Position numbers and translations under genes: made by a program | Notes under the pieces: generated by a model | Told to the model about the DNA's origin: nothing | The model's input: only the letters and a program-made list of their open reading frames with translations | The model's database searches: none | Shown: piece by piece, positions 1 to 64,000 of the stretch | Numbering within the stretch: the first letter of the stretch is position 1 | How the letters are laid out: each line of letters starts with the position of its first letter | DNA from: Escherichia coli | GTDB taxonomy: Bacteria > Pseudomonadota > Gammaproteobacteria > Enterobacterales > Enterobacteriaceae | Length of the DNA: 64,000 nucleotides | Assembly (NCBI RefSeq): GCF_022846255.1 | Contig: NZ_AP025682.1 | Direction: 5' to 3' (one strand)

Positions 1-1
1 C

Positions 2-1114
<1,113 letters not shown>

Positions 1115-1115
1115 G

Positions 1116-1334
1116 ATGGAAAAAGAGCAGCTGATTGAAATAGCCAATACGATAATGCCGTTTGGCAAGTACAAAGGGCGTCGCTTAATCGACCTGCCGG
1201 AGGAGTATCTGCTGTGGTTTGCCCGCAAAGATGAGTTCCCGGCAGGGAAGCTCGGTGAGCTAATGCAAATCACGCTGCTGATTAAAACCGAGGGGCTGAC
1301 GCAACTGGTCCAGCCCCTGAAGCGTCCGCTTTAA
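1116..1334 (+). CDS. ypeB: small conserved protein YpeB (72 aa)
   Basis: ATG at 1116 two bases after the ligA stop; track ORF 1023..1334 trimmed to this internal Met; position matches K-12. Confidence 0.7.
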   Translation: MEKEQLIEIANTIMPFGKYKGRRLIDLPEEYLLWFARKDEFPAGKLGELMQITLLIKTEGLTQLVQPLKRPL

Positions 1335-2329
1335 GCTTTATCGGCGCTGCTTTCCTGCTGCGCCTGTAACTGTTCGGTCTGGCGTTTGTATCGACGCGCC
1401 AGCACCGCACAGACCATCAATTGGATCTGATGGAAAATCATCAGGGGCAGCACCATCATACCGATCACCGATGTGGGGAACAGAATGTTTGCCATCGGGA
1501 TGCCATTTGCCAGACTCTTTTTCGAACCACAAAAGACGATAGTAATTTCATCTGCCTTATTGAAGCCCAGTCGGCGTGCCATAAAGACGTTAACTACAAT
1601 CACGATAGCCAGAAGAACGCAACTGACCACCACGATAAACAGCAATGATCCCCAGCCAACTTTGTGCCAGATACCGTTAACGACGGCTTCGCTGAATGCC
1701 GTATAAACCACCAACAGAATGGACGTCTGGTCAGTTTTCGCAATCCATTTTTTATTACGCGACACCCAGTCACCAATCCACGGCCGGGAAAGATGCCCCA
1801 ACACAAATGGCAGCAACAGTTGCAGCATAATTTTACCGACCTGCTCAAGGCTGCCCCCTGCACCGTGAACATTCATCACCAGACCAACCAGCAATGGTGA
1901 AAGGAAAATCCCCAGCAGGCTGGATGCTGACGCAGAACAAACCGCCGCCGCGACGTTACCGCCCGCCATTGACGTGAAGGCGATTGCAGACTGCACGGTC
2001 GCGGGGAGAATGCACAAGTAGAGAAAACCGGAGTAGAGCATCGGGTCGACATTTACCGGTTTCCACCAGGCAAACAGCACGCCCAGAATCGGAAACAGCA
2101 CGAAGGTGCTGCACATTACCCACAAATGCAGTCGCCAGTGACCACCGCCAGCAATAATCGCCTCACGCGACAACTTCGCGCCGTGCATAAAGAACAGCAG
2201 AGCAATCGCTGCAGTGGTCAGATTTTCAAAGAAGGGGACGAAATCGCCTCTGGCCGGAAAGAAAGAGGCCAGCAACACCACCGTGATCAGGGTTAAGGTG
2301 AAAGGATCGAGGATACGAAAAAGTTTCAT
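1331..2329 (-). CDS. yfeH: inner membrane transporter, bile acid:sodium symporter-like family
   Basis: 332-aa polytopic membrane ORF; length and position match K-12 yfeH. Confidence 0.8.
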   Translation of the reverse strand: MKLFRILDPFTLTLITVVLLASFFPARGDFVPFFENLTTAAIALLFFMHGAKLSREAIIAGGGHWRLHLWVMCSTFVLFPILGVLFAWWKPVNVDPMLYSGFLYLCILPATVQSAIAFTSMAGGNVAAAVCSASASSLLGIFLSPLLVGLVMNVHGAGGSLEQVGKIMLQLLLPFVLGHLSRPWIGDWVSRNKKWIAKTDQTSILLVVYTAFSEAVVNGIWHKVGWGSLLFIVVVSCVLLAIVIVVNVFMARRLGFNKADEITIVFCGSKKSLANGIPMANILFPTSVIGMMVLPLMIFHQIQLMVCAVLARRYKRQTEQLQAQQESSADKA

Positions 2330-2418
2330 AAAGACTCCAGATGATCGATGGTTCTATTGTGCTTCTTCCAGTTTGAGAAATAAAATTGATTTATTGCATC
2401 CATTCATGAAAAAAACAG

Positions 2419-3345
2419 ATGAATTATTCTTTAAAGCAATTAAAGGTTTTCGTCACAGTAGCGCAGGAGAAAAGTTTTAGTCGTGCAGGAGAGCGTATCG
2501 GCCTGAGCCAGTCGGCAGTGAGTCACAGTGTGAAGGAGCTGGAAAATCATACTGGTGTTCGCCTGCTGGACAGAACCACGCGTGAAGTGGTGCTTACAGA
2601 TGCAGGGCAGCAGTTGGCTTTGCGTCTTGAGCGACTGCTGGATGAACTTAACAGCACGTTGCGCGATACCGGGCGTATGGGGCAACAACTGAGCGGAAAA
2701 GTTCGGGTCGCTGCCAGCCAGACCATTTCCGCGCATCTTATTCCGCAATGCATTGCTGAAAGCCATCGCCGCTATCCAGATATTCAGTTTGTCCTGCACG
2801 ATCGTCCGCAGCAGTGGGTGATGGAAAGTATTCGCCAGGGAGATGTCGATTTTGGCATCGTCATCGATCCAGGCCCAGTGGGCGATCTGCAATGTGAAGC
2901 GATTCTTTCCGAGCCTTTCTTTCTGCTTTGCCATCGCGATAGCGCTTTGGCCGTGGAAGATTATGTCCCCTGGCAGGCATTACAGGGAGCGAAATTGGTG
3001 TTGCAGGATTACGCGTCAGGCAGCCGACCGCTGATTGACGCAGCGCTGGCGCGCAACGGTATTCAGGCGAATATTGTGCAGGAGATTGGTCATCCGGCGA
3101 CGCTGTTCCCGATGGTAGCCGCAGGCATCGGCATCAGTATTCTTCCCGCACTGGCGCTACCATTGCCTGAAGGTAGCCCACTGGTGGTAAAGCGCATTAC
3201 GCCAGTGGTTGAACGCCAGTTGATGCTGGTGCGCAGGAAGAACCGTTCACTTTCCACCGCCGCTGAAGCGTTATGGGACGTAGTACGAGACCAGGGCAAT
3301 GCGCTAATGGCTGGGCGGGAAGGGGATCCGTTGTATCAGATATAG
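2419..3345 (+). CDS. yfeR: LysR-family transcriptional regulator
   Basis: 308-aa ORF with N-terminal HTH ([38 protein letters not shown]); position matches K-12. Confidence 0.85.
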
Positions 3346-3383
3346 AGTGAATTCATACTGCCGGGAGCTCCGGCAGTAATCAA

Positions 3384-4148
3384 TCAGAAATTAAATTTGA
3401 TGGAGTAGATTATCGCATCCTGGTAAAAATCTTCGCCCAGTTTGTCATCCGCATAACGATACTGAATCCCTGTGGTGATGTGTGAAGTTGCATTCCACCA
3501 AAGTGCGACGGCACCGTTCAGACCTTCTTTGCCGCCATTACCTGCCGCGTAGGTGGCATCACGATCAAACTCGTACTCGTTCCAGTTGGTGAGGGTGAAT
3601 TTCTCACTGCCCAGCATAAAGCTGTAACCTGCAACCCAACCGGCGACATAACCGTTATCGCCGGTATAATAGGTTTGGTCTGTATAGCGTTTTGCAAAGA
3701 ACGGTTTGAACCACCAACCGCTGCCGGTGAAATTGTAGCCGATCCCGTAAAGGAACATATCGTCATGGAAATTCACACGATTCGCAGAACCGTAGGTGCC
3801 ATACGCATGCAAGTAGAGATTAAATCCGGTGTCACCCAGGTAAATACGGTTGGTATTTTTAAATGTATAACGCTGCTCGCTACCCGGTTTATCATGACGA
3901 TCATTATAAAAGTTTTCCCAGTCGAAGAACCCGTACATTTCTCCCCAACTAAAGTTAGCGCCGCCTTCCAGTTCCAGATATCCAAAATCATCTTTGTGTG
4001 ATTTGGTCGACGATTTCTCAGTGGTTCTGCTAGTCCAGTCAAGATAATGAATACCTATATCAGCAAAACCGCCTTTAAATTCTGCATGGGATACTGCTGG
4101 TATCGCCAATACAGAAGAGAGTGTCAGAGTAAAAAGATGTTTTTTCAT
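3384..4148 (-). CDS. yfeN: outer membrane protein, Tsx-like nucleoside channel family (254 aa)
   Basis: Start placed at internal Met giving signal peptide MKKHLFTLTLSSVLAIPAVSHA; C-terminal aromatic residue typical of beta-barrels; lies beside the xap genes. Confidence 0.7.
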   Translation of the reverse strand: MKKHLFTLTLSSVLAIPAVSHAEFKGGFADIGIHYLDWTSRTTEKSSTKSHKDDFGYLELEGGANFSWGEMYGFFDWENFYNDRHDKPGSEQRYTFKNTNRIYLGDTGFNLYLHAYGTYGSANRVNFHDDMFLYGIGYNFTGSGWWFKPFFAKRYTDQTYYTGDNGYVAGWVAGYSFMLGSEKFTLTNWNEYEFDRDATYAAGNGGKEGLNGAVALWWNATSHITTGIQYRYADDKLGEDFYQDAIIYSIKFNF

Positions 4149-4395
4149 AGCATAATTCCCTATGCCGATCGTTATTAGTTGATTGCTTAATAAAAGGTTG
4201 ATTAAAAGCGGCATATTGTTAATGCAAGGGAAAGGAGAGTACCAATACAGTTTTTTCAGCCTATTAATAGTGAAAAAATATAAATATATCGATATCGAAT
4301 AACTATCGGATACATGAAAAAAGTGTATTGGTATGAGGTAGGGCAATCTCGTTATAAAAAGGCGTTAGATTCCACCCTACAAAAAAAGGATATAT

Positions 4396-5229
4396 ATGTA
4401 TCAGGCTCAGTTTTCTCATAACCCACTGTATTGCGTAGATATTATCAAGACTTATAAACCTGATTTCACGCCACGAGTGGCCTTTATTTTAGGTTCCGGG
4501 CTGGGCGCGCTGGCCGATCAGATTGAGAACGCGGTCGCAATTTCCTACGAAAAGCTGCCTGGGTTCCCGGTAAGTACCGTACACGGTCATGCGGGTGAGC
4601 TGGTGCTGGGTTATCTCCAGGGGGTGCCAGTGGCGTGTATGAAAGGTCGCGGACATTTCTACGAAGGTCGTGGGATGACCATCATGACGGATGCAATCCG
4701 TACCTTTAAGTTGCTGGGCTGCGAGTTGCTGTTCTGCACCAATGCGGCTGGCTCACTGCGCCCTGAAGTGGGGGCCGGCAGTCTGGTCGCATTGAAAGAT
4801 CACATCAACACCATGCCGGGAACGCCGATGGTGGGTCTTAATGATGAACGTTTTGGTGAGCGCTTCTTCTCGCTGGCGAATGCCTACGATGCGGAATACC
4901 GCGCACTGTTACAAAAAGTGGCGAAAGAAGAGGGGTTCCCTCTGACGGAGGGCGTGTTCGTCTCGTATCCGGGGCCGAATTTCGAGACTGCGGCGGAAAT
5001 TCGCATGATGCAAATTATTGGTGGGGATGTTGTTGGTATGTCTGTGGTGCCTGAGGTTATTTCAGCTCGCCATTGCGAACTTAAAGTCGTTGCGGTCTCT
5101 GCGATTACCAACATGGCGGAAGGTCTGAGTGACGTGAAGCTTTCTCATGCCCAAACGCTGGCAGCAGCGGAACTCTCAAAGCAAAACTTTATTAATCTTA
5201 TTTGCGGCTTTCTGCGCAAAATTGCCTGA
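4396..5229 (+). CDS. xapA: purine nucleoside phosphorylase II (xanthosine phosphorylase)
   Basis: 277-aa ORF with PNP-family motifs; xapA-xapB-xapR order. Confidence 0.9.
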   Translation: MYQAQFSHNPLYCVDIIKTYKPDFTPRVAFILGSGLGALADQIENAVAISYEKLPGFPVSTVHGHAGELVLGYLQGVPVACMKGRGHFYEGRGMTIMTDAIRTFKLLGCELLFCTNAAGSLRPEVGAGSLVALKDHINTMPGTPMVGLNDERFGERFFSLANAYDAEYRALLQKVAKEEGFPLTEGVFVSYPGPNFETAAEIRMMQIIGGDVVGMSVVPEVISARHCELKVVAVSAITNMAEGLSDVKLSHAQTLAAAELSKQNFINLICGFLRKIA

Positions 5230-5289
5230 GTAAAACAACAATAAACGGCCTTACTGAGTGAGGCCATATGATGCGACAAGGAAACGATT

Positions 5290-6546
5290 ATGAGCATCGC
5301 TTTGCGCTTAAAGGTAATGTCCTTTTTGCAATATTTTATCTGGGGGAGCTGGCTGGTTACCCTCGGTTCTTACATGATTAATACCCTTCATTTCACCGGC
5401 GCTAATGTTGGCATGGTTTACAGTTCCAAAGGGATCGCCGCGATTATTATGCCTGGTATAATGGGGATCATCGCAGACAAATGGCTGCGTGCAGAACGTG
5501 CATACATGCTGTGTCACCTGGTGTGTGCGGGCGTACTTTTTTATGCGGCATCCGTAACTGATCCGGATATGATGTTTTGGGTGATGTTAGTCAATGCGAT
5601 GGCGTTTATGCCGACTATTGCGTTATCGAACAGCGTCTCTTATTCCTGTCTTGCCCAGGCAGGGCTTGACCCGGTGACCGCTTTCCCGCCCATTCGCGTT
5701 TTTGGTACGGTGGGGTTCATTGTCGCCATGTGGGCAGTAAGCTTGCTGCATCTGGAATTGAGTAGTCTGCAACTGTATATCGCGTCCGGTGCGTCATTGC
5801 TGCTGTCGGCTTATGCGCTGACTTTGCCGAAGATTCCGGTTGCGGAGAAAAAAGCGACTACATCGCTTGCCAGCAAGCTGGGTCTGGATGCCTTCGTGCT
5901 GTTTAAAAATCCACGCATGGCTATCTTTTTTCTCTTCGCCATGATGCTGGGTGCGGTGCTGCAAATTACCAACGTTTTTGGCAACCCGTTCCTGCATGAT
6001 TTCGCCCGTAATCCTGAGTTTGCTGATAGCTTCGTGGTGAAATATCCGTCCATTTTACTGTCAGTTTCACAGATGGCTGAAGTCGGTTTCATTCTGACGA
6101 TACCGTTCTTTTTGAAGCGTTTCGGTATTAAAACCGTCATGCTGATGAGTATGGTGGCGTGGACGCTGCGCTTTGGCTTCTTTGCCTATGGCGATCCATC
6201 ACCAACCGGGTTTATTTTGCTGTTGCTGTCGATGATTGTTTACGGTTGTGCATTCGATTTCTTCAATATTTCTGGTTCGGTCTTTGTCGAACAGGAAGTT
6301 GATTCCAGCATTCGTGCCAGCGCCCAGGGCCTTTTTATGACGATGGTAAATGGCGTCGGCGCATGGGTTGGCTCGATTCTGAGCGGTATGGCAGTGGATT
6401 ACTTCTCGGTGGATGGCGTAAAAGATTGGCATACCATTTGGCTGATGTTTGCAGGGTATGCTCTTTTCCTCGCAGTGATATTTTTCTTTGGGTTTAAATA
6501 TAACCATGACCCTGAAAAGATAACGCATCGTTCAGTTACACATTAA
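5290..6546 (+). CDS. xapB: xanthosine/nucleoside:H+ symporter (MFS, NHS family)
   Basis: 418-aa polytopic membrane ORF directly downstream of xapA. Confidence 0.88.
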   Translation: MSIALRLKVMSFLQYFIWGSWLVTLGSYMINTLHFTGANVGMVYSSKGIAAIIMPGIMGIIADKWLRAERAYMLCHLVCAGVLFYAASVTDPDMMFWVMLVNAMAFMPTIALSNSVSYSCLAQAGLDPVTAFPPIRVFGTVGFIVAMWAVSLLHLELSSLQLYIASGASLLLSAYALTLPKIPVAEKKATTSLASKLGLDAFVLFKNPRMAIFFLFAMMLGAVLQITNVFGNPFLHDFARNPEFADSFVVKYPSILLSVSQMAEVGFILTIPFFLKRFGIKTVMLMSMVAWTLRFGFFAYGDPSPTGFILLLLSMIVYGCAFDFFNISGSVFVEQEVDSSIRASAQGLFMTMVNGVGAWVGSILSGMAVDYFSVDGVKDWHTIWLMFAGYALFLAVIFFFGFKYNHDPEKITHRSVTH

Positions 6547-6598
6547 AAGGATTCGCAGCTCTGTTCCTTGGGGCTGCTTTTATGATAAAGGTTAATTA

Positions 6599-6757
6599 GT
6601 GAAAGATATTTTATTTTCTTCTGGCGTTGGTTTTGGCATTGGTGCTTTGTTTACAATCGTGCGATTACCTATTCCTGTTCCAAATGTATTGCCGGGTATA
6701 TTATCCATCGTGTTTATGTATGTCGGATATCTGGTGGTGAAATACTTTATGCCATGA
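6599..6757 (+). CDS. hypothetical small hydrophobic protein (52 aa, GTG start)
   Basis: Open frame encoding VKDILFSSGVGFGIGALFTIVRLPIPVPNVLPGILSIVFMYVGYLVVKYFMP; below the 60-aa track cutoff; no homology support. Confidence 0.2.
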   Translation: MKDILFSSGVGFGIGALFTIVRLPIPVPNVLPGILSIVFMYVGYLVVKYFMP

Positions 6758-6797
6758 TAATTTAATACGATATATTTTTTATATGGAGCACTTAATT

Positions 6798-7682
6798 ATG
6801 GAACGCGTATATAGAACAGATCTTAAGTTGCTCCGTTATTTTCTTGCCGTAGCGGAAGAGTTGCATTTTGGTCGCGCAGCAGCGCGTTTAAATATGTCTC
6901 AGCCTCCGCTCAGTATTCATATTAAAGAGCTGGAAAATCAACTCGGCACGCAGCTTTTTATTCGCCATTCGCGCAGCGTCGTACTGACACACGCGGGCAA
7001 AATCTTGATGGAAGAATCGCGTCGATTGCTGGTGAATGCAAATAATGTATTGGCTCGGGTTGAACAAATAGGTCGGGGAGAAGCAGGGCGGATTGAACTC
7101 GGGGTTGTGGGAACGGCAATGTGGGGACGGATGCGCCCGGTTATGCGGCGATTCCTTAGAGAAAATCCTAACGTTGAAGTTCTGTTTCGCGAAAAGATGC
7201 CTGCGATGCAAATGGCCTTGCTGGAACGCCGCGAACTTGATGCCGGGATCTGGCGAATGGCGACAGAACCACCGACTGGTTTTACCAGCTTACGGTTGCA
7301 TGAATCGGCGTTTCTGGTGGCGATGCCTGAAGAGCATCATCTCTCATCATTTTCCACCGTCCCGCTGGAAGCGCTACGTGACGAGTATTTCGTTACAATG
7401 CCGCCCGTGTACACTGACTGGGATTTTTTGCAGCGAGTTTGCCAGCAGGTGGGATTTTCACCGGTTGTTATTCGCGAAGTTAATGAACCGCAAACGGTAC
7501 TCGCCATGGTCAGTATGGGTATTGGTATCACATTGATAGCGGACAGCTACGCGCAGATGAACTGGCCCGGTGTCATATTCCGTCCGCTCAAAGAACGCAT
7601 CCCGGCAGACTTATATATTGTTTATGAAACGCAGCAGGTGACGCCCGCGCTGGTTAAACTGCTAGCGGCGTTGGCGCAGTAG
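6798..7682 (+). CDS. xapR: LysR-family activator of the xapAB operon
   Basis: Track ORF 6783..7682 trimmed to Met-6 to give 294 aa; LysR HTH at N-terminus. Confidence 0.85.
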   Translation: MERVYRTDLKLLRYFLAVAEELHFGRAAARLNMSQPPLSIHIKELENQLGTQLFIRHSRSVVLTHAGKILMEESRRLLVNANNVLARVEQIGRGEAGRIELGVVGTAMWGRMRPVMRRFLRENPNVEVLFREKMPAMQMALLERRELDAGIWRMATEPPTGFTSLRLHESAFLVAMPEEHHLSSFSTVPLEALRDEYFVTMPPVYTDWDFLQRVCQQVGFSPVVIREVNEPQTVLAMVSMGIGITLIADSYAQMNWPGVIFRPLKERIPADLYIVYETQQVTPALVKLLAALAQ

Positions 7683-7766
7683 ATGAGAGGCACGGGAACT
7701 GCCGGACATAGTTGGTCTGATAAGCGAAGCGCATCAGGCAATTTCGCAAATTGCAGATAGCAAAAA

Positions 7767-7789
7767 AGCGCCTTTAGGGCGCTTTTTTA
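7767..7789. terminator. bidirectional rho-independent terminator (GC hairpin agcgcctttagggcgct flanked by A- and T-tracts)
   Basis: Inverted repeat with T-run on + strand and A-run upstream; lies between xapR and the convergent tRNA operon. Confidence 0.6.
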
Positions 7790-7792
7790 CAT

Positions 7793-7868
7793 TGGTGGGT
7801 CGTGCAGGATTCGAACCTGCGACCAATTGATTAAAAGTCAACTGCTCTACCAACTGAGCTAACGACCC
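7793..7868 (-). tRNA. lysV: tRNA-Lys (UUU)
   Basis: Reverse complement reads a 76-nt tRNA with anticodon loop CTTTTAA and 3' CCA. Confidence 0.9.
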
Positions 7869-7872
7869 GAAG

Positions 7873-7948
7873 TGGTGGGTGATGACGGGATCGAACCGCC
7901 GACCCCCTCCTTGTAAGGGAGGTGCTCTCCCAGCTGAGCTAATCACCC
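7873..7948 (-). tRNA. valY: tRNA-Val (UAC)
   Basis: 76-nt tRNA on minus strand; anticodon loop CTTACAA; one of three identical copies. Confidence 0.9.
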
Positions 7949-7994
7949 ACTTCGGTACTTCACATTGTTACAAGAAATCTAGCTGGCGAGAAAG

Positions 7995-8070
7995 TGGTGG
8001 GTGATGACGGGATCGAACCGCCGACCCCCTCCTTGTAAGGGAGGTGCTCTCCCAGCTGAGCTAATCACCC
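7995..8070 (-). tRNA. valX: tRNA-Val (UAC)
   Basis: Identical 76-nt copy. Confidence 0.9.
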
Positions 8071-8114
8071 ACTTCTCAATTTCTTGCTACACGGCGGAGA
8101 CTACATAAAGTAGT

Positions 8115-8190
8115 TGGTGGGTGATGACGGGATCGAACCGCCGACCCCCTCCTTGTAAGGGAGGTGCTCTCCCAGCTGAGCTAATCACCC
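8115..8190 (-). tRNA. valU: tRNA-Val (UAC)
   Basis: Identical 76-nt copy, first gene of the minus-strand tRNA operon. Confidence 0.9.
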
Positions 8191-8207
8191 CCGCTGTGTG
8201 GAGTCGC

Positions 8208-8235
8208 ATTATAGGGAGAGTTCAAAATGAGTCAA
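8208..8235 (-). promoter_or_regulatory. sigma70 promoter of the tRNA-Val/Lys operon (-35 TTGACT, 16-bp spacer, -10 TATAAT)
   Basis: Minus strand reads TTGACT-N16-TATAAT about 18 bp upstream of the first tRNA. Confidence 0.6.
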
Positions 8236-8448
8236 CGCATTTTCTAAAGAAATTGTTCGTTCGTCGTAAATTTAAGCAAGATGATCGCAAAACAGACCGT
8301 GTTGCGCAATTTGTCAACGAAAACAATAATGCGTAAGGTTGCAACCCGAACTACATTGAGGAATCAGGCGGGAGTGATAGAATATCGCCCACTCAATTTT
8401 TCCAGGATTTGCCGGTTGTCGGCATCTTTCTAAACGTAAGGCCATTTC

Positions 8449-9864
8449 ATGAAAATCAAAACTCGCTTCGCGCCAAGCCCAACAGGCTATCTGCACGTTG
8501 GCGGCGCGCGTACTGCTCTTTACTCCTGGCTTTTTGCACGTAACCACGGCGGTGAGTTCGTGCTGCGTATTGAAGACACCGATCTTGAGCGTTCCACGCC
8601 GGAAGCTATCGAAGCCATTATGGATGGCATGAACTGGCTGAGCCTGGAGTGGGATGAAGGTCCGTACTACCAGACCAAACGTTTTGATCGCTACAACGCG
8701 GTGATCGATCAGATGCTGGAAGAGGGCACAGCTTATAAATGCTATTGCTCTAAAGAGCGCCTGGAAGCGCTGCGCGAAGAGCAAATGGCGAAAGGTGAGA
8801 AGCCGCGTTATGACGGTCGCTGCCGCCACAGTCATGAGCATCACGCTGATGATGAGCCGTGTGTCGTACGTTTTGCTAACCCGCAGGAAGGTTCTGTTGT
8901 TTTTGACGATCAGATCCGTGGTCCGATCGAGTTCAGCAACCAGGAGCTGGATGATCTGATTATCCGCCGTACCGATGGTTCCCCAACCTATAACTTCTGT
9001 GTGGTTGTCGATGACTGGGATATGGAAATCACCCACGTTATCCGTGGCGAAGACCATATCAACAACACGCCGCGCCAGATCAACATTCTTAAAGCACTGA
9101 AAGCGCCGGTACCGGTTTACGCGCACGTTTCTATGATCAACGGCGATGACGGCAAAAAACTGTCCAAACGTCACGGGGCGGTCAGCGTAATGCAGTATCG
9201 TGATGACGGTTATTTGCCAGAAGCACTGCTGAACTATCTGGTGCGTCTGGGCTGGTCCCACGGCGATCAGGAAATCTTCACTCGTGAAGAGATGATCAAA
9301 TACTTCACTCTGAATGCCGTCAGCAAATCTGCCAGTGCGTTCAACACCGACAAGCTGCTGTGGCTGAACCATCACTACATTAACGCGCTGCCGCCGGAGT
9401 ATGTTGCTACTCACTTACAATGGCACATTGAGCAGGAAAATATCGATACCCGTAACGGCCCGCAGCTGGCTGATCTGGTGAAACTGCTGGGCGAACGCTG
9501 CAAGACGCTGAAAGAGATGGCACAGAGCTGCCGTTATTTCTACGAAGATTTTGCTGAGTTCGATGCCGACGCCGCGAAAAAACATCTGCGTCCGGTAGCG
9601 CGTCAGCCGCTGGAAGTGGTTCGTGACAAACTGACTGCGATTACTGACTGGACCGCTGAAAACGTTCATCACGCTATTCAGGCGACGGCGGATGAGCTGG
9701 AAGTGGGTATGGGTAAAGTTGGTATGCCGCTGCGTGTCGCCGTAACCGGTGCGGGGCAGTCTCCGGCGCTGGATGTTACCGTTCACGCAATCGGTAAGAC
9801 CCGCAGTATCGAGCGTATCAACAAAGCGCTGGCTTTTATTGCTGAACGCGAAAATCAGCAATAA
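8449..9864 (+). CDS. gltX: glutamyl-tRNA synthetase
   Basis: 471-aa ORF with class I aaRS motifs (HVGG, KLSKR). Confidence 0.93.
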
Positions 9865-9882
9865 TTAGCGCATAAAAGATAA

Positions 9883-9912
9883 ACGGCAGGAGAGATACCC
9901 CTGCCGTTTTTT
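9883..9912. terminator. rho-independent terminator between gltX and yfeD
   Basis: Hairpin acggcagg...cctgccgt followed by T-run. Confidence 0.6.
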
Positions 9913-9914
9913 AT

Positions 9915-10307
9915 TTATTCTGATTCATCTATGTCGAGACAAGCAAGGAAATTACGAATTCCTTCGCGTGACAAAAATTGCGCAACTTTTTCCTGCTCAC
10001 TGTGAGTCATGTTGTCTATTGCGCTGATGATTTGCCGATAAGCAGGAGTGCGAATCCCCGGTGCGTATTCGGCAAGGGGTTCTTCGGCTTCCAGAAGCAT
10101 CGGCGTGTTATGGAAGGCTGGCGTGTTCTGAATAAATTCGCAAACTTGCGTATCGACCAGAATAAGTCTGGCACGACCGCCTTTCACGCCGGGAAATTTT
10201 TCCGTTTTCCAGCCTTTTTCTCTGATCCAACGGTTAACAGTTTGTTTAGCCACACCGAGGCATTCAGCCAGTTCTTCGGTGGTCATTTTATTGCGTAATC
10301 TTTTCAT
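9915..10307 (-). CDS. yfeD: putative DNA-binding protein YfeD (130 aa)
   Basis: 130-aa ORF with HTH (LAECLGVAKQTVNRWIREKGW); paralogous to the adjacent ORF. Confidence 0.75.
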   Translation of the reverse strand: MKRLRNKMTTEELAECLGVAKQTVNRWIREKGWKTEKFPGVKGGRARLILVDTQVCEFIQNTPAFHNTPMLLEAEEPLAEYAPGIRTPAYRQIISAIDNMTHSEQEKVAQFLSREGIRNFLACLDIDESE

Positions 10308-10308
10308 A

Positions 10309-10653
10309 TTATTTGCTATCGCGAATCCCTAAGCGTTGTAACAATCCGATAATCCCTTCCCGCAGAAGCAAGGATGTAAACTGTTTTTGTTCAACTGGCG
10401 TCATCTCTTTCGCCAGTGTCACCAGCAATACTTCAAGCGGCGCATCACCAGAAAGGGCTGGCGTTTCTCCCTGACTTTCCGGACGTTCAGCATTGCGAAT
10501 ATATTCACGAACCTGTTCATTGACGTGAACCAGTCGGGCTTTGCCACCCTGGACGCCAGGTTTTGGTGACGTTGTCCAGCCTTCCTTGCGTACCCATTTA
10601 TTAATGGTCTGGCGGCTATAGCCGGTCAGTCTGGCAAGTTCATCTGGTGTCAT
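10309..10653 (-). CDS. yfeC: putative DNA-binding protein YfeC (114 aa)
   Basis: Track ORF 10309..10668 trimmed to Met-6; HTH (LARLTGYSRQTINKWVRKEGW). Confidence 0.7.
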   Translation of the reverse strand: MTPDELARLTGYSRQTINKWVRKEGWTTSPKPGVQGGKARLVHVNEQVREYIRNAERPESQGETPALSGDAPLEVLLVTLAKEMTPVEQKQFTSLLLREGIIGLLQRLGIRDSK

Positions 10654-10827
10654 CCTCTCCTTGAACATAACAATTCCCTGAATGTATGTGGGTCTATTAG
10701 TAGTTCATTTTATAACACCACTTTACATGAAACCGTGACATGAATAACTACTGAATGCGAGCGGTTTTCCAAAATTGTTCATTTGCCTGATTTTTCAGCG
10801 ATTGAAACTACACGTTGCAATTTGCCG

Positions 10828-10856
10828 TTGACACATTCGGGCGGAATTCATATGAT
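10828..10856 (+). promoter_or_regulatory. sigma70 promoter of the tRNA-Ala pair (-35 TTGACA, 17-bp spacer, -10 TATGAT, GC-rich discriminator)
   Basis: Consensus-like hexamers with stringent-type GC-rich discriminator about 30 bp upstream of the first tRNA-Ala. Confidence 0.6.
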
Positions 10857-10888
10857 GCCGCCCGTCAACTCGACAAGCTTTACGTGAC

Positions 10889-10964
<76 letters not shown>

Positions 10965-11003
10965 AATTTTGCACCCAGCAAATTTGGTACGTAAACGCAT
11001 CGT

Positions 11004-11079
<76 letters not shown>

Positions 11080-11090
11080 AATTTCAAACC

Positions 11091-11117
11091 CTCGCTGTAA
11101 AGCGGGGGTTTTTTGTC
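11091..11117 (+). terminator. rho-independent terminator after the tRNA-Ala pair
   Basis: Hairpin ccctcgctgtaaagcggggg followed by TTTTTT. Confidence 0.55.
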
Positions 11118-11286
11118 TCTGCTTTTTGCCGCTTTTGTAATACAGTCTACGTCCGGGTTAGCGCCGCCTGGTGAAAGCATCATTGGATGAAAAATCGGCA
11201 ACAGGCTGGCCCCTGTTTGCTTCGCGATGCGAATAAACTTATTATTTGTGTGCCTGAAAACCCCGATCAGTGAGAGTAGTGTACTC

Positions 11287-13476
11287 ATGTTTGTGGAGCA
11301 TAACCTGATAAAAAATATCAAGATATTCACACTAGCGTTTACGCTCACCGTGGTACTTATTCAGCTATCCCGTTTTATTTCGCCACTTGCCATTATCCAT
11401 TCCAGTTATATCTTTCTGGCGTGGATGCCACTGTGCGTAATGCTGTCAATCTTGTTTATCTTTGGCTGGCGCGGTGTCGTCCCCGTTTTATGCGGGATGT
11501 TTTGCACCAATCTGTGGAACTTTCATCTCTCTTTTTTACAGACCGCGGTCATGCTCGGCAGCCAGACGTTTGTGGTGTTGTGTGCCTGCGCAATATTACG
11601 CTGGCAGCTGGGGACGCGTTGGCGTTATGGATTGACCAGCCGATATGTCTGGCAACGTCTTTTCTGGCTTGGTTTGGTGACGCCGATCGGCATCAAATGC
11701 AGCATGTATCTTGTGGGGAGCTTTTTTGATTTCCCGCTAAAGATATCCACCTTTTTCGGCGATGCGGATGCCATTTTCACAGTCGTTGATTTACTAAGCC
11801 TTTTCACCGCTGTGCTGATTTACAACATGCTTTTCTACTATCTCACTCGCATGATTGTAAGTCCCCACTTTGCGCAGATATTGTGGCGCAGGGATATTGC
11901 TCCGTCGTTGAGCAAAGAGAAACGCGCATTTACCTTAAGCTGGCTGGCAGCTCTTAGCGTGCTGCTACTTCTGATGTGCACACCGTATGAGAATGACTTT
12001 ATTGCCGGTTACCTGGTACCTGTTTTCTTTATCATCTTTACCCTCGGTGTCGGTAAGCTTCGCTATCCGTTTTTAAATCTCACCTGGGCTGTTTCAACGC
12101 TTTGCCTGCTGAATTACAACCAGAACTTTTTGCAAGGGGTACTAACCGAATATTCGCTGGCATTTATTCTCGCGGTGCTGATTTCCTTTAGTGTTTGCCT
12201 GCTCTATATGGTGCGTATTTATCATCGTAGTGAATGGCTTAACCGCCGCTGGCATTTGCAGGCGCTGACCGATCCGTTAACGCTTCTACCCAACTTTCGT
12301 GCGTTGGAGCAAGCGCCGGAGCAAGAGGCGGGCAAGAGTTTTTGCTGCCTGCGCATTGATAATCTTGAGTTTATGAGTCGTCATTACGGCTTAATGATGC
12401 GCGTTCACTGTATCCGATCAATTTACCGTACGCTGCTGCCGTTGATGCAGGAAAACGAAAAGTTGTATCAATTGCCGGGTAGTGAACTGCTGTTAGTGCT
12501 GAGTGGACCGGAAACGGAAGGGCGACTCCAGCATATGGTTAACATCCTGAATAGTCGGCAAATTCACTGGAACAATACCGGGCTGGATATGGGCTATGGT
12601 GCTGCCTGGGGGCGTTTTGATGGAAATCAGGAAACCTTGCAACCCTTGTTGGGGCAGTTAAGCTGGCTGGCGGAGCAATCCTGCGCACATCACCATGTGC
12701 TGGCGCTGGATAGCAGAGAGGAGATGGTTTCCGGGCAGACCACTAAACAGGTGCTATTGCTGAATACCATTCGTACGGCGTTAGATCAGGGTGATTTGCT
12801 GCTCTACGCCCAGCCAATTCGCAACAAAGAGGGTGAAGGTTATGATGAGATCCTCGCGCGACTGAAATATGACGGCGGCATTATGACCCCGGATAAGTTT
12901 CTGCCCCTTATTGCTCAGTTTAACCTTAGCGCGCGTTTTGATTTGCAAGTGCTGGAATCCCTGTTGAAGTGGCTGGCAACACATCCTTGCGACAAAAAAG
13001 GCCCGCGCTTTTCAGTCAATTTAATGCCGCTCACGCTGCTGCAAAAGAATATTGCCGGGCGGATTATTCGTCTGTTTAAGCGTTATCACATCTCCCCGCA
13101 GGCGGTCATTCTTGAGATCACCGAGGAGCAGGCGTTTTCTAACGCAGAAAGCAGCATGTACAACATCGAGCAACTGCATAAGTTTGGTTTCCGGATTGCG
13201 ATTGATGACTTTGGCACCGGCTATGCCAACTACGAACGGTTAAAACGTTTGCAGGCTGATATCATCAAAATTGATGGCGTCTTTGTGAAAGATATCGTCA
13301 CGAATACGCTGGATGCGATGATTGTGAGATCAATTACCGATCTGGCGAAAGCGAAGTCATTGAGTGTGGTCGCGGAGTTTGTCGAGACGCAACAGCAGCA
13401 GGCGCTATTGCATAAGCTCGGGGTGCAATATCTGCAAGGGTATTTGATTGGTCGCCCGCAGCCATTAGCTGATTAA
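11287..13476 (+). CDS. pdeA: c-di-GMP phosphodiesterase (membrane sensor domain, degenerate GGDEF, EAL)
   Basis: Track ORF 11227..13476 trimmed to Met-21 (729 aa); multi-TM N-terminus and C-terminal EAL-type segment (EITE...DDFGTGYANYERL). Confidence 0.8.
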   Translation: MFVEHNLIKNIKIFTLAFTLTVVLIQLSRFISPLAIIHSSYIFLAWMPLCVMLSILFIFGWRGVVPVLCGMFCTNLWNFHLSFLQTAVMLGSQTFVVLCACAILRWQLGTRWRYGLTSRYVWQRLFWLGLVTPIGIKCSMYLVGSFFDFPLKISTFFGDADAIFTVVDLLSLFTAVLIYNMLFYYLTRMIVSPHFAQILWRRDIAPSLSKEKRAFTLSWLAALSVLLLLMCTPYENDFIAGYLVPVFFIIFTLGVGKLRYPFLNLTWAVSTLCLLNYNQNFLQGVLTEYSLAFILAVLISFSVCLLYMVRIYHRSEWLNRRWHLQALTDPLTLLPNFRALEQAPEQEAGKSFCCLRIDNLEFMSRHYGLMMRVHCIRSIYRTLLPLMQENEKLYQLPGSELLLVLSGPETEGRLQHMVNILNSRQIHWNNTGLDMGYGAAWGRFDGNQETLQPLLGQLSWLAEQSCAHHHVLALDSREEMVSGQTTKQVLLLNTIRTALDQGDLLLYAQPIRNKEGEGYDEILARLKYDGGIMTPDKFLPLIAQFNLSARFDLQVLESLLKWLATHPCDKKGPRFSVNLMPLTLLQKNIAGRIIRLFKRYHISPQAVILEITEEQAFSNAESSMYNIEQLHKFGFRIAIDDFGTGYANYERLKRLQADIIKIDGVFVKDIVTNTLDAMIVRSITDLAKAKSLSVVAEFVETQQQQALLHKLGVQYLQGYLIGRPQPLAD

Positions 13477-13486
13477 CAGGCGTAAA

Positions 13487-13514
13487 AAACCGGGGAATTA
13501 TCCCCGGCTTTTTT
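13487..13514. terminator. bidirectional rho-independent terminator between pdeA and nupC
   Basis: Palindrome ccggggaattatccccgg flanked by A-run and T-run. Confidence 0.65.
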
Positions 13515-13524
13515 ATGTATGGTC

Positions 13525-14727
13525 TTACAGCACCAGTGCTGCGATTGACGCAGACAGCACACTCACCAGGGTAGAGCCGTAAACCAGCTTCAGACCGAAG
13601 CGAGAAACCACGTTACCTTGCTCTTCATTCAGGCCTTTAACTGCACCTGCGATAATCCCGATTGAAGAGAAGTTAGCGAAGGAAACCAGGAACACAGAGA
13701 TGATGCCTTCAGCACGCGGAGAGAGCGTGGAAGCAATTTTCTGCAGATCCATCATCGCAACGAACTCGTTGGAAACCAGTTTGGTCGCCATAATACTGCC
13801 CACTTGCAGTGCTTCACTGGAAGGAACACCCATCACCCAAGCAACCGGATAGAAGATGTAGCCCAGGATGCCCTGGAAGGAGATGCTGTAGCCAAACCAG
13901 CCAGTCACGGTGGCGAACAGTGCGTTCAGCGCGGCGATCAGGGCGATAAAGCCGATCAGCATCGCGGCAACGATAATGGCAACTTTGAAACCTGCCAGAA
14001 TGTATTCACCCAACATTTCGAAGAAGCTCTGACCTTCGTGCAGGTTGGACATCTGAATATTTTCTTCACTGGCATCAACACGGTAAGGGTTGATCAGCGA
14101 CAGCACGATAAAGGTGCTGAACATGTTCAGTACCAGCGCCGCAACGACATATTTCGGCTCCAGCATGGTCATGTATGCACCAACGATGGACATCGACACG
14201 GTGGACATCGCCGTAGCTGCCATGGTGTACATACGATTGCGGGAGATTTTGCCGAGGATATCTTTATAGGCAATAAAGTTTTCAGACTGACCCAGAATCA
14301 GAGAGCTGACGGCGTTGAAGGATTCCAGTTTGCCCATACCGTTGACTTTGGAGAGCAGGAAACCAATTGCGCGGATAATCACCGGCAACACGCGAATGTG
14401 CTGGAGAATACCGATCAGCGCAGAGATAAAGACGATTGGGCACAGCACTTTCAGGAAGAAGAATGCCAGGCCTTGATCATTCATGCTACCAAAGACGAAG
14501 TTAGTCCCTTCGTTGGCAAATCCGAGCAGTTTCTCAAACATTTCGGAGAAGCCTTTCACGAAGCCCAAACCAACGTCGGAGTTCAGGAAGAACCACGCCA
14601 GTAACACTTCGATAACAAGCAGTTGAATAACATAACGGATACGAATTTTTTTGCGGTCGCTGCTTACCAGCAGTGCGAGAATCGCAACAACGGCAAGTGC
14701 CAGTACAAAATGAAGGACGCGGTCCAT
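13525..14727 (-). CDS. nupC: nucleoside:H+ symporter (CNT family)
   Basis: Track ORF 13525..14766 trimmed to Met-14 (400 aa); polytopic membrane protein. Confidence 0.88.
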
Positions 14728-14993
14728 ATTTGCTCCAAATATGAGGCAGGTTAAATTTCCGTGCACATTCTATGTAACATGGTTAAGGAAAACGAGATCT
14801 GACACACACTATAATGACGTCCTGTGACAAGCTTCAAAAATAGTGAGCTGTCATACATTTCTGCTATGTTGTGTATGGAAGCTGAAAGTTATGTAAATGT
14901 GCTAACATTAAACATAATCACAACATTCAAGTCATCAATCTTTTCGTCGTCATAATTCTGGTCTATCAAAGAAATCATCACAATCCACTTAAA

Positions 14994-15013
14994 TGAATTT
15001 GATAATCATTCTC
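14994..15013 (+). promoter_or_regulatory. Fur-box-like site in the mntH promoter region
   Basis: tttgataatcattctc resembles the GATAATGATAATCATTATC Fur consensus; mntH is Fur-regulated in E. coli. Confidence 0.4.
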
Positions 15014-15028
15014 GTTTGACATAGCATG

Positions 15029-15050
15029 AAACATAGCAAAGGCTATGTTT
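15029..15050 (+). promoter_or_regulatory. MntR operator (palindrome AAACATAGC-N3-GCTATGTTT)
   Basis: Perfect inverted repeat 13 bp upstream of the mntH start codon. Confidence 0.6.
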
Positions 15051-15053
15051 TAG

Positions 15054-16301
<1,248 letters not shown>

Positions 16302-16328
16302 TTGAATGAGCGTCGCATCTGGCACTAT

Positions 16329-16417
<89 letters not shown>

Positions 16418-16441
16418 ATTGTGCTCCATTGGCGAATGTGT

Positions 16442-16768
16442 TTAATGGCGGTGTCCATGTCCGCGGCCTTTTCCGCGATGATCGTCACGATCGCGCCAGC
16501 CTTCACGATAGCCACGCTCATACGCTTTACGCTTATCCCAGCCACGGTGGTAGCCATTATCATGACGCCACCAGCGGTTTTTACGCCATTCATAATTGCG
16601 ATGCCAGTAGTCACGGTCGCGCCAGTGACCACCGTCCCAGTAATTACCGTAATGATCGCGATCGCCAATTTGTAATTTGATTGATGGCAGTAGGGTGATT
16701 TCACCTGCGTTTGCCGCAAGCGGGGTAAATGCCATCAGGGCGGCCGCCAGAAACAGTGACCTGAACAT
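16442..16768 (-). CDS. ypeC: secreted low-complexity protein YpeC (DUF2502-like)
   Basis: 108-aa ORF with signal peptide and R/D/H/W-rich repeats; position matches K-12. Confidence 0.7.
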
Positions 16769-16882
16769 TGTTATTCTCCTTCACGATCGAAGCCGTCAGC
16801 GGCCTGTTAACGCAATATTACGGGGAGGTAAAGCCCCGTATCATCGCCATAACTCTTAAATCATAAAGGAGAGCATTTTTTG

Positions 16883-18139
16883 CTAAATGTTATCGTGGGG
16901 TGGCTGTTGCTTCGGACGATTGACCATCATCATCGGCTTACCTGCTAATAACAGCCATGCCGGAAGCATGACGATACAGAGCAGCGGTAGCAATGTGGTA
17001 TTGGGTACAACGACTGCCGCCATAAAAAGACTTAACCAGCCATCGCGTGTTACCACCAGCACGATGCCGAGAATAGCGCAGGAAACGGTTATTGCCGCTG
17101 GAACGGCGGGAACGTGCTCATGCAGCATCAACCCTAATGCCACCCCGACAAACACTGCCGGGAAGATTCGCCCACCGCGAAAGCCACTGGCGGCAGCAAC
17201 CACGAGAGCGGCAAGTTTAATCACCGCCAGCAAAAAGTAATCGCTGGTGCTGAAAGCCTGATTTGCCACCATCTGCTGCATCTCATCCAGCCCTTTAAAC
17301 AGCGAAACTGGTCCACCCATTACCCCCAGAATACCGAGAATAAATCCGCCAATACCCAGCACGAGCACCGGATTTTTCATTTGATGCATCATCGCGTGCA
17401 ACCGTGGTAAGCACCATACGGCGACCATCCCTGCTGCGATGGCAATCGCCGCCACAATTGCACCACTGAGAATATCGGTCATTTGCATCTGTCCGTAATG
17501 CGCAATGGGCAGTGAAAAATGAGGATGGAAAAATAATCCGGTAGTTAGTGCACCAGCTGCTGCCGCCATTAACGGCGCAAAGAGACGATCCCATAGCGGA
17601 ACTTCACTACTGCCATTTAAGGTTTGCGAAAATATCAATGCCGCCGCAACAGGTGTGCCAAACAGCGCGCCGATAGTTCCAGCAGAGGCTAAAATAGTCC
17701 ACTCCATCCGGTTGACGCGCGGTAACAGACGAGCACCTATCGCAACCGCAAGGGCGATATTGACGGTCATGATCGGATGTTCCGGCCCCAGGCTGACGCC
17801 GCCAGCAAGACCGAGAATTAATGCTACGATAAGTCCTGGTAGCGCAGAGGGCGGAACCGGTGCGCCGATCAGCGGTTCACAGGCGGGGTCTGGTCCAGCA
17901 TGCCCCTGGCTGAAACGGATAACCAACCCCACCGCAATACCTGTTAGCGTTAATATGGCGATGATCCAGAAAGGTGAATCCTGGGCTATCCCCAGAGTTC
18001 CCGGCAGTCGTAGCCAGAGCAAATTCTGTAATACCGAGGCGATTTTCATCACCACAATCAGAATAAGACTGGACGCAATCCCAATTGCCACGGCGGGGAG
18101 CGATAATAACAACATGGTTCTGGCTCGCGGATGGAGCAT
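16883..18139 (-). CDS. yfeO: ClC-family anion channel/transporter homologue
   Basis: 418-aa polytopic ORF with ClC-like GxxxP segments; position matches K-12. Confidence 0.8.
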
Positions 18140-18342
18140 GTTCTATTCCTTATGCGGGGTCAGATACTTAGTTTGCCCAGCTTGCAAAAAGGCATCGCTG
18201 CAATTGGTGCTGAAACGATAAAGTAATTGTGTGACCCAGATCGATATTTACAGGGAGCCTGCCTTTCCGGCGTTGTTGTTATGCCCCCAGGTATTTACAG
18301 TGTGAGAAAGAATTATTTTGACTTTAGCGGAGCAGTTGAAGA

Positions 18343-19308
18343 ATGACAAAGTATGCATTAGTCGGTGATGTGGGCGGCACCAACGCGCGTCTTGCTCTGT
18401 GTGATATTGCCAGTGGTGAAATCTCGCAGGCTAAGACCTATTCAGGGCTTGATTATCCCAGCCTCGAAGCGGTCATTCGCGTTTATCTTGAAGAACATAA
18501 GGTCGAGGTGAAAGACGGCTGTATTGCCATCGCTTGCCCGATTACCGGTGATTGGGTGGCAATGACCAACCATACCTGGGCGTTCTCAATTGCCGAAATG
18601 AAAAAGAATCTCGGTTTTAGCCATCTGGAAATTATCAACGATTTTACTGCTGTATCGATGGCGATCCCGATGCTGAAAAAAGAGCATCTGATTCAGTTTG
18701 GTGGCGCAGAACCGGTAGAAGGTAAGCCTATTGCGGTTTACGGTGCCGGAACGGGGCTAGGGGTTGCGCATCTGGTCCATGTAGATAAGCGTTGGGTAAG
18801 CTTGCCAGGCGAAGGCGGTCACGTTGATTTTGCGCCGAATAGTGAAGAAGAGGGCATTATCCTCGAAATACTGCGTGCAGAAATTGGTCATGTTTCGGCA
18901 GAGCGCGTGCTTTCTGGCCCTGGGCTGGTGAATTTGTATCGCGCAATTGTTAAAGCCGACAACCGCCTGCCAGAAAATCTCAAGCCAAAAGATATTACCG
19001 AACGCGCGCTGGCTGACAGCTGCACCGATTGCCGCCGCGCGTTGTCGCTGTTTTGCGTCATTATGGGCCGTTTTGGCGGCAATCTGGCGCTCAATCTCGG
19101 GACATTTGGCGGCGTGTTTATTGCGGGTGGTATCGTGCCGCGCTTCCTTGAGTTCTTCAAAGCCTCTGGTTTCCGTGCCGCATTTGAAGATAAAGGGCGC
19201 TTTAAAGAATATGTCCATGATATTCCGGTGTATCTCATCGTCCATGACAATCCGGGCCTTCTTGGTTCCGGTGCACATTTACGCCAGACCTTAGGTCACA
19301 TTCTCTAA
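18343..19308 (+). CDS. glk: glucokinase
   Basis: 321-aa ORF; N-terminal ROK/glucokinase ATP motif [13 protein letters not shown]. Confidence 0.92.
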
Positions 19309-19526
19309 ATCCTTCCTGTTATATCGGGAGGTAACTCTCCCGATAATCTTTTAAATCATACAGTTAATTCAATTTTCCTTTGTGTCCCCTCACAAGGCCG
19401 ACCTGCGTCACACTTCCGTACAGCGGGATTAATTCTCCAGTAAATGCATTATTTGTCTGGTAACGGCGATTTGTTTTGCACGTTCATAATTTCACTCGTC
19501 AACTATCACTGAACGAGGAATTAACG

Positions 19527-19853
19527 ATGAGTAAGAAACTGATTGCTTTATGTGCCTGCCCGATGGGTCTGGCTCACACCTTTATGGCAGCCCAGGCGCT
19601 GGAAGAAGCGGCGGTGGAAGCAGGCTATGAAGTGAAAATTGAAATTCAGGGCGCGGACGGCATCCAGAATCGCCTGACCGCGCAGGATATCGCCGAAGCG
19701 ACCATCATCATCCACTCCGTGGCGGTTACCCCGGAAGATAACGAACGTTTCGAATCACGCGACGTTTATGAAATCACTTTGCAGGACGCAATTAAAAACG
19801 CTGCGGGCATCATCAAAGAAATCGAAGAGATGATTGCCTCTGAACAACAGTAA
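19527..19853 (+). CDS. fryB: PTS fructose-like EIIB component
   Basis: Track ORF 19476..19853 trimmed to Met-18 (108 aa); active-site Cys context LIALCACPMGLAHT. Confidence 0.8.
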   Translation: MSKKLIALCACPMGLAHTFMAAQALEEAAVEAGYEVKIEIQGADGIQNRLTAQDIAEATIIIHSVAVTPEDNERFESRDVYEITLQDAIKNAAGIIKEIEEMIASEQQ

Positions 19854-19874
19854 TATTCGACAGGGATAATTGTT

Positions 19875-21122
19875 ATGGCCATTAAAAAACGCAGTGCAAC
19901 CGTTGTGCCTGGCGCATCCGGTGCGGCAGCGGCAGTTAAGAATCCGCAGGCCTCTAAAACCAGCTTCTGGGGTGAACTCCCGCAGCATGTGATGTCAGGG
20001 ATTTCACGCATGGTGCCGACCTTAATTATGGGCGGTGTGATCCTCGCTTTCAGCCAGCTGATTGCTTATAGCTGGCTTAAAATTCCTGCTGATATCGGCA
20101 TCATGGATGCTCTTAATAGCGGGAAATTCTCCGGTTTCGACCTCTCCTTACTGAAATTTGCCTGGTTGTCGCAGTCCTTCGGCGGCGTGTTGTTTGGTTT
20201 TGCCATTCCGATGTTTGCTGCATTTGTGGCGAACTCTATCGGTGGCAAACTGGCGTTCCCGGCTGGTTTTATCGGTGGGTTGATGTCTACCCAGCCGACG
20301 CAACTGCTGAACTTCGATCCCAGCACGATGCAATGGGCGACCTCTTCGCCGGTGCCGTCCACCTTCATTGGTGCCCTGATTATTTCTATCGTTGCTGGTT
20401 ACCTTGTGAAGTGGATGAACCAGAAAATCCAGTTACCGGATTTCCTGTTAGCGTTCAAAACCACATTTTTGCTACCGATTCTTTCCGCCATTTTTGTCAT
20501 GCTGGCGATGTACTACGTCATCACCCCCTTTGGTGGCTGGATCAACGGCGGTATCCGTACCGTGCTGACTGCCGCAGGTGAGAAGGGTGCGCTAATGTAC
20601 GCGATGGGGATCGCCGCGGCGACAGCAATCGACCTTGGTGGCCCGATCAACAAAGCAGCTGGTTTCGTTGCCTTCAGCTTTACCACTGACCACGTATTAC
20701 CGGTTACCGCGCGTTCCATCGCTATTGTTATTCCGCCGATTGGTCTGGGTCTGGCGACCATTATCGACCGCCGTTTAACCGGCAAACGTCTGTTCAGTGC
20801 TCAGCTTTATCCGCAGGGTAAAACCGCCATGTTCCTGGCGTTTATGGGGATCAGTGAGGGTGCGATTCCGTTTGCGCTGGAAAGCCCCATCACCGCCATT
20901 CCGTCCTATATGGTCGGCGCGATTGTCGGCTCAACCGCCGCTGTCTGGCTGGGCGCAGTGCAATGGTTCCCGGAGTCCGCTATCTGGGCATGGCCGCTGG
21001 TCACTAACCTCGGCGTCTACATGGCGGGGATCGCGCTGGGGGCAGTCATAACTGCGCTGATGGTGGTGTTCCTGCGTCTGATGATGTTCCGTAAAGGCAA
21101 ATTGTTAATCGATAGCCTGTAA
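19875..21122 (+). CDS. fryC: PTS fructose-like EIIC component
   Basis: 415-aa polytopic ORF downstream of fryB. Confidence 0.85.
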
Positions 21123-21136
21123 GAAGGACAATCCTG

Positions 21137-22222
21137 ATGACATTACTCGCTTCGCTGCGCGACTGGCTTAAGGCGCAACAACTGGATGCGGTGCTTCTCT
21201 CCTCACGGCAGAACAAACAGCCGCATCTGGGGATCTCCACCGGATCAGGCTATGTGGTGATTTGCCGTGAAAGTGCGCACATTCTGGTGGATTCGCGCTA
21301 TTACGCGGATGTAGAAGCCCGCACGCAAGGTTACCAGCTGCATTTGCTCGACGCGATGCACACGCTTGCCACCATCGTCAGACAAATCATTGCCGATGAG
21401 CAGTTGCAAACGCTCGGTTTTGAAGGCCAGCAGGTGAGTTGGGAAACCGCGCACCGCTGGCAGTTCGAACTCAATGCGAAACTGGTGAGCGCCACGCCGG
21501 ATGTGCTGCGGCAAATCAAAACGCCAGAAGAGGTGGAGAAAATCCGCCTTGCCTGCGGGATTGCCGATCGTGGCGCAGAGCATATTCGCCGCTTTATTCA
21601 GGCGGGTATGAGCGAATGCGAGATAGCCGCTGAACTGGAGTGGTTTATGCGCCAGCAGGGCGCAGAAAAAGCCTCTTTTGACACCATTGTCGCCAGTGGC
21701 TGGCGTGGGGCGCTGCCGCACGGTAAAGCCAGCGACAAGATTGTTGCAGCGGGCGAGTTTGTCACTCTCGATTTCGGTGCGCTGTATCAGGGCTACTGCT
21801 CTGATATGACGCGCACCTTGCTGGTGAATGGCGAAGGGGTGAGCGCCGAATCTCACCCGCTGTTTAACGTCTATCAGATTGTCCTGCAGGCACAGCTCGC
21901 GGCAATCTCTGTAATTCGCCCCGGCGTGCGCTGCCAGCAGGTTGACGATGCCGCGCGCCGCGTGATTACCGAGGCCGGTTATGGCAAGTTTTTCGGCCAT
22001 AACACCGGTCATGCTATCGGTATTGAAGTCCATGAAGAGCCGCGTTTTTCACCGCGGGACACCACGACGCTACAGCCAGGTATGTTACTGACCGTGGAGC
22101 CAGGGATTTATTTGCCAGGGCAAGGGGGCGTGCGCATCGAAGATGTCGTGCTGGTCACCCCGCAAGGCGCAGAAGTGCTCTACGCCATGCCGAAAACAGT
22201 GTTGCTCACGGGAGAGGCATAA
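21137..22222 (+). CDS. ypdF: Xaa-Pro aminopeptidase (M24 family)
   Basis: 361-aa ORF with M24 metal-binding motif ([13 protein letters not shown]). Confidence 0.85.
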
Positions 22223-23259
22223 TGGATTTATCGCTCTTAAAAGCGTTGAGCGAGGCAGATGCGATCGCCTCCTCGGAACAGGAAGTACGGCAGATCCTGC
22301 TGGATGAAGCGGATCGCCAGCAAAAAGAGGTCCGTTTTGACGGCCTGGGATCGGTGCTGATTCGACTCAATGAGTCGACAGGTCCGAAGGTGATGATCTG
22401 TGCGCATATGGACGAAGTGGGATTTATGGTGCGCAGCATCTCCCGCGAAGGGGCGATTGATGTGTTGCCGGTTGGCAATGTACGCATGGCTGCCCGCCAG
22501 CTTCAGTCGGTGCGTATCACTACCCGTGAAGAGTGCAAAATTCCAGGCCTGCTTGACGGCGACCGGCAGGGGAATGACGTCAGCGCCATGCGCGTGGACA
22601 TTGGCGCGCGCTCCTGTGACGAAGTGATGCAGGCAGGAATTCGTCCAGGCGATCGCGTCACCTTCGATACCACTTTTCAGGTTCTCCCTCACCAGCGAGT
22701 GATGGGGAAAGCCTTTGATGACCGCCTCGGTTGCTATCTGCTGGTGACGTTACTGCGTGAGCTGCACGACGCCGAACTGCCTGCGGAAGTGTGGCTGGTG
22801 GCAAGTTCCAGCGAAGAGGTGGGATTACGCGGCGGGCAAACTGCCACCCGCGCGGTGTCGCCGGATGTCGCCATTGTGCTTGATACTGCCTGCTGGGCGA
22901 AAAACTTTGATTATGGCGCAGCTAACCATCGCCAGATTGGTAACGGGCCGATGCTGGTGTTAAGCGACAAGTCACTGATTGCGCCGCCAAAACTTACCGC
23001 CTGGATCGAAACCGTGGCGGCAGAAATTGGCGTACCGTTGCAGTCAGATATGTTCAGCAATGGCGGCACGGACGGTGGGGCGGTGCACTTAACCGGCACT
23101 GGCGTACCCACAGTGGTGATGGGGCCTGCAACCCGCCACGGACATTGCGCCGCATCGATTGCCGACTGCCGTGACATTTTGCAGATGGAGCAACTTTTAT
23201 CTGCCCTTATTCAACGTCTTACGCGTGAGACGGTTGTTCAACTGACGGATTTCAGATGA
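22222..23259 (+). CDS. ypdE: aminopeptidase (M42 family)
   Basis: 345-aa ORF, start overlaps the ypdF stop; M42-like motifs. Confidence 0.8.
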
Positions 23260-23283
23260 TCTCCTGATTAACCCGGAGCGGTT

Positions 23284-25779
23284 ATGTTAACGATTCAATT
23301 TCTCTGTCCTTTGCCTAACGGTCTACATGCTCGTCCGGCGTGGGAACTTAAAGAACAGTGCAGCCAGTGGCAAAGCGAAATCACTTTTATTAACCATCGC
23401 CAGAACGCAAAGGCCGATGCGAAAAGCTCGCTGGCGCTGATTGGCACTGGCACTTTATTTAATGACAGTTGCAGCCTGAACATTAGCGGTAGCGATGAAG
23501 AGCAGGCGCGGCGAGTGCTGGAAGAGTATATCCAGGTGCGCTTTATCGACAGCGATAGCGTCCAGCCGACGCTGGCAGAACTGACGGCGCATCCGCTGCC
23601 GCGTTCATTAAGCCGCCTGAACCCGGATTTACTGTACGGCAACGTGCTGGCAAGCGGCGTTGGCGTGGGTACACTGACCCTGTTACAGAGCGACAGCCTC
23701 GACAGTTATCGGGCAATCCCCGCCAGTGCGCAAGATTCCACCCGGCTGGAGCACAGCCTGGCTACGCTTGCCGAGCAACTGAACCAGCAGCTGCGTGAGC
23801 GTGACGGCGAAAGCAAAACTATCCTCAGCGCCCATTTGTCGCTGATTCAGGATGATGAATTTGCAGGCAATATCCGTCGCCTTATGGCAGAACAGCATCA
23901 GGGACTGGGGGCGGCGATCATCAGCAATATGGAGCAGGTTTGCGCCAAACTATCTGCTTCTGCCAGCGATTATCTGCGCGAGCGGGTCAGCGACATTCGC
24001 GATATCAGCGAACAGTTGCTGCATATCACCTGGCCGGAACTGAAGCCGCGCAACAATCTGGTGCTGGAAAAACCGACTATTCTGGTGGCCGAGGATTTAA
24101 CCCCAAGCCAGTTTTTGAGCCTCGATTTAAAAAGTCTTGCGGGCATGATTCTGGAGAAAACCGGGCGCACCTCGCATACACTGATTCTGGCCCGTGCCTC
24201 GGCGATCCCGGTTCTTAGCGGCTTGCCGCTGGATGCGATCGCGCGCTATGCCGGGCAACCGGCAGTGCTTGACGCCCAGTGCGGCGTGCTGGCGATTAAC
24301 CCGAATGACGCGGTGAGCGGTTATTATCAGGTCGCGCAGACGCTGGCGGATAAACGCCAAAAACAACAGGCGCAGGCCGCCGCGCAGCTGGCCTATTCCC
24401 GTGATAACAAGCGTATTGATATTGCGGCGAATATCGGCACCGCTCTGGAAGCGCCAGGCGCGTTTGCCAACGGCGCGGAAGGTGTCGGGCTGTTCCGTAC
24501 CGAAATGCTCTATATGGATCGCGACAGCGCGCCGGACGAGCAGGAGCAATTTGAAGCCTACCAGCAGGTGCTACTGGCGGCGGGCGACAAGCCGATTATC
24601 TTCCGCACGATGGACATCGGCGGCGATAAAAGCATTCCTTATCTGAATATTCCCCAGGAAGAGAACCCGTTCCTCGGCTATCGCGCGGTACGTATTTACC
24701 CGGAATTTGCTGGCCTGTTTCGCACTCAACTGCGGGCGATTTTGCGCGCCGCCAGTTTCGGCAACGCCCAGTTGATGATCCCAATGGTCCACAGTCTCGA
24801 TCAGATCTTATGGGTGAAGGGTGAGATCCAAAAAGCGATCGTTGAGCTTAAGCGCGATGGCCTGCGTCATGCAGAGACGATTACGCTGGGTATCATGGTG
24901 GAAGTGCCGTCGGTGTGCTACATCATCGACCACTTCTGCGATGAGGTCGATTTCTTCAGTATCGGCTCCAACGATATGACCCAGTATCTGTATGCGGTCG
25001 ATCGTAATAACCCGCGCGTATCGCCGCTGTATAACCCGATTACGCCATCGTTCCTGCGCATGTTGCAGCAGATTGTTACCACAGCTCATCAGCGGGGTAA
25101 ATGGGTAGGTATTTGCGGTGAACTGGGCGGTGAAAGCCGTTATCTTCCGCTACTGCTTGGGCTGGGCCTGGACGAGCTGAGTATGAGTAGCCCGCGCATT
25201 CCGGCGGTGAAAAGCCAGCTTCGTCAACTGGATAGCGAGGCGTGTCGGGAACTGGCGCGTCAGGCATGTGAATGCCGCAGTGCGCAGGAAATTGAAGCGT
25301 TACTCACCGCCTTTACGCCGGAAGAAGACGTTCGCCCACTGCTGGCGCTGGAGAATATCTTTGTTGATCAGGCTTTTAGCAATAAAGAGCAGGCGATCCA
25401 GTTCCTGTGCGGCAACCTTGGCGTTAACGGGCGTACTGAACATCCGTTTGAGCTGGAAGAGGATGTCTGGCAGCGGGAAGAGATTGTTACTACTGGCGTT
25501 GGTTTTGGCGTGGCGATCCCGCACACCAAATCTCAGTGGATCCGTCATTCCAGTATCAGCATTGCCCGGCTGGTGAAACTGGTTGACTGGCAGTCAGAAA
25601 TGGGCGAAGTCGCACTGGTGATCATGCTGACACTGGGCGCTAACGAAGGGATGAATCATGTGAAAGTCTTCTCGCAGCTGGCGCGCAAACTGGTGAATAA
25701 AAACTTCCGCCAGTCGCTGTTTGCCGCGCAAGATGCACAAAGTATTCTGACGCTGCTGGAAACGGAATTAACCTTCTGA
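23284..25779 (+). CDS. fryA: PTS multiphosphoryl transfer protein (HPr-EI-EIIA fusion)
   Basis: 831-aa ORF with HPr-like N-terminus, enzyme I core and fructose-type EIIA C-terminus. Confidence 0.88.
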   Translation: MLTIQFLCPLPNGLHARPAWELKEQCSQWQSEITFINHRQNAKADAKSSLALIGTGTLFNDSCSLNISGSDEEQARRVLEEYIQVRFIDSDSVQPTLAELTAHPLPRSLSRLNPDLLYGNVLASGVGVGTLTLLQSDSLDSYRAIPASAQDSTRLEHSLATLAEQLNQQLRERDGESKTILSAHLSLIQDDEFAGNIRRLMAEQHQGLGAAIISNMEQVCAKLSASASDYLRERVSDIRDISEQLLHITWPELKPRNNLVLEKPTILVAEDLTPSQFLSLDLKSLAGMILEKTGRTSHTLILARASAIPVLSGLPLDAIARYAGQPAVLDAQCGVLAINPNDAVSGYYQVAQTLADKRQKQQAQAAAQLAYSRDNKRIDIAANIGTALEAPGAFANGAEGVGLFRTEMLYMDRDSAPDEQEQFEAYQQVLLAAGDKPIIFRTMDIGGDKSIPYLNIPQEENPFLGYRAVRIYPEFAGLFRTQLRAILRAASFGNAQLMIPMVHSLDQILWVKGEIQKAIVELKRDGLRHAETITLGIMVEVPSVCYIIDHFCDEVDFFSIGSNDMTQYLYAVDRNNPRVSPLYNPITPSFLRMLQQIVTTAHQRGKWVGICGELGGESRYLPLLLGLGLDELSMSSPRIPAVKSQLRQLDSEACRELARQACECRSAQEIEALLTAFTPEEDVRPLLALENIFVDQAFSNKEQAIQFLCGNLGVNGRTEHPFELEEDVWQREEIVTTGVGFGVAIPHTKSQWIRHSSISIARLVKLVDWQSEMGEVALVIMLTLGANEGMNHVKVFSQLARKLVNKNFRQSLFAAQDAQSILTLLETELTF

Positions 25780-25781
25780 CG

Positions 25782-26639
25782 TTAGCCCTGAAAACGTGCG
25801 CTATACTCTCCCGGCGTCAGACCAAACTGACGCCGGAAAACGCGACAAAAATAGTCGCTATCCGGAAACCCGCAACGCTGCGCCACTTCATGAATCGACA
25901 GATGATATTTTTGCAAAATCATCCTCGCTTTTGCCATTCGTACCCAGCGAACATACTCGATAAAACGCATTGTTCCATGCTGAGCAAACAGTTTTGACAG
26001 ATGATTTGGCGTGATATTAAAAAACTGCGCCACGCTCTCGCGAGTAAGCGGTTGCGCATAATTATCCTGAACCCAGTTACAAATGCTGTGATAGAGAAAA
26101 TCGCCGCGCGGCTGCGAATTGCCCGGCGGCATATTCACCACGTTGCGGCAAAGATGCAGCAAACTTAACACCAGTGGCTGAATGATATTTTGCTTCAGCG
26201 GCGAACGGCTAAGATGGGTGAGGGCAGTAAGCATTGCTTCACCTTCGCCGCGTTGCAGGCTGGGAAGTTGGATCTGGCGAGCAGGATGCAACAACGACGT
26301 GGTGCGGCTATCGTAAAACGATAACCCAAGCCAGGTCGGCGCGAATACCAGGCTTAACAGCATTACCGGTTTGTTGTTGACCGGTAAATTAGCCGCGCGC
26401 GCTGGAATAAACAGCATTTCTCCTTCCACCATACGCTGCTGCTTTGCTTCCAGCAGGTTGCCGTATTCGCCGCGTAGCACGATATCCAGACGGGGAAAAT
26501 CAATACATAAACTGCCCACCGGCAATGAGGCAGGCAGGCTGGCAAACCAGACGCACCCAAGGAGTTGCGGGTTAAGCACCAGGCCGCTGAACAGATCGGC
26601 GAAAAATTGTTGATCGGCGGGCAAGCCTGGTGCTTTCAT
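25782..26639 (-). CDS. ypdC: AraC-family transcriptional regulator
   Basis: 285-aa ORF with C-terminal AraC HTH. Confidence 0.8.
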   Translation of the reverse strand: MKAPGLPADQQFFADLFSGLVLNPQLLGCVWFASLPASLPVGSLCIDFPRLDIVLRGEYGNLLEAKQQRMVEGEMLFIPARAANLPVNNKPVMLLSLVFAPTWLGLSFYDSRTTSLLHPARQIQLPSLQRGEGEAMLTALTHLSRSPLKQNIIQPLVLSLLHLCRNVVNMPPGNSQPRGDFLYHSICNWVQDNYAQPLTRESVAQFFNITPNHLSKLFAQHGTMRFIEYVRWVRMAKARMILQKYHLSIHEVAQRCGFPDSDYFCRVFRRQFGLTPGEYSARFQG

Positions 26640-26651
26640 GAAAGTTCCCGA

Positions 26652-27389
26652 TTACAGATGCATTAACTGGCGGAATTCTTTAACTTTGCTACGGCTGACC
26701 GGCACTTCAAAATCCAGATCTTTCAGCCGCAGAATGTAGGTGTTATTAAACCACGGTTCGATTTCGCGTATTTTGTTCAGATTGACACAAAATGAGCGAT
26801 GGCAGCGGAAAAAATGCGACGGCGGCAGCTTGCTGCAAAACTCGGTAATGTTCATCGGCATTACGTAGGATTCACGCCGCGTATAGACAAAGGTCATTTT
26901 CTCGTGCGCTTCGGCGTAATAGATATCGTTAATTGGCGTGACGATGATTCGCTCATCTTTCACCAGATTAATGGTGTCATTCTCACGCGTTACCGTCGCG
27001 GCAGGCGTCGTACTGCTGGTCTGCTGTTGTTGCCAGGCTGCTTCCAGTTTTTGCAGCATCCCGGTAATGCGTGATTCCTGATACGGTTTGAGAATGTAGT
27101 CAAACGCTTCCAGTTCAAATGCTTCCACCGCATGTTCTTTCCACGCGGTGATGAACACAATAAACGGTTTATGGGCGAACTGGCTGATGTTTTGCGCCAG
27201 CAACACACCGTCCAGCGACGGAATATTGATATCCAGAAAAATGGCGTCGACGCGGTTATGCTGCAAAAACTTCAACACGTCCAGACCGTCGTCAAAGGTG
27301 CCGACAATCTCCATCTGGCTGTGCTCTTTAATTAGCCAGCTCAGTTCCTGTTGTGCCAGGAATTCGTCTTCAACAATGATGACTTTCAC
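26652..27389 (-). CDS. ypdB: LytTR-family response regulator
   Basis: Receiver domain plus LytTR DNA-binding domain; start set at the GTG giving (M)KVIIVEDE; track ORF runs to 27407. Confidence 0.75.
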   Translation of the reverse strand: MKVIIVEDEFLAQQELSWLIKEHSQMEIVGTFDDGLDVLKFLQHNRVDAIFLDINIPSLDGVLLAQNISQFAHKPFIVFITAWKEHAVEAFELEAFDYILKPYQESRITGMLQKLEAAWQQQQTSSTTPAATVTRENDTINLVKDERIIVTPINDIYYAEAHEKMTFVYTRRESYVMPMNITEFCSKLPPSHFFRCHRSFCVNLNKIREIEPWFNNTYILRLKDLDFEVPVSRSKVKEFRQLMHL

Positions 27390-27403
27390 AATATCACTCC
27401 GGC

Positions 27404-29101
27404 TCAAAGCAATAAGGTAGCCTGTGAGGCGACTGGGGTGCGTTGGTTAGGAATGTAAAACGCAATTTCCGTTCCTGGTTCCAGGCGGCGGATATGCAGC
27501 CCCTCGCCATACAATAACTTCACGCGATGATGGACATTCAGCAGGCCAATTTTATTGCCCGGCATTTCGTTCGCTTCGACCCGCTCAATCACCTTTGGAT
27601 CGATGCCGTGCCCGGTATCTCGCACCGCAATGCGTACCCGATTACCGCACTCAGCAACGCTGATGGTGACAACGCCTTTACCTTTGCAAGGCTGGATACC
27701 GTGGACAATGGCGTTTTCCACCAACGGCTGGATCAGCAGGCTGGGAATGCAGCAATTCACCTCTTCATCAATATCATAGATAACCGTCAGCTTGTCGCCA
27801 AAGCGGGCCTGCTCAATGGCAATATAGTCTTTAATTTGATACAGCTCTTTTTTGATATCGATTTGCTCATCGTCTTTTAATTCAATGTTATAGCGCAGAT
27901 AGCGCGACAAATTAAAGATCAGCTGGCGAGCAGTATCCGGATTCAGACGGATTGACGATGAAATAGCGTTCAAAGCGTTAAACAGGAAATGGGGATTAAT
28001 TTTGCTTTGCAGGGCGCGAAGCTCTGCCTTATTTGCCATTTCACGCAGCTGCTCAGCGCGCGAAACCTCCAGTTGCGTGGAGATGATTTGTGACAGACCG
28101 ACCGCCATTTCCTGTAATGACGAGGTTATCTGATGCGCGTGGCAGTAGTAAATTTTCAGCGTTCCGGTCACAACGCCTTTCTCCCACAATGGGATCACCA
28201 GCATGGAATGAATCTCTGGTGTGCGGTGGGCTTCATCATTGTTTTTAATGATGATTTTTCCATAATTCATCGCCTGACGGGTAGTCGGGCTAATGAAGTC
28301 ATCGCCATTCTGATAGTTATGTTCACCCACGCCAACGTAGGCCAGCACATGATCGGTATTAGTCATCGCCACCGCATCGGCGTGAATATCATCGCGGATA
28401 ATTTCGCAGACCTTGCGTAATGACTCGCTATTGACATGGCGAAACAGCGGCAGTGTTTTGTTGGCGATATCCAGCGCCAGCTTGGCCTGCCGCGCGGCGC
28501 TGGCCTCTTTTTCTCCCTCAACACTTTGTACCAGCAACACAATAAAGCCGATACAGACGCTGCCGAGGATCATTGGAATCCCGATTTTAGAGACGATATC
28601 GATCCCCAATGCGGTAGTTGGTGCCCAGACAATCACCAGAATCATGGTCAACGTTTCACACAACATGCCGCCGAGAATACCGACGCGCCAGCGCTGTGCT
28701 TTGGGGATTTTCAGGTTGATCCAGCCCGATATACAACCCGCCAGAATGCTGGTGATAAAGCAGGGGATCGCCGTCACGCCGCCGATGTCAATTAAATAAC
28801 GGTGAATACCCGCAATCACGCCGGTAATGATGCCCACCCACGGGCCAAACAGAATCCCGCCTGACATCACCGCGATAATACGTACGTTCACCAGCGAGCC
28901 TTCTACGGGAACGCCGGACCAGGTGCTGAACAGGGCGAACAGCGAGAAAATGGCGGTAACGGCGAGCAGCTCTTTCGGTGAGTGTGCCGACTTGTGCAAC
29001 AGTTCGCGAAACAGGCGGATACGGATGAGAAAAAACAGGCAGATAAGCATTAACGCAGCCCGATCGAAGACCGCCAGCAGCATGTTGAATATTTCGTGCA
29101 C
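27404..29101 (-). CDS. ypdA: LytS-type sensor histidine kinase
   Basis: 565-aa ORF with multi-TM N-terminus, GAF-like middle and histidine-kinase ATPase C-terminus. Confidence 0.85.
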
Positions 29102-29477
29102 GGGTGACTCTGAATAAGGATTAAACCTCTATGATAGGTAACCTGAAGGCTGATGACCAGCAGGCCTTTTTTGAGGAAAAACCATAATTTTAAAAGGGGA
29201 TTGAAAGATAAATGGTGTATTAGCAATGCATCTCTTGATAATGCACATCCGTTTGGTAAATTTATTGAAATTATAATGTTAATAAAATGAGTGGTAATTT
29301 TCTTGTTAGCGTAGATAAATTTCCTGTTTTTGAAGTGGAGTTCCTCATTTAAAGCCATTGATAAAAATGTTCTAAAACGCTGGACAGACAGAAATTAATC
29401 AGGCTATTTTCAAAACAGCCACCATCGTGGCAGCGTCGCTCGGACGGTCCGGGCGCTAACGTTAATCTGAGGAAATT

Positions 29478-30716
29478 ATGGCTGACACTCGCCCTGAACG
29501 TCGCTTTACGCGTATTGATCGTCTCCCGCCCTACGTTTTTAACATTACCGCTGAACTGAAAATGGCTGCGCGTCGGCGCGGCGAAGATATTATCGATTTC
29601 AGTATGGGTAACCCGGACGGTGCGACTTCGCCGCATATCGTCGAAAAATTATGTACGGTGGCCCAGCGCCCGGACACGCATGGTTACTCCACTTCACGCG
29701 GCATTCCGCGGTTACGTCGCGCCATTTCCCGCTGGTATCAGGATCGCTACGACGTTGAAATCGACCCGGAATCAGAAGCCATCGTCACTATTGGTTCGAA
29801 AGAGGGCCTGGCGCATCTGATGCTGGCGACGCTGGATCATGGTGACACAGTGCTGGTGCCGAATCCAAGCTACCCCATTCATATTTATGGCGCGGTGATT
29901 GCCGGGGCGCAGGTACGCTCAGTGCCGCTGGTGGAAGGTGTCGATTTCTTCAACGAACTGGAACGTGCCATTCGCGAAAGTTATCCGAAACCGAAGATGA
30001 TGATCCTCGGCTTCCCGTCGAATCCAACCGCGCAATGCGTGGAGCTGGAGTTCTTCGAAAAGGTTGTGGCGCTGGCGAAACGCTACGATGTGCTGGTGGT
30101 CCACGACCTGGCCTATGCCGATATCGTCTACGATGGCTGGAAAGCGCCGTCAATCATGCAGGTGCCAGGTGCACGCGACGTGGCGGTCGAGTTCTTTACG
30201 CTGTCGAAAAGCTACAACATGGCGGGCTGGCGTATCGGCTTTATGGTCGGTAACAAAACGCTGGTCAGCGCGTTGGCACGTATTAAAAGCTATCACGATT
30301 ACGGCACCTTTACGCCGTTGCAGGTGGCGGCTATTGCGGCGCTGGAGGGCGATCAACAGTGCGTGCGTGATATTGCCGAACAGTACAAACGCCGCCGTGA
30401 TGTGCTGGTGAAAGGGCTGCATGAAGCGGGCTGGATGGTCGAAATGCCGAAGGCTTCGATGTATGTCTGGGCGAAAATCCCGGAACCATATGCTGCTATG
30501 GGCTCGCTGGAATTTGCCAAGAAGCTGCTGAACGAAGCGAAGGTCTGTGTCTCTCCGGGGATTGGCTTTGGCGACTACGGCGACACGCATGTTCGCTTTG
30601 CACTGATTGAAAACCGCGACCGTATTCGTCAGGCGATTCGTGGGATTAAAGCGATGTTCCGTGCCGATGGTTTACTACCCGCCAGCAGCAAACATATTCA
30701 CGAAAACGCGGAATAA
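29478..30716 (+). CDS. alaC: glutamate-pyruvate aminotransferase (class I aminotransferase)
   Basis: 412-aa ORF with PLP-lysine context [12 protein letters not shown]. Confidence 0.88.
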
Positions 30717-30779
30717 CGCCTTCGCCAGAAATGCAAACAGGAGCCTGATGGCTCCTGTTTTTCATTGCACAGTTTGCTT

Positions 30780-30851
30780 TTAGATCATCAGGGCAAAAGT
30801 ACCGGCCCAAACGATGACCATAAAAGAAATGCCCATAAAGAAATATTTCAC
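30780..30851 (-). CDS. ypdK: small membrane protein YpdK (23 aa, GTG start)
   Basis: Minus-strand micro-ORF encoding (M)KYFFMGISFMVIVWAGTFALMI just after alaC; matches my recollection of K-12 ypdK. Confidence 0.45.
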   Translation of the reverse strand: MKYFFMGISFMVIVWAGTFALMI

Positions 30852-31206
30852 TTTACATCTCTCCGCGTAATTACTGTTACGCCTGAATGACTTCATTACA
30901 CCTGATACAGTGAGTTGACACCGGGTAAAACGACCTTAAAAGTCCTGTATTTTACCGTGGGCATCACCCCAGAATTCTGAGCTAAACTGCTCGAGACGGC
31001 GCTAATGTACGCCTAAAACTGAAACGAGACAAGAGGCATTTTCTTATTTACTTTTAGTAACTTACAGGTGTCTCATATCGGCGACAGTTTAATTTCTGAC
31101 GGTAATAATTAGAGATTCAGCGAAGGAAAAAACCTTAAGAAAAAAGCCATAAAAACCATGAGGTTATTATGGCTGATTTGAGGAGGGAAAGAGTAAGAGC
31201 CGTTTG

Positions 31207-32127
31207 TTAAATGTATAGCGACGATTCTCCCACCGGGCGCGTTTTAAAGCGACGGTGGATCCAGAGGTACTGCTCCGGTGCGCGCATGATCTCTTTTTCG
31301 ATAATCTTGTTCATATAGGCAGCGGCTTGATTTTCATCTGCCGGGTAGCCTTCCATCTCTGGGGTGATGTACAAACGATATCCGCTGTAATCTGCTTTTC
31401 TTACCATCGTTACGGTTAACATGGCTGCGCCAGAGAGACGTGAAAGGACATACGTGCCATTGGTTGTGGCGACATTTTCCACCGCAAAGAACGGCGCGAA
31501 GGAGCTGCCTTTACGACCATAATCCTGATCGGGAGCAAACCATACCGCTTCACCTTTCTTCAGTGCACTGACAATGCCGCGCAGATTATTTCTGCCGATC
31601 ATCGCTTTGTTAGAGCGCATGCGACCACGGGTCTGCACCCATTCCATCAGCTGATTATTATGCGGGCGATAGGTGGCCATCATTGGTTGGCAAAGTCCCA
31701 TCACCCGACCGCCCAGTTCCAGCGACATAAAATGGACGCCGACAACCATTACGCCGCGATTTTGCATTTGTGCGCGTTTAAGGTTATCCAGCCCTTCCAC
31801 ATCAAACCATTTACGTACGCGACTGTCGGGCCAGAACCACGCCATGCCGGTTTCTACCAGCGCCATGCCGAGTGAACGAAAGTTTTCGGCAATCATCTTC
31901 TCGCGCTCTTTCGCAGAATGCTGCGGGAAACAAAGTTCCAGGTTTTTACGGGCGATAGATTCACGACGTTTCAGGAATGGTCGCGCCATTGTGCCGATAC
32001 GCGTGCCGAGAAAGCAGAGAACAGGATAAGGAAGCTGTACCCAAAGCCAGAGTACACCAAGCCCAAACCACGTGAGCCAGTAGCGAGGATGCAGAAACTC
32101 GCGGGAAAATTTGCATTTTGGAAACAT
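31207..32127 (-). CDS. lpxP: lipid A palmitoleoyltransferase (LpxL/LpxM family)
   Basis: Track ORF 31207..32193 trimmed to Met-23 (306 aa); lauroyl/myristoyl acyltransferase family features. Confidence 0.85.
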   Translation of the reverse strand: MFPKCKFSREFLHPRYWLTWFGLGVLWLWVQLPYPVLCFLGTRIGTMARPFLKRRESIARKNLELCFPQHSAKEREKMIAENFRSLGMALVETGMAWFWPDSRVRKWFDVEGLDNLKRAQMQNRGVMVVGVHFMSLELGGRVMGLCQPMMATYRPHNNQLMEWVQTRGRMRSNKAMIGRNNLRGIVSALKKGEAVWFAPDQDYGRKGSSFAPFFAVENVATTNGTYVLSRLSGAAMLTVTMVRKADYSGYRLYITPEMEGYPADENQAAAYMNKIIEKEIMRAPEQYLWIHRRFKTRPVGESSLYI

Positions 32128-32479
32128 AGTTACCTTCTGTAGATACGAATTGTTGTATCGCAGAAGATTCCATGTCGACAGCGGTACACTCAATTGATTA
32201 GGCCATCATGTACGACAATGGTTCCTGTAAAGAGTGTAAAGACTAGTCAGGACATAACCACGAGGAGCATGAATGCGGTATCTGTACTTTATCACTCGCT
32301 GACTGCTTTCAGCTACTGATTATTAATCGTGCAAAGTAAATATTTTTCCGTACGTAACAGTCTTGCATTTAACATGCTGTTTTGATTGATGCTTAGCAAA
32401 AATTGCCAGAGGTTAAGGATTGTCTTACTATTAAAGTGACTGAAGTTACAGGTTTTTTAGCGCGGCAGGAGGTTGAGCT

Positions 32480-32722
32480 ATGATTTATTTATGGATGTTT
32501 CTCGCCCTGTGTATTGTCTGCGTAAGCGGATACATCGGTCAGGTACTGAACATGGTATCGGCGATCTCTTCTTTCTTCGGCATGGTGATCCTCGCTGCAC
32601 TCATTTATTACTTCACCATGTGGTTAACTGGCGGTAATGAACTGGTGACGGGGATATTTATGTTTCTTGCCCCGGCTTGTGGCTTGATGATTCGCTTTAT
32701 GGTGGGGTATGGCAGGCGATAG
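32480..32722 (+). CDS. yfdY: small inner-membrane protein YfdY (80 aa)
   Basis: Two-TM hydrophobic ORF; position matches K-12. Confidence 0.65.
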   Translation: MIYLWMFLALCIVCVSGYIGQVLNMVSAISSFFGMVILAALIYYFTMWLTGGNELVTGIFMFLAPACGLMIRFMVGYGRR

Positions 32723-32798
32723 TGGGTCAGGATGGCTCATTTGGGCAGGTGTTCACATCAGCATCAGACATGATTGTTCACCTGCCAGGTGACAGACG

Positions 32799-33074
32799 CT
32801 ATCGCAAAGGATGAATGAGATAATTCGCCTTTGTCGGATAAGTAGACGTGATGTCTTCTGTGAGGTTTAATGGTGGTGCATCTTCTCTCATCTTAAACAA
32901 AATCGCCTGTGATGGCTGAAGTTTTGTAGAATGCGTTGTCGTCATCACTGACGTTTTTTCTGTCTCTTTATAGCTCGCCTCACTACCACCACCAGAAATA
33001 GAAAATGCAAAAACATTGCATGCCATAATAGAGACAAATAAAAATAAGCTAAAAAGCATTAAGTTTACTTTCAT
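32799..33074 (-). CDS. ypdI: small secreted protein/lipoprotein YpdI (91 aa)
   Basis: Signal peptide MKVNLMLFSLFLFVSIMAC; position matches K-12. Confidence 0.6.
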   Translation of the reverse strand: MKVNLMLFSLFLFVSIMACNVFAFSISGGGSEASYKETEKTSVMTTTHSTKLQPSQAILFKMREDAPPLNLTEDITSTYPTKANYLIHPLR

Positions 33075-33368
33075 AGAAAATATCCTGAAAATGGTTCACT
33101 GAAAACCTACGATGTTATGGCTGTATTTATATTTAATTAATCAGTATTTACATCGATATAATAAATGACATATCTTTGTGGTATATAAGAATAGTTCTCT
33201 GCGACAGGAAGCAGATTCCTACAACTGTAAGACTAAAAGCGGCTTTGCGATAATAACTACAGTTGTAAGATAACCCTTTCAAAATGTCCGTTGCTCTCTG
33301 ATTTCTCATTTCATGCTCACCCAATATGATGGCGGCGTTTTCTAAAACTGTTAAAGAATGAGGTAAGT

Positions 33369-34001
33369 ATGAAACGTTTAATTATGGCTACTATGGTCAC
33401 AGCAATTCTGGCATCTTCAACTGTATGGGCTGCTGATAATGCACCGGTAGCGGCACAACAGCAAACTCAGCAAGTTAAGCAAACCCAGAAAACGGCAGCA
33501 GCAGAGCGTATCTCTGAACAAGGTTTATATGCGATGCGTGACGTGCAGGTAGCGCGCCTGGCTCTGTTTCATGGCGATCCGGAAAAGGCAAAAGAACTGA
33601 CCAATGAAGCTTCCGCTTTGCTGTCAGATGATAGTACCGAATGGGCAAAGTTCGCTAAGCCAGGTAAAAAGACCAACGTCAATGATGACCAATATATTGT
33701 CATTAATGCATCTGTCGGAATTTCTGAGAGTTATGTAGCGACACCCGAAAAAGAAGCCGCGATAAAAATTGCCAACGAAAAAATGGCGAAAGGGGATAAA
33801 AAGGGTGCAATGGAAGAGCTTCGCCTGGCCGGTGTTGGTGTAATGGAAAACCAATATTTGATGCCGCTTAAACAGACTCGTAATGCACTTGCTGATGCGC
33901 AGAAACTGCTTGATAAAAAGCAATACTACGAGGCAAACCTGGCGCTTAAAGGTGCGGAAGATGGAATCATCGTTGATAGCGAAGCACTGTTTGTGAACTA
34001 A
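33369..34001 (+). CDS. yfdX: periplasmic protein YfdX
   Basis: 210-aa ORF with signal peptide; first gene of the yfdX-frc-oxc-yfdV-yfdE cluster. Confidence 0.8.
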
Positions 34002-34512
34002 ACCTGACAGGCAATATATTGAGGTAAAGGATTTAACTCCCTCCAGTCGACAATTTTTTATGACCACAATACGACAGGTTGTGGTCATAAAATTATTTGG
34101 CGCTCGCGGTGCTATAAACTCGCATTTTATCTTCCTCAAAGTAAACCGCAATAATCCCATATTATCACAAATCATTTATTATGTTATATTTTATGGTACG
34201 CTTTAAATAGTGTAATCATAACCTTACTTGTAAATCACTGACACTTCTTACAGTTGTAAGAATAACATCACAAATGTCGCGGCTCTCTCTGATTACCGCG
34301 AACCAATATTTATTATATTCTTCTTTTCGTCCTCACTACTTACCATGCAGAAAGGAATTGGAAGTAGCGATGAAATGATTTTCAGCACTTGATACAGGAA
34401 TTTAAAAATATCGAGTGCAGCTACGACGATATTTTGCAGATTATTTATAGAGGCGTTATGCCTTAAATAAACGCTAAATTAACACATATTTAATTAACTA
34501 ATAGGTATTGCT

Positions 34513-35763
34513 ATGTCAACTCCACTTCAAGGAATTAAAGTTCTCGATTTCACCGGTGTGCAATCTGGCCCATCTTGTACTCAAATGCTGGCCTGGTTTG
34601 GCGCTGACGTCATTAAAATTGAACGTCCCGGCGTTGGTGACGTAACGCGCCACCAGCTGCGAGATATTCCTGATATCGATGCGCTTTACTTCACCATGCT
34701 TAACAGTAACAAACGTTCTATTGAATTAAATACCAAAACAGCGGAAGGCAAAGAGGTAATGGAAAAGCTGATCCGCGAAGCTGATATCTTAGTCGAGAAC
34801 TTTCATCCAGGGGCCATTGATCATATGGGCTTCACCTGGGAGCATATTCAAGAAATCAATCCACGTCTGATTTTTGGTTCGATCAAAGGGTTTGATGAGT
34901 GTTCGCCTTATGTGAATGTAAAAGCCTATGAAAACGTTGCTCAGGCAGCGGGTGGCGCGGCATCTACTACAGGTTTTTGGGACGGTCCGCCGCTGGTAAG
35001 CGCTGCAGCGTTGGGTGACAGCAACACCGGAATGCATTTGCTGATCGGTTTACTTGCTGCTTTGCTGCATCGCGAAAAAACGGGGCGTGGGCAACGAGTC
35101 ACCATGTCAATGCAGGATGCCGTGTTGAACCTTTGCCGCGTGAAATTACGCGACCAGCAGCGTCTCGATAAGTTGGGGTATCTGGAAGAATACCCGCAGT
35201 ATCCGAATGGCACATTTGGTGATGCAGTTCCCCGCGGTGGTAATGCGGGTGGTGGCGGTCAGCCTGGCTGGATCCTGAAATGTAAAGGCTGGGAAACCGA
35301 TCCTAACGCCTATATTTATTTCACTATTCAGGAGCAAAACTGGGAAAACACCTGTAAAGCCATCGGCAAACCAGAATGGATTACCGATCCGGCATACAGT
35401 ACAGCCCATGCCCGACAGCCACATATTTTCGATATTTTTGCTGAAATCGAAAAATACACTGTCACTATTGATAAACATGAAGCTGTGGCCTATTTGACTC
35501 AGTTTGATATTCCTTGTGCACCGGTTTTAAGTATGAAAGAAATTTCACTTGATCCCTCTTTGCGCCAAAGTGGCAGTGTTGTCGAAGTGGAACAACCGTT
35601 GCGTGGAAAATATCTGACAGTTGGTTGTCCAATGAAATTCTCTGCCTTTACGCCGGATATTAAAGCTGCTCCGCTATTAGGTGAACATACCGCTGCTGTA
35701 TTGCAGGAGCTGGGTTATAGCGACGATGAAATTGCTGCAATGAAGCAAAACCACGCCATCTGA
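34513..35763 (+). CDS. frc: formyl-CoA:oxalate CoA-transferase
   Basis: 416-aa family III CoA-transferase directly upstream of oxc. Confidence 0.88.
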
Positions 35764-35816
35764 TATTAACGGGGGCTTCTGGCTCCCAATTTATAAAAAT
35801 TTCGAGGTTATTAATC

Positions 35817-37511
35817 ATGTCAGATCAACTTCAAATGACAGATGGTATGCATATCATCGTTGAAGCATTAAAACAGAATAATATTGACACTATTTATGGT
35901 GTTGTAGGTATTCCTGTGACGGATATGGCGCGCCATGCCCAGGCGGAAGGCATTCGTTATATTGGTTTTCGTCATGAGCAGTCGGCAGGCTATGCCGCTG
36001 CAGCAAGCGGTTTTCTTACCCAAAAACCAGGGATCTGCCTGACAGTGTCTGCGCCAGGATTCCTCAATGGTTTGACCGCATTGGCCAATGCAACGGTAAA
36101 TGGTTTTCCGATGATCATGATTAGCGGCTCCAGCGACCGCGCGATCGTCGATCTCCAGCAAGGTGATTATGAAGAGCTGGACCAAATGAATGCGGCAAAA
36201 CCGTATGCCAAAGCAGCATTTCGCGTTAATCAGCCGCAGGATCTTGGCATTGCATTGGCACGCGCTATCCGGGTCTCAGTATCGGGTCGTCCTGGCGGTG
36301 TTTATCTTGATTTGCCAGCAAATGTCCTGGCCGCGACGATGGAAAAAGACGAAGCGTTAACCACGATTGTTAAAGTTGAAAATCCGTCGCCAGCATTATT
36401 GCCATGCCCGAAGTCAGTCACTAGCGCAATTTCGCTTTTAGCAAAAGCTGAACGACCATTAATTATCCTTGGCAAAGGCGCGGCGTATTCACAATCTGAT
36501 GAACAGCTTCGTGAATTTATTGAAAGTGCCCAGATTCCATTCCTGCCAATGTCTATGGCGAAAGGGATCCTCGAAGATACGCATCCACTTTCTGCGGCAG
36601 CTGCGCGTTCGTTTGCCCTGGCAAATGCTGACGTTGTCATGCTTGTTGGTGCACGACTGAATTGGTTACTGGCACACGGTAAAAAAGGATGGGCGGCAGA
36701 TACACAGTTTATTCAACTGGATATTGAACCGCAGGAAATTGACAGCAACCGCCCCATTGCTGTGCCAGTCGTTGGCGATATTGCATCCAGTATGCAAGGT
36801 ATGCTGGCAGAATTGAAACAAAACACATTTACGACTCCACTGGTGTGGCGCGATATTTTAAATATCCACAAGCAGCAAAATGCACAAAAAATGCATGAAA
36901 AGTTAAGTACAGATACCCAACCATTAAATTACTTTAATGCATTGAGTGCTGTGCGCGATGTTTTGCGCGAGAACCAGGATATTTATTTAGTTAATGAAGG
37001 GGCAAATACCCTGGATAATGCACGAAATATTATTGATATGTATAAACCACGTCGTCGTCTGGATTGTGGCACCTGGGGTGTCATGGGCATCGGTATGGGC
37101 TATGCCATCGGTGCTAGCGTGACCTCTGGTTCTCCGGTTGTCGCTATTGAAGGTGATAGTGCTTTTGGTTTCAGTGGGATGGAGATTGAAACGATTTGTC
37201 GATATAACCTGCCGGTGACGATCGTTATTTTTAATAATGGCGGCATCTACAGAGGAGACGGTGTTGACCTCAGCGGCGCTGGTGCACCATCGCCAACGGA
37301 TCTGTTGCACCATGCAAGGTATGACAAATTAATGGATGCGTTTCGTGGCGTTGGCTATAACGTCACCACGACAGATGAACTTCGTCATGCTTTAACCACC
37401 GGAATTCAGTCGCGCAAACCGACCATTATTAATGTGGTCATCGACCCAGCAGCAGGAACTGAAAGTGGCCATATTACCAAACTTAACCCAAAACAAGTCG
37501 CTGGTAATTAA
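35817..37511 (+). CDS. oxc: oxalyl-CoA decarboxylase (ThDP-dependent)
   Basis: 564-aa ORF with ThDP-binding motif GDSAFGFSGMEIETICRYNLPVTIVIFNNGG. Confidence 0.9.
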   Translation: MSDQLQMTDGMHIIVEALKQNNIDTIYGVVGIPVTDMARHAQAEGIRYIGFRHEQSAGYAAAASGFLTQKPGICLTVSAPGFLNGLTALANATVNGFPMIMISGSSDRAIVDLQQGDYEELDQMNAAKPYAKAAFRVNQPQDLGIALARAIRVSVSGRPGGVYLDLPANVLAATMEKDEALTTIVKVENPSPALLPCPKSVTSAISLLAKAERPLIILGKGAAYSQSDEQLREFIESAQIPFLPMSMAKGILEDTHPLSAAAARSFALANADVVMLVGARLNWLLAHGKKGWAADTQFIQLDIEPQEIDSNRPIAVPVVGDIASSMQGMLAELKQNTFTTPLVWRDILNIHKQQNAQKMHEKLSTDTQPLNYFNALSAVRDVLRENQDIYLVNEGANTLDNARNIIDMYKPRRRLDCGTWGVMGIGMGYAIGASVTSGSPVVAIEGDSAFGFSGMEIETICRYNLPVTIVIFNNGGIYRGDGVDLSGAGAPSPTDLLHHARYDKLMDAFRGVGYNVTTTDELRHALTTGIQSRKPTIINVVIDPAAGTESGHITKLNPKQVAGN

Positions 37512-37580
37512 ATACTGACATCGTCTCCTCTTGCCAACTTATTATGCGATGGTGAGGGGACCCTTATCGGAAATACTATT

Positions 37581-38525
37581 ATGCTAACATTTTTTATTGG
37601 CGATTTATTGCCTATTATCGTAATCATGCTGTTGGGTTATTTTAGCGGCAGACGAGAAACTTTTTCAGAAGATCAAGCCCGGGCATTTAATAAACTGGTA
37701 TTAAACTACGCTCTTCCTGCGGCTCTATTTGTTTCTATTACCAGGGCAAACAGGGAAATGATTTTTGCGGACACTCGCCTGACCCTTGTATCACTTGTGG
37801 TTATTGTCGGATGTTTCTTTTTCTCCTGGTTCGGTTGCTACAAATTTTTTAAACGTACCCATGCAGAAGCAGCAGTATGTGCATTAATTGCAGGTTCACC
37901 TACCATTGGATTCCTGGGGTTTGCAGTTCTCGATCCTATTTATGGTGATTCCGTATCAACAGGTTTAGTGGTAGCAATTATTTCTATTATTGTTAACGCA
38001 ATTACTATTCCTATTGGTCTGTATTTGCTGAATCCTTCCTCAGGAGCGGATGGTAAGAAGAATAGTAATCTGAGCGCATTAATTTCTGCGGCAAAGGAGC
38101 CAGTAGTATGGGCACCTGTTCTGGCAACGATCCTGGTGCTGGTTGGGGTAAAAATTCCGGCAGCATGGGACCCAACCTTTAATCTGATTGCGAAGGCTAA
38201 CTCAGGGGTAGCGGTATTCGCTGCGGGGTTGACTCTGGCTGCACATAAATTCGAGTTCAGTGCCGAAATTGCTTATAACACTTTCCTGAAGCTGATTCTG
38301 ATGCCACTGGCGCTGCTTCTCGTCGGTATGGCATGTCATTTGAATAGCGAACATTTGCAGATGATGGTACTGGCAGGCGCATTACCGCCGGCATTCTCCG
38401 GAATCATTATTGCCAGCCGGTTTAATGTCTACACCCGCACTGGTACAGCGTCATTGGCTGTGAGCGTACTGGGTTTTGTCGTCACGGCTCCTTTGTGGAT
38501 TTATGTCAGTCGACTGGTTTCATAA
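37581..38525 (+). CDS. yfdV: AEC-family membrane transporter
   Basis: 314-aa polytopic ORF. Confidence 0.8.
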
Positions 38526-38597
38526 TTAATCATGTTATTGATTTTACATAAATGCCGAAGTGTCTTTTCACCTTCGGCTTTTTCAAGGCATAAGCAA

Positions 38598-39743
38598 ATG
38601 ACAAATAATGAATGCAAAGGGCCGTTTGAAGGCTTATTAGTTATCGATATGACGCATGTCCTTAATGGGCCTTTCGGAACTCAACTTCTTTGTAATATGG
38701 GTGCAAGGGTAATTAAAGTTGAGCCGCCGGGTCATGGTGATGATACCCGCACATTTGGTCCCTATGTGGATGGACAGTCACTCTATTACAGTTTTATTAA
38801 TCATGGCAAAGAGAGTGTGGTTCTTGATTTAAAGAATGATCACGATAAAAGTATATTTATAAATATGCTTAAACAAGCTGATGTATTAGCTGAGAATTTT
38901 CGCCCAGGTACAATGGAAAAACTCGGGTTTTCATGGGAAAGGTTACAAGAAATCAACCCGCGCCTTATATATGCTTCATCGTCAGGTTTCGGACATACCG
39001 GTCCGCTAAAAGATGCTCCTGCCTACGATACCATCATTCAGGCAATGAGCGGGATAATGATGGAAACAGGATACCCTGATGCTCCGCCAGTGCGCGTTGG
39101 TACCTCTCTTGCGGATCTCTGTGGCGGTGTTTATTTATTCGGTGGAATAGTGAGTGCACTTTATGGCCGCGAAAAGAGCCAGAGAGGTGCGCATGTCGAT
39201 ATAGCGATGTTTGATGCCACTCTGAGTTTTCTGGAGCATGGACTGATGGCATATATCGCGACTGGGAAGTCACCACAACGCCTGGGAAATCGCCATCCCT
39301 ACATGGCACCTTTTGATGTTTTCGATACTCAGGATAAGCCGATTACGATTTGTTGTGGTAATGACAAGCTTTTTTCTGCGTTATGCCAGGCACTGGAGCT
39401 TACGGAACTGGTTAATGATCCCCGATTTAGCAGCAATATTTTACGCGTACATAACCAGGCTATTCTTAAAGAATATATTGAGCGGACGTTAAAAACGCAG
39501 GTAGCTGAAGTTTGGTTAGCCAGAATACATGAAGTTGGTGTGCCCGTCGCGCCGTTATTAAGTGTGGCTGAGGCCATTAATTTACCACAAACTCAGGCGA
39601 GAAATATGTTGATTGAAGCCGGGGGAATAATGATGCCGGGTAATCCGATAAAAATCAGCGGCTGCGCGGACCCGCATGTTATGCCGGGAGCGGCAACGCT
39701 CGACCAGCATGGGGAACAAATTCGCCAGGAGTTCTCATCATAA
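38598..39743 (+). CDS. yfdE: acetyl-CoA:oxalate CoA-transferase (family III CoA-transferase)
   Basis: Track ORF 38532..39743 trimmed to Met-23 (381 aa); paralogous to frc. Confidence 0.8.
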   Translation: MTNNECKGPFEGLLVIDMTHVLNGPFGTQLLCNMGARVIKVEPPGHGDDTRTFGPYVDGQSLYYSFINHGKESVVLDLKNDHDKSIFINMLKQADVLAENFRPGTMEKLGFSWERLQEINPRLIYASSSGFGHTGPLKDAPAYDTIIQAMSGIMMETGYPDAPPVRVGTSLADLCGGVYLFGGIVSALYGREKSQRGAHVDIAMFDATLSFLEHGLMAYIATGKSPQRLGNRHPYMAPFDVFDTQDKPITICCGNDKLFSALCQALELTELVNDPRFSSNILRVHNQAILKEYIERTLKTQVAEVWLARIHEVGVPVAPLLSVAEAINLPQTQARNMLIEAGGIMMPGNPIKISGCADPHVMPGAATLDQHGEQIRQEFSS

Positions 39744-39798
39744 ATGTAAGATGTGCTGGTAAATAGCTCCCACATTTGAACATTGTGGGAGCCGCTAT

Positions 39799-42700
39799 TT
39801 AGTCATTTTGCTGACAGAAAACAGTAATCTCCTGGTCCAGCTCTGCAATGTGTTCTTTTACAGAGTTCAGCAACTGAAGAATTTCAGGCTTACTGTCATC
39901 TGAAACAGGTGTTATTTCTAACTGGTGGCTAATATTAATCAACTTTTGCAAATTCAGGATGTTAGCCGCACCGTGGATGCGATGAATACACTGATGGAAA
40001 GTTCTGTTATCGCCAGCTTCTAGTGCATGAAACGCAGCGGGTAGATCTTTATGCGTTTCATGCTGGAAAGTCATGAGAATCTCCTGCATCAGTTGTAGAT
40101 CATTCGCCGTATTATTCTTCAGGGCCTCGATATCAAGGTGGCGATACTGAGGTGCAATATGCGCAACCTGGTGTAACTGACTTAAATGTGTTTTCAGTAC
40201 ATCCAGAGTCAACGGTTTGAACAAACATAAGTTCATGCCGCAATTTAACCCTTTTTCACGTTCGTTAGCCTGTGCGTTGGCTGTAAGCCCCCAGATGGGT
40301 AAGGAAGAATTTTGCTCACGGAGTTTGCGAGTCAACTCAAAACCATCCATATTCGGCATATTAACGTCAGTAATAAGCAGATCATAATGTTGCATACTGA
40401 CTTTGTGTAGCGCTTGCACACCATCAGTGGCTTCATCAACATCATATCCTAATAGATTTAGCTGGCGTTTGAGTAATAGCCTGTTGGTCGGATGATCATC
40501 CGCGATTAATATGCTCAACTTTTCAGGGAGTGTTATAGGTTGTTCTGCTTTTGCCTCGACAGCCGCCACTTGTTGGGTAATTTCTACCGGGATTGTGATC
40601 GTAAATATCGTTCCTATGCCTGGATGACTTTCTAATGACAAATCGCCCTGCATGTTTTTAATTAATTCTTTGCAGATCATTAAGCCTAAACCAGAACCTG
40701 TTTGCTGACGACCTGCACTTGTTTGGCTATAGCGTTTAAACAGTTGTTGTTGTTCTTCCTGAGATAATCCACTTCCAGAATCCATAATCGTCATTTTGAT
40801 AACAGCGTGGTTGTCATCAATGTGACCCAGGGAGGTCGTAATTTTTACTGCCCCCTCGGTAGTAAATTTGAGAGCATTACTCAGTAAATTAGATAAGACC
40901 TGCTTAAACGCCTGAGGGTCGATCTTAACCAGGTAGCGTTCAGGAAGCGTACTGCTGCAACTTAATGCGATCGATTTGCTTGCAGCAATCGCAGCGAAAG
41001 AGTGACAAGTGTTCTGGACTAAAGTAGGGATATCGACCCATTGTGGTTGAAGTTGATAGTTACCCGATTCAATTTTGTCGACATCAAGGATTTCACCAAT
41101 TAAGCCGAGGAGTGATTGTCCGGTGGCGTAGGCAAGTGAAATCGCCTCCACCCGTTGTTCCTTGCTAAGACCAGAACCCGACAGTAGTTCCAGGAAGCCC
41201 ATAATGGAGCTTATTGGTGTTCTTATTTCGTGACTCATTGTTGCCAGAAACTGGCTTTTTGCGACAGTTGCATTGATCGCTTTATTTCTCTCTACTTCGA
41301 GTGCATGAATTAAATCACGCGTCTCGGTAATATCTTGCCAACCACAAATATAAACAGCATGTTCGCTTGCTGGCAGATTACATAAGGTATGCCAGTGATT
41401 AATGCATCTTTTCTCGATGCCATTATCAATTTCAAATACCTGTGTGTATATTGTTCGGTTTTCTTTCGTTTCTGCTGTGACTTCATGCGTATTAGAAAAA
41501 ACATCTTTAAAGGGGGATTCACTGTTTTCTAATGGTAACATTGCATTTTTATAGTAATCAGCAGTGAAATAATGTTCAAATGCACTATTGTGACTAATGA
41601 CATTACCTTGCCAGTTTACAACATAAGTTGGATTCGGTAAGGAATCCGAGAGCGCTTTCCGGAATGATATTTGGTTTTCTAAATCACCCTGAATAACTTT
41701 ACGACGACGAACTGAGCGTAACAGGTAGAATCCCCATAAAAGGCTACTGCCAACTAATAAAACGGATAATGTCGTAACAATATAAAATTGCTCGCTATAG
41801 AGGTCCCATGTGTCAATGGTCACATTGGGCATTTTAATCCATTTTTCGGTCAGGCGCAGAACTTCGCTTGGGGGAATTGCATTCAGTGCTTTATTAATAA
41901 TATCCTTAAGTTCCGGTTCTCCGCGAGGAAAAGCGAACGAAAGTGATGCATTCTGAACGCCGGGAATAAGAAAATGATAAAGTTCATTAGGATAGTAATG
42001 GTCGATCATGTAACGCGAATTTAACTGTGTCGCGACCAGAGCATCAAGTTCACCTTCCTTGACCTTGTGAAATGCAGCGCTGGCGTTATCGACTTTTATC
42101 CACTCTACCTCCGGATACATCTCTTTTAATTGCGAATGAAGCTCATAATAATATGGAATGGCAACTTTCATTCCTTTTTTTAATGTTTGTTCACTGTCAG
42201 GCGCTTTTTGCATGACAAAAACGTAAGGCGTTGTTATGAAGACTTCAGCAAATGAAACATTATTTTCTCGATCTTCACTATAAATAGCGGCGGGCAATAT
42301 ATCCCATCCACCGGGGTTAAGCTGTGTCCCAGCATGAATATTATGTGAAACGGTGATCGGAGAAAAATTTAAACCTGTTTGCAAGGTAATAATATTAAGA
42401 ATATCACCCATCACGCCCCGAACTGAGCCAGTTTCATCTGTCATAGAATAGGGTGGCGAGTAAGGATTTTCCAGCACCTTTAAATCGGGATGCTGCTTAA
42501 TCCACTGTTTTTCATGTTCAGTGAGTTCTAATGGTTTGTTCAGAAAGGCCAGGTTTCCTGTATCAAGCCAATTTTGTGATACTTCATAGCGAACTTCATT
42601 TGTTAAAGCATCAACAAATCGATTGAGTACTTCATTAAGAACGATTGAATCTTTTCTGGTTAATAAAAAGTTAAATTGACGCGGTGAGTTATAATACTTC

Positions 42701-43392
42701 ACTACATTTAAGGAGTGAGTAAAATAACGGGAAATCATACTGCTGGTAATGATGTTACTACCAATAAAGTAATCATTCTGTCCGGCTGAGACGGATGCTA
42801 ATGCCTGATATAAATTTGTAAAAGAGATAATTGTTGCTTTTGGAAATGATTGATGAATTACCTCGTCTGGGGGATAATTTGCTACTCGAGCAATATTTAC
42901 TGGTTTTGATGAGGTAAGCGGTCGCATTGAATCGTGAAGGGTAGTGACCAGCGCCGGAAAGGTAATTATCAGAGGATTAGTTGCAGCAATGTCATCATTA
43001 AGAGGCGGCGAAGCAACTAAATGTGATAACACTATATCAACTTCACCGTCTTCCAGCGCGTCCATTGCTTTTTGATGATCTGCGTATTCCCGGAGTGTTA
43101 ATTTGATATTTAACGCTCTTTTTAAAAGATTTAAATAATCAGCATTAATACCACGAATCCGTTGCTGCGAATCGGTATGCAACAACGTAGCTGTTTGGGA
43201 CTTGTGTACTGCAATCACAAGATTTTTTTTGCTCGCGAGCCAACGTAATTCCTTGTTGCTCAGACGTAGTGGATCAAGTGTGACACGGTTGTTACTACTG
43301 ATGCCACGATATTCGATGTAATCTCCGTCTGCGAAACTTATGGTCGACCAAAGACCACAACAGAGAAGAAAAATATAGGGTAAAAACTTCAT
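39799..43392 (-). CDS. evgS: hybrid sensor histidine kinase EvgS
   Basis: 1197-aa ORF: tandem periplasmic solute-binding-like domains, TM, PAS, kinase, receiver and HPt domains. Confidence 0.93.
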   Translation of the reverse strand: MKFLPYIFLLCCGLWSTISFADGDYIEYRGISSNNRVTLDPLRLSNKELRWLASKKNLVIAVHKSQTATLLHTDSQQRIRGINADYLNLLKRALNIKLTLREYADHQKAMDALEDGEVDIVLSHLVASPPLNDDIAATNPLIITFPALVTTLHDSMRPLTSSKPVNIARVANYPPDEVIHQSFPKATIISFTNLYQALASVSAGQNDYFIGSNIITSSMISRYFTHSLNVVKYYNSPRQFNFLLTRKDSIVLNEVLNRFVDALTNEVRYEVSQNWLDTGNLAFLNKPLELTEHEKQWIKQHPDLKVLENPYSPPYSMTDETGSVRGVMGDILNIITLQTGLNFSPITVSHNIHAGTQLNPGGWDILPAAIYSEDRENNVSFAEVFITTPYVFVMQKAPDSEQTLKKGMKVAIPYYYELHSQLKEMYPEVEWIKVDNASAAFHKVKEGELDALVATQLNSRYMIDHYYPNELYHFLIPGVQNASLSFAFPRGEPELKDIINKALNAIPPSEVLRLTEKWIKMPNVTIDTWDLYSEQFYIVTTLSVLLVGSSLLWGFYLLRSVRRRKVIQGDLENQISFRKALSDSLPNPTYVVNWQGNVISHNSAFEHYFTADYYKNAMLPLENSESPFKDVFSNTHEVTAETKENRTIYTQVFEIDNGIEKRCINHWHTLCNLPASEHAVYICGWQDITETRDLIHALEVERNKAINATVAKSQFLATMSHEIRTPISSIMGFLELLSGSGLSKEQRVEAISLAYATGQSLLGLIGEILDVDKIESGNYQLQPQWVDIPTLVQNTCHSFAAIAASKSIALSCSSTLPERYLVKIDPQAFKQVLSNLLSNALKFTTEGAVKITTSLGHIDDNHAVIKMTIMDSGSGLSQEEQQQLFKRYSQTSAGRQQTGSGLGLMICKELIKNMQGDLSLESHPGIGTIFTITIPVEITQQVAAVEAKAEQPITLPEKLSILIADDHPTNRLLLKRQLNLLGYDVDEATDGVQALHKVSMQHYDLLITDVNMPNMDGFELTRKLREQNSSLPIWGLTANAQANEREKGLNCGMNLCLFKPLTLDVLKTHLSQLHQVAHIAPQYRHLDIEALKNNTANDLQLMQEILMTFQHETHKDLPAAFHALEAGDNRTFHQCIHRIHGAANILNLQKLINISHQLEITPVSDDSKPEILQLLNSVKEHIAELDQEITVFCQQND

Positions 43393-43396
43393 GTGG

Positions 43397-44011
43397 TTAG
43401 CCGATTTTGTTACGTTGTGCGAATGTGTAAAGATCCATCAGTGATTTGCATTCTAATTTTTCCATCAAGCGACTTTTATAAGTGCTGACAGTTTTGTTGC
43501 TGATGAACATTTTTTCAGCAATGTCATTATTATCCTTGCCATCAAGAATATACCGCATGACACTAATTTCTTGTTTCGATAAGGAGTCGAGTTTTTGCTG
43601 GTCGGACGTTAAACTTCCAACAAACCGGTTGAGAGAGAAGGGGAAATAGCAGTAGCCATTTTTTGCAGCTTCAATAGCTGCAATGATATTGTTCATGCCT
43701 TCTTTTTTACTCACGAAACCATTAGCGCCAGCATCAGCACAATGTTTCCCGTAAAAATGGTCATTTTTAGCGGAGACAATAATAATAATTCCGCTATATT
43801 GGCGCTTTCTCAGCGTTTCTAACACCTGGATACCGTTAACTCCGGGGATATCGACATCAATGATGACGATATCAGGCTTAAGTGTTTCCACCCGCTGAAC
43901 GGCGCTTCCGCCTTCAGTCAACTCTGCTAAGATTTCAATATCGTTTTTGATCAATAAATTACGAATTGCTGCGATAGCAAGAGGATGGTCATCAATAATT
44001 ATTGCGTTCAT
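43397..44011 (-). CDS. evgA: response regulator EvgA (NarL/LuxR family)
   Basis: 204-aa ORF with receiver domain and LuxR-type HTH. Confidence 0.93.
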   Translation of the reverse strand: MNAIIIDDHPLAIAAIRNLLIKNDIEILAELTEGGSAVQRVETLKPDIVIIDVDIPGVNGIQVLETLRKRQYSGIIIIVSAKNDHFYGKHCADAGANGFVSKKEGMNNIIAAIEAAKNGYCYFPFSLNRFVGSLTSDQQKLDSLSKQEISVMRYILDGKDNNDIAEKMFISNKTVSTYKSRLMEKLECKSLMDLYTFAQRNKIG

Positions 44012-44236
44012 AGATTATTCCCTTTGCAATGAAGCATTTCCCTTCTCCCTGTAGTAATACAGACATAAGGTATCATCTCATTTTCTCAATAAAAATAAGA
44101 AAATTTGAGCTTCCTTTAAGATAATTCGACAAGTATACCATATAAATAGTCGGCATAAATAAAATGTCAACAATAAAATCAGGGATGATACCGATGATTT
44201 ATAGTTTCAAATGAGCACTATAAGTTTTCTCACTAA

Positions 44237-44253
44237 TCCTACAGGCGTAAGAA
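44237..44253. promoter_or_regulatory. candidate EvgA box (imperfect inverted repeat TCCTACA-GG-CGTAAGAA) in the evgA-emrK divergent region
   Basis: Resembles the EvgA consensus as I recall it (TTCYTACA...TGTARGAA). Confidence 0.4.
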
Positions 44254-44426
44254 TTGTATTGCAAAAGCCGCGGTTTAGTCCTCTGTTGTTATTTTTGCAC
44301 TTCATTTAAATTAGCCCTCCAACGTTCCCGGGATAATGTGCAAAACATGCACTGTGTTTGATATGAGGAATGAATACTCTTTTCATTCAATTCATAAATT
44401 TCATCTATGCGAAATGAGAGATAATA

Positions 44427-45590
44427 GTGGAACAGATTAATTCAAATAAAAAACATTCTGACAGAAGAAAATATTTTGCTTTGTTAGCGGTAGTTTTATT
44501 TATTGCGTTTTCAGGTGCCTATGCCTATTGGTCAATGGAATTAAAAGACATGATTAGTACAGATGACGCCTATGTCACGGGAAATGCAGATCCAATTTCT
44601 GCACAAGTCTCAGGCAGCGTCACTGTCGTTAATCATAAAGATACGAACTACGTTCGACAAGGTGACATTTTAGTTTCACTGGATAAAACTGATGCCACTA
44701 TCGCACTCAATAAAGCTAAAAATAATCTGGCAAATATTGTTCGGCAAACGAATAAACTATACTTACAGGATAAACAATACAGTGCCGAAGTCGCTTCAGC
44801 ACGTATTCAGTATCAACAATCTTTAGAAGATTATAACCGTCGTGTGCCTTTAGCGAAGCAAGGGGTTATTTCAAAAGAAGCGCTGGAGCATACCAAAGAT
44901 ACGTTAATAAGTAGCAAAGCGGCATTGAATGCTGCTATCCAGGCTTATAAAGCGAATAAAGCTTTAGTAATGAACACACCATTAAACCGTCAGCCACAAG
45001 TCATTGAAGCTGCAGATGCAACCAAAGAAGCCTGGTTGGCGCTTAAACGTACGGATATTAAGAGTCCGGTTACCGGTTATATTGCCCAGAGAAGTGTTCA
45101 GGTCGGCGAAACAGTGAGTCCCGGACAATCATTAATGGCTGTCGTACCGGCGCGTCAAATGTGGGTTAATGCCAACTTTAAAGAAACACAACTCACGGAT
45201 GTACGGATTGGTCAATCGGTCAATATTATCAGCGATCTTTATGGTGAAAATGTTGTGTTTCATGGTCGGGTGACAGGGATCAATATGGGAACCGGCAATG
45301 CGTTCTCCTTATTACCTGCACAAAATGCGACAGGGAACTGGATCAAAATCGTTCAGCGTGTACCGGTTGAAGTTTCTCTGGATCCAAAAGAACTCATGGA
45401 ACACCCTTTGCGCATTGGTTTATCGATGACTGCAACTATTGATACGAAGAATGAAGACATTGCCGAGATGCCCGATCTGGCTTCAACCGTGACGTCCATG
45501 CCTGCTTATACCAGTAAGGCTTTAGTTATCGATACTAGTCCGATAGAAAAAGAAATTAGCAACATTATTTCGCATAATGGACAACTTTAA
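44427..45590 (+). CDS. emrK: multidrug efflux membrane fusion protein (HlyD family)
   Basis: 387-aa ORF with N-terminal TM, coiled-coil and beta-barrel segments; EmrA paralogue. Confidence 0.88.
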   Translation: MEQINSNKKHSDRRKYFALLAVVLFIAFSGAYAYWSMELKDMISTDDAYVTGNADPISAQVSGSVTVVNHKDTNYVRQGDILVSLDKTDATIALNKAKNNLANIVRQTNKLYLQDKQYSAEVASARIQYQQSLEDYNRRVPLAKQGVISKEALEHTKDTLISSKAALNAAIQAYKANKALVMNTPLNRQPQVIEAADATKEAWLALKRTDIKSPVTGYIAQRSVQVGETVSPGQSLMAVVPARQMWVNANFKETQLTDVRIGQSVNIISDLYGENVVFHGRVTGINMGTGNAFSLLPAQNATGNWIKIVQRVPVEVSLDPKELMEHPLRIGLSMTATIDTKNEDIAEMPDLASTVTSMPAYTSKALVIDTSPIEKEISNIISHNGQL

Positions 45591-47128
45591 TGGCAATCAC
45601 TAAATCAACTCCTGCACCATTAACCGGTGGGACGTTATGGTGCGTCACTATTGCATTGTCATTAGCGACGTTTATGCAAATGTTGGATTCCACTATTTCT
45701 AACGTCGCAATACCGACAATATCTGGCTTTCTGGGAGCATCAACAGACGAAGGCACCTGGGTTATCACCTCGTTTGGCGTAGCAAATGCCATTGCGATCC
45801 CTGTTACCGGCAGGCTGGCACAAAGAATAGGCGAATTAAGGTTATTTTTACTTTCAGTAACCTTTTTTTCGCTGTCTTCATTAATGTGTAGTTTATCGAC
45901 CAATCTTGATGTGCTGATATTTTTTAGAGTCGTTCAGGGGTTAATGGCGGGGCCGTTAATTCCACTGTCACAGAGTTTATTATTAAGGAATTATCCACCA
46001 GAAAAAAGAACATTTGCTCTGGCATTATGGTCAATGACCGTGATTATCGCTCCGATATGTGGGCCGATATTGGGCGGCTATATTTGCGATAACTTTAGCT
46101 GGGGTTGGATATTTTTAATCAATGTCCCTATGGGGATTATCGTCCTGACATTATGCTTAACCTTACTTAAAGGACGAGAAACTGAGACTTCACCGGTCAA
46201 AATGAATCTACCAGGACTGACCCTGTTAGTGCTCGGTGTTGGTGGCTTGCAAATTATGCTTGATAAAGGGCGCGATCTGGATTGGTTCAACTCGAGTACA
46301 ATAATACTACTAACAGTAGTATCAGTTATTTCTCTGATCTCTTTAGTCATTTGGGAGTCGACCTCAGAGAATCCGATTCTTGACCTCAGTTTGTTTAAGT
46401 CCCGTAATTTCACCATTGGTATTGTGAGTATCACATGCGCGTATTTATTTTACTCTGGAGCGATAGTTCTTATGCCGCAGTTACTCCAGGAAACGATGGG
46501 GTATAATGCGATATGGGCCGGACTTGCCTATGCGCCCATCGGTATCATGCCGCTATTAATATCACCTTTGATAGGACGTTATGGCAACAAAATTGATATG
46601 CGGTTGTTGGTGACATTTAGTTTTTTGATGTATGCGGTTTGCTATTACTGGCGTTCTGTGACATTTATGCCAACGATTGATTTTACAGGCATCATTTTGC
46701 CACAGTTTTTTCAGGGATTCGCCGTTGCCTGTTTCTTTTTACCCTTAACAACGATTTCGTTTTCAGGCTTGCCAGATAATAAATTTGCCAATGCCTCGAG
46801 TATGAGTAATTTTTTTCGCACCTTGTCAGGATCAGTTGGTACGTCGTTGACAATGACACTGTGGGGACGCCGCGAATCGTTACACCATAGTCAGTTGACA
46901 GCAACCATCGATCAATTTAACCCCGTGTTTAATTCATCGTCACAAATTATGGATAAATACTATGGTTCGCTTTCAGGAGTTCTTAATGAAATTAATAATG
47001 AAATAACTCAGCAGTCACTTTCTATTTCTGCAAATGAGATTTTCCGTATGGCGGCTATTGCTTTTATCTTACTTACGGTTTTGGTTTGGTTTGCGAAACC
47101 GCCGTTTACAGCGAAAGGCGTTGGGTGA
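45590..47128 (+). CDS. emrY: multidrug efflux MFS transporter (DHA2, 14 TM)
   Basis: 512-aa polytopic ORF; start overlaps the emrK stop (ATGA-type coupling). Confidence 0.88.
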   Translation: MAITKSTPAPLTGGTLWCVTIALSLATFMQMLDSTISNVAIPTISGFLGASTDEGTWVITSFGVANAIAIPVTGRLAQRIGELRLFLLSVTFFSLSSLMCSLSTNLDVLIFFRVVQGLMAGPLIPLSQSLLLRNYPPEKRTFALALWSMTVIIAPICGPILGGYICDNFSWGWIFLINVPMGIIVLTLCLTLLKGRETETSPVKMNLPGLTLLVLGVGGLQIMLDKGRDLDWFNSSTIILLTVVSVISLISLVIWESTSENPILDLSLFKSRNFTIGIVSITCAYLFYSGAIVLMPQLLQETMGYNAIWAGLAYAPIGIMPLLISPLIGRYGNKIDMRLLVTFSFLMYAVCYYWRSVTFMPTIDFTGIILPQFFQGFAVACFFLPLTTISFSGLPDNKFANASSMSNFFRTLSGSVGTSLTMTLWGRRESLHHSQLTATIDQFNPVFNSSSQIMDKYYGSLSGVLNEINNEITQQSLSISANEIFRMAAIAFILLTVLVWFAKPPFTAKGVG

Positions 47129-47235
47129 TGGAAAAAGAGGAGGCTATAGCAGGTAAAACGGCAGAATCTTAAGTCTGCGTCATCGGCAGCATCGCTCACC
47201 CAGGGAAAGGATGGCGATGCTGCGTTGAAACGTTA

Positions 47236-48564
47236 TTAACGGCCTTTTGCCAGATATTGATTCATCTCTTCTTCCGGCACCATTCCACCTCCCGTCGCCC
47301 ACACCAGATGAGTGGCATTACGCAGTTGTTCTGCGCTGAAACCGTGCATCTGTTGGTAACTTACTGATGCGCACACGCGCTGAGACCCGGCCATACCCGC
47401 CAGTGCCGATGGTTCAAGACGAATACCTTCTTCCTGCGCCAGCCAGCCAAGCATGTCATACATGGTTTGATCGCTAAGGGTATAGAAGCCATCCAGCAGA
47501 CGCTCCATCGCCCGCCCGACAAAGCCCGATGCGCGACCAACCGCAAGGCCATCGGCAGCGGTAAGGTTGTCGATGCCAATATCCTGAACAGAAATCTGAT
47601 CGTGTAATCCGGTATGGACGCCTAATAACATACACGGGGAGTGTGTTGGTTCGGCAAAAAAGCAGTGAACATGATCGCCAAACGCCAGTTTAAGTCCGAA
47701 TGCGACGCCACCAGGACCACCGCCAACACCACACGGCAGATAGACAAATAGAGGGTTATCAGCATCGACGATACGGCCTTGCTGGGCAAATTGCGCTTTA
47801 AGACGCTGGCCAGCGACGGAATACCCAAGGAACAACGTGCGGGAATTCTCGTCATCAATAAAGAAACAGTTCGGGTCAGACTGCGCGGCTTTACGTCCTT
47901 CCTCGACGGCAACACCATAATCTTGCTCGTATTCCACGACAGTAACGCCATGACTGCGCAGTTTCGCTTTTTTCCAGGCGCGGGCATCAGCAGACATATG
48001 CACCGTTACTTTAAAGCCGATGCGGGCGCTCATAATACCAATTGATAACCCCAGATTTCCGGTTGATCCCACAGCAATACTGTATTGGCTAAAGAACTGT
48101 TTAAACTCCGGGGAAAGCAGTTTGCTGTAGTCATCTTCAAGCGTCAGCAACCCCGCTTCCAGAGCCAGTTTTTCTGCATGTGCCAGGACTTCATAAATCC
48201 CGCCGCGTGCTTTTATGGAGCCGGAAATAGGCAAATGGCTGTCTTTTTTTAGTAGCAATTGCCCGGCGATCGGTTGTTGATATTCCTTTTCCAGCCGTTT
48301 TTGCATAGCAGGAATAGCAACCAGTTCTGATTCAATAATCCCCCCCGCGGCAGCCGTTTCAGGAAATGCTTTTGCCAGATACGGCGCAAAACGAGACAGG
48401 CGCGCATGGGCGTCCTGAACATCCTGTTCGGTCAGGCCAACATAAGGTAAACCTTCTGCCAATGAGGTCGTGCCAGGATTAAACCAGGTGGTTTCTTTAA
48501 GAGCAACCAGATCCTCTACCAACGGATACTGGGCGATGAGCGAATTCATTTTAGCGTTTTCCAT
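47236..48564 (-). CDS. dsdA: D-serine ammonia-lyase (D-serine dehydratase)
   Basis: 442-aa PLP-enzyme ORF with lysine motif SGSIKARGG. Confidence 0.92.
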
Positions 48565-48581
48565 AGTACGTCTCTTTGCGC

Positions 48582-49919
48582 TTAGATGATAAATGACAGC
48601 AGGAATGTGCCCGCCAGAGCGATGACTGAAGCGATAAATGTCGCTGTCGTATAGTATTTAAATGTTTCATTGAGCGTAGCGCTGCAATATTGCTTCACCA
48701 GCCAGAAAAGCGAGTCTGTCACGATTGTGCAGCCAATTGCGCCCGAACCGATGGCAATTGCAATAATTTCCGGGCTGATGTCGGGATACAGCGGCAGCAT
48801 GGGTGCAACAATTGCCGTTGCCCCCATCATTGCCACCGTAGCGGAGCCCACTGCAGCATGCAGAATAAGTGCCACCAACCAGGCCAGAAGAATCGGGTGC
48901 ATATGCATATTGGAGAGAATAACTGCCAGCGTATCAGCGAGACTGCTGCTTTTTAAAATGGCGTTGAATGCGCCTCCGGCCCCGATAATCAGCAAAATAT
49001 TAGCAATAGAACCGAAACCATTTTCCGTATGTGTGAGCATCGTCCCCATGCTCATATGCTGACGTATACCCAACACATAATAGGCGACAAACACGGCGAT
49101 AAACATGGCAGTGATAGGGTTGCCAATAAACTCAAGCAAGGTATACAAACCACTCTCACGCGCCATATTCAATTCGGCAATCGTTTTCACCAACATCAGC
49201 GCAATGGGCAGCAGTACGGTGAATAACGTTGCGCCTAATGACGGTAGTGTTTTTTCATCGCGAACTTTGAGATCGGCAAACTCTGTGGGTACAGGCTTAA
49301 AGGGCAGTCGTTGACCCAGAAATTTAAGGAAAAGCGGGCCACCGATCAGTGATGCCATCAGCCCAACCAGCAAACCGTAGACGATCACCGAACCGATATC
49401 TGCGCCCAGCTTATTGGCAACATATAAAGCAGCCGGATGTGGAGGAACCACGCAGTGCACTGCCATCAATGCGGTACACAGCGGAATGGCCAGCTTTAAC
49501 AATGAGGTATTGGTTTTTTTGGCAATTGAAAAAGCCAGAGGAATCAATAGTACGACGCCCACTTCAACAAACAGCGTGATGCCGCAAATCAGGCCAACCA
49601 GCACCATAATGACATCAGCCGAAAGCCAGCGGCAGCGCTGAAGTGTCAGACCAATTCTTTCTGCGGCACCGGATACTTCCATCATTTTTCCCAGTATCGT
49701 GCCAAGGCCGATAACCGCAGCGAGGAAACCCAGCGTTCCGCCAATTCCACTTTCAATAGCATTTACCATATCCAGTGGTCCCATACCCATCATCGTTCCC
49801 ACGAAGAAGCTGGCCAGCAACAGCGCCAGAAACGGGTGGAATTTGAACTTCACGATGGTCAGTACAATTAACACGATGCTGATAAGCAGCGTGCTCACAA
49901 CCCAGATTTGAGAGTGCAT
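48582..49919 (-). CDS. dsdX: D-serine transporter (GntP family)
   Basis: 445-aa polytopic ORF upstream of dsdA. Confidence 0.9.
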
Positions 49920-50136
49920 ATCTCACCTTCCCCTGTGATTAACCTGATGATATTGGACAAAAAAACAACGCAGGCTGACAAACGATAAAATTTGCCTTTC
50001 ACATGAGCTAAATTGCATCAAGGGAGTGATTTACATCTAAAAATGAAGGTGAATTGAGATATGGTTCACTTTAGCTCACCTTACAGCTGAAATTTTGCCG
50101 CTATTTTTTTACACTTAAGAGAAAAATGAGGTGATT

Positions 50137-51072
50137 ATGGAACCCCTTCGTGAAATAAGAAATCGACTGCTTAACGGCTGGCAACTATCAAAACTGCATA
50201 CTTTTGAAGTGGCTGCCAGGCATCAGTCCTTCGCTCTCGCGGCAGAGGAATTGTCGCTGAGCCCCAGTGCGGTAAGTCACCGTATCAATCAGCTGGAAGA
50301 AGAATTAGGTATTCAGTTGTTTGTTCGTTCCCATCGCAAAGTGGAATTAACGCACGAGGGGAAACGTGTTTATTGGGCGCTAAAATCGTCGCTGGATACC
50401 CTGAATCAGGAAATTCTGGATATCAAAAATCAGGAGTTATCGGGAACGTTAACGCTGTATTCCCGGCCCTCTATCGCCCAATGCTGGTTGGTGCCCGCAT
50501 TAGGTGACTTTACACGCCGATATCCGTCTATTTCGCTCACCGTGCTCACTGGTAATGACAATGTCAATTTGCAACGTGCCGGAATCGATTTGGCAATCTA
50601 CTTTGATGACGCGCCGTCAGCGCAATTGACTCATCACTTTCTGATGGATGAAGAAATCTTGCCAGTTTGCAGCCCGGAGTACGCTCAAAGACATGATTTA
50701 ACCAACCAGGTAATTAACCTGCGCCACTGTACGTTGCTCCATGACAGACAGGCATGGAGCAACGACTCCGGTACGGATGAATGGCATAGTTGGGCGCAAC
50801 ATTATGCGGTTAATTTGCCGACATCTTCTGGAATTGGCTTTGATCGCTCTGATTTAGCCGTTATCGCCGCGATGAATCATATTGGGGTGGCGATGGGAAG
50901 GAAGCGTCTGGTACAAAAAAGGCTTGCCAGTGGTGAGCTCGTCGCGCCGTTTGGCGATATGACGGTGAAATGCCATCAGCATTATTACATCACCACATTA
51001 CCGGGCAGGCAGTGGCCAAAAATTGAGGCATTTATTACCTGGTTAAGAGAACAGGTAAAAACCACTTCATAA
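50137..51072 (+). CDS. dsdC: LysR-family activator of dsdXA
   Basis: Track ORF 50131..51072 trimmed to Met-3 (311 aa); divergent from dsdX. Confidence 0.88.
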   Translation: MEPLREIRNRLLNGWQLSKLHTFEVAARHQSFALAAEELSLSPSAVSHRINQLEEELGIQLFVRSHRKVELTHEGKRVYWALKSSLDTLNQEILDIKNQELSGTLTLYSRPSIAQCWLVPALGDFTRRYPSISLTVLTGNDNVNLQRAGIDLAIYFDDAPSAQLTHHFLMDEEILPVCSPEYAQRHDLTNQVINLRHCTLLHDRQAWSNDSGTDEWHSWAQHYAVNLPTSSGIGFDRSDLAVIAAMNHIGVAMGRKRLVQKRLASGELVAPFGDMTVKCHQHYYITTLPGRQWPKIEAFITWLREQVKTTS

Positions 51073-51171
51073 TGAATAAGACCACGAGTTCCTGGTGTGC
51101 CTTATTCGGCACTGCTAGTGCGAATTTAATAATTTACGGTTTTTACGTGGTTTTAGGGATAAACACAAGAA

Positions 51172-51186
51172 TGGTGTCCCCTGCAG
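51172..51186 (-). other. attR-type core: 15-nt copy of a tRNA-Arg (argW-type) 3' end (CTGCAGGGGACACCA on the minus strand)
   Basis: Exact match to acceptor-stem 3' strand plus CCA of argW as I recall that sequence; lies at the chromosome/prophage junction. Confidence 0.6.
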
Positions 51187-51259
51187 ACATCTACTTGAGG
51201 CGGCAGGGGATTGATTGGAATGGTGTTTTTTAGATGTGAGAAATATTTTACCCGCTATT

Positions 51260-51460
51260 TTACCCATTGGCGCGGCTTAAGAGCTTATTTTTGAATTCAC
51301 AATGGTCACGATATAACCATCTTGCTCTCCCGTGGATAACTTTGGCTTTTGGCAGGTCGCCGGACTTAATCCGGTCATAGATGAAGGTTTTACCGAAGCC
51401 AGTATCGGCCATGATGAATTTCAAATCAACCAGTGAATCAGGTTGTAGTTCGTGTTGCAT
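51260..51460 (-). CDS. torI: TorI-type excisionase / recombination directionality factor (66 aa)
   Basis: 66-aa ORF MQHELQPDSLVDLKFIMADTGFGKTFIYDRIKSGDLPKAKVIHGRARWLYRDHCEFKNKLLSRANG; matches my recollection of TorI, and is an AlpA/Xis-like winged-helix protein. Confidence 0.8.
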   Translation of the reverse strand: MQHELQPDSLVDLKFIMADTGFGKTFIYDRIKSGDLPKAKVIHGRARWLYRDHCEFKNKLLSRANG

Positions 51461-51478
51461 GAGTGCTATCTCCGAATA

Positions 51479-51494
51479 GGGAATCGAACCTGCA
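51479..51494 (-). other. second tRNA-derived fragment: 16-nt exact match to the argW T-arm (TTGCAGGTTCGATTCC on the minus strand)
   Basis: Exact 16-mer, about 300 bp inside the prophage, immediately upstream of torI. Confidence 0.55.
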
Positions 51495-51504
51495 AATCAG
51501 GCAA

Positions 51505-51525
51505 TAAAAAACCGCATTGATGCGG
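51505..51525 (-). terminator. rho-independent terminator (minus strand) downstream of the 114-aa gene
   Basis: Hairpin ccgcatcaatgcgg followed by a T-run on the minus strand. Confidence 0.5.
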
Positions 51526-51584
51526 CAATGGTAGGTCTGGATATCTTGAGAAATGAACGGGCCTCATCGAGTGTGAGGCTGTGG

Positions 51585-51929
51585 TTAGTCCTTGCGTAAC
51601 TCGCTAATTCTTCTGTAAGTCTCTGGTGCTTTGTTTCCGTGTATCTTCATTTCAGACTTCAACAGAGCAACGAGAGAATCCCATTCGTTGAGGATGCCTT
51701 TGAATGCCGGAACGCGCTTTGCAACCTTGTCGAATGAATCCCTGATTTCTGGAATCTGCTCGACAAGCGCAACGCATCGTCGGAAATCGGCTGCGTCATG
51801 TGGAGCACCGAAGCTATGACCATAGATATTCTTTTTCAGTCCACATGCGATTGAGGCAAGAGTTGCGCTACTGATGCCAACATCGCCAGTCGATTGCCAT
51901 TTCAAAACCTTCATAGCCAAATCTGACAT
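51585..51929 (-). CDS. hypothetical prophage protein (114 aa), no recognisable domain
   Basis: Track ORF; not hydrophobic; I recognise no family. Confidence 0.55.
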   Translation of the reverse strand: MSDLAMKVLKWQSTGDVGISSATLASIACGLKKNIYGHSFGAPHDAADFRRCVALVEQIPEIRDSFDKVAKRVPAFKGILNEWDSLVALLKSEMKIHGNKAPETYRRISELRKD

Positions 51930-51956
51930 TTCTTGTCTCCAATAAAAAAACCGCCA

Positions 51957-52124
51957 TCAGGCGGCTTGGTGTTCTTTCAGTTCTTCAATTCGAATATTGG
52001 TTATGTCTGCATGTGCTATCTGCGCCCATATTATCCAGTGGTCATAGCAGTCGTTGATGTTTTCTGCTTCGATAACCCTGTTGAATGGCTCTCCATTCCA
52101 TTCTCCTGTGACTCGGAAGTGCAT
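51957..52124 (-). CDS. hypothetical small prophage protein (55 aa)
   Basis: Micro-ORF MHFRVTGEWNGEPFNRVIEAENINDCYDHWIIWAQIAHADITNIRIEELKEHQAA whose stop codon sits in a strong terminator hairpin (gccgcctgatggcggc followed by a T-run); absent from the track because it is under 60 aa. Confidence 0.4.
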   Translation of the reverse strand: MHFRVTGEWNGEPFNRVIEAENINDCYDHWIIWAQIAHADITNIRIEELKEHQAA

Positions 52125-52266
52125 TTATCATCTCCATAAAACAAAACTCGCCGTAGCGAGTTCAGATAAAAGAAATCCCCGCGAGGGCGGGGATGTTAAG
52201 TCGGTGGGGGTACAGTATGGATATCGAAAATTATTGCGCGATTCTCATTACTCCCCTGGGAAAACA

Positions 52267-52725
52267 TTATCTGGCAAGCATACGTTGTTGATGCTGTTTC
52301 ACAACACGTAAACGTAAGCTGTCATAGGCCCAATTGTAGAACATGGTATATGGTAGAAAGAAAAGGAAGAATCCTATCTCTAGTGTAAAAGCCTGTAACA
52401 GACTGACGCTCAGAATCCAGGACACCATAATGACGCCGATCGCGATAAATCCACTTTCAAAGCCCAAAGCATGGAATGCACGAACTTTTGCAGTTCGTTT
52501 TACCTGATGAGCAGGCCAGTAGCGATCAAATAGCATGTTATAGATGATATTCCAGATCATTGCAGTTGAAGCCAACAAGATAGTCATCCCGCCCATTTCG
52601 AGTATAGTTCGCTGCATTAACCATGCTGTGGTGGGGGCCAGAATCGCAGTGGCAATTCCTTCAAAGCAAATAGCGTGAAAAATACGCTCAAGTAACGATC
52701 TGTGTTGAATCGCATTATGTTGCAT
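52267..52725 (-). CDS. PACE-family efflux protein (AceI-like; two tandem bacterial-transmembrane-pair repeats)
   Basis: 152 aa, four predicted TM helices, with the signature repeated once per half: ERIFHAICFEG and VRAFHALGFESG (compare AceI RLIHAISYEG / VRILHAIGFEG). Confidence 0.8.
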   Translation of the reverse strand: MQHNAIQHRSLLERIFHAICFEGIATAILAPTTAWLMQRTILEMGGMTILLASTAMIWNIIYNMLFDRYWPAHQVKRTAKVRAFHALGFESGFIAIGVIMVSWILSVSLLQAFTLEIGFFLFFLPYTMFYNWAYDSLRLRVVKQHQQRMLAR

Positions 52726-52828
52726 AACTTACCTTTCTTACAGTTTCGACCGCGTTATGGAGTTGTGAGATTTTTATCGATTTATGTGATATATAAAAGA
52801 TAGATACCATCGAAAAAATTGATAGATT

Positions 52829-53713
52829 ATGCGTTACTCACTTGAAGCGTTAAGTACATTTGTTGAAGTGGTTTCCTGTGGCTCCTTTTCTGCTGCGGCA
52901 CGAAGATTACGTAAAAGTCAGTCCGCAGTCAGTACGTCAATTGCCAATCTTGAGGTCGATCTTGGTATATCATTATTCGATCGCTCTTCGCGAGAACCTG
53001 TGCTGACAGAGGAAGGAAAGAAAGTATTGAGTTACGTTCATGCGATTTTATCAGCCAGTGAACGTCTTGAGGAGGTGGCGGTTTCGCTTGCCGGAGAGAC
53101 TGAAGCTCGTCTGACGTTTGTGCTTTCCGATACCCTACACCCTGACTTATTAGAAGACATCATGGTGCAGTTTGATAGTCAGTTTCCACATACTGAGTTA
53201 GAGGTTTTAATTGGTGAGGATGTCGATGTCATCGATCTTTTGCAAAAAGAACGAGCGCAGATCGGCTTAATTGAGTCTCGGGAACACTACCCCACCGATA
53301 TTGGCTCAACCCGTTTACCGATGCAAGCGTGGATGGGCATTTATGTTTCGGCGTCACATCCACTGTCTGCAGAAAAAACAATCCAGCGGGAACAACTTCA
53401 TTCATGGCGAGAACTTCGTCTTAATACTTATATCGATAACCGGGAGATGATTGCCCGTGGACCGGTTTGGTCTGCACCTAACTATTTGTTGTTACTCAGT
53501 ATGGCCGTACAGGGATTTGGCTGGTGCTCTCTGCCCTGTGCTCTGGTTGAGGAGTTTGCAACAGAAAAACCGCTGGTTCAGCTCGACGTACCTGGCTGGC
53601 CAAAGGCAATTTCTATCGATCTGCTTTGGAATAAAAAATCGCCACCAGGCGCGGCTGGAAATTGGCTTAAGCATCATTTACAGCATATCAATGCCCCAAA
53701 TAGTCGAACTTAG
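52829..53713 (+). CDS. LysR-family transcriptional regulator (AceR-like), divergent from the PACE gene
   Basis: 294-aa ORF with N-terminal LysR HTH (LEALSTFVEVVSCGSFSAAARRLRKSQSAVSTSIANLE); 103-bp divergent intergenic region. Confidence 0.8.
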   Translation: MRYSLEALSTFVEVVSCGSFSAAARRLRKSQSAVSTSIANLEVDLGISLFDRSSREPVLTEEGKKVLSYVHAILSASERLEEVAVSLAGETEARLTFVLSDTLHPDLLEDIMVQFDSQFPHTELEVLIGEDVDVIDLLQKERAQIGLIESREHYPTDIGSTRLPMQAWMGIYVSASHPLSAEKTIQREQLHSWRELRLNTYIDNREMIARGPVWSAPNYLLLLSMAVQGFGWCSLPCALVEEFATEKPLVQLDVPGWPKAISIDLLWNKKSPPGAAGNWLKHHLQHINAPNSRT

Positions 53714-53834
53714 ATTAGTTAAAATATGGAATCCTGAAATAATCTCTGTTGATATGTGGAGCCATCTTCCAGGCTCCCACCTAAATCATGTTAGCAGTTC
53801 CATTTTTTTGATGATTTCCGCATGAGCATCATCG

Positions 53835-53918
53835 TTATCCCCAGCGACAAATTGAATACAAAACCAGTGCTACCGCCATTGCAATTCCTACCGTTGCGAA
53901 TGCTTCAGGCCAGCTCAT
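53835..53918 (-). CDS. hypothetical 27-aa hydrophobic peptide, start overlaps the stop of the upstream gene
   Basis: ATGA overlap with the 214-aa gene; encodes MSWPEAFATVGIAMAVALVLYSICRWG (single predicted TM helix). Confidence 0.25.
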   Translation of the reverse strand: MSWPEAFATVGIAMAVALVLYSICRWG

Positions 53919-54559
53919 TGATTCACCTCCTGCGGCGGTTCTGGTAGTGGTATCCAGAACAAGGCGTTCCCTAACCACGATAAAGTGCCGTCGCTCAACT
54001 CCACGTATTCCCCTTGCACCTGTCCTGCCATATACTCACCGTGCTTTGAATAAATTAAAATCCAATCATCTTGAGCGGGCATTCGCTCACTACAGCTTAT
54101 CCAACCACCCGGAGTTACCGGAGAGTTGCCGCGTTCTTTAATGTGCAAGCGAGGCTCACCATCTTTTGGTTCAGGCCACTGGCGCTCCATGTTGATCTTC
54201 AATTTATCTTCCATAGCAGCGGTAATTTCAGCATCGCTGATGCCAGCACGGCGCTGTGCATCCCACAACAGGAACTGCATATCAGCCCACTCGCTGAGAT
54301 CGTCTGGTTCGGCTGCGGCTTCCAGAGCCTCTTTTGAGAGGTGTTTCAGTGGACCAATGGGGCCAACGCAGCCAAATGTGGAGTCAGACCATTTGGCATG
54401 CTCGTGGCGAATCTGTTCGCGTTCCAGTGAGGCGAGAGCGATTTTAAATGCTGTAAGCATGTGTGCTTGATCGTTGTCGAGTCCGAATGGCATTTCATCT
54501 CGTGCTGACTCAATACTGGTAATCGTATTTTGTAGCCATTCTTTGGTAAAAGTGCTCAT
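53915..54559 (-). CDS. prophage protein with MazG-like nucleotide pyrophosphohydrolase N-terminal domain (DUF550-like) and DUF551-like C-terminal domain
   Basis: 214-aa ORF; N-terminal acidic helices (EALEAAAEPDDLSEWADMQFLLWDAQRR) and C-terminal DUF551-like segment; common in enterobacterial prophages. Confidence 0.55.
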   Translation of the reverse strand: MSTFTKEWLQNTITSIESARDEMPFGLDNDQAHMLTAFKIALASLEREQIRHEHAKWSDSTFGCVGPIGPLKHLSKEALEAAAEPDDLSEWADMQFLLWDAQRRAGISDAEITAAMEDKLKINMERQWPEPKDGEPRLHIKERGNSPVTPGGWISCSERMPAQDDWILIYSKHGEYMAGQVQGEYVELSDGTLSWLGNALFWIPLPEPPQEVNQ

Positions 54560-54927
54560 CGTAAAATATCCTCTATACTGGTAAGTCCTTCATTATTTAG
54601 CCAGATCATGGCGTCATCCGGCAACTTGCTGTCTGGTTTGGCGTTTTTGAGAGAGGAACTCAGTCGCTTAATCCACATTGTCACCTCAGTAATGCGCCTG
54701 TCTTTGCCTTCCAGCTCAACACGCAGCTTCCCTACTGTTAGCGCAATATCCTCGTTCTCCTGGTCGCGGCGTTTGATGTATTGCTGGTTTCTTTCCCGTT
54801 CATCCAGCAGTTCCAGCACAATCGATGGTGTTATCAATTTATGGAAAAGGTCTGCGTCAAATCCCCAGTCGTCATGCATTGCCTGCTCTGCCGCTTCACG
54901 CAGTGCCTGAGAGTTAATTTCGCTCAC
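54556..54927 (-). CDS. Ead/Ea22-like prophage early protein (123 aa)
   Basis: Acidic coiled-coil protein; start overlaps the stop of the upstream zinc-finger gene. Confidence 0.5.
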   Translation of the reverse strand: MSEINSQALREAAEQAMHDDWGFDADLFHKLITPSIVLELLDERERNQQYIKRRDQENEDIALTVGKLRVELEGKDRRITEVTMWIKRLSSSLKNAKPDSKLPDDAMIWLNNEGLTSIEDILR

Positions 54928-55145
54928 TTCGAACCTCTCTGTTTACTGATAAGCTCCAGATCTTCCTGGCAACTTGCACAAGTCCGACAACCCTGAACGG
55001 CCAGGCGTCTTCGCTCATCTATGGGATCGCCACACTCACAACAATGAGTGGCAGATACAGCCTGGTGGTTCAGACGACGCATTTTTATTGCTGTATTGCG
55101 CTGTAATTCTTCGATTTCTGATGCTGAATCAATGATGTCTGCCAT
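54924..55145 (-). CDS. TraR/DksA-family C4 zinc-finger protein (lambda Orf73-like)
   Basis: 73-aa ORF with CxxC-N17-CxxC (CCECG...CRTCASC). Confidence 0.65.
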   Translation of the reverse strand: MADIIDSASEIEELQRNTAIKMRRLNHQAVSATHCCECGDPIDERRRLAVQGCRTCASCQEDLELISKQRGSK

Positions 55146-55243
55146 CTTCCATTAATCCCTGAATTGTTGGTTAATACGCTTGAGGGTGAATGCGAACAAT
55201 AAAAAAGGAGCCTGTAGCTCCCTGATGATTTTGCTTTTCATGT

Positions 55244-55525
55244 TCACCGTTCCTTAAAGACGCCATTTAACATGCCGATCGCCAGGCTTAAATGAGTCGG
55301 TGTGAATCCCATCAGCGTTACCGTTTCGCGGTGCTTCTTCAGTACGCTACGGCAAATGTCATCGACGTTTTTATCCGGAAACTGCTGTCTGGCATTTTTG
55401 ATTTCAGAATTAGCCTGACGGGCAATGCTGCGAAGGGCGTTTTCTTGCTGAGGTGTCATTGAACAAGTCCCATGTCGGCAAGCATAAGCACACAGAATTT
55501 GAAGCCCGCTGCCAGAAAAATGCAT
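55244..55525 (-). CDS. hypothetical lambda-type early-left protein (start may be the internal Met at 55459, giving 71 aa)
   Basis: Track ORF in the block between the TraR-like gene and exo. Confidence 0.4.
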   Translation of the reverse strand: MHFSGSGLQILCAYACRHGTCSMTPQQENALRSIARQANSEIKNARQQFPDKNVDDICRSVLKKHRETVTLMGFTPTHLSLAIGMLNGVFKER

Positions 55526-55535
55526 TCAGTGGTTG

Positions 55536-55727
55536 TCATACCTGGTCTCTCTCATCTGCTTCTGCTTTCGCCACCATCATTTCCAGCTTTTGTGAAAGGG
55601 ATGTGGCTAACGTATGAAATTCTTCGTCTGTTTCTACTGGTATTGGCACAAACCTGACTCCAATTTGAGCAAGGCTATGTGCCATCTCAATACTCGTTCT
55701 TAACTTAACAGGAGATGCTTTGTGCAT
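55536..55727 (-). CDS. hypothetical lambda-type early-left protein (63 aa)
   Basis: Track ORF; position equivalent to lambda orf63. Confidence 0.4.
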   Translation of the reverse strand: MHKASPVKLRTSIEMAHSLAQIGVRFVPIPVETDEEFHTLATSLSQKLEMMVAKAEADERDQV

Positions 55728-55888
55728 ATCGCCTCCCGTTTATTATTTATCTCCTCAGCCAGCCGCTGGGCTTTCAGTGGATTTTGGATAACAGAAAGGC
55801 CGGGAAATACCCAGCCTCGCTTTGTAACGGAGTAGACGAAAGTGATCGCACCTACCCGGATATTATCGTGAGGATGCGTCATCGCCAT
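55700..55888 (-). CDS. hypothetical lambda-type early-left protein (62 aa)
   Basis: Track ORF directly after exo; position equivalent to lambda orf60a. Confidence 0.35.
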
Positions 55889-56559
55889 TGCTCCCCAAAT
55901 ACAAAACCAATTTCAGCCAGTGCCTCGTCCATTTTTTCGATGAACTCCGGCACCATCTCGTCAAAACTCGCCATGTACTTTTCATCCTGCTCAATCACGA
56001 CATAATGCAGGCCTTCACGCTTCATCCGCGGGTCATAGTTAGCAAAGTACCAGGCATCTTTTCGTGTCACCCACATGCTGTACTGCACCTGGGCCATGTA
56101 AGCCGACTTTATGGCCTCGAAACCACCGAGCCGGAATTTCATGAAATCCCGGGAGGTAAACGGGCATTTCAGTTCAAGGCCGTTGCCGTCACTGCATAAA
56201 CCATCGGGAGAGCAGGCGGTGCGCATACTTTCGTCGCGATAGATGATCGGGGATTCATTAACATTCACGCCGGAAGTGAACTCAAAGAGGGCTCTGGCGT
56301 CGTTCTCGTACTGTTTTCCCCAGGCCAGCGCCTTAGCGTTAACTTCCGGAGCCACACCGGTGCAAACCTCGGCAAGCAGGGTGTGGAAGTAGGACATTTT
56401 CATGTCAGGCCATTTCTTTCCGGAGCGGGGTTTTGCTATCACATTGTGAACTTCTGAAGCGGTGATGATGCCGAGCCGTAATTTGTGCCATGCATCATCC
56501 CCCTGTTCGACAGCTCTCACGTCGATCCCGGTACGCTGCAGGATAATGTCCGGTGTCAT
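55879..56559 (-). CDS. exo: lambda-type 5'-3' exonuclease (Red-alpha)
   Basis: 226-aa ORF near-identical to lambda Exo as I recall it ([30 protein letters not shown]...). Confidence 0.93.
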
Positions 56560-57341
56560 GCTGCCACCTTCTGCTCAGTGGCTTTCTGTTTCAGGAATCC
56601 AAGAGCTTTCACTGCTTCGGCCTGTGTCAGTTCTGACGATGCGCGAATGTCGCGGCGAAATATCTGGGAACAGAGCGGCAATAAGTCGTCATCCCATGTT
56701 TTATCCAGGGCAATCAGCAGAGTGTTAATCTCCTGCATGGTTTCATCGTTAACCGGAGTGATGTCGCGTTCCGGCTGACGTTCTGCAGTGTATGCGGTAT
56801 TTTCGACAATGCGCTCGGCTTCATCCTTGTCATAGATACCAGCAAATCCGAAGGCCAGACGGGCACACTGAATCATGGCTTTATGCCGTAACATCCGTTT
56901 GGGATGCGACTGCCACGGTCCGGTGATTTCTCTGCCTTCGCGGGTTTTGAATGGTTCGCGGCGGCATTCATCCATCCACTCGGTAACGCAGATAGGATGA
57001 TTGCGGTCTTTGCGGTAAATCCGGCATGTGCAGGATTCGTTGTCCTGTTCAAAGTCCATGCCGTCAAACTGCTGGTTTTCGTTGATGATGCGGGACCAGC
57101 CATCAACGCCCACCACCGGAACGATGCCGTTCTGCTTATCAGGGAAGGCGTAAATTTCTTTCGTCCACGGATTAAGGCCGTATTGGTTGGCGACGATCAG
57201 CAATGCGATGAACTGCGCATCGCTGGCATCGCCTTTAAATGCTGTCTGGCGAAGAGTGGTGATCAGTTCCTGTGGGTCGACAGAATCCATGCCGACACGT
57301 TCAGCCAGCTTCCCAGCCAGCGTTGCGAGTGCTGTACTCAT
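56556..57341 (-). CDS. bet: lambda-type single-strand annealing protein (Red-beta)
   Basis: 261-aa ORF near-identical to lambda Bet; start overlaps exo. Confidence 0.93.
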
Positions 57342-57346
57342 CCGTT

Positions 57347-57643
57347 TTATACCTCTAAATCAATATCAACCTGGTGGTGAGCAATGGTTTCAACCATGTA
57401 CCGGATGTGTTCTGCCATGCGCTCCTGAAACTCAACATCGTCATCAAACGCACGGGTAATGGCTTTTTTGCTGGCCCCGTGACGTTGCAAATGATCGATG
57501 CAGAGCGATTCAAACAAATGCTGGGGCAGACCCTTTTCCAGGTCGTCTGCCAGTTCTGCCTCTTTCTCTTCACAGGCGATCTGCTGGTAGTGACGCGCCC
57601 AGCTCTGAGCCTCAAGACGATCCTGAATGTAATAAGCGTTCAT
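57347..57643 (-). CDS. gam: RecBCD inhibitor Gam
   Basis: 98-aa ORF near-identical to lambda GamS ([21 protein letters not shown]...). Confidence 0.9.
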
Positions 57644-57718
57644 GGCTGAACTCCTGAAAATGGCTGTGAAAATATCGCCCGCGAAATGCCAGGCTGATTA
57701 GGAAAACAGGAAAGGGGA

Positions 57719-58009
57719 TTAGTGATTCAGGCCGTTACCGCGTCCGTCGAGAAAAACTTCCACGAGCAAATCACGGGTATAAGTGCGCTCGATGCCGCGA
57801 TGCAGATATAGCCGTCCGCGTAAATTAGCTGATGCAGTCCAGGTACCATCTTTGTGTTTGACCAGCATTCCTGGCATGACCGCACCGCGATTAACGGTCT
57901 GCGTTCCGTAATGTTGATGAACCATAAAAACTCCTGCCCGTAAGCTGGGCTGCTGAACATATAGAGACTTCTGCGCGTATTCAGGCGGTGGATGGCCGCC
58001 GGTTGTCAT
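57719..58009 (-). CDS. hypothetical protein (96 aa), first ORF of the leftward early operon
   Basis: Track ORF preceded by a GAGG ribosome-binding site; matches nothing I recognise from lambda (not N, Kil or CIII). Confidence 0.45.
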
Positions 58010-58059
58010 AACTAAGCCGCCTCGTTGAAGCGACTAAGGTATGAAATGTTGAGTTGATT

Positions 58060-58210
58060 TCAGCTGGTCACACCGACGTTCACGCGTCCGTTTCACCCCT
58101 CGCACTCCCCGAAGCCTGCTGAAATTCAAACTGCGGATCTAAGCGGTCATCGCAACGGTGAATCAGGTGGTTGCCGTATCGTTGTGTTGTTGCGATGAAC
58201 TTATTTAAAA
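58060..58210 (-). ncRNA. structured 5' leader of the leftward early transcript (two long inverted repeats); candidate cis-acting regulatory RNA
   Basis: 9-bp perfect inverted repeat CATCGCAAC/GTTGCGATG (58159-58167 / 58200-58208) and 8-bp inverted repeat ATTTCAGC/GCTGAAAT (58068-58075 / 58129-58136), between the predicted pL and the 96-aa ORF. Confidence 0.3.
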
Positions 58211-58213
58211 CTA

Positions 58214-58256
58214 TAGTTGTTTTATCGTCAACAACAAAAGTTGTTTTATTGGTTGT
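58214..58256 (-). promoter_or_regulatory. candidate pL with overlapping operators (-35 TTGACG, 17-bp spacer, -10 TTAAAT; palindromes AACAAC-N4-GTTGTT and TAAAAC-N7-GTTTTA)
   Basis: Minus-strand hexamers at 58237-58242 and 58214-58219; this cassette is almost a copy of the pR cassette at 59252-59287. Confidence 0.5.
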
Positions 58257-58383
58257 TTTAGATATAACTGGTTGTATTTAGGATGGATTTATTTTGTGAC
58301 TTGAATCGCATAGCGATAACTGAAGCGAGGTTATGGTGGTTTTTTTAACGGTGTGTGTGATGAGGGGAGGGCAAAAGAAAACC

Positions 58384-58410
58384 CGGCACGGTGACCGGGA
58401 TTCTTACGCC
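58384..58410 (-). terminator. rho-independent terminator downstream of the repressor gene
   Basis: Minus-strand hairpin cccggtcaccgtgccggg followed by TTTTCTTTT. Confidence 0.6.
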
Positions 58411-58520
58411 GTTAGGTAAAGATATTATTGCGGTGGCTTAATATTACTACCTAGAGCAAAGATAGGAATTAGTTCTTTACTGAATGAGCACAATGCCCAG
58501 TTGATAATTTTTAATTGGTA

Positions 58521-59210
58521 CTACCCATGCTTCCTATATGTCTGCGGCATGCTCCCAATAACCTTACCGAAGATGAACACCCGGTTCATCTCGTCTTTCT
58601 CGATCGGGTCCCACGGTGAGTAGCTTTTGTTATCAGAGATGACCAGCAGCTTATCCTTCATCATTTGCAGGCGCTTTACATGGGCTGTGTCGTCGTACAG
58701 AAACGCATAGATACCATCACCGTCGAAAGATTTAACTGTGATATCAACGAACAGCAGATCACCTGGTTCGATCGTTCCTGACATGCTGTCACCACGCACG
58801 TTAATGATGCGGATATTTTCCGCCTTCCTACCATCGAACATGTGACGAGCATCGTCAAACGAGTACTCAACCGAGCGTAGAACTTCTACAAACTCACGGT
58901 TGATGACTCCCGGCCCAGCACTGACTTCTATATCAAGAACGTCAATCTTAAAGTATTTGGAATGGCTGACAGTTGATAGTATTGGTTGCACTGTACTGTC
59001 TGACATATTTCCAACGCCAGAAGATAACCATTCTGCGCGCACACCCAAAGCGTTCGCGATCTCCACGATTTTAGTTGTTTGATTAGCTTTCCCTGTTTCG
59101 ATTTTCTGAATAGCAGCCTGGCTAACCCCGACCAAATCCCCAAGCGCCTTTTGTGTAAGGCCTCGCGCTAATCTGGCTTCTTTAAGTCTTTCTGAGAGTG
59201 TTGTTTTCAT
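58521..59210 (-). CDS. cI: CI-like prophage repressor (XRE-type HTH plus S24 LexA-like peptidase domain)
   Basis: 229 aa from the Met at 59210 (track ORF extends to 59273); HTH LTQKALGDLVGVSQAAIQKIE; C-terminal GDSM...K autocleavage-type domain; start lacks a Shine-Dalgarno, consistent with a leaderless pRM-type mRNA. Confidence 0.85.
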   Translation of the reverse strand: MKTTLSERLKEARLARGLTQKALGDLVGVSQAAIQKIETGKANQTTKIVEIANALGVRAEWLSSGVGNMSDSTVQPILSTVSHSKYFKIDVLDIEVSAGPGVINREFVEVLRSVEYSFDDARHMFDGRKAENIRIINVRGDSMSGTIEPGDLLFVDITVKSFDGDGIYAFLYDDTAHVKRLQMMKDKLLVISDNKSYSPWDPIEKDEMNRVFIFGKVIGSMPQTYRKHG

Positions 59211-59216
59211 AGTCCA

Positions 59217-59287
59217 AATGTACAACCAAGGTTTTATTCCATCAAACGAAAATGGTTGTTGACTAAAAAACAACCATAGTTTTAATC
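59217..59287. promoter_or_regulatory. cI-cro divergent control region: candidate pRM (minus; -35 TTGATG, -10 TACATT), pR (plus; -35 TTGACT, -10 TTAATC) and operator palindrome ATGGTTGTT-N8-AACAACCAT
   Basis: 26-bp palindrome 59252..59277 overlapping the pR -35; pRM -10 ends 7 bp before the cI ATG. Confidence 0.5.
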
Positions 59288-59315
59288 TTGATTCAAATTA
59301 ACCACGGAGGTTGTT

Positions 59316-59546
59316 ATGAACCCAGCTATCAAAACAGCGATCAATATCGTTGGTTCACAAAAGAAACTGGGCGCTGCTTGCGAAGTTTCACAGCAGGCCG
59401 TCTATAAGTGGCTTCACAACAAAGCAAAGGTATCCCCTGAACATGTCGGCAGCATTGTTACGGCTACTGGTGGAGTAGTGAAGGCATACCAGATTCGCCC
59501 GGATCTTCCGAAGTTGTTTCCACACACCGAAAAGAACGCAGCTTAA
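59316..59546 (+). CDS. cro: Cro-like repressor (76 aa)
   Basis: Small HTH protein divergent from cI with a GGAGG ribosome-binding site. Confidence 0.7.
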   Translation: MNPAIKTAINIVGSQKKLGAACEVSQQAVYKWLHNKAKVSPEHVGSIVTATGGVVKAYQIRPDLPKLFPHTEKNAA

Positions 59547-59615
59547 ATTTCCATTTCACGCTCTTTAACAATAAGCAATCAACTTAACAGTCAATTCAAA
59601 CTAAAGGAGTCAATT

Positions 59616-60155
59616 ATGCAACCACTTACATACCAACAGACTAGCGGATTTAGCCCGACTGCGGTGATAAATCGTTCTCAAACAAAACAGGCGCCAGGCC
59701 ACGAAAAAATCCGTGATGCCGTTCGCGCCTGGTCGGCTGCAGATAATCAGGATGTTGTTGCCGCACTCATTGTGAATGAGTATCGGGAGCAGGGCGGCGG
59801 CACCATCGATTTCCCTGATGATGTCAGCCGTGCACGCCAGAAGCTGTTCCGCTTCCTCGATAACAAATTCGATTCTGAAAAATACCGAAATAACGTGCGT
59901 GAACTGACCCCGGCAATTCTGGCGGTACTACCGCTGGAATATCGCGGCCACCTGGTTGAGCAGGATAGCTTCATGGCTCGGTTGGCTGAAATGGATAAGG
60001 AACTCAGTGAGGCAAAGCAGGCGGTCATTCTCAACGCACCACGCCACCAGAAACTGAAGGAAATGAGTGAAGGTATTGTGTCGATGTTTCGTGTGGACCC
60101 GGATCTGGCTGGTCCATTAATGGCGATGGTTACCACCATGCTGGGGGCAATATGA
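59616..60155 (+). CDS. CII-like phage regulatory protein (CP76-type, 179 aa)
   Basis: Position between cro and O; family assignment is from memory and uncertain. Confidence 0.45.
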   Translation: MQPLTYQQTSGFSPTAVINRSQTKQAPGHEKIRDAVRAWSAADNQDVVAALIVNEYREQGGGTIDFPDDVSRARQKLFRFLDNKFDSEKYRNNVRELTPAILAVLPLEYRGHLVEQDSFMARLAEMDKELSEAKQAVILNAPRHQKLKEMSEGIVSMFRVDPDLAGPLMAMVTTMLGAI

Positions 60156-61171
60156 CAGGTTCAGAAATGGCGAAAGCCGGTCTGCGGGAACAGAGCCGAC
60201 TTTCAGGTGCAAATCGTAACGCACTCATTGCGGAAGGAATTATGGCAAACACTGCTGAGATATTCAATTTTCCAGTGCCGGATGAGGCACAAAAGGAGCC
60301 GCGCGTGGCAGATCTCGATGATGGTTATACGCGCATTGCAAATGAGTTGCTGGAAGCTGTGATGCTGGCCGGATTAACACAGCACCAGCTTCTGGTCTTC
60401 CTGGCTGTCATGCGCAAAACATATGGCTTTAATAAAAAACTGGATTGGGTGAGCAACGAGCAACTGTCCGAATTGACCGGGATATTGCCGCACAAGTGTT
60501 CTGCTGCAAAAAGTGTTCTGGTAAAGCGTGGGATTTTGATTCAGAGCGGGCGGAATATCGGTATTAATAATGTGGTCAGTGAATGGGCAACATTACCCGA
60601 ATCAGGTAAGAAAAATAAAGTTTACCTGAAAGAGGTAAATTTACCTGAATCAGGTAAGAAAAGTTTACCCAAATCAGGTAAAGGCGTTTACCCGAATCAG
60701 GTAAACACAAAAGACAAACTAACAAAAGACAATATAAAACCTTTTTCGTCAGAGAATTCTGGCGAATCCTCTGACCAACCAGAAAACGATCTTCCTGTGG
60801 TGAAACCAGATGCTGCAATTCAGAGCGGCAGCAAGTGGGGGACAGCAGAAGACCTGACCGCCGCAGAGTGGATGTTTGACATGGTGAAGACCATCGCGCC
60901 ATCAGCCAGAAAACCGAATTTTGCAGGGTGGGCTAACGATATCCGCCTGATGCGTGAACGTGACGGACGTAACCACCGCGACATGTGCGTGCTGTTCCGC
61001 TGGGCATGCCAGGACAACTTCTGGTCCGGTAACGTGCTGAGTCCGGCCAAACTCCGCGACAAGTGGACCCAGCTCGAAATCAACCGAAACAAGCAACAGG
61101 CTGGCGTGACAGCCGGCAAACCAAAACTCGACCTGACGAACACTGACTGGATTTACGGGGTGGATTTATGA
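60152..61171 (+). CDS. O: replication initiator O (divergent N-terminal iteron-binding domain, lambda-like C-terminus)
   Basis: 339-aa ORF; C-terminal 120 aa near-identical to lambda O; internal iterons at 60594-60706. Confidence 0.88.
   Translation: MTGSEMAKAGLREQSRLSGANRNALIAEGIMANTAEIFNFPVPDEAQKEPRVADLDDGYTRIANELLEAVMLAGLTQHQLLVFLAVMRKTYGFNKKLDWVSNEQLSELTGILPHKCSAAKSVLVKRGILIQSGRNIGINNVVSEWATLPESGKKNKVYLKEVNLPESGKKSLPKSGKGVYPNQVNTKDKLTKDNIKPFSSENSGESSDQPENDLPVVKPDAAIQSGSKWGTAEDLTAAEWMFDMVKTIAPSARKPNFAGWANDIRLMRERDGRNHRDMCVLFRWACQDNFWSGNVLSPAKLRDKWTQLEINRNKQQAGVTAGKPKLDLTNTDWIYGVDL
60594..60706 (+). repeat. ori iterons inside the O gene (four or five copies of TTACC[CT][GA]AATCAGGTAA[AG] with 23-24 bp periodicity) followed by an A-rich tract
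   Basis: Direct repeats read at 60594, 60621 (degenerate), 60641, 60664 and 60688. Confidence 0.8.
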
Positions 61172-61869
61172 AAAACATCGCCGCACAGATGGTTAACTTT
61201 GACCGTGAGCAGATGCGCCGGATCGCCAACAATATGCCGGAACAGTACGACGAAAAGCCGCACGTACAGCAGGTAGCGCAGATCATCAATGGTGTGTTCA
61301 GCCAGTTACTGGCAACTTTCCCTGCGAGCCTGGCTAACCGGGATCAGAACGAACTGAACGAAATCCGCCGCCAGTGGGTTCTGGCTTTCCGGGAAAACGG
61401 GATCACCACAATGGAACAGGTTAACGCAGGAATGCGCGTAGCCCGTCGGCAGAATCGACCATTCCTGCCATCACCCGGGCAGTTTGTTGCCTGGTGCCGG
61501 GAAGAAACATCCGTTACCGCCGGGCTGCCAAACGCCAGCGAGCTGGTTGATATGGTTTACGAGTATTGCCGGAAGCGTGGCCTGTATCCGGACGCAGAGT
61601 CTTATCCATGGAAATCAAACGCGCACTACTGGCTGGTTACCAACCTGTACCAGAACATGCGGGCCAATGCGCTGACTGACGCGGAATTACGGCGTAAAGC
61701 TGCCGATGAGCTGACCTGTATGACCGCGCGAATTAACCGTGGTGAGGCGATACCTGAACCAGTAAAACAACTTCCTGTCATGGGCGGTAGACCTCTAAAT
61801 CGTGCACAGGCTCTGGCGAAGATCGCAGAAATCAAAGCTAAGTTTGGGCTGAAAGGAGCAAGGGTATGA
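61168..61869 (+). CDS. P: replication protein P (DnaB helicase loader)
   Basis: 233-aa ORF near-identical to lambda P; start overlaps O. Confidence 0.92.
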   Translation: MKNIAAQMVNFDREQMRRIANNMPEQYDEKPHVQQVAQIINGVFSQLLATFPASLANRDQNELNEIRRQWVLAFRENGITTMEQVNAGMRVARRQNRPFLPSPGQFVAWCREETSVTAGLPNASELVDMVYEYCRKRGLYPDAESYPWKSNAHYWLVTNLYQNMRANALTDAELRRKAADELTCMTARINRGEAIPEPVKQLPVMGGRPLNRAQALAKIAEIKAKFGLKGARV

Positions 61870-62168
61870 CGGGCAAAGAGGCAATTATTCATTACCTGGG
61901 GACTCATAAGAACTTCTGTGCGCAGGACGTTGCCGTGGTAACAGGCGCAACCGTAACCAGCATAAATCAGGCTGCGGCTAAAATGGCACGGGCAGGTCTT
62001 CTGGTTATCGAAGGTAAGGTCTGGCGAACGGTGTATTACCGGTTTGCTACCAGGGAAGAACGGGAAGGAAAGATGAGCACGAACCTGATTTTTAAGGAGT
62101 GTCGCCAGAGTGCCGCGATGAAACGGGTATTGAGGGTATATAAAAGAACATCAATGGGTACACAATGA
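61866..62168 (+). CDS. ren: Ren protein (100 aa)
   Basis: Near-identical to lambda Ren (MTGKEAIIHYLGTH...); start overlaps P. Confidence 0.85.
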   Translation: MTGKEAIIHYLGTHKNFCAQDVAVVTGATVTSINQAAAKMARAGLLVIEGKVWRTVYYRFATREEREGKMSTNLIFKECRQSAAMKRVLRVYKRTSMGTQ

Positions 62169-62235
62169 TGAAACAGATGAGTTGAGTTCAAACTGTAGTA
62201 CAATTCTCTCCAGTTTGAACAGGAAAGAATATGCT

Positions 62236-62568
62236 ATGAATCCTTATATTTATCTTGGTGGTGCAATACTTGCAGAGGTCATTGGTACAACCTTAATGAA
62301 GTTTTCAGAAGGTTTTACACGGTTATGGCCATCTGTTGGTACAATTATTTGTTATTGTGCATCATTCTGGTTATTAGCTCAGACGCTGGCTTATATTCCT
62401 ACAGGGATTGCTTATGCTATCTGGTCAGGAGTCGGTATTGTCCTGATTAGCTTACTATCATGGGGATTTTTCGGCCAACGGCTGGACCTGCCAGCTATTA
62501 TAGGCATGATGTTGATTTGTGCCGGTGTGTTGGTTATTAATTTATTTTCACGAAGCACACCACATTAA
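62236..62568 (+). CDS. emrE: SMR-family multidrug efflux protein EmrE (110 aa)
   Basis: MNPYIYLGGAILAEVIGTTLMKFSEGF... with the conserved Glu14; track ORF 62182..62568 trimmed to this Met. Confidence 0.9.
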   Translation: MNPYIYLGGAILAEVIGTTLMKFSEGFTRLWPSVGTIICYCASFWLLAQTLAYIPTGIAYAIWSGVGIVLISLLSWGFFGQRLDLPAIIGMMLICAGVLVINLFSRSTPH

Positions 62569-62601
62569 AAATAATTTCTTTTGAATCGAGTGAAATAGGT
62601 T

Positions 62602-62629
62602 AGCCCGCATAAGTGCGGGCTGCTTTTTA
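62602..62629. terminator. bidirectional rho-independent terminator between emrE and the convergent esterase gene
   Basis: Hairpin agcccgcataagtgcgggct followed by a T-run. Confidence 0.6.
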
Positions 62630-63670
62630 CAGGTCAGCGTTTGTTTTTTGTTGTTGGGTAGCGGTTTTTATGGGGGTTCCCAGGTTTTTAGTAAACCACT
62701 CAACAACTCTGTTTATAATAATTGGCTGATACCATGTATTATCTCCATGCTCAGCCCCTTCTACCAGAACGTACTCAGCGTTATCGCCGTTCTTCTTCAA
62801 CATCCTGAATAGTTTGGCGCTTTGCTCAGGTGAAACCAGAGTGTCTTTGCTACCATGCATAATAAGAAATGGGGGGTTTACTCCTTTCATATGTCCGATT
62901 GGACTGGCGTTTAGCGCTTTTTCTTTTGACGCTGTTATGGGGGCTCCCGCAAAACTTCTGAATGCAGGGCCATTGATCATTAAGGCTTCGGTTACGGCAG
63001 GAGATCGATGAACCTCCTGCACAGATTCAGGGAACCCCTCGCCAATATTCAACAAGTCAGAAATCCCATAAAGTGTGGCAACTGCCTGAACATCTGCTGA
63101 TTGCTGAAGAAAGTCACCTTTATCAAAGGTTTTGTCACCATTTGTAGTTCCCATCATCTGGGCAAGCCATCCACCGGCAGAGTCACCCAGAACTCCGATT
63201 CTTTGAGGATCAATCCCATAATCGCTGGCATGTTCTCTCAAGTAACGTATTGCAGCTTTCCCATCCTCAACTGGTGCTGGAAATGTATCAGGAATTGTTC
63301 TGTATTCTACAGCGGCCACAACAAAACCAGCTTCAGCCAGAGCCATTCTCATTTCAATAAATTTGTCATGTTCAGAAGACATGAATCCGCCGCCGGGATA
63401 ATAAATAATGGCTGGTTTTAAATCATTTGTTCGTGGGACAAGAACTGACATGTGAAGCTGTCTGACAGAACGAGTTCCTTTTATCTGGGAATAAACAACA
63501 TCACCAATGAGATCGACCTGGTTTCTGGTCGGTGAAACACTAATGATATCTGCACCCGGGGTGTAACCAGGAAGATTAGTCTGGACAGGTGTTGCACAAC
63601 TCCCGACCGACATGGCCATTGACATACCATACAATAGTGTTGCAGATGATAATATCTTGTTAATTTTCAT
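62627..63670 (-). CDS. secreted or lipoprotein alpha/beta-hydrolase (esterase/lipase, hormone-sensitive-lipase-like)
   Basis: 347-aa ORF with N-terminal signal peptide ending ...SVGSC, oxyanion-hole motif YYPGGGF and nucleophile elbow GDSAGG; low GC by eye. Confidence 0.75.
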   Translation of the reverse strand: MKINKILSSATLLYGMSMAMSVGSCATPVQTNLPGYTPGADIISVSPTRNQVDLIGDVVYSQIKGTRSVRQLHMSVLVPRTNDLKPAIIYYPGGGFMSSEHDKFIEMRMALAEAGFVVAAVEYRTIPDTFPAPVEDGKAAIRYLREHASDYGIDPQRIGVLGDSAGGWLAQMMGTTNGDKTFDKGDFLQQSADVQAVATLYGISDLLNIGEGFPESVQEVHRSPAVTEALMINGPAFRSFAGAPITASKEKALNASPIGHMKGVNPPFLIMHGSKDTLVSPEQSAKLFRMLKKNGDNAEYVLVEGAEHGDNTWYQPIIINRVVEWFTKNLGTPIKTATQQQKTNADL

Positions 63671-64000
63671 GTTTTACATGCCTTGACTTATCGGATGAAA
63701 TTCTCTTACTGAATTTAACGGCAGTTTAATAGCCGTACAACTCGTGGTAGCTAGGGAAATATCCCAGTCGTGGTTAAGGTTGTACTTGACGGCTATTATT
63801 TCAACAATGCTTAAAGTGAGAGCTTAAGGTTATGCGTATGTTTTACAGTCCGAGTAGATTCTGACCAATAGCTTCTTTGTATGATTCTGTCAGAAATAAA
63901 TCTTGGCTTGCATGAAGTTTGAGACCTTATCTTGTTTGATTATGAATAATCAATTCGCCATAATTGTATCACCGGAGCCTGAACAACTTCGGTGACTTCT

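Follow-up and report, generated by a model that had tools for sequence, protein, structure and literature searches.

Several small proteins of Escherichia coli modulate transporters, including AcrZ with AcrB, KdpF with KdpABC, MgtS with MgtA and PitA, and SgrT with PtsG. Most of these modulators consist of a single transmembrane helix and are narrowly distributed, and SgrT is not membrane-embedded. A second type of small membrane protein is represented by the dual-topology or oligomeric mini-transporters and glycine-zipper hairpins, such as SMR/EmrE, Fluc/CrcB, and the c-subunit of ATP synthase. XapX, the product of a 52-codon gene in the xanthosine (xap) locus of E. coli, exhibits similarities to both types as well as clear differences from them. 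Annotated records of its family carry only the GO term 'biological_process', the family has no assigned function, and a literature search on XapX, DUF1427, TIGR03510, PF07235, and VC2351 found no functional paper. The analysis of gene neighbours described here gives this functionally blank 'DUF' family a testable link to nucleoside uptake and catabolism across distant phyla.

The stretch of DNA analyzed (the window) comprises 64,000 nucleotides of the E. coli contig NZ_AP025682.1 (assembly GCF_022846255.1). Its plus strand carries xapA (4396..5229), the first gene of the module, which is annotated as xanthosine phosphorylase and whose orthologues match Pfam PNP_UDP_1; xapB (5290..6546), the next gene upstream of the feature under study, identified from matching E. 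coli records as the xanthosine:H+ symporter of the NHS-type MFS, with Nuc_H_symport detected on orthologues; and, next downstream, xapR (6798..7682), annotated as the LysR-type activator of xapAB, with HTH_1 and LysR_substrate detected on orthologues. The xapR start used here is that of PGAP at 6798, and an in-frame ATG lies further upstream at 6783. An earlier note on this DNA, made from the sequence alone, had described a gap of about 250 bp between xapB and xapR containing a GTG-initiated 52-codon frame at 6599-6757 that encodes a strongly hydrophobic peptide, and had considered either a real small membrane protein or a chance ORF. The gap measures 251 nt (35% GC), and the frame is correctly placed and described: xapX spans 6599..6757 on the plus strand, from a GTG start to a TGA stop 40 nt before xapR, and its 52-residue translation, MKDILFSSGVGFGIGALFTIVRLPIPVPNVLPGILSIVFMYVGYLVVKYFMP, has a GRAVY value of 1.31. 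An SD-like AAGG, recognized by sequence inspection, lies 7 nt 5' of the start (6588..6591, plus strand). Because an in-frame TAA occurs two codons 5' of the GTG and the next in-frame start is Met40, GTG 6599 is the sole workable start. In K-12, the coordinates of xapX are complement(2522518..2522676).

It should be noted that the gene is already catalogued in NCBIfam (as XapX), by PGAP, and in UniRef, and is not a discovery. The description 'unannotated' in the earlier note holds for the MG1655 reference record NC_000913.3, which has no feature between xapB (b2406) and xapR (b2405), and fails in general, since these three resources already cover the gene. PGAP-annotated genomes, including a W3110 assembly, carry the 'DUF1427 family protein' WP_000651752.1 at this position, and this CDS is annotated under the match in all 29 + 24 E. 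coli genomes that have the region and were drawn from along the similarity ranking. At least 1000 contigs encode the identical protein, which has names in both NCBI and UniRef. The name of the family points to curators having named XapX after the xap locus. For Citrobacter koseri, a 'XapX domain-containing protein' of 92 aa is given in one genomics paper. The MG1655 annotation omits a conserved 52-aa predicted membrane protein in a classic operon, and so do the resources derived from it, among them knockout collections and lists of small proteins with a 50-aa limit.

Comparison within E. coli reveals two diverged allele groups of the xap locus, a window-type allele found in 1393 genomes at ≥99% identity and a K-12-type allele, about 94% identical to the window, found in 2426 genomes. 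The junction at this locus is missing entirely from about 24% of complete E. coli genomes, an observation that we count against the best explanation offered below. Identity between the window and K-12 alleles is 92.2% for xapA, 94.7% for xapB, 96.3% for xapR, and 95.6% for the ORF, where all seven differences are synonymous third-position changes that leave the protein identical. With about 39 of its 156 sites being synonymous, the chance that seven of seven changes would be synonymous under neutrality is about 6e-5.

Comparison beyond E. coli used eight orthologous loci, namely both E. coli alleles and six other Enterobacterales loci recovered by exact-protein look-ups from Salmonella enterica, Enterobacter sp., Citrobacter enshiensis, Entomohabitans, Chimaeribacter arupi, and a metagenomic relative. 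xapX belongs to a four-gene xanthosine module, xapA-xapB-xapX-xapR, the order of which (PNP, nucleoside:H+ symporter, 52-aa ORF, and LysR regulator) is kept in all six further loci. In Chimaeribacter and the metagenomic relative, the cassette lies elsewhere in the chromosome, between metG and AraC/rha genes; the four genes thus travel together. The earlier note had suggested checking whether other Enterobacteriaceae conserve the frame, and this is borne out, the ORF being intact and free of gaps in the alignment of all eight loci, and the frameshifts or stops that it had named as contrary evidence occur in none of them. The nucleotide alignment has a three-periodic pattern of two conserved columns and one variable column, with 20, 12, and 46 variable columns at codon positions 1, 2, and 3, respectively, and the frame is the only one that is stop-free in all eight loci. 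The flanking spacers have diverged with indels, ranging from 34 to 58 nt upstream and from 39 to 119 nt downstream. Relative to the window, the dN/dS of xapX is 0.04-0.19 across genera, a range similar to those of xapA, xapB, and xapR. Orthologues start with ATG or GTG, and a purine-rich SD-like motif is located 6-9 nt upstream in all eight loci (AGGAGG in Chimaeribacter, for example).

With regard to family membership, XapX matches the NCBIfam model TIGR03510 'XapX' with 64.2 bits (E=5.8e-18; cutoff 27.8), residues 4-50 aligning to model positions 2-48 of 49, and by this sequence match TIGR03510 is its accurate family home. A Pfam scan of E. coli XapX gave no hit at E≤1. PF07235 (DUF1427) is matched at E≤1 by 28 of the 31 aligned family members. 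Relatives cover only positions ~3-45 of its 84 positions, and their scores of 24.3-27.0 bits stay below the gathering threshold of 27.1. From this coverage, XapX corresponds approximately to the first half of DUF1427, and because the gathering threshold is not reached, the PGAP label 'DUF1427 family protein' is a loose one. E. coli XapX lacks a Pfam match because the DUF1427 model is of double length and the enteric branch is divergent. Weak Pfam hits to SpoVAB, holin, and glycine-zipper models among family members were taken as compositional. A profile search of 1.84 billion representatives yielded 77 clusters at 50% identity, mostly of 50-60 aa. [quoted passage not shown]

AlphaFold2, supplied with the 31-sequence family alignment, predicts a helical hairpin composed of residues 2-20, a loop at 21-30, and a second helix at 31-50, with a mean pLDDT of 92.8, and in E. 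coli XapX the helices are joined by the proline-rich loop R22-L-P-I-P-V-P28. From the GRAVY value and the two hydrophobic helices of about 19-20 residues, the 52-residue XapX is predicted to be an integral membrane protein with the fold of a helical hairpin. Residues G11, G15, F18, P24, P26, P28, and G43 are invariant in the 31-sequence alignment, and all are present in E. coli XapX. Across 153 family sequences, the conserved features are G11-x3-G15-x2-F18 in helix 1, (K/R)22-L-P-x-P-(A/V)-P in the loop, and G33-x2-G36-x2-G39-x3-G43 in helix 2. G11, G15, and F18 are 99-100% conserved in these sequences though left free in the search pattern described below (89-100% when K/R22 is included), whereas G33, G36, G39, and G43 were fixed by that pattern, and how often they occur in the scan set cannot count as separate evidence. 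Small or glycine residues run along both helices. The K/R bias between tails and loop is approximately zero in the family sequences (mean +0.35), so the topology of XapX is weakly specified. Searches of the PDB by sequence profile and with Foldseek gave no match to XapX.

The surroundings of xapX also contain possible expression signals. Directly 3' of the xapB stop, a stem-loop of nine pairs (6555..6582, plus strand; predicted fold −13.1 kcal/mol) is followed by a TTTT(A)T run. Six of the eight orthologues have a predicted hairpin in the equivalent place, and the two E. coli alleles differ within it by pair-preserving changes alone (G·U to A-U or G-C). This terminator-like hairpin would separate xapAB from xapX as a putative terminator or transcript-end element. 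A consensus scan found no sigma-70-like site within 300 nt upstream of xapX, and in 6300-7000 it found one match, ATGCCA-16-TATATT (6749..6776, plus strand), which overlaps the 3' end of xapX. This match is weak evidence because 1.8 are expected in shuffles; in addition, its −10 element differs in the K-12 allele, the match not being conserved between alleles, and it can be taken as a weak candidate for the xapR promoter. A passage in PMC7205307, citing earlier work, describes xapR transcription as constitutive. We suppose that xapR would be transcribed from its own promoter, and that xapX would be reached by read-through of the weak post-xapB hairpin from the xanthosine-induced xapA promoter. 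Given the terminator-like hairpin after xapB and the lack of a promoter-like site upstream of xapX, expression of the latter rests on this putative read-through.

Gene neighbourhoods in the wider family were sampled with a hand-made 62-nt degenerate DNA pattern for the conserved core, run on species-representative genome contigs. The pattern, which in validation gave a single match in every one of seven known distant genes and no other hit, leaves out the enteric and haloarchaeal variants, and the scan is thus a biased sample of one part of the family. It returned at least 123 matches at at least 120 loci, all of them XapX-type ORFs by HMM and nearly all full-length (50-62 aa). Flanking ORFs were clustered without prior labels, and representatives of the clusters were annotated with Pfam. 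Clusters related to nucleosides comprised a NupC-type CNT transporter (at least 28 members, 19 of them directly upstream on the same strand), DeoC (at least 24, adjacent), pyrimidine-nucleoside phosphorylase (at least 19, at positions +1/+2), a phosphopentomutase-like member of the metalloenzyme superfamily (at least 15, at +3), PNP/DeoD (at least nine, at +1), and cytidine deaminase (at least eight, at +1), and were accompanied by TatD (at least 17, at −2) and a SorC/DeoR-type regulator (at least six, at −2/−3). Among the matches listed, the nucleoside-gene neighbour clusters lie almost all on the XapX strand. A second context is formed by ArgS (at least 30 members, at −1), DUF1934 (at least nine, at −2), an α/β-hydrolase (at least 14, at +1), and PyrG (at least six, at +1). 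Among the matches listed, a nucleoside gene (nupC, deoC, deoA/pdp, deoB, deoD, or cdd) occurs within three genes at at least 48 of 121 loci, the argS/DUF1934/α/β-hydrolase context accounts for 32 of 121, and neither class applies to 42 of 121; when the listed loci with three genes resolved on each side are considered, 19 of 33 have nucleoside contexts. Three Bacillaceae loci with a divergently transcribed MFS gene were rejected as nucleoside contexts, that gene having a weak likeness to XapB (Nuc_H_symport, 1e-14) and a better match to MFS_1_like.

Among the matches listed, nucleoside contexts occur in Vibrionaceae, Aeromonas, Bacillaceae, and Verrucomicrobiota, and the arrangements differ among these taxa. 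With X denoting XapX, Vibrionaceae and Aeromonas typically have tatD-nupC-X-deoC-deoA-deoB, Photobacterium and Salinivibrio have a second copy arranged as X-deoD, Anoxybacillus and Neobacillus have deoR-nupC-deoC-X-cdd with gaps of 15-25 nt, and Verrucomicrobiota have X-pdp (gaps of 3-12 nt) or nupC-X-pdp. Spacing to XapX is 15-24 nt for deoC, 16-25 nt for cdd, and 3-12 nt for pdp, and 47-425 nt for NupC. Sequence subgroups track context: among the matches listed, 43 of the 54 sequences in the largest subgroup (Gammaproteobacteria and Bacillota) are nucleoside-linked, as are five of six in the verrucomicrobial groups, and 22 of the 31 sequences in a paralogous Bacillaceae subgroup are argS-linked. 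The argS/DUF1934 context of this paralogous subgroup is unrelated to nucleoside catabolism and is counted against a nucleoside role. The enteric xap branch constitutes a separate, divergent subgroup.

Annotated plasmid and chromid records provide further examples. In Salinivibrio, XapX is encoded 22 nt upstream of deoD; in the haloarchaeon Halomarina, there is a 4-nt overlap between its gene and the end of a gene for nucleoside hydrolase, which itself follows ECF-transporter genes; in Natrinema, it adjoins a 5'-deoxyadenosine deaminase gene; and on a Yersinia plasmid, it lies 2 nt after an MFS transporter gene. Tandem XapX pairs occur in Tepidibacter and Oceanobacillus. Other distant members adjoin unrelated genes, for example those for a CsoR-like repressor and a SPOUT methyltransferase, and E. 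coli nupC (13525..14766 in the window) has no XapX-like neighbour. For three distant metagenomic members, the contexts were uninformative or the contigs too short.

Overall, the recurrent co-location of XapX with genes of nucleoside transport and catabolism in several sequence subgroups and phyla, among the matches listed, suggests that XapX is functionally linked to nucleoside utilisation as a small membrane component of such modules, a reading to which we assign a probability of about 60%.

This reading has to be weighed against several others, the simplest being that the ORF arose by chance in an AT-rich spacer. Its length alone is weak evidence for a gene, since a complete ORF of at least 52 codons turns up in 11% of mononucleotide shuffles of this 35%-GC sequence, and, apart from its absence from the MG1655 reference annotation, the locus is not mentioned in two E. 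coli Ribo-seq small-ORF studies, where xap was uninduced and ORFs of ≤50 aa were targeted. However, the synonymous-only change between E. coli alleles, the low dN/dS, the sole shared open frame, the 64-bit match to a curated HMM, and more than 120 homologues in other phyla speak against chance, which is effectively refuted by the allele, alignment, dN/dS, and frame comparisons. The choice that the earlier note had left between a real small membrane protein and a chance ORF thus falls to the former, on the conserved frame, the synonymous bias, the XapX HMM match, and the predicted hairpin, and we regard xapX as almost certainly a real membrane-protein gene on this comparative evidence. The position of the ORF 40 nt upstream of xapR and directly after the hairpin, together with the overlap of its 3' end by the only promoter-like match, might suggest a purely cis-acting upstream ORF: the act of translating it, and not the peptide, would determine how much xapR is expressed or would stabilise the xapAB transcript at its 3' end. 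Yet the amino-acid sequence is under strong purifying selection, XapX-family genes stand alone in hundreds of genomes, where neither xapR nor a LysR gene adjoins them, and the variable length of the xapX-xapR spacer and its unrelated sequence argue against translational coupling, making such a role very improbable. A real membrane protein with no nucleoside-specific role, for example one with a general membrane or envelope function, could also have come to its xap and deo positions by historical hitch-hiking. The loci with argS-type context or with neither class of neighbour, the distant members next to CsoR-like repressor and SPOUT methyltransferase genes, and the many nucleoside operons that lack XapX, including that of E. 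coli nupC, would be explained in this way. Against this, XapX is found in independent and differently arranged nucleoside operons in at least four bacterial lineages and a haloarchaeon, where its gene mostly shares their strand and is in many cases separated from an enzyme gene by 3-25 nt, and the xap cassette retains xapX even at another chromosomal site. Furthermore, nucleoside genes lie within three genes at 40-58% of loci among the matches listed, as compared with well under 1% of a genome, a general proportion on which the argument for enrichment rests. Hitch-hiking therefore appears clearly improbable, though less so than action in cis.

If XapX is linked to nucleoside utilisation, as we prefer, its mechanism may involve a transporter. 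The glycine faces of the hairpin would mediate packing against another XapX, against the nucleoside permease encoded alongside it (XapB in E. coli), or against both, and XapX packed in this manner would modulate nucleoside uptake or the membrane handling of catabolic products. XapX adjoins XapB in all eight enterobacterial loci and a NupC-type CNT in about 28 or more other loci, and in several nucleoside loci the three nearest genes on either side include no transporter. A permease partner is what one would ordinarily assume for a small membrane protein whose gene adjoins that of a transporter. This idea is weakened because the co-encoded transporters are structurally unrelated (NHS-MFS, CNT, ECF, and another MFS), because the tightest gene spacing involves enzymes and not NupC, and because E. 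coli nupC is without a XapX-like neighbour; our confidence in it is low. Alternatively, XapX subunits, perhaps in dual topology, could assemble through their glycine faces into a small homo-oligomer. As a pore or facilitator, this would pass a product shared by nucleoside breakdown pathways, such as a free nucleobase, or nucleosides, independently of the co-encoded permease. What the contexts share is a chemistry, the conversion of nucleoside to base and pentose, and not one transporter or enzyme family, and in some loci XapX is tightly paired with pdp or deoD while a transporter is absent from the nearest three genes; the glycine series of helix 2 and the G11-x3-G15 of helix 1, the near-zero K/R bias as in dual-topology mini-transporters, the tandem pairs in Tepidibacter and Oceanobacillus, and the twofold length of the 84-position Pfam DUF1427 model are likewise consistent with a pore. 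However, the helices contain almost no polar or charged residues to line a pathway, a near-zero charge bias is expected for any tiny, charge-poor protein, the helix 2 glycines were imposed by the search pattern, and we know of no nucleobase or nucleoside transporter with two helices per subunit. We therefore regard the pore as rather unlikely, and as more doubtful than a permease partner. A broader proposal, which is tentative and to be viewed with corresponding caution, is that XapX hairpins represent a previously unrecognised membrane component of nucleoside salvage and catabolism in bacteria and haloarchaea, being either a universal small partner of unrelated permeases or a self-assembling two-helix mini-channel for nucleosides or released nucleobases. 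If this were true, E. coli K-12 would always have carried an uncharacterised fourth gene in its textbook xap operon.

Finally, E. coli XapX can be compared with its relatives and with the small membrane proteins mentioned at the outset. It shares with more than 150 TIGR03510 relatives its size, its hairpin, the (K/R)LPxPxP loop, and the invariant glycines, whereas the enterobacterial xap branch is divergent, with Val27 in place of Ala, Ser36 and Phe39 where most members have Gly, and only 29-52% identity to non-enterobacterial family members. Its small size, glycine-lined helices, and near-zero K/R bias, and the existence of tandem duplicates in some genomes and of a double-length relative, are reminiscent of SMR/EmrE, Fluc/CrcB, and the c-subunit. 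There are also significant differences, in that SMR and Fluc proteins have four helices per subunit and XapX has two, and XapX has neither a sequence or Foldseek match to solved structures nor a conserved membrane-embedded charged residue. With modulators of the AcrZ, KdpF, MgtS, and SgrT type, XapX has in common that it is a tiny hydrophobic protein encoded or induced together with a transporter, and that it lies at the boundary of about 50 aa, where annotation and small-protein screens often miss such genes. Unlike these modulators, XapX is co-encoded with transporters from unrelated families, its partnership with them being putative, and it has two predicted helices and is spread across bacterial phyla and archaea.

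The xap locus of the window (4396-7682, + strand) exists in E. coli as two deeply diverged alleles, which show identities of 92.2% in xapA, 94.7% in xapB, and 96.3% in xapR and are separated by a dS of 0.15-0.35. Identity to the window locus is bimodal: about 1390 genomes match it at 99% or more, and about 2420, with K-12 among them, at 90-95%. In addition, at the sensitivity of blastn, the xapB-xapR junction is absent from about 24% of 5426 complete genomes. Together, the allele split and this pattern of absence look as if the locus had recombined or been imported long ago and had also been lost frequently. One concrete route of loss is seen in strain RM14721 (compared locus L140, 3804-5015), where an IS1A element has taken the place of xapA, xapB, and xapX together with a portion of yfeN and the 5' end of xapR, so that xapR survives only in truncated form.

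An entry in a genomic SELEX study assigns an RpoN (sigma-54) holoenzyme peak, at 31-59% of maximum, to the xapB-xapR spacer (PMC8743547), and inspection of this spacer (approximately 6547-6797) by eye revealed no obvious GG-N10-GC element. At its distal end, the mechanical open reading frame of xapR begins at the ATG at 6783 and encodes 299 aa (MEHLIMERV...), and both PGAP and the K-12 annotation start the gene at the ATG at 6798 (294 aa). The start at 6798 is favored because of the GGAG at 6786-6789.

Downstream of xapR, on the opposite strand, lies a cluster of one tRNA-Lys and three tRNA-Val genes (7734-8340); the repeated GRAPPLQGGGRRFDPV pseudo-ORFs are merely the tRNA repeats. An "RtT sRNA" is annotated by PGAP beside this cluster in a K-12 assembly (L001, 4392-4945). 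Further along, the CNT nucleoside transporter gene nupC (TIGR00804; 13525-14766, - strand) adjoins mntH, and no second XapX-like ORF was found elsewhere within the 64 kb, including the surroundings of nupC.

Beyond E. coli, XapX homologues also occur outside nucleoside operons. A paralogous subgroup in Bacillales and Clostridia (loci L022, L025, L081, and L099 and at least about 28 others) occupies the conserved gene order DUF1934-argS-[XapX], followed by an alpha/beta-hydrolase, pyrG, or PLD gene. Among the matches listed, several single genomes (Anaerobacillus, Aquibacillus) carry both the argS-context and the nucleoside type. In Photobacterium, Salinivibrio, and Grimontia, a protein of about 502 aa recurs after XapX-deoD (L058, L060, L082, L097, L112, L120, and L127) and is itself followed by one of about 958 aa. 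The former has no confident Pfam domain, giving only weak HTH-like matches; one Salinivibrio record names it "lactate dehydrogenase."

With respect to known families, weak SpoVAB Pfam matches were obtained for 12 of the 31 XapX-family members aligned (best E=7e-5), and weak holin and glycine-zipper matches for a few; all of these are probably compositional, arising from glycine-rich transmembrane helices. Tandem XapX-type pairs are found, among the matches listed, in Tepidibacter thalassicus (L046, 7945-8311 in reverse-complement coordinates) and Oceanobacillus salinisoli (L084, 716-1067). Furthermore, the Pfam DUF1427 model spans 84 positions, twice the length of XapX. Both the tandem pairs and the double-length model hint that the functional unit of XapX may be a pair of hairpins.

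Follow-up and report, generated by a model that had tools for sequence, protein, structure and literature searches.

An Intact EvgS/EvgA Locus of Apparently Ordinary Type, With Neighbouring Oxalate and Efflux Genes, in an Escherichia coli Genome

The window analysed was a stretch of 64,000 nucleotides of E. coli DNA (GCF_022846255.1 NZ_AP025682.1). Positions 33369-47128 (13,760 bases) contained yfdX, frc, oxc, yfdV, yfdE, evgS, evgA, emrK, and emrY, and all nine genes were full length. The ORF table showed a single terminal stop codon in each gene, and comparison with K-12 MG1655 and Nissle 1917 showed no frameshift or premature stop in any of them. Except for yfdX, the gene lengths equalled those of the annotated K-12 and Nissle 1917 orthologues. 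Seven of the nine proteins reached their own NCBIfam equivalog cut-off, and the products of emrK and emrY reached subfamily cut-offs. The Pfam architectures agreed with the NCBIfam identities, which were also borne out by the RefSeq annotation of near-identical genomes. Each of the nine is an intact orthologue of its K-12 counterpart. An earlier note on this DNA had described the genes as all full length, and the protein-by-protein comparison with K-12 and Nissle confirmed this; the alignment to the K-12 reference that it had proposed as a check was run and revealed no frameshifts or truncations.

The yfdX gene (33369-34001, + strand) encoded a YfdX-family periplasmic protein of 210 aa (NF007645, 375 bits against a cut-off of 256; PF10938), with no differences to Nissle and with two substitutions and one codon deletion (A43) relative to K-12. 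A terminator scan placed a hairpin with a 15-bp stem and a T-rich tail, a likely intrinsic terminator, after yfdX (34056-34092, + strand). Its folding energy was -22.7 kcal/mol (z = -5.95), none of 200 shuffles folded equally well, and it contained no differences from K-12. This predicted terminator likely sets yfdX apart from the frc-oxc-yfdV-yfdE unit.

In that unit, all on the + strand, frc (yfdW, 34513-35763) encoded a formyl-CoA:oxalate CoA-transferase of 416 aa (TIGR03253, 784.6 bits against 504.2) that was identical to K-12 Frc and had Asp at position 169. The oxc gene (yfdU, 35817-37511) encoded an oxalyl-CoA decarboxylase of 564 aa (TIGR03254, 1045.2 bits against 739.4) with one residue different from K-12 and one from Nissle. 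The yfdV product (37581-38525, 314 aa) was a putative transporter of the auxin-efflux-carrier (Mem_trans) family (NF007384, 714.1 against 404; PF03547), identical in K-12, Nissle, and the window. The yfdE gene (38598-39743) encoded an acetyl-CoA:oxalate CoA-transferase of 381 aa (NF008511, 877.8 bits against 522) with Asp at position 173, eight differences to K-12, and one (S182G) to Nissle; the exact protein was found on 516 contigs. The longest yfdE ORF opened at 38532, and the orthologous start was 38598. A T run 20 nt upstream of yfdE (T5, 38574-38578) was one base shorter than in K-12 and Nissle. Thus frc, oxc, yfdE, and yfdV, the module of oxalate-induced acid tolerance, were all above equivalog cut-offs; their functions were taken from published work (PMC3720670).

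The evgS gene (39799-43392, - strand) encoded a hybrid sensor kinase of 1197 aa, whose residues 1-1197 matched profile positions 1-1197 of NF007420 (2885.1 bits against 1995). Pfam domains were SBP_bac_3 (two stretches), HisKA (711-777), HATPase_c (825-937), and Response_reg (961-1070). No Pfam Hpt hit was listed for EvgS at E <= 1e-5; the C-terminal region aligned over its full length to the EvgS equivalog, and the protein had H1137. The residues H721, D1009, H1137, C671, C683, F577, S600, L152, H226, and P522 were conserved. Around H721, D1009, and H1137, which we take to be the phosphorelay residues, the local sequence was identical to that of K-12. EvgS differed from K-12 at 40 of 1197 residues; with approximate domain boundaries, the periplasmic part accounted for 23 of these, the PAS/linker for 5, and the kinase core for 7, the others falling within the receiver and HPt parts or between them. 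From Nissle 1917 it differed at one residue (Y240F). Judged from its sequence, this EvgS is a phylogroup-B2-type allele, namely Nissle 1917 EvgS with Y240F.

The Y240F change is apparently strain-specific: the exact EvgS protein was known from a single contig (4.94 Mb), and the substitution was absent from all 1244 genomes with a match to the 61-mer around it. The substituted residue belongs to periplasmic domain VFT1 and is 14 positions away from H226, a residue required for induction and signal transmission (PMC5573083). A literature search for EvgS position 240 found no data.

The evgA gene (43397-44011, - strand) encoded a NarL/FixJ-type response regulator of 204 aa (NF007419, 437.9 bits against 251) with Response_reg (4-114) and GerE (142-198) domains and the phospho-acceptor D52. 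The protein was 100% identical to EvgA of K-12 and of Nissle. The stop codon of evgL (44008-44037, - strand), which encodes the 9-aa leader peptide MLHCKGNNL, overlapped the evgA start (ATGA), and its coding sequence was the same as that of annotated K-12 b4781. The evgA 5' leader (44019-44114, - strand) contained four GGA motifs that are candidate CsrA sites (44114-44112, 44048-44046, 44041-44039, and 44021-44019). In K-12, four CsrA-bound GGA motifs are found in the evgA leader, and translational coupling of evgL and evgA was shown (PMC11210196).

The divergently placed emrK (44427-45590, + strand, GTG start) encoded the 387-aa periplasmic adaptor of the EmrKY-TolC pump (TIGR00998 EmrA/EmrK subfamily, 484 against 390.8), the same as annotated Nissle EmrK and with six differences to K-12. 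The DHA2 MFS permease of the pump was encoded by emrY (45590-47128, + strand, 512 aa; TIGR00711, 570.2 bits against 230.2), the same as annotated Nissle EmrY and with one difference to K-12. EmrK and EmrY did not reach the cut-offs specific to EmrA and EmrB (494 against 563 and 762 against 925), as expected of these paralogues, and an EmrA/EmrK-family adaptor gene adjoining a 14-TMS-type DHA2 MFS permease gene is the arrangement of emrK-emrY.

The EvgA-box consensus is reportedly an 18-bp inverted repeat with the half-sites TTCYTACA and TGTARGAA around an NN spacer. A scan of the whole 64-kb window with this consensus (TTCYTACANNTGTARGAA), allowing up to 3 mismatches, gave four matches, listed without strand, against a chance expectation of 0.67; 1 in 100 shuffles yielded as many. 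All four lay within the promoter regions of yfdX, frc, and evgA-emrK. Upstream of yfdX, the first candidate box (33216-33233, TTCCTACAACTGTAAGAC, 1 mismatch) ended 136 nt before the ATG and was the same in Nissle, its sole K-12 difference being within the unspecified NN spacer; the second (33254-33271, TAACTACAGTTGTAAGAT) was a weaker match with 3 mismatches and had two K-12 differences, both within the spacer. The candidate upstream of frc (34245-34262, TTCTTACAGTTGTAAGAA) matched the consensus perfectly, ended 251 nt before the frc ATG, and was identical across K-12, Nissle, and the window. These three boxes were unlisted in the earlier note. The candidate in the evgA-emrK divergent region (44236-44253, ATCCTACAGGCGTAAGAA, 2 mismatches) lay upstream of both genes, 174 nt from the GTG of emrK and 225 nt from the ATG of evgA. 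It was base-for-base the same in K-12 and Nissle, while 21 positions outside the 18-mer differed from K-12 in the 415-bp intergenic region. The candidate box previously placed at 44237-44253 was real and, as an 18-mer, one base longer. EvgA-binding inverted repeats have been placed upstream of yfdX and yfdW/frc (PMC3720670), and emrK is a direct EvgA target that has been used as an EvgA reporter (PMC5706723).

The K-12 MG1655 counterpart is emrYK-evgLAS-yfdE-yfdV-oxc-frc-yfdX (b2367-b2375, NC_000913.3 2480638-2494402). K-12 and the window shared the gene set, order, and orientation, with a 1-nt overlap of emrK with emrY and a 4-nt gap between evgA and evgS. They also shared identical EvgA, Frc, and YfdV proteins, emrK and frc EvgA boxes, and evgL coding sequence, and the same genes flanked the locus: ypdI, yfdY, and lpxP at one end and dsdA, dsdX, and dsdC at the opposite end. 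Nucleotide identity per gene was 96.2-99.0%; the proteins differed at 40 residues in EvgS, 8 in YfdE, 6 in EmrK, 1 in Oxc, and 1 in EmrY, and YfdX was one residue shorter. Indels relative to K-12 were the in-frame codon in yfdX and two single-base intergenic changes (34450 and 38578); two further single-base indels lay just beyond emrY (47131 and 47162).

Nissle 1917 and other ST73 B2 genomes (CP022686, ATCC 25922, ABU 83972) showed 99.7% identity over the 13,760 bases, without coding indels. YfdX, YfdV, EvgA, EmrK, and EmrY were identical in Nissle and the window, and EvgS was one residue apart. The 43 substitutions and one 1-nt intergenic deletion that separated the window from Nissle comprised 35 synonymous, 5 intergenic, and 4 amino-acid differences: Frc S40G and Oxc G377S, both matching K-12; YfdE S182G, an allele that is common; and the private EvgS Y240F. 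The 35 synonymous to 4 amino-acid changes fit purifying selection. The flanks (dsdA, dsdX, lpxP, and alaC) were noticeably more divergent from Nissle than the locus was.

Of 5426 complete E. coli genomes, 5384 carried at least 80% of the stretch at a single location, so an intact locus is the norm in E. coli. With a probability of roughly 90%, this is an ordinary, intact EvgS/EvgA locus of the E. coli core genome with neighbouring oxalate and efflux genes. It is already known biology, and the earlier note was right to offer it as context only. The downstream nodes safA-ydeO, ydeP, and gadE lay outside the 64-kb window, as did tolC, which maps elsewhere on the chromosome.

The cis elements were in place: four EvgA-box matches, the evgL ORF, four GGA motifs, and the hairpin between yfdX and frc. 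If EvgA activates directly, as reported for K-12, the EvgS/EvgA phosphorelay would sit between two sets of target genes. Following the published K-12 work, phosphorylated EvgA would bind the 18-bp inverted repeats and would activate emrKY, an MFS-type tripartite efflux pump using TolC, as well as yfdX. It would likewise activate frc-oxc-yfdV-yfdE, for oxalyl-CoA formation and decarboxylation, the basis of the oxalate-induced acid tolerance response. By the same K-12 model, evgL translation would be required for evgA translation, which CsrA would repress.

The signal that EvgS perceives was considered separately. Nissle-type EvgS is reportedly functional, yet pH 5.7 does not activate it; EvgS of Nissle, UTI89, CFT073, and MP1 was unstimulated at pH 5.7, and K-12 evgAS rescued Nissle and UTI89 (PMC5706723). 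The downstream regulon is still wired to EvgA (PMC5706723). The published identity of Nissle and K-12 EvgS is 96.74% (PMC5706723), and the 39 differences implied here fit that value. We therefore consider it probable, though well short of certain, that the EvgS kinase of this strain is functional but is not triggered by mild acidity (pH 5.7), presumably answering some other input. This reading extrapolates from a protein that differs by one residue and was assayed in another strain background. The locus had previously been titled EvgAS-controlled and acid-related; the EvgA wiring is intact, but mild acid (pH 5.5-5.7), the stimulus for which the EvgS family is named, is probably not what controls the system in this strain, since Nissle-type EvgS is reportedly not activated by pH 5.7.

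It is rather unlikely that the strain behaves like K-12, with mild acid activating EvgS and turning on emrKY, yfdX, and frc-oxc-yfdV-yfdE, the B2 polymorphisms, possibly with Y240F, leaving pH sensing in place. The residues known to be required for induction in K-12 (L152, H226, P522, and the PAS residues F577 and S600) were all conserved, and the B2 strain E2348/69 is pH-responsive, but the remaining four among five tested B2 strains did not respond (PMC5706723), including Nissle, whose EvgS is one conservative residue away. The variants S382/N859/A1191 distinguish E2348/69 from the other nine strains (PMC5706723), and they were absent from the window EvgS, which had A, D, and V at positions 382, 859, and 1191, as in K-12 and Nissle. 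Insensitivity could not be mapped to any EvgS domain or residue, and all MP1/K-12 hybrids were pH-responsive (PMC5706723); it would thus need combined changes and could be fragile. The window flanks were atypical of ST73 B2 genomes, so the strain background is unlike that of the tested strains.

Since insensitivity is unmapped and all hybrids responded, one substitution could change EvgS behaviour. That Y240F, on a B2-type allele reportedly blind to mild acid, alters sensing, for example by restoring pH sensing or tuning a non-acid input of B2-type EvgS, is very improbable; if it did, the strain would offer a natural test, through one residue, of how EvgS perceives its signal.

A locus that is full length but cryptically non-functional, with Y240F or regulatory SNPs (44049, 44291, and the T5 at 38574-38578) disabling EvgS or the expression of evgA or yfdE, is highly improbable. 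Y240F is private (a single contig; 0/1244 genomes), and the shortened T run upstream of yfdE was seen in neither K-12 nor Nissle. On the other side, Tyr to Phe is conservative, the excess of synonymous over amino-acid changes argues for continued selection, and the EvgA boxes, evgL, GGA motifs, and start codons were unaltered. At 44049, the window has the K-12 base and Nissle is the deviant.

A chance match at 44236-44253 with no regulatory role is hardly credible: the box has two mismatches, 1 of 100 shuffles likewise gave four matches, and a sigma-70 scan showed no convincing promoter at a suitable distance, but all four matches fell in three promoter regions covering about 1.2 kb of 64 kb (estimated random odds about 1e-7), the 18-mer was invariant amid 21 changed positions, and emrK is a direct EvgA target (PMC5706723).

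Compared by architecture, EvgS/EvgA resembled Bordetella BvgS/BvgA, a homologous VFT-domain phosphorelay (PMC5573083). Both sensors have two periplasmic Venus-flytrap (SBP_bac_3) domains, a PAS/linker, HisKA-HATPase, a receiver, and an HPt, and both have a NarL-type partner regulator, whereas the regulon and the signals are different.

The interval 33369-47128 held nine long ORFs in the ORF table. Each gene was translated and compared with the proteins of E. coli K-12 MG1655 and Nissle 1917 (B2/ST73), and a three-way DNA alignment was also made. yfdX (33369-34001, plus strand) encoded 210 aa, with two substitutions and one missing codon (A43) relative to K-12 and no difference from Nissle. The other plus-strand genes of the oxalate part were frc (34513-35763; 416 aa; no difference from K-12, one from Nissle), oxc (35817-37511; 564 aa; one and one), yfdV (37581-38525; 314 aa; none and none) and yfdE (38598-39743; 381 aa; eight and one). 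The minus strand carried evgS (39799-43392; 1197 aa; 40 and one) and evgA (43397-44011; 204 aa; none and none), followed on the plus strand by emrK (44427-45590; 387 aa; six and none) and emrY (45590-47128; 512 aa; one and none). No internal stop was found in the nine genes in the comparison with K-12 and Nissle, and the only change of length was the yfdX codon, which was absent from Nissle too. The earlier note had described the EvgAS-controlled acid/oxalate and efflux cluster as full length and had proposed alignment to K-12 as the check; that alignment revealed neither frameshift nor truncation, and the protein-by-protein comparison with both strains bore the description out.

Seven of the nine proteins exceeded their own NCBIfam equivalog cut-off, while EmrK and EmrY were above the EmrA/EmrK and DHA2 subfamily cut-offs. 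EvgS and EvgA had the expected Pfam domain architectures, and the residues checked were conserved (EvgS H721, D1009, H1137, C671 and C683; EvgA D52; Frc Asp169; YfdE Asp173). By our own tally, the region differed from Nissle at 44 positions, 35 synonymous, 5 intergenic and 4 changing an amino acid; judged from the alignment, this split is the signature of purifying selection. YfdE S182G, Frc S40G and Oxc G377S were considered as private changes and ruled out, since the exact proteins were common (YfdE on 516 contigs, Frc and Oxc on at least 1000 each). The three-way alignment contained two single-base intergenic indels inside the cluster (34450 and 38578) and two more just beyond emrY (47131 and 47162). 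The T run at 38574-38578, which precedes the yfdE start codon by 20 nt, was T5 here and T6 in K-12 and Nissle; it was the only indel relative to Nissle within the cluster.

The consensus bound by EvgA reportedly reads TTCYTACANNTGTARGAA, a form said to come from Masuda and Church in 2003. A search of the 64-kb window with TTCYTACANNTGTARGAA, allowing up to three mismatches, returned exactly four matches against 0.67 expected: two upstream of yfdX (33216-33233 and 33254-33271), a perfect one upstream of frc (34245-34262), and ATCCTACAGGCGTAAGAA between evgA and emrK (44236-44253). Because the three intergenic regions make up only about 1.2 kb of the 64 kb, chance co-location of the four boxes is negligible. 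The candidate box previously placed at 44237-44253 is one of these four matches, and that interval covers 17 of its 18 bases. The emrK and frc boxes were the same in the window, K-12 and Nissle, and changes from K-12 in the two yfdX boxes were confined to the unspecified spacer. This placement agrees with the EvgA-binding inverted repeats reported upstream of yfdX and yfdW/frc (PMC3720670). When the intergenic regions evgA-emrK and yfdX-frc were scanned for sigma-70 promoters, matches were no commoner than in shuffled sequence; as expected with activator-dependent promoters, the scan was uninformative.

Between yfdX and the frc box lay a hairpin (34056-34092) with a 15-bp stem and a T-rich tail (-22.7 kcal/mol, z = -5.95), which fits two transcription units. 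The terminator scan gave no candidate in the convergent yfdE/evgS gap, and in the emrY/dsdA gap nothing beyond a weak minus-strand candidate. The leader ORF evgL (44037-44008; nine codons, MLHCKGNNL) overlapped the evgA start by ATGA, and all four GGA motifs of the evgA leader were present. In K-12, translation of evgA needs translation of evgL, and CsrA represses at the leader GGA motifs (PMC11210196).

No other protein of the cluster had diverged from K-12 nearly as much as EvgS. With approximate domain boundaries, 23 of its 40 differences were periplasmic, 5 lay in the PAS/linker and 7 in the kinase core, and the remainder fell within the receiver and HPt parts or between them. The window protein was the Nissle 1917 EvgS plus one substitution, Y240F. 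EvgS sequences group by phylogroup, and pH 5.7 did not stimulate the B2 proteins of MP1, Nissle 1917, UTI89 and CFT073 (Roggiani et al., PMC5706723). The B2 protein is functional, since F577S made the MP1 allele constitutive, and Nissle and UTI89 regained reporter induction and acid resistance with K-12 evgAS (PMC5706723). The allele match and these B2 data together suggest, with a probability of roughly two in three, that the circuit is wired as in K-12 but that mild acid is not its trigger in this strain. One B2 strain, E2348/69, is pH-responsive and carries S382, N859 and A1191, unlike the other nine strains (PMC5706723); the window EvgS has A382, D859 and V1191, as in K-12 and Nissle. L152, H226 and P522, required for EvgS induction in K-12 (PMC5573083), were conserved in the window, consistent with the finding that no single domain accounts for the insensitivity (PMC5706723). 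For annotation, an intact evgAS should not be taken to mean acid induction of the K-12 kind, and anyone predicting acid resistance in exponential phase, or induction of emrKY or the oxalate module, should weigh the evgS allele.

The exact window EvgS was on record solely as BDH32570.1/WP_244331710.1, from one 4.94 Mb contig. Among the 1,244 complete genomes matching the surrounding 61-mer, none had Y240F and each had exactly one mismatch; genomes whose evgS is more diverged gave no match to the 61-mer, and the count covers the matching genomes. Y240F, a conservative change in the periplasmic Venus-flytrap domain VFT1, thus appears private to this strain. The literature yielded no functional data on EvgS position 240.

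With the whole of 33369-47128 as megablast query, 5,422 of the 5,426 complete genomes of E. coli had a match, and in 5,384 a single place accounted for 80% or more of the query; such a contiguous copy was missing in about 42. The top matches (99.7% identity, 100% query coverage) were B2 genomes of ST73 type (Nissle 1917, ATCC 25922, ABU 83972), annotated with yfdX, frc, oxc, yfdV, yfdE, evgS, evgA, emrK and emrY. K-12 had the same genes and order in the opposite orientation (2480638-2494402), and shared the neighbours ypdI-yfdY-lpxP-alaC on one side and dsdA-dsdX-dsdC on the other. The locus is ordinary core genome, carried in one piece by about 99% of complete genomes, and all the elements seen here have been described in K-12; the earlier reading as known biology was upheld. 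What is added is limited to the B2-type EvgS allele, probably blind to mild acid, and its apparently private Y240F. In strain F404 (NZ_OY754364.1, 2348-4129), an IS1B insertion and deletion lay at the evg cluster, with IS1 in place of evgS, evgA and emrK together with the yfdE 3' end and the emrY 5' part. F404 is a natural counter-example to universal intactness, and loss does occur in nature.

The window flanks resembled any complete genome less than the cluster did. The first 25 kb (1-25000, ligA to ptsP) reached at best 98.9% identity; their top matches were APEC O78:H4-type strains, whereas the cluster was 99.7% identical to B2/ST73. Dense SNP clusters relative to Nissle occurred at 30400-31500 (alaC-lpxP) and 47300-49800 (dsdA-dsdX). 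From such comparisons the strain looks mosaic, or derived from a lineage that is poorly sampled. The only Rfam matches in the whole window were tRNAs at 7.8-11.1 kb, and the cluster had no match. The tRNAs lay on either side of gltX (four at 7796-8190, minus; two at 10889-11076, plus); in a close relative they are annotated as Lys-Val-Val-Val and Ala-Ala, an ordinary part of the core genome.

Coverage of the last 17 kb reached only 72%, owing to a lambdoid prophage (51260-64000) that adjoins dsdC at the K-12 CPS-53 site and extends past the window end. The Rfam scan found no argW tRNA in the window. The prophage carried a torI-like excisionase (51260-51460, minus), exo, bet and gam (55879-57643, minus), an S24/CI-like repressor (58521-59273, minus), a cro-like gene (59316-59546), replication O/P (60152-61869), ren (61866-62168), an SMR (EmrE/QacE-like) transporter (62182-62568, plus) and a BD-FAE esterase (62627-63670, minus). 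Its early-left region encoded a chlorhexidine-efflux-type transporter of the PACE/BTP family (52267-52725, minus) and, as divergent partner, a LysR regulator (52829-53713, plus), arranged like AceI/AceR. Only 13 complete E. coli genomes out of 5,426 carried the 1.9 kb PACE-LysR segment in full, among them several isolates from soil or water; no deposited phage record had all of it.

Follow-up and report, generated by a model that had tools for sequence, protein, structure and literature searches.

In the 64-kb window, i.e., the whole 64,000-nucleotide stretch of Escherichia coli DNA analyzed here, the open reading frame (ORF) listing places an ATG-started frame of 66 aa on the minus strand at 51260..51460, which we identify below as torI. 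Its left neighbor is the host gene dsdC, which is itself preceded by dsdX and dsdA, and on its other side lies a lambdoid early region transcribed towards it. The features of the locus, with the basis of each assignment in brackets, are as follows:

50137..51072, plus strand: dsdC, a host gene outside the element (ORF; the 311-aa protein is exact in other assemblies)
51149..51283, minus strand: attR region, equivalent of the 135-bp K-12 attR fragment (132 of 135 positions identical to K-12)
51171..51186, minus strand: 16-nt att core CTGCAGGGGACACCAT, equal to nt 61-75 of argW plus a T (exact match)
51260..51460, minus strand: torI, end gene of the predicted leftward early operon (PDB 1Z4H, PHROG 66, and RefSeq name)
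51461..51510, minus strand: torI leader and left edge of the recombination module (invariant among the window, K-12, HK620, phiv205-1, and LR-28)
51511..51526, minus strand: terminator-like hairpin GCCGCATCAATGCGG, then a T run (promoter/terminator scan)
51585..58009, minus strand: lambdoid early-left block, transcribed towards torI (ORFs, Pfam, and PHROG)
torI-proximal part of 51585..58009, minus strand: orf114 (PHROG 1229), then orf55 (PHROG/Pfam)
between the LysR cargo gene and exo: dATP/dGTP pyrophosphohydrolase, Ea22, TraR/DksA, and small ORFs (Pfam/PHROG)
55879..56559, minus strand: exo (YqaJ exonuclease)
56556..57341, minus strand: bet (RecT/Bet)
57347..57643, minus strand: gam (Gam)
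57719..58009, minus strand: kil (Kil)
58521..61869, mixed strands: immunity and replication region (Pfam and PHROG)
58521..59210, minus strand: S24 CI-type repressor (Pfam/PHROG)
59316..59546, plus strand: cro/YdaS-like (Pfam/PHROG)
59616..60155, plus strand: cII-like/YdaT (Pfam/PHROG)
60152..61171, plus strand: O (Phage_rep_O)
61168..61869, plus strand: P (Phage_lambda_P)

The protein encoded at 51260..51460 is identical at all 66 residues to E. coli K-12 TorI (PDB 1Z4H, "Tor inhibition protein"; E = 6.6e-43), while at the DNA level 5 of 201 nt differ from K-12 torI, each difference being synonymous. An identical protein, WP_001163428.1, carries the name torI in RefSeq, and a PHROG scan assigned the product to PHROG 66, "excisionase and transcriptional regulator". 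Pfam returned nothing above threshold for this protein (HTH_17 alone, at 16.9 bits against a cut-off of 27) and no match to Exc (PF07825), and the identification is based on the PDB and PHROG matches. The product thereby falls within the TorI family of 66-aa winged helix recombination directionality factors (RDFs), and, judged from its sequence, the ORF is torI, encoding a predicted RDF (excisionase) and TorR inhibitor. A disruption of the torI frame had been named in the original prediction as a finding that would speak against it; the frame is undisrupted, and its product is the same as that of the functional homologue.

The core CTGCAGGGGACACCAT, which is the duplicated 16-nt KplE1 core of Panis et al. 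(PMC2951348), is present as a single exact copy in the window, where the chance expectation is 0.04 at up to 2 mismatches, and lies 73 bp past the torI stop codon, followed by host DNA. Looking up the DsdC protein yielded an empty argW site carrying the same rare DsdC allele in SRR7591054 (locus L018, order dsdC-argW-yfdC), and in an alignment the window and this empty locus are identical through 51186, after which L018 continues into argW and the window into phage DNA. This divergence places the host/prophage junction at 51186/51187 and leaves 12,814 bp of prophage in the window, with torI at the dsdC-proximal junction as had been proposed. The 135-bp K-12 fragment to which the attR region corresponds recombined in vitro in excision assays, and the primers that define it are given in section 3.6 of PMC3509656; its identity to the window indicates a conserved arm with predicted IntS arm-type and IHF sites. 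The final 24 bp of the region (51260..51283) overlap the 3' end of torI. Two small ORFs over the att region (51072..51233, plus strand; 51115..51267, minus strand) were dismissed as mechanical ORFs running across the core and arm.

The exact 311-aa DsdC was seen in other assemblies both beside an empty argW site and beside torI. This allele is rare, occurring in 34 index blocks, and the argW site next to it is empty in SRR7591054 and SRR7591053 (L018 10936..11186). One short-read contig, from DRR322657 (L024), has the same allele and matches the window without difference until it breaks off shortly past torI; the run could stem from this strain or from a near relative.

All genes of the early-left block are on the minus strand except one, and every gene in the visible 12.8 kb of prophage is intact and full length. 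The region has the make-up of a lambdoid early region, i.e., divergent repressor and cro genes, a cII-like gene, O and P, and recombination genes in lambda order, and a ren-like ORF, emrE, and an alpha/beta hydrolase gene come after P. The description of the element as a much more complete lambdoid genome is hence true for the visible part, where exo/bet/gam, kil, repressor, cro, cII-like, O, and P are all intact, though a complete lambdoid genome with the torI/intS layout has already been documented before.

Some genes of the prophage are cargo. A PACE/BTP (chlorhexidine-efflux family) transporter gene (52267..52725, minus strand) lies in the early-left operon beside a divergent LysR regulator gene (52829..53713, plus strand); the pair (52267..53713) is bordered by terminator-like hairpins and recurs at 99.5-100% identity in 13 complete E. 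coli genomes, where it is linked to the torI module or to lambda-type int-xis. In the nin region (62236..63670), the cargo consists of emrE, an SMR multidrug transporter gene (62236..62568, plus strand), and the alpha/beta hydrolase gene of the BD-FAE family (62627..63670, minus strand); in relatives a ybcK serine-recombinase gene adjoins emrE or the hydrolase gene, and the window, to its end at 64000, has no ybcK. The ~510 bp from 58010 to 58520, which separate the kil and repressor genes, hold no ORF of at least 40 aa, and relatives at the icd site have two additional ORFs (340 and 168 aa) in this place.

The prophage part of the window was predicted to lack an integrase gene, and all searches agreed. 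Four recombinases (IntS, a further two tyrosine integrases, and the serine recombinase YbcK) served as tblastn queries against the whole 64 kb and gave nothing better than E = 0.2; Pfam and PHROG scans found no integrase or recombinase domain among the sizeable prophage ORFs, and ARAGORN found no argW in the 64-kb window. An integrase immediately on the torI side, which the original prediction had named as a refuting observation, is absent as well, and that side consists of 51 kb of ordinary chromosome inside the window. The RDF gene is thus not adjacent to any integrase homologue in the 64 kb, and an att site stands on its outer side; the lambda-type configuration, in which an Exc-family (PF07825) gene adjoins a tyrosine integrase gene with the att site beyond int, does not occur in the window.

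This is the layout of the K-12 element KplE1/CPS-53, as had been suggested: K-12 has the order argW/core-intS ... torI-core-dsdC, with intS and torI on the same strand at opposite ends of the element. In the phage records of HK620 and Sf6, int, the attP core, and the torI homologue (hkaC and gene 18) are contiguous on one strand, and separation of torI from intS has been published for the complete phages HK620, Sf6, and CUS-3 and for prophages of APEC-O1 and UTI89 (PMC2951348, PMC3509656). We consider it very probable that the torI of the window is the RDF of a KplE1/HK620-type module, situated beside the attR of an argW-integrated lambdoid prophage that has its intS at the far end. The circular phage would have the order early-left operon, torI, attP, intS on one strand. 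Because the att site lies between the RDF and integrase genes, integration sends the two genes to opposite prophage ends; recombination at the 16-nt core would keep torI at attR on the dsdC side and move intS to attL at argW. The intS/attL/argW end would then lie beyond the right end of the window, one prophage length away from torI. For annotation, the prophage boundary can be set base-exact at 51186/51187, and the integrase is to be sought beside argW at the other end.

For KplE1, TorI, IntS, and IHF direct attL x attR recombination, and the need for TorI in IntS-mediated excision is experimental for KplE1 and HK620 substrates (PMC2951348, PMC3509656). There are five cooperative TorI sites on attL (PMC3509656). 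Transcription of intS starts at a dedicated promoter that overlaps attL and that both IntS and TorI repress (PMC2951348), and expression of intS in KplE1 is constitutive at a low level (PMC2951348, PMC3509656); torI and intS are transcriptionally uncoupled, and expression of the RDF is the excision switch (PMC2951348). From the sequence identity, we infer that TorI would be needed for IntS-mediated excision of the window prophage and that its production would trigger excision, as in KplE1. In the window, torI would be the end gene of a leftward early operon starting at the repressor-controlled region near 58.5 kb. Its last place in a repressor-controlled operon, together with the terminator-like hairpins before it (GCCGCATCAATGCGG and a second one at 51561..51579), suggests that torI would be silent in the lysogen and expressed on induction, with read-through of the hairpins being our assumption; an N-type antiterminator gene was not recognized among the prophage ORFs of the window. 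Two promoters are annotated by the depositors of HK620 and Sf6: pI, a cII-dependent "integration" promoter, precedes torI, and pX, the "excision" promoter, lies in the interval from attP to int.

The module is common. A 300-bp torI-attR segment was found in 1404 of 5426 complete E. coli genomes, so that about a quarter of them carry the torI module, and intS-attL was present at a coverage of at least 80% in 1863 of the same genomes. In phages, the torI-attP region recurs in 19 records with 96-99% identity, among them those of HK620, HK633, Sf6, IME10, N7, Kapi1, and phiv205-1. The earlier description of the arrangement as unusual holds relative to lambda only, since it is frequent in E. coli and published for complete phages. 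A torI gene far from the integrase gene is therefore an already known, common layout, and its finding here is correct but ordinary; studies of KplE1, HK620, and Sf6 from 2001 to 2012 had already described the gene, its att site, how it is parted from intS, and what follows for regulation, leaving low discovery value.

Relatives of the prophage differ in how much of the element they retain. With megablast, the best coverage of 50900..64000 among the 5426 complete genomes was 69%, and exact-protein look-ups with the LysR cargo protein, the repressor, and the rare DsdC returned relatives only. The E. coli type strain ATCC 11775 has dsdC-torI, a complete P22-like prophage of ~42.7 kb, and intS-argW-yfdC, and phiv205-1 of APEC DE205B is a complete P22-like prophage of ~43 kb with dsdC-torI ... 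intS-argW and annotated attL and attR. The ends of these two are also found in LR-28, which is a 10.8-kb remnant. In EC42405, a 3-kb remnant retains the torI-orf114-PACE-LysR genes and a truncated intS beside argW, while 24A16CRGN010 has an IS-ridden, degenerate argW island with a different integrase. The closest full-length relative of the window prophage is in 2021CK-01784 (NZ_CP104371.1, locus L002). Its end at 2985..3010 of that locus has the lambda att core GCTTTTTTATACTAA beside ybhB, and at its other end (47219..47234) torI and the argW core are joined to unrelated DNA (ompH/upaE); gtrABC is present, and an integrase gene was found at neither end. This arrangement is presumably a rearrangement between a prophage at the lambda attB and one at argW.

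Compared with known systems, the window element resembles KplE1 (IntS, TorI, argW) in the identical TorI, the identical core, the dsdC-side position, and the attR region, but KplE1 is a 10.2-kb remnant without repressor or replication genes (also PMC2951348), whereas in the window the lambda-type early, immunity, and replication genes are intact and accompanied by cargo. It shares the KplE1 recombination module with the P22-like Lederbergvirus group (HK620, Sf6, CUS-3, Kapi1, HK633, IME10, ATCC 11775, and phiv205-1), including the order torI, attP, int in the phage and dsdC-torI ... intS-argW in lysogens. These HK620-type viruses are complete, functional lambdoid genomes whose early regions are P22-type, with erf or Sak4/abc2 and other immunity and replication genes, whereas the window has lambda Red (exo/bet/gam), Rac/YdaS-YdaT-type immunity, and lambda O/P. 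Lambda itself (also HK022, 434, and the prophages at icd and torS) is similar in that the RDF gene ends the pL operon, in the terminator hairpin and cII-type TTGC repeat just upstream of the RDF gene, and in the early genes common up to the hairpin. The lambda order, however, is xis, int, attP, with the att site beyond int, which leaves the two genes side by side at attL and co-transcribed; lambda Xis is a member of the Pfam Exc family, to which TorI has no match. P2/186 and P4 are unrelated genome types with different RDF proteins. The KplE1 module has been likened to those of P2/186 (int + cox) and P4 (int + vis) (PMC2951348). With regard to lambda, the RDFs also differ in where they act: Xis binds the arm beside its own gene, and the target of TorI is attL, at the opposite end (PMC3509656).

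The right end of the prophage lies outside the window, with any late (lysis, head, and tail) genes, intS, and attL expected beyond 64000, and three other readings of the torI end were weighed. The prophage might be locked in, with a native torI-attR end whose partner intS was lost or separated by deletion, IS elements, or prophage recombination, such that excision no longer takes place. There are examples of such decay: intS is truncated in EC42405 and in two further loci (L012 and L013), the degenerate argW island of 24A16CRGN010 has a different integrase, and the prophage of 2021CK-01784 combines a lambda att core at one end with the argW core and torI at the other and lacks an integrase. 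Nevertheless, we regard this as improbable for the window prophage, as every gene in its visible 12.8 kb is intact and, in E. coli, intS-attL is commoner than torI-attR (1863 vs. 1404), not rarer. Further, intS is intact beside argW in K-12, LR-28, ATCC 11775, and phiv205-1, which are all of the examined relatives with a dsdC flank and substantial phage content, and on the strength of these relatives the far end of the window prophage is itself likely to be intact.

An excision system of another kind could also stand beyond the window, e.g., a YbcK-type or lambda-type recombinase, in which case torI-attR would be the relic of an earlier KplE1-like resident that recombined with a lambdoid phage. 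The early region of the window is indeed linked to lambda-type int-xis at icd and torS in other strains, and the ybcK neighbor of emrE or the hydrolase gene in relatives points in the same direction, but neither ybcK nor any integrase sequence is found up to 64000, the prophage joins the host at argW through a precise IntS-type core, and homology with the lambda-type modules breaks off right at the boundary of the torI module, upstream of the gene, as would fit a clean exchange of modules better than a relic; together, these leave such a replacement highly unlikely. We give equally little credence to the view that torI is kept less for excision than for host regulation, through inhibition of TorR, the response regulator of torCAD. 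TorI first became known as a Tor inhibitor (PMC3509656), and the window protein is identical to it, but TorR inhibition and excision are not mutually exclusive, an intact attR is conserved beside torI, and the position of torI at the end of the early operon favors its use as RDF. The KplE1/HK620-type module with intS at the far end hence remains our preferred reading.

What is particular to the window is solely the mosaic combination, and this is typical lambdoid mosaicism. A 47-kb lambda-like siphovirus prophage at icd in SCU-301, whose excisionase and integrase genes adjoin each other, matches the early, immunity, and replication region of the window (54964..64000) at 97.8% identity, and the window repressor is present in many icd-site prophages of canonical layout. 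The orf114-orf55-PACE-LysR-...-exo-bet-gam block occurs with a lambda-type Int and Exc beside torS in VCSW7 (CP082357, L009), and small remnants at argW combine the early-left block with torI and, at their opposite end, a truncated intS. One early region is thus combined with three integration modules (argW/TorI-IntS and the lambda-type modules at icd and torS), with the swap at the hairpin upstream of the RDF gene. In the alignment of the window with the Exc-type VCSW7 locus, homology stops right after GCCGCATCAATGCGG, and from the T run after this hairpin onwards the torI modules of the window, K-12, HK620, phiv205-1, and LR-28 are conserved. The hairpin therefore marks, as far as these alignments indicate, the last sequence common with lambda-type int-xis prophages and the mosaic boundary, and the end of homology on one side and conservation of the module on the other suggest that the recombination module is an exchangeable cassette with its left boundary near 51510. 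At the homologous place in the Sf6 record, Casjens and colleagues annotated a "boundary sequence". Inside the module, the leader at 51461..51510 includes TTGCCTGATTTGC, whose annotated counterpart, at the homologous position of HK620 and Sf6, is a cII-site/pI-type "phage integration" promoter.

The same leader holds a second piece of argW. The 16-mer TTGCAGGTTCGATTCC (51480..51495, minus strand), 19 nt upstream of the torI start codon, equals nt 46-61 of argW. Together with the core (argW nt 61-75) it is contiguous in the tRNA gene, while in the phage the two are 293 bp apart, with torI and the P arm between them. By estimate, ~2e-5 chance matches of a 16-mer would be expected in a region of 600 bp. 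The 16-mer is invariant in the aligned module copies of the window, K-12, HK620, phiv205-1, and LR-28, sits within the torI module, ~15 bp from the mosaic boundary near 51510, and overlaps a TTGC repeat, which is the cII site (pI promoter) in the HK620 annotation of Clark et al. A full-text literature search for the argW-like 16-mer returned only tRNA-probe papers, none of which mention the repeat. TTGCAGGTTCGATTCC may be the fossil of an older, longer block of attP identity; alternatively, it could be a second functional site. It is conceivable, though doubtful, that an integrase-only, P4/island-like module once had an attP with ~31 bp of tRNA identity and that torI and the P arm were inserted into it; if so, the split argW would be a fossil from the origin of the xis-attP-int order.

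Follow-up and report, generated by a model that had tools for sequence, protein, structure and literature searches.

The exo-xis accessory region of lambdoid phages

Phage lambda carries seven ORFs in its exo-xis region, orf55 being one of them (PMC3824215) and the last, directly before xis. Two papers present the exo-xis genes as non-essential modulators of the host and of the lysis-lysogeny decision (PMC3824215, PMC9239242), and the second, citing Sergueev 2002, reports that inhibition of host replication initiation was mapped to a lambda region with orf73, ea22, ea8.5 and orf55. A modelling study presented lambda Orf55 as similar to T7 Gp2, with RNA polymerase as the proposed target (PMC8614690). 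In phage 434 a gene called ORF55 is annotated together with another called ORF114, and the same GenBank record (M60848) gives flanking terminators named t'-I and t-L4. Phage HK022 has the same pair as gp32 and gp33, with the remarks "N15 early protein homolog" and "undocumented homolog present in lambda" in its record.

We have analyzed a window of 64,000 nucleotides of an Escherichia coli genome (contig NZ_AP025682.1) that contains a lambdoid prophage at the argW/dsdC site. Close relatives of both genes are found at the int/xis-proximal end of this prophage, in the following arrangement:

51260..51460, minus strand: torI, excisionase gene of the prophage (phrog_66 excisionase; annotated by RefSeq in a locus of 99.8% identity)
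51511..51579, minus strand: two terminator-like hairpins between ORF114 and torI, at the position of t'-I in 434
51585..51929, minus strand: ORF114, orthologue of 434 ORF114 and HK022 gp32, PHROG 1229
51930..51947, minus strand: linker TTTTATTGGAGACAAGAA, which carries the ORF114 Shine-Dalgarno sequence GGAG (51940-51937)
51941..51967, minus strand: terminator between ORF55 and ORF114, with an 8-bp stem, a TGAT loop and a run of seven T
51957..52124, minus strand: ORF55, orthologue of lambda Orf55 (lambdap35) and of 434 ORF55, PHROG 676
52144..52194, minus strand: two tandem terminator hairpins directly 5' of the ORF55 ribosome binding site, at the position of t-L4 in 434

Identity and organization of the two genes

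A preliminary description of this DNA had proposed two small minus-strand genes here, of 114 and 55 amino acids, and both reading frames were confirmed. Each starts with ATG and has a GGAG 7 nt upstream (52135-52132 in the case of ORF55). That description had called the pair unrecognised, and in this it has to be corrected. The product of ORF55 shares 53 of its 55 residues (96%) with lambda Orf55 (lambdap35, NP_597778), and phrog_676 matches it over its full length (E 2.1e-38, profile positions 1-55 of 55). ORF114 is 96.5% identical to 434 ORF114 and 97.4% identical to HK022 gp32, and phrog_1229 covers its residues 1-114 (E 1.9e-51). At the nucleotide level the pair with its flanking terminators forms a unit of 601 bp that is 95–96% identical to those of 434 and HK022, and 95–98% identical when mEp043, mEp213, Gally and Stx phages are also counted. 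ORF55 and ORF114 are therefore long-catalogued lambdoid accessory genes and not a new linked cassette. Their identity and the organization of the genes can be regarded as practically certain, and their placement as genuine accessory genes at this end of a lambdoid prophage was borne out.

The minus-strand order is ORF55, ORF114, torI, with ORF55 on the same strand as the excisionase gene and with homologues of lambda orf60a, orf63, orf61 and orf73 upstream of it. Lambda Orf55 and the ORF55 of the window share their orientation, their operon, the tandem hairpins upstream and a terminator with the stop codon in its loop. The difference is in the neighbours: in lambda orf55 directly precedes xis, whereas in the window ORF114 comes in between, TorI serves as excisionase and a PACE/LysR insert is found immediately upstream. 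Phage homology ends at approximately 52198-52201, the junction with this insert. In 434 and HK022 the pair adjoins Xis and Int of the lambda type, whereas here it adjoins torI. The other lambda exo-xis proteins (Orf73/TraR-like, Ea22, Ea8.5, Orf60a, Orf61 and Orf63) have the operon segment and the timing in common with ORF55 and ORF114, but no relation in sequence or fold to either, and several of them have experimental phenotypes, unlike these two.

The absence of a recognisable domain in either protein, also noted in the preliminary description, was borne out by searches of both against Pfam, NCBIfam and PADLOC, all of them without matches. For neither protein did PDB sequences yield a match below E 0.3, whether the query was a single sequence or a profile, and the Foldseek matches in AFDB50 (E<=0.001) were all to uncharacterised proteins or to proteins with generic names. 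A literature search found no experiments on the ORF55 or ORF114 protein; combining ORF114 with 434, xis or lambdoid retrieved no relevant paper on ORF114, and accession numbers and PHROG identifiers returned nothing. Hence, of the idea that these are homologues of lambda-type early genes of established function, the homology stands, while an established function was found for neither protein. As a discovery within the window the locus is of small importance: GenBank already lists the genes for lambda, 434 and HK022, and thousands of E. coli genomes carry them. What is gained is the corrected reading, namely no toxin-antitoxin pair, no linked cassette and no debris.

Independent assortment of ORF55 and ORF114

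We surveyed 5,426 complete E. coli genomes for both genes. ORF114 was present in 914 and ORF55 in 2,196 (approximately 40%, to which phage lambda itself can be added), and the two were adjacent in only 295. In other words, an adjacent partner was absent from about two thirds of the genomes carrying ORF114 and from 87% of those carrying ORF55. ORF55 without ORF114, directly before xis, was found in lambda and in two Klebsiella-type prophages. Conversely, ORF114 without ORF55 was found in E. coli HS, in an O157 strain and in the P22-like phage SPN9CC, and relatives of ORF114 occur without ORF55 in Vibrio, Arthrobacter, Aeromonas and P22-like phages. The slot occupied by the pair also adjoins different recombination modules, with excisionases of the lambda Xis, SfX and AlpA/TorI types. 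The homology breakpoints fall at query positions 356-371, that is, in the terminator between the two genes, which is a mosaic (recombination) joint between an ORF55 module and an ORF114 module. The core of the adjoining linker, TTTTATTGGAGACAA, is also found 5' of an ORF55 homologue in another prophage (L028) and is therefore a candidate module-boundary sequence. This pattern shows that ORF55 and ORF114 are independent genes, and not an obligate or functional pair; the two-gene cassette of the preliminary description is not inherited together.

The same data bear on the possibility of a type II toxin-antitoxin system, in which the acidic ORF55 (pI 4.9) would be the antitoxin and the basic ORF114 (pI 9.2) the toxin. 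That the genes are so seldom adjacent, with the joint at the terminator, is a strong argument against such a module, and relatives of ORF114 live without ORF55 in four groups of phages. Besides, an intrinsic terminator separates the genes, no promoter was found upstream, and the searches of Pfam, NCBIfam and PADLOC gave zero matches to toxin or antitoxin families. The toxin-antitoxin interpretation has thus been largely refuted by the distribution already, and we consider it barely credible.

Purifying selection on both reading frames

The ORF55 of the window and its Klebsiella homologue gave a dN/dS of 0.10 at a dS of about 2.1, so that the frame of 55 codons is kept as coding among homologues. 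For ORF114 the values were between 0.04 and 0.11 when comparisons with 6 or more synonymous differences are considered. In both frames the variable sites cluster at third codon positions. Both genes are under purifying selection and therefore neither is a remnant, an option that the preliminary description had left open. Some Stx phages have a truncated ORF114, which indicates that the gene is dispensable, and we count this against the interpretation preferred here. According to this interpretation the two are known and independent lambdoid accessory genes with host-directed roles, and taken as a whole we think it is probably, by a modest measure, correct.

Terminators and expression

A stretch of 1.8 kb around the genes contains 8 terminator-like sites, against 1.4 +/- 1.2 in shuffled sequences. 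About 700 bp of the minus strand hold five of the eight: two 5' of ORF55, one at the ORF55 stop and two 3' of ORF114. The tandem hairpins 5' of ORF55 fold at -28.6 kcal/mol (z -4.56) and are kept in lambda, 434, HK022, mEp213, Gally and 720R6. The hairpin between the genes reads, on the minus strand from 51967 to 51948, AAGCCGCC-TGAT-GGCGGTTT, with the T-run behind it at 51947-51941. The scan classed this hairpin as terminator-like, and its centroid fold has an energy of -13 kcal/mol. Three of its four loop bases are the ORF55 stop codon TGA (51959-51957), as the preliminary description had noticed. A weak, sub-threshold match to the Rfam family isrK over the 3' end of ORF55 and the terminator (17 bits, the gathering score being 50) was discarded.

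Upstream of either gene on the minus strand a simple consensus scan found no sigma-70-like promoter. Bracketed by terminators and with no such promoter in the scan, both genes should be silent in a repressed lysogen. We propose that their expression would begin only on induction or infection, through terminator-resistant early-left transcription running towards torI. Against this expression model, no N-like ORF of at least 60 aa was found in this prophage between the repressor and kil, the place of N in phages of the lambda type. A put RNA of the HK022 type downstream of the early-left promoter was also looked for; no similarity to the cI-nun intergenic region of HK022 was found, and the leader is not unusually structured.

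Genes bracketed by terminators are reminiscent of morons, and one could imagine that ORF55 and ORF114 are expressed from the prophage for the benefit of the lysogen, as lysogenic-conversion or superinfection-exclusion genes. Both are intact in a heavily decayed prophage remnant of strain 2013C-4282, beside PACE transporter cargo, and a relative of ORF114 is inserted on the opposite strand in the tail module of a Vibrio phage, all of which would suit morons. That the scan found no sigma-70-like promoter speaks against it, and so do the proteins themselves. Both lack membrane segments and signal-like N-termini, in contrast to typical exclusion proteins, the maximum hydropathy over 19 residues being 1.02 for ORF114 and 0.49 for ORF55 (the transmembrane threshold is about 1.6). 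Moreover, relatives of ORF114 are found in 9NA-like and other phages without an integrase in the region examined. A moron role is very improbable, and the superinfection exclusion suggested in the preliminary description is unlikely on the same grounds.

A stop codon in the loop of a terminator, or at the edge between loop and stem, is also found in lambda, in a Klebsiella prophage with two close relatives (stem GCCGCC/GGCGG) and in Tbat2_3 (stem GUCGCU/AGCGGC). The stop embedded in the hairpin is thus kept with other stems, on which basis translation of ORF55 may reduce termination ahead of ORF114 and xis, in addition to any action of the protein. Taken further, ORF55 would be essentially a cis-regulatory element, with ribosomes that finish on the hairpin setting the early-left flow into ORF114 and the excisionase and integrase genes. 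This is consistent with the conservation of the layout among homologues that are 49–96% identical and differ in their stem sequences, and with the last five residues of ORF55, coded by the 5' arm of the stem, being predicted as disordered (pLDDT 57). However, a confident compact fold and a dN/dS of about 0.1 over the full length are unexpected for a leader peptide, antiterminated transcription ignores the hairpin anyway, and in Pseudomonas phage 15b the hairpin is weak. Stop codons overlapping terminators are also common in compact genomes, and a regulatory role is not required to explain them. We consider a purely cis-regulatory ORF55 quite improbable.

ORF55 and its resemblance to T7 Gp2

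Returning to the preferred interpretation, that of accessory proteins with host-directed roles, the AF2 model of ORF55 (pLDDT 89) has strands at residues 2-9, 12-19 and 41-49 and a helix at 23-37. It recovers the fold of three strands and one helix published for lambda Orf55 (PMC8614690). ORF55 is therefore predicted to be a small acidic soluble protein of beta-beta-alpha-beta type. Several small phage inhibitors of host proteins (T7 Gp2, the phi29-type p56, T4 Dmd and AcrIE2) have this shape in common, and judging from the predicted fold ORF55 would most likely bind and block some host protein. RNA polymerase and host replication initiation are the candidate targets found in publications. The gene is almost wholly confined to enterobacterial lambdoid phages.

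The resemblance to Gp2, the T7 inhibitor of E. coli RNA polymerase, deserves some caution. In a fold search with the ORF55 model, Gp2 ranked 25th, below PurS and the ribosomal protein eL20, indicating a weak and generic likeness. There is no sequence similarity: PDB searches with the single sequence and with the profile gave no Gp2 match even at E<=10. The pair of arginines in strand 3 of Gp2 that binds the beta' jaw corresponds to N43 and R45 in ORF55 (PMC8614690), so that one of the two key arginines is an asparagine, and R45 is not invariant either, being a glutamine in two clusters (P0085 and P0093). The predicted structural resemblance appears to be reproducible, but it is weak and not specific.

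ORF114, a member of a large phage protein family

ORF114 has a much wider distribution. Its family comprises about 1,900 clusters at 50% identity, from phages of Proteobacteria to those of Actinobacteria, and megaplasmids. Relatives were found in Vibrio, Aeromonas, Arthrobacter and 9NA-like phages and in Pseudomonas megaplasmids. The family has no Pfam or NCBIfam model; it is large, well defined and wholly uncharacterised. From 121 domain representatives we defined a signature of residues, each with a conservation of 90% or more (W11, G18, S20, S21, G30, P43, D45, D48, R51, C52, L55, P60 and W83), and the protein of the window has 13 of the 13. Most conspicuous is a polar cluster, G-x-S-S ... 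P-x-D-x-x-D-x-x-R-C. The structural model is confident and all-helical, and gave no match to any solved fold.

Proteins in which the ORF114 domain is fused to others were also seen. One combines it with CCA-adding/poly(A) polymerase and HD domains, with internal Met codons at the junction, and may be two genes merged by the gene caller; another carries a ribosomal L12 domain, and the remaining partners are unannotated. As clues to function these fusions were set aside as uninformative.

ORF114 is predicted to be a soluble, basic, helical protein, and it most likely binds, or acts catalytically on, a conserved host ligand or macromolecule, in which case it would serve host takeover or counter-defence. 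The biochemical functions proposed here for ORF55 and ORF114 are possible but tentative. An alternative that overlaps with the preferred interpretation, and differs from it in specifying the class of target, is that one or both proteins neutralise an anti-phage system, acting as a sponge, an enzyme or a stoichiometric inhibitor. Around the slot are early accessory genes that exchange quickly, with Abc2, Gam, Ral-type and Lar-type genes nearby, and AcrIE2, Dmd and p56 are within the fold class of ORF55. ORF114 stands alone across very different phages and megaplasmids, sometimes as an opposite-strand insert in a tail module, and its polar cluster would suit ligand binding. However, searches of Pfam, NCBIfam, PDB sequences and PDB folds revealed no homology to characterised anti-defence proteins. 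Neither sequence is in the supplements of one accessory-gene screen, and the preprint related to that screen names no HK022, mEp or lambdoid phages. In addition, residues that are nearly invariant from the phages of Actinobacteria to those of Proteobacteria are more in keeping with a universal target than with a defence protein of particular strains. We regard counter-defence as rather unlikely.

An even more speculative extension of the preferred interpretation is that the ORF114 family represents a new fold, in which the conserved cluster would form a catalytic or ligand-binding pocket directed against a universal host target or an immune signal by phages as far apart as those of Arthrobacter, Vibrio and E. 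coli. As a second and smaller element, the terminator at the ORF55 stop would be a translation-sensitive gate for the expression of excisionase and integrase in lambda-type phages. We consider this unlikely; if true, ORF114 would be a previously unnamed and widespread host-takeover or counter-defence family. Because it combines a confident model that matches no solved fold with a sharp conserved signature, the ORF114 family offers a promising and inexpensive subject for functional and structural studies, and is the part of this locus most worth experiments.

Gene order and identity with known phage genes

The window contains a lambdoid prophage at the argW/dsdC site. From the order of the features, ORF55 and ORF114 lie at the distal end of its early-left operon, the exo-xis region of the lambda literature. 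The ORF listing gives both small minus-strand genes where the preliminary description had put them.

Features at this end of the prophage (window coordinates)
51260-51460, minus, torI
51579-51561 and 51526-51511, minus, two terminators downstream of ORF114
51585-51929, minus, ORF114 (ORF listing, 114 aa)
51967-51948, minus, terminator at the ORF55 stop codon
51957-52124, minus, ORF55 (ORF listing, 55 aa)
52194-52175 and 52163-52144, minus, two terminators directly upstream of ORF55 (joint fold z -4.6)
52267-52725, minus, PACE efflux transporter (NF033665, 205 bits against a cut-off of 165)
52829-53713, plus, LysR regulator
53915-54559, minus, 214-aa ORF matching the unannotated phage family phrog_60
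54556-54927, minus, 123-aa ORF matching the unannotated phage family phrog_250
54924-55145, minus, Orf73/TraR-like
55244-55888, minus, orf61-, orf63- and orf60a-like ORFs
55879-56559, minus, 226-aa ORF, putative exo (assigned from size and position)
56556-57341, minus, 261-aa ORF, putative bet (assigned from size and position)
57347-57643, minus, gam
57719-58009, minus, kil
58521-59273, minus, CI-like repressor

Six tRNA genes in two clusters of the window (7796-8190, minus, and 10889-11076, plus) are ordinary chromosomal arrays unrelated to these two genes.

Both had been described as unrecognised. This is true of the domain databases, as no model in Pfam, NCBIfam or PADLOC matches either of them, but not of the phage literature and records, and as sequence features they are already known. 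ORF55 is a full-length match to PHROG 676 (E 2e-38) and is identical at 53 of 55 residues to lambda lambdap35 (NP_597778), which lies in lambda between ea8.5 and xis, while ORF114 matches PHROG 1229 (E 1.9e-51). The 601-bp unit carrying both genes is 95-98% identical in phages Gally, mEp043, mEp213, 434 and HK022 and in several Stx phages. In the GenBank record of phage 434 (M60848), 'ORF114', 'ORF55' and two terminators, t'-I and t-L4, are annotated at matching positions, and the HK022 record labels the counterparts 'N15 early protein homolog' and 'undocumented homolog present in lambda'. In lambda, orf55 is one of seven exo-xis ORFs (PMC3824215) and its protein has been modelled as Gp2-like (PMC8614690). 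Together with orf73, ea22 and ea8.5 it is implicated in a block of host replication initiation, in a passage of PMC9239242 that cites Sergueev et al. (2002).

Two independent modules in a common slot

We searched 5,426 complete E. coli genomes with DNA queries (at least 80% coverage) and found ORF114 in 914 and ORF55 in 2,196, with the contiguous pair present in only 295. Partial matches to the pair end or begin at query positions 356-371 (window 51940-51955), that is, at the intergenic terminator. ORF55 is found immediately 5' of xis in lambda and in two Klebsiella-type prophages, and ORF114 beside int/xis without ORF55 in E. coli HS, one O157:H7 strain and the P22-like phage SPN9CC. The excisionases that adjoin the pair or a single gene belong to at least three unrelated types (lambda Xis, SfX-type and AlpA/TorI-type). 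What had been taken for a two-gene cassette is therefore two independent mosaic modules in one common slot. A toxin-antitoxin pair, also proposed before, is very unlikely: the genes are distributed as described, a terminator separates them, the promoter scan of this 1.8-kb region found no promoter upstream of either, and no toxin or antitoxin homology emerged from Pfam, NCBIfam and PADLOC.

In Stx phage phi419 (vB_EcoP_phi419, locus L023, 2501-3332) the first 56 codons of ORF114 are intact (96% identical) and are followed by a DNA methyltransferase gene, so that the mosaic joint falls within the reading frame. Chimeras of this kind account for many of the database 'proteins' in which just half of ORF114 is matched. 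The linker upstream of ORF114, TTTTATTGGAGACAA (window 51933-51947), is made up of the terminator T-run and the Shine-Dalgarno sequence, and it also occurs 5' of an ORF55 homologue in another prophage (locus L028, about 1470-1500), behind a NinX-like gene. It looks like a reusable module boundary, a recombination point of lambdoid mosaics.

Selection on both reading frames

Nei-Gojobori comparisons indicated that both genes are under purifying selection. The ORF55 of the window and its Klebsiella prophage homologue (72% amino acid identity) gave a dN/dS of 0.10, with dS saturated at about 2.1. The 55-aa frame is conserved as coding among homologous prophages. Among E. coli phages, ORF114 comparisons with at least six synonymous differences gave 0.04-0.11. 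Third codon positions accounted for 35 of the 57 variable columns in ORF55 and 80 of the 147 in ORF114. The suggestion that the pair might be a remnant is thus excluded for the window copy.

Terminators around the two genes

In both genes a GGAG is located seven bases upstream of the ATG. In 1.8 kb a terminator scan found eight terminator-like sites, where shuffled sequences had 1.4 +/- 1.2; five of the eight are on the minus strand around ORF55 and ORF114. The intergenic one, which the scan also reported and which folds as an 8-bp hairpin of -13 kcal/mol, reads AAGCCGCC-TGAT-GGCGGTTT followed by a T run (minus strand, 51967-51948). The ORF55 stop codon lies in its loop, as had been noticed from the sequence, and the TGA (51959-51957) makes up three of the four loop bases. 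The segment 51944-52007 (minus), spanning the ORF55 3' end and this terminator, also has a sub-threshold Rfam match to the Hfq-binding sRNA isrK (17.3 bits, gathering score 50, E 0.55); the terminator by itself probably accounts for this match.

A stop codon within the terminator is conserved among ORF55 homologues. Lambda has the same hairpin, 30 nt upstream of the xis ATG, and the Klebsiella prophage and two close relatives (P0109 and P0111) have GCCGCC-(CAC/AAC)TGA-GGCGG and then a T-run. The Tbat2_3 homologue (49% identical) has a different stem, GUCGCU/AGCGGC, with a TAG at the loop edge, and that of Pseudomonas phage 15b only a weak hairpin. A terminator hairpin is found just 5' of the ribosome-binding site in all the homologues inspected except Tbat2_3 and the P0109 contig. 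Since a ribosome ending ORF55 would sit over the stop-codon hairpin, it is plausible, although unproven, that translation of ORF55 affects read-through into ORF114, xis and int.

The ORF55 protein

The ORF55 family has a narrow distribution: 85 phage records, nearly all E. coli lambdoid phages, besides Klebsiella-type prophages and two relatives about 50% identical. ORF55 itself is an acidic protein (pI 4.9, net charge about -6) that lacks membrane segments. Its AlphaFold2 model (24-sequence alignment, pLDDT 89) is strand-strand-helix-strand with a five-residue disordered tail, consistent with the published lambda Orf55 model (PMC8614690).

Likenesses of the ORF55 model (score)
PurS, 6.6
Archaeal/eukaryotic ribosomal eL20, 6.3
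RNA polymerase epsilon, 4.7
T7 Gp2, 4.7 and 4.3
AcrIE2, 4.6
Phage p56, 4.5
T4 Dmd, 4.3

The published likeness to Gp2 is reproducible but not specific, as PurS and eL20 score higher. A PDB sequence search (single sequence and profile) found no sequence similarity to Gp2. Of the Gp2 arginine pair, one is Asn in ORF55 and the other is R45, itself Gln in two ORF55 clusters. It can be said that in size, charge and predicted topology ORF55 matches several small phage-encoded stoichiometric inhibitors.

The ORF114 family

When 1.84 billion cluster representatives were scanned exhaustively with HMMER, 1,901 relatives of ORF114 passed E<=1e-3 and 192 passed E<=1e-10. By tblastn, relatives appear in 275 phage records (Vibrio 150, Salmonella 34, Escherichia 30, with Aeromonas, Arthrobacter, Mannheimia, Yersinia and Klebsiella among the other hosts) and on 133 plasmids, 109 of them from Pseudomonas; those among the matches listed are 290-584 kb in size. 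The gene lies beside int/xis in lambdoid and P22-like phages and one megaplasmid, in small-early-gene clusters in 9NA-like, Aeromonas and Vibrio phages, and as an opposite-strand insert in the tail module of one Vibrio phage. In Pseudomonas megaplasmid pR31014-IMP (locus L021, 3399-9627) the relative and an integrase/HTH gene pair are divergently oriented, and behind the relative come the genes of a site-specific DNA methyltransferase, a DUF6685 protein and an N-6 DNA methylase.

Among 129 representatives, 71 are single-domain, 34 have an N-terminal extension, 13 a C-terminal one, one has both and one is a tandem duplicate; no informative partner domain was found. A metagenomic protein of 558 aa (P0286) combines the head of a CCA-adding/poly(A) polymerase, an RNA-binding domain and an HD domain with a C-terminal ORF114-type domain. 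Judging by internal Met codons where the two parts join, the gene caller may have merged two adjacent genes; either way, fused or merged, the ORF114-type domain and the polymerase/HD part are neighbours.

Thirteen positions are at least 90% conserved in 121 aligned domains (W11, G18, S20, S21, G30, P43, D45, D48, R51, C52, L55, P60 and W83). ORF114 is basic (pI 9.2) and soluble, and its AlphaFold2 model (49 sequences) has seven helices (pLDDT 95.8, pTM 0.89), with G-x-S-S at the N-terminus of helix 2 and P-x-D-x-x-D-x-x-R-C running into helix 3. Foldseek against AFDB50 (E<=0.001) returned only uncharacterised or generically named proteins. ORF114 represents a large, sharply defined, uncharacterised family with a confident model that matched no solved fold. 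As the domain is small, stands alone, has a conserved polar cluster and is carried by phages of very distant hosts, ORF114 would more likely act on a universal component of the host or on a small molecule than on a strain-specific protein.

Proposed mode of action

The exo-xis slot encodes two independent, selected, soluble proteins, each bracketed by intrinsic terminators. We propose that both would be silent in the lysogen and made only once terminator-resistant early-left transcription reaches torI, after induction or infection, and that their products would target the host. ORF55 may bind a host protein stoichiometrically, and RNA polymerase and the replication-initiation machinery are the candidates put forward in the literature. 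ORF114 may work via its conserved pocket, whether as a catalyst, a sponge or a nucleic-acid binder. Either protein might also serve in anti-defence.

The window prophage has no N-like ORF of at least 60 aa between the CI-like repressor and kil, the lambda-type N position. That interval (58010-58520, minus) is instead occupied by about 510 nt of non-coding leader, which carries a promoter-like TTGACG...TTAAAT and repeated AAAACAAC motifs and is common to phages PhiR34_1, Turner, 4A7, D2 and others. The leader bears no similarity to the HK022 cI-nun region, and a fold z-score of only -0.9 indicates no unusual structure.

The PACE/LysR insert

The exo-xis region of this prophage also carries an insert (window 52200-53900) in which a multidrug/biocide efflux gene of the PACE family and a LysR regulator gene are divergently arranged. 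The insert begins directly after the tandem terminators upstream of ORF55, where phage homology ends (about 52198-52201), and among the matches listed the same junction was found in only five E. coli genomes. In E. coli 2013C-4282 (NZ_CP027579, 9061-12725) decay has reduced the prophage to about 3.5 kb, with torI, ORF114, ORF55, the PACE transporter and LysR all intact. The genes of a protein with a dATP/dGTP pyrophosphohydrolase domain and of intS follow as pseudogenes, beside tRNA-Arg. In this strain the accessory genes have outlived the remaining phage.

Follow-up and report, generated by a model that had tools for sequence, protein, structure and literature searches.

Results

Organization of the PACE/LysR locus

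In the window analyzed here (the whole 64,000-nucleotide stretch of Escherichia coli contig NZ_AP025682.1, assembly GCF_022846255.1), a PACE-family transporter gene and a divergently oriented LysR-type regulator gene were located about 1.1 kb from the end of a lambdoid E. coli prophage. The pair, the cassette that carries it and the surrounding prophage features are summarized in Table 1.

Table 1. Features of the PACE/LysR cassette and its prophage surroundings, in window coordinates
Feature	Position	Strand	Basis or remark
att core CTGCAGGGGACACCA	51172-51186	-	copy of tRNA-Arg argW 3' end; left end of prophage
torI-type excisionase gene (xis)	51260-51460	-	phrog_66
small phage gene, 114 aa	51585-51929	-	phrog_1229, E 1.9e-51; backbone left of cassette
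small phage gene, 55 aa	51957-52124	-	phrog_676, E 2.1e-38; backbone left of cassette
tandem pair of terminator-like hairpins, each with a trailing T-run	52144-52194	-	3' of PACE gene; backbone DNA
cargo cassette, 1,723 bp	52199-53921	.	PACE gene, control region, LysR gene and short flanks
PACE-family transporter gene, 152 aa	52267-52725	-	two BTP domains, TM1 glutamate E22; Pfam, NCBIfam, motifs
divergent control region	52726-52828	.	conserved block of about 60 bp adjoining LysR start
LysR-type regulator gene, 294 aa	52829-53713	+	HTH_1, E 2e-20; LysR_substrate, E 1.9e-20
early-left gene, DUF551 / dATP-dGTP pyrophosphohydrolase-domain	53915-54559	-	PHROG matches; PGAP names in two other loci
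emrE copy in same prophage	62236-62568		directly after ren

The transporter

A Pfam scan of the 152-aa protein returned two BTP (PF05232) domains, at residues 9-71 (E 2.2e-22) and 77-140 (E 2.1e-21), each of which spanned all 64 positions of the model. The PACE motifs RxxhaxxfE, WNxx(y/f)NxxFd, RxxHaxxFe and Ytxx(f/y)nwxyD, in which the TM1 Glu and the TM4 Asp are universal (PMC6195760), were present as motif 1A (R14-E22, RIFHAICFE), motif 2A in TM2 (W58-D67, WNIIYNMLFD), motif 1B (R82-E90, RAFHALGFE) and motif 2B in TM4 (Y126-D135, YTMFYNWAYD), with the motif residues unchanged across 12 orthologs. The protein also scored above the NCBIfam cut-offs for PACE_transport (NF033664; 169.8 bits, cut-off 80) and for the multidrug/biocide efflux PACE transporter (NF033665; 205.6 bits, cut-off 165). 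Against the AceI equivalog NF033663 it reached 93 bits, below the cut-off of 180, in an alignment of full length (residues 13-140 against positions 6-133 of the 136 in the model). The PDB contained no solved homolog detectable by sequence. The AlphaFold model (mean pLDDT 84.4) predicted four long helices at residues 11-37, 41-69, 79-105 and 109-151, with which the hydropathy peaks agreed. Judged from its sequence, the 152-aa protein is a member of the PACE family. Both reading frames were found precisely where the earlier note on this DNA had placed them, and the two signature strings that it quoted correspond to motifs 1A and 1B. The note, which had read a duplicated PACE signature and four transmembrane helices from the letters, was borne out by the domains, motifs and profile scores and, as far as the model goes, by the predicted helices; neither a lack of PF05232 matches nor a topology at odds with two BTP repeats was encountered.

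The regulator and the divergent control region

The PACE and LysR genes are separated by a spacer of 103 bp (52726-52828), and the same divergent arrangement is kept in 79 of 80 species loci, with a median spacer of 101 bp. Across 79 species, the identity of the LysR protein to its orthologs follows that of its PACE partner, and according to PMC4406071 every PACE gene studied had a LysR-type neighbor. The regulator has the complete architecture of its class, with HTH_1 at the N terminus and LysR_substrate at the C terminus. The top NCBIfam match of the regulator was AceR (NF052373; 129.7 bits over residues 5-286, E 1.4e-37), the score falling short of the equivalog cut-off of 500 bits, and the second named LysR family was YeiE (E 1.9e-28).

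The alignment of 20 intergenic regions revealed a block of about 60 bp conserved from Yersinia to the phage copy, with the consensus TATCtA.TTTaTCGATGG.ttcTAtcTTt.A..TATCa...CgATaAaA, which holds an ATCGAT palindrome and repeated TATC/GATA half-sites. The block also includes a putative -10 element that resembles TAAAAT and precedes the PACE start codon by about 45 nt. The aceI promoter likewise has a TAAAAT -10 element together with a poor -35 element, and requires AceR for its activation (PMC5961012); the putative PACE promoter in the window appears to be weak in the same manner. This spacer block is a candidate LysR operator and promoter. A generic sigma-70 promoter scan returned sites no more frequently than expected by chance.

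The earlier note had likened the pair to aceI/aceR of Acinetobacter. With respect to architecture the likeness held, since the window pair shares with AceI/AceR of Acinetobacter baumannii the tandem BTP domains, the TM1 Glu, the divergent LysR gene and, putatively, a weak promoter with a TAAAAT-type -10 element. With respect to orthology it did not, as both proteins scored below the equivalog cut-offs (93 of 180 bits and 129.7 of 500 bits), and the transfer of substrates from AceI to the window protein is therefore weak. In contrast to the window gene, aceI is a core chromosomal gene, and the substrates of its product include chlorhexidine, cadaverine and putrescine.

Prophage boundaries

The att core lies 100 bp past the stop codon of dsdC and had one exact match in the window, as compared with none in 100 shuffles. 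In related genomes the argW tRNA marks the opposite end of the element; no argW gene was found in the window. The excisionase encoded next to the att core is 100% identical to proteins named TorI by PGAP in four related loci, and the phrog_1229 and phrog_676 genes were both found in prophages devoid of the cassette as well. A terminator scan yielded seven sites where 1.7 were expected. Two of the seven, 52194-52175 and 52163-52144, correspond to the hairpins 3' of the PACE gene, and none was detected 3' of the LysR gene. The stretch carrying the hairpins (52140-52198) is common to about 2,200 E. coli genomes without the PACE/LysR module. On the right, the cassette is followed by the DUF551/pyrophosphohydrolase-domain gene, which is frequently cut down in prophage remnants, and the prophage order continues with TraR, exo, bet, cI, cII, O, P and ren. 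The pair is prophage cargo that lies inside the phage boundaries with phage genes on both sides, in agreement with its earlier placement within a prophage.

The cassette and its distribution

Homology to module-free prophages ends at position 52198 and restarts at about 53922-54078, and the DNA in between aligned with 21 other copies without gaps, at an identity of at least 99.5% and with 14 polymorphic sites. The corresponding slot of other lambdoid prophages is occupied by ASCH, DUF4752 or DUF551 genes. Copies of the cassette reside in E. coli and E. albertii prophages or prophage remnants inserted at argW, thrW, torS and ybhC, and different integrases accompany them at these four att sites in the two species. 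The proposal that the module could be mobilized by lysogeny is supported indirectly by this recurrence of an at least 99.5% identical cassette.

The module was detected in 13 of 5,426 complete E. coli genomes (0.24%), and among the 12 carriers examined (all but H43 of the 13) it lay within prophage DNA in every case; occurrence at the same position in most E. coli genomes irrespective of any prophage, the finding that would have counted against phage-borne cargo, was thus not seen. None of these 12 carriers combined dsdC directly beside torI with an extended early region. The two commonest protein variants were found in more than 1,400 public contigs.

Most cassette copies are located in truncated, non-mobile prophage remnants, whereas the prophage of carrier VCSW7, at the torS site, appears complete. 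The argW remnants have one deletion junction in common, at which a truncated pyrophosphohydrolase gene is joined to a truncated intS, and the thrW copies likewise share one truncation; as most copies reside in remnants with the same deletions, they represent few independent contexts. In the argW remnants, nearly all of the phage is gone and the adjacent genes are pseudogenes, and the cassette is whole. The coding polymorphism over 21 copies amounted to 7 nonsynonymous and 3 synonymous differences, and this recent-phase variation showed no sign of purifying selection.

The module had also been described as more AT-rich than its neighbors, which proved true to a modest extent: its GC content is 44.3%, as compared with 47.2% in the prophage part and 48.4% in the host part of the window. 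The GC3 values of the PACE and LysR genes are 44% and 41%, respectively, against 62% for exo and 58% for bet. Some other phage accessory genes are as AT-rich, e.g., traR with a GC3 of 39%.

Searches of phage, plasmid and viral sequences

Searches of INPHARED by blastn and tblastn revealed no bona fide virion genome with the module. The matches obtained there were mislabelled bacterial contigs, namely a 691-kb contig of Salmonella houtenae and 'Acinetobacter phage MD-2021a' entries of up to 378 kb. A further match was an unannotated record of 2.4 kb. Among plasmids, nothing was matched except chromosomal-type orthologs (65-73% identity) whose replicons were large or misassigned. PHROGs contained no PACE family, and a PACE profile scan of the 2.9 million contigs of IMG/VR identified four copies of the cassette and one dubious locus. 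In this last locus, the PACE gene is 44% identical, comes after a lysis cassette and ahead of a DeoR regulator gene, and lacks a LysR partner; the locus is probably host flank.

Ancestry of the pair

In 57 of 81 species loci, yqeG and yqeF flank a chromosomal PACE/LysR pair, with no phage genes nearby. In E. coli, yqeG and yqeF are adjacent in 5,417 of 5,426 genomes with a spacer of 254 bp, in which no leftover of the pair was found. The chromosomal pairs of Enterobacteriaceae (Salmonella STY3166/STM14_3648, Klebsiella KPK_0842, Enterobacter Entcl_2273 and that of Citrobacter) are orthologous to the cassette genes and agree with them in their divergent orientation, spacer of about 100 bp, candidate operator block and PGAP name. 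They differ in being syntenic and GC-rich, whereas the cassette is prophage-borne, AT-shifted and found in a species with the ancestral slot empty. The GC3 of the chromosomal orthologs ranges from 57 to 82%, against 41-44% in the phage copy.

At the amino acid level, the PACE protein of the phage copy is 82% identical to its orthologs in both Citrobacter and Salmonella, and the LysR protein is 80% identical in the former and 77% in the latter. In a neighbor-joining tree without bootstrap support, the phage copy was placed on a long branch as the sister of Citrobacter plus Salmonella. The dN/dS ratio against the chromosomal orthologs was about 0.05, with synonymous sites saturated (pS 0.70-0.84), and this saturation makes dating of the capture from dS impossible.

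Discussion

Neither the pair with its family assignment nor its association with phage DNA is new: PGAP already names both genes, and the E. coli homolog with its phage flanks has been published (PMC4337561; PMC5840245). Hassan et al. (2015) cloned the E. coli PACE gene ECTW07793_0407 (EII93401) of strain TW07793, which gave acriflavine MICs of 6.25 against 3.125 for the vector and chlorhexidine MICs of 0.39-0.78 against 0.195-0.39, while the Salmonella ortholog STY3166 conferred no resistance at all (PMC4337561). Slipski et al. (2017) noted that ECTW07793_0407 is flanked by a transposase and phage sequences (PMC5840245). The encoded protein is probably the window PACE protein or nearly identical to it: its TM1 Glu corresponds to E22, it is listed beside STY3166 in the table of PMC4337561, and its flanks match the IS3 and prophage contexts of the cassette copies analyzed herein. 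Neither PMC4337561 nor PMC5840245 mentions the LysR partner, the position of the cassette in lambdoid prophages, its four att sites or the fact that the yqeG-yqeF slot is empty.

Taken together, we consider it likely that the module is a two-gene moron in the variable slot proximal to int/xis, comprising a PACE exporter and its LysR activator, and that it originated as a chromosomal pair which was captured and then spread by phage. The transporter would be a secondary transporter of two BTP hairpins with four TM helices, probably working as a dimer, which by homology may export cationic compounds in exchange for protons via the membrane-embedded E22. [quoted passage not shown] The most likely binding site of the regulator is the candidate operator block within the 103-bp spacer; by analogy with the action of AceR on aceI, the regulator would sense a substrate and activate the weak PACE promoter. 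As for origin, the cassette descends from the enterobacterial yqeG-yqeF pair that is missing there in E. coli. Its capture by phage probably occurred a single time, from a donor lineage whose distance to Salmonella and Citrobacter is about that of Escherichia, and was presumably followed by spread among lambdoid prophages through recombination and lysogeny. The data show what the module is, how it is built, where it lies, how it is distributed and from what it descends, whereas its substrates, its regulation and any benefit to the lysogen are inferred.

Several observations weigh against this account. MIC shifts for the probable counterpart were about 2-fold, STY3166 gave no resistance (PMC4337561), and STM14_3648 alone failed to restore the viability of Salmonella starved of Mg2+ (PMC9972920). 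Both proteins score below the AceI and AceR cut-offs, recent coding variation shows no sign of purifying selection, and the remnants offer few independent contexts. The terminators 3' of the PACE gene belong to the phage backbone, and the generic promoter scan did not exceed chance.

It is possible, although we doubt it, that the cassette is instead a neutral hitch-hiker, functional in appearance but irrelevant to selection, captured once and lasting because the att/xis end survives prophage decay, with no meaningful biocide or polyamine phenotype. The low prevalence (0.24%) is in line with such a course, as is the ratio of 7 nonsynonymous to 3 synonymous differences, which is close to the neutral expectation. 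Given an identity of at least 99.5% among all copies, intact cassettes would be expected even without selection, and the single argW junction and single thrW truncation mean that few independent retention events need be assumed. Moreover, what is probably the same protein shifted MICs only about 2-fold, and STY3166 did not shift them (PMC4337561). These points are, however, opposed by the long-term dN/dS of about 0.05 and the conservation of the candidate operator block. In addition, the argW remnants kept the cassette whole amid phage deletion and neighboring pseudogenes, and the two commonest variants recur in more than 1,400 public contigs.

A more ambitious and rather unlikely reading is that the cassette represents the only surviving form, in the Escherichia lineage, of the ancestral enterobacterial diamine/biocide exporter lost from the E. 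coli chromosome at yqeG-yqeF, which lambdoid phages would now resupply as a trait of lysogenic conversion and which would be selectively retained even as the remaining prophage decays. EmrE, a member of the SMR family known from the defective lambdoid prophage DLP12 of E. coli K-12, resembles the PACE transporter in being a small proton-coupled exporter of cations and biocides that is carried as lambdoid-prophage cargo. It differs in that it belongs to the SMR and not the PACE family, occupies the slot after ren (in DLP12 after renD) instead of that beside xis, and lacks a dedicated regulator. If this reading were true, lysogenic conversion by this particular prophage would supply two genes for cation efflux, PACE and emrE, and so raise tolerance to biocides or polyamines.

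We hold it to be highly improbable that the PACE product serves the phage itself, as a membrane protein acting in superinfection exclusion, depolarization or lysis timing and expressed by read-through from pL. Small membrane proteins in this lambdoid region often serve exclusion. The PACE gene shares its strand with exo, bet and the rest of the early-left region, and by virtue of this orientation N-antiterminated transcription from pL could reach it. Against such a role, all transport motifs, the cognate LysR gene and its candidate operator have been kept just as in the chromosomal orthologs, and transcription from pL runs antisense to the LysR gene. Phages, moreover, hardly carry PACE genes: PHROGs contains none, and the scan of 2.9 million IMG/VR contigs yielded only four copies of the cassette plus a single dubious locus.

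That the pair is merely host DNA abutting the prophage at dsdC/argW, as the proximity of the prophage end (about 1.1 kb), the typically chromosomal location of LysR/transporter pairs, the lack of a PACE family in PHROGs and the lack of an isolated phage genome with the module might suggest, was ruled out by the four-site distribution, i.e., the identical cassette with the same phage neighbors at thrW, torS and ybhC, and runs counter to the att core left of the pair, the excisionase and two PHROG genes in between, and the absence of the module from 5,413 of 5,426 complete genomes.

The phage-borne, captured module is our preferred account. The original observation was confirmed as real and correctly interpreted, and it is mostly ordinary. 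PACE pumps are usually core genes that are inherited vertically, and the 1.7-kb PACE/LysR cassette provides a concrete case of one PACE gene riding lambdoid prophages at no fewer than four att sites in two Escherichia species. With a weak phenotype to be expected and most copies stranded in remnants, this constitutes useful context rather than a surprise; for the surveillance of biocide resistance, it means that a PACE gene may in principle be moved by lysogeny.

Identity of the PACE–LysR pair

Both ORFs are present just as the earlier note had set them out, and the one that it had assigned to the PACE family was confirmed as a member by domains, motifs, and curated models alike. Pfam identified two complete BTP/PF05232 domains (residues 9-71, E 2.2e-22; residues 77-140, E 2.1e-21), and all four motifs defining the family (1A RxxhaxxfE, 2A WNxxy/fNxxFd, 1B RxxHaxxFe, and 2B Ytxxf/ynwxyD; 2018 review, PMC6195760) were present as R14-E22 RIFHAICFE, W58-D67 WNIIYNMLFD, R82-E90 RAFHALGFE, and Y126-D135 YTMFYNWAYD, unvarying across the aligned enterobacterial orthologs (n = 12). 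An AlphaFold model built on this 12-ortholog alignment (mean pLDDT 84.4) displayed four long helices (11-37, 41-69, 79-105, and 109-151); no solved structure related by sequence was found in the PDB. The protein scored above the NCBIfam cut-offs of NF033664 (PACE efflux transporter; 169.8 bits, cut-off 80) and NF033665 (multidrug/biocide efflux PACE transporter; 205.6 bits, cut-off 165). The transporter is thus already covered by a curated model, and PGAP names the two products "multidrug/biocide efflux PACE transporter" (WP_103253410.1) and "LysR family transcriptional regulator" (WP_105272112.1).

The pair had also been likened to aceI/aceR, the chromosomal PACE/LysR pair of Acinetobacter baumannii. 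The divergent layout, with a spacer of 103 bp, indeed corresponds to that of aceI/aceR, but the equivalog scores speak against orthology: the transporter fell well below the cut-off of the AceI equivalog NF033663 (93 against 180 bits), and the regulator, although its best named match was AceR (NF052373; 129.7 bits, residues 5-286, E 1.4e-37) ahead of YeiE (E 1.9e-28), remained far under the equivalog cut-off of 500 bits. The pair is therefore aceI/aceR-like in architecture, yet no AceI/AceR ortholog.

Features of the prophage region in the window
Feature	Position	Strand	Basis
att core, copy of tRNA-Arg argW 3' end, CTGCAGGGGACACCA	51172-51186		unique exact copy, 100 bp past dsdC
Terminator-like hairpin with T-run, downstream of PACE gene	52163-52144	minus	terminator scan
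Terminator-like hairpin with T-run, downstream of PACE gene	52194-52175	minus	terminator scan
PACE transporter gene, 152 aa	52267..52725	-	two BTP/PF05232 domains
LysR-type regulator gene, 294 aa	52829..53713	+	HTH_1 and LysR_substrate domains
emrE, SMR-family multidrug/QAC exporter	62236-62568	+	phrog_1395 "QacE", E 6.8e-58; translation begins MNPYIYLGGAILAEV
Esterase gene, 347 aa	62627-63670	-	phrog_3341, E 5.7e-129; GC3 37%, very low

Prophage setting and cassette boundaries

Host DNA with dsdA-dsdX-dsdC makes up the left of the window; dsdC was assigned from its sequence and its place on the K-12 map. The argW-derived element beyond it, matched in none of 100 shuffles, is the left-end att core of an argW-integrated prophage; the argW gene itself is absent from the window. 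To its right lie a TorI-type excisionase gene, a phrog_1229 gene, and a phrog_676 gene, then the cassette. Beyond the cassette stand a gene with a DUF551/pyrophosphohydrolase domain, ea22-like, TraR/DksA, exo, and bet, and farther right genes for a CI-like repressor and a CII-like activator, O, P, and ren. With the att core on one side and phage genes on both, the pair is thus some 1.1 kb within a lambdoid prophage. It belongs to the early-left arm, as the earlier note had stated, and there to the end nearest int/xis.

The cassette was delimited against module-free lambdoid prophages of E. coli ATCC 11303 (beside ybhC) and O157:H7 (beside sbcB). Backbone homology stops at 52198 and restarts at about 53922-54078, and in the module-free prophages the slot holds ASCH-, DUF4752-, or DUF551-domain genes. 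Of the 5,426 complete genomes of E. coli, 2,214 share the 59 bp that adjoin the cassette on the left. The two hairpins, from a scan that returned 7 terminator-like sites against 1.7 expected, belong to the shared backbone and so were not imported with the cassette. In the right flank, a 50-bp stretch (53790-53839) matches, at 98-100%, hypothetical-protein genes of E. coli plasmids about 95 kb in size (185 plasmid places).

The same prophage carries emrE directly 3' of ren (61866-62168), the position that emrE occupies after renD in DLP12 of K-12. One prophage therefore houses two small exporters of cations or biocides, each from a different family, whereas the prophage of VCSW7, another E. coli carrier of the cassette, has NinB after ren. 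Just past emrE, the esterase gene runs on the other strand and may likewise be cargo, in the nin-region slot.

Distribution among genomes

The pair was detected in 13 of 5,426 complete E. coli genomes, always on the chromosome and at an identity of at least 99.6%, and the 12 carriers inspected hold it in prophages or their remnants. This distribution supports prophage cargo, as the earlier note had proposed, over a module common to most E. coli genomes independently of any prophage. At argW/torI (5/12), tiny remnants begin with torI and two small genes, continue with PACE and LysR, and close with argW, which is preceded by a pyrophosphohydrolase gene and intS, both truncated and fused to each other; in one of the five, IS elements form the end instead. 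Beside proA-thrW (4/12), the pair sits behind a different integrase and IS3 in a prophage cut off after gam, and this same integrase and IS3 are found in two SC isolates. The remaining carrier, VCSW7, has an apparently complete lambdoid prophage with int and xis at torS, the fetched part of which runs through immunity, replication, nin, and lysis genes on to terminase and portal. Several of the argW carriers (L003, L004, L009, and L098; e.g., L003 3561-7226) have the prophage reduced to about 3.5 kb, with one common deletion junction and with csc sucrose genes in place of dsdC on the torI side.

A fourth att site and a second species were provided by Escherichia albertii, in which four contigs carry the cassette (99.8% identity; e.g., L101 1687-5184) behind lambda-type Int/Xis beside ybhC (pectinesterase). 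Over 21 copies, the 1,723 bp of 52199-53921 align gaplessly at 99.5% identity or above, with 14 polymorphic sites and both ORFs intact in every copy. The two commonest protein variants occur in 486 and 977 public contigs.

IMG/VR holds four cassette copies, and a profile scan of it for PACE genes gave one further locus, dubious and unrelated. This locus, in IMGVR_UViG_2751185936_000012 (L106 5992-6435), is a different PACE gene (147 aa, 44% identity). It immediately follows a lysis cassette near the margin of a contig with tail genes, has a DeoR-type regulator after it, and lacks a LysR partner; the gene probably represents host flank swept into the prophage call. The module was found neither in the collection of isolated phage genomes nor on plasmids, and PHROGs contains no PACE family. 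PACE matches in the phage collection (AGRM01000002.1, CAKLQF020000001.1, and others) were rejected as evidently bacterial contigs, among them one of Salmonella houtenae (691 kb) and several labeled "Acinetobacter phage MD-2021a" (up to 378 kb).

Ancestry and the empty chromosomal slot

With one genome sampled per species, 80 loci were recovered, the nearest from Citrobacter (78-83% aa), then Salmonella, Leclercia, Lelliottia, Enterobacter, and Kluyvera, and outward to Yersinia, Hafnia, and Serratia. LysR is the divergent neighbor in 79 of the 80 (median spacer 101 bp), its identity tracks that of PACE, and none of these loci has phage neighbor genes. In Enterobacteriaceae proper, the pair is flanked by genes for a yqeG-type permease and a yqeF-type thiolase, and kduI is close by (57/81 loci). 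In E. coli, yqeG is directly beside yqeF in 5,417 of 5,426 genomes with a spacer of 254 bp, in which no remnant of the pair was detected (VCSW7 spacer, L097 2109-2362). About 100 bp at the center of that VCSW7 spacer have no match in Salmonella or Citrobacter.

In a neighbor-joining tree of concatenated PACE and LysR proteins, calculated without bootstrap, the topology follows the species tree, and the E. coli/prophage copy forms a long branch sister to Citrobacter plus Salmonella. Against Salmonella, dN was 0.107 for PACE and 0.145 for LysR of the phage copy, and 0.074 for yqeG and 0.054 for yqeF of E. coli; the corresponding Citrobacter–Salmonella values were 0.066, 0.101, 0.059, and 0.054. 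Synonymous sites were saturated in every comparison (dN/dS about 0.05). GC3 was 44% in the PACE gene and 41% in the LysR gene, as against 57-82% in chromosomal orthologs. The simplest reading of these comparisons would be a single old capture from a donor lineage whose distance from Salmonella is about that of Escherichia, followed by AT drift within phage genomes and by recent spread among lambdoid prophages.

Evidence for selection on the cassette is mixed. The long-term dN/dS, a conserved predicted operator, and the intactness of the cassette in remnants whose neighboring genes are pseudogenes speak for it; against it, recent coding polymorphisms in the 21 copies are 7 nonsynonymous to 3 synonymous, deletion junctions are common to the remnants within each site, so that independent events are few, and intact ORFs would be expected even without selection because divergence is at most 0.5%.

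Predicted control and function

Alignment of 20 intergenic regions revealed a conserved block of about 60 bp adjoining the LysR start, from Yersinia through to the phage copy (consensus TATCtA.TTTaTCGATGG.ttcTAtcTTt.A..TATCa...CgATaAaA). The block includes the palindrome ATCGAT, repeated TATC/GATA, and, some 45 nt upstream of the ATG of PACE, an element resembling TAAAAT. The aceI promoter has a TAAAAT -10, a poor -35, and two upstream AceR sites, and is switched on by ligand-bound AceR (PMC5961012). By analogy, LysR may activate the PACE promoter in a ligand-dependent manner from a putative operator in the spacer. Read-through from pL on induction is also possible, because the PACE gene shares the orientation of the early-left operon.

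By homology, the PACE protein would be a proton-coupled exporter of cationic compounds. Hassan et al. (2015; PMC4337561) cloned ECTW07793_0407, a PACE protein of E. coli TW07793, and recorded MICs, relative to the vector, of 0.39-0.78 versus 0.195-0.39 for chlorhexidine, 6.25 versus 3.125 for acriflavine, and 6.25-12.5 versus 6.25 for proflavine; the Salmonella ortholog STY3166 raised the MIC of none of the compounds tested. The TM1 glutamate of this protein (EII93401) is E22 (Slipski et al., 2017; PMC5840245), as in the window's protein, and its flanks, described as transposase and phage sequences, fit the IS3/prophage contexts; it is therefore very probably the same gene. Cadaverine and putrescine are reported as natural substrates of AceI (as cited in PMC8458285). 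The Salmonella ortholog STM14_3648 was handled as a putative diamine pump and did not alone sustain viability under Mg2+ starvation (PMC9972920).

The interpretation of the earlier note is thus supported, and the PACE/LysR prophage cassette is real and already known: an association of the E. coli gene with phage and transposase was mentioned in 2017 (Slipski et al., PMC5840245), and the low frequency of PACE genes published for E. coli (at most 0.2% of 1,986 strains; 2015 and 2018) is consistent with that found here. Without changing its nature, the present analysis adds the exact boundaries of the cassette, its lambdoid slot, and four att sites in two species, together with the absence of the pair from its ancestral yqeG-yqeF slot in E. 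coli, the deep branch and AT shift of the phage copy, and the co-carriage of emrE in the window's prophage.
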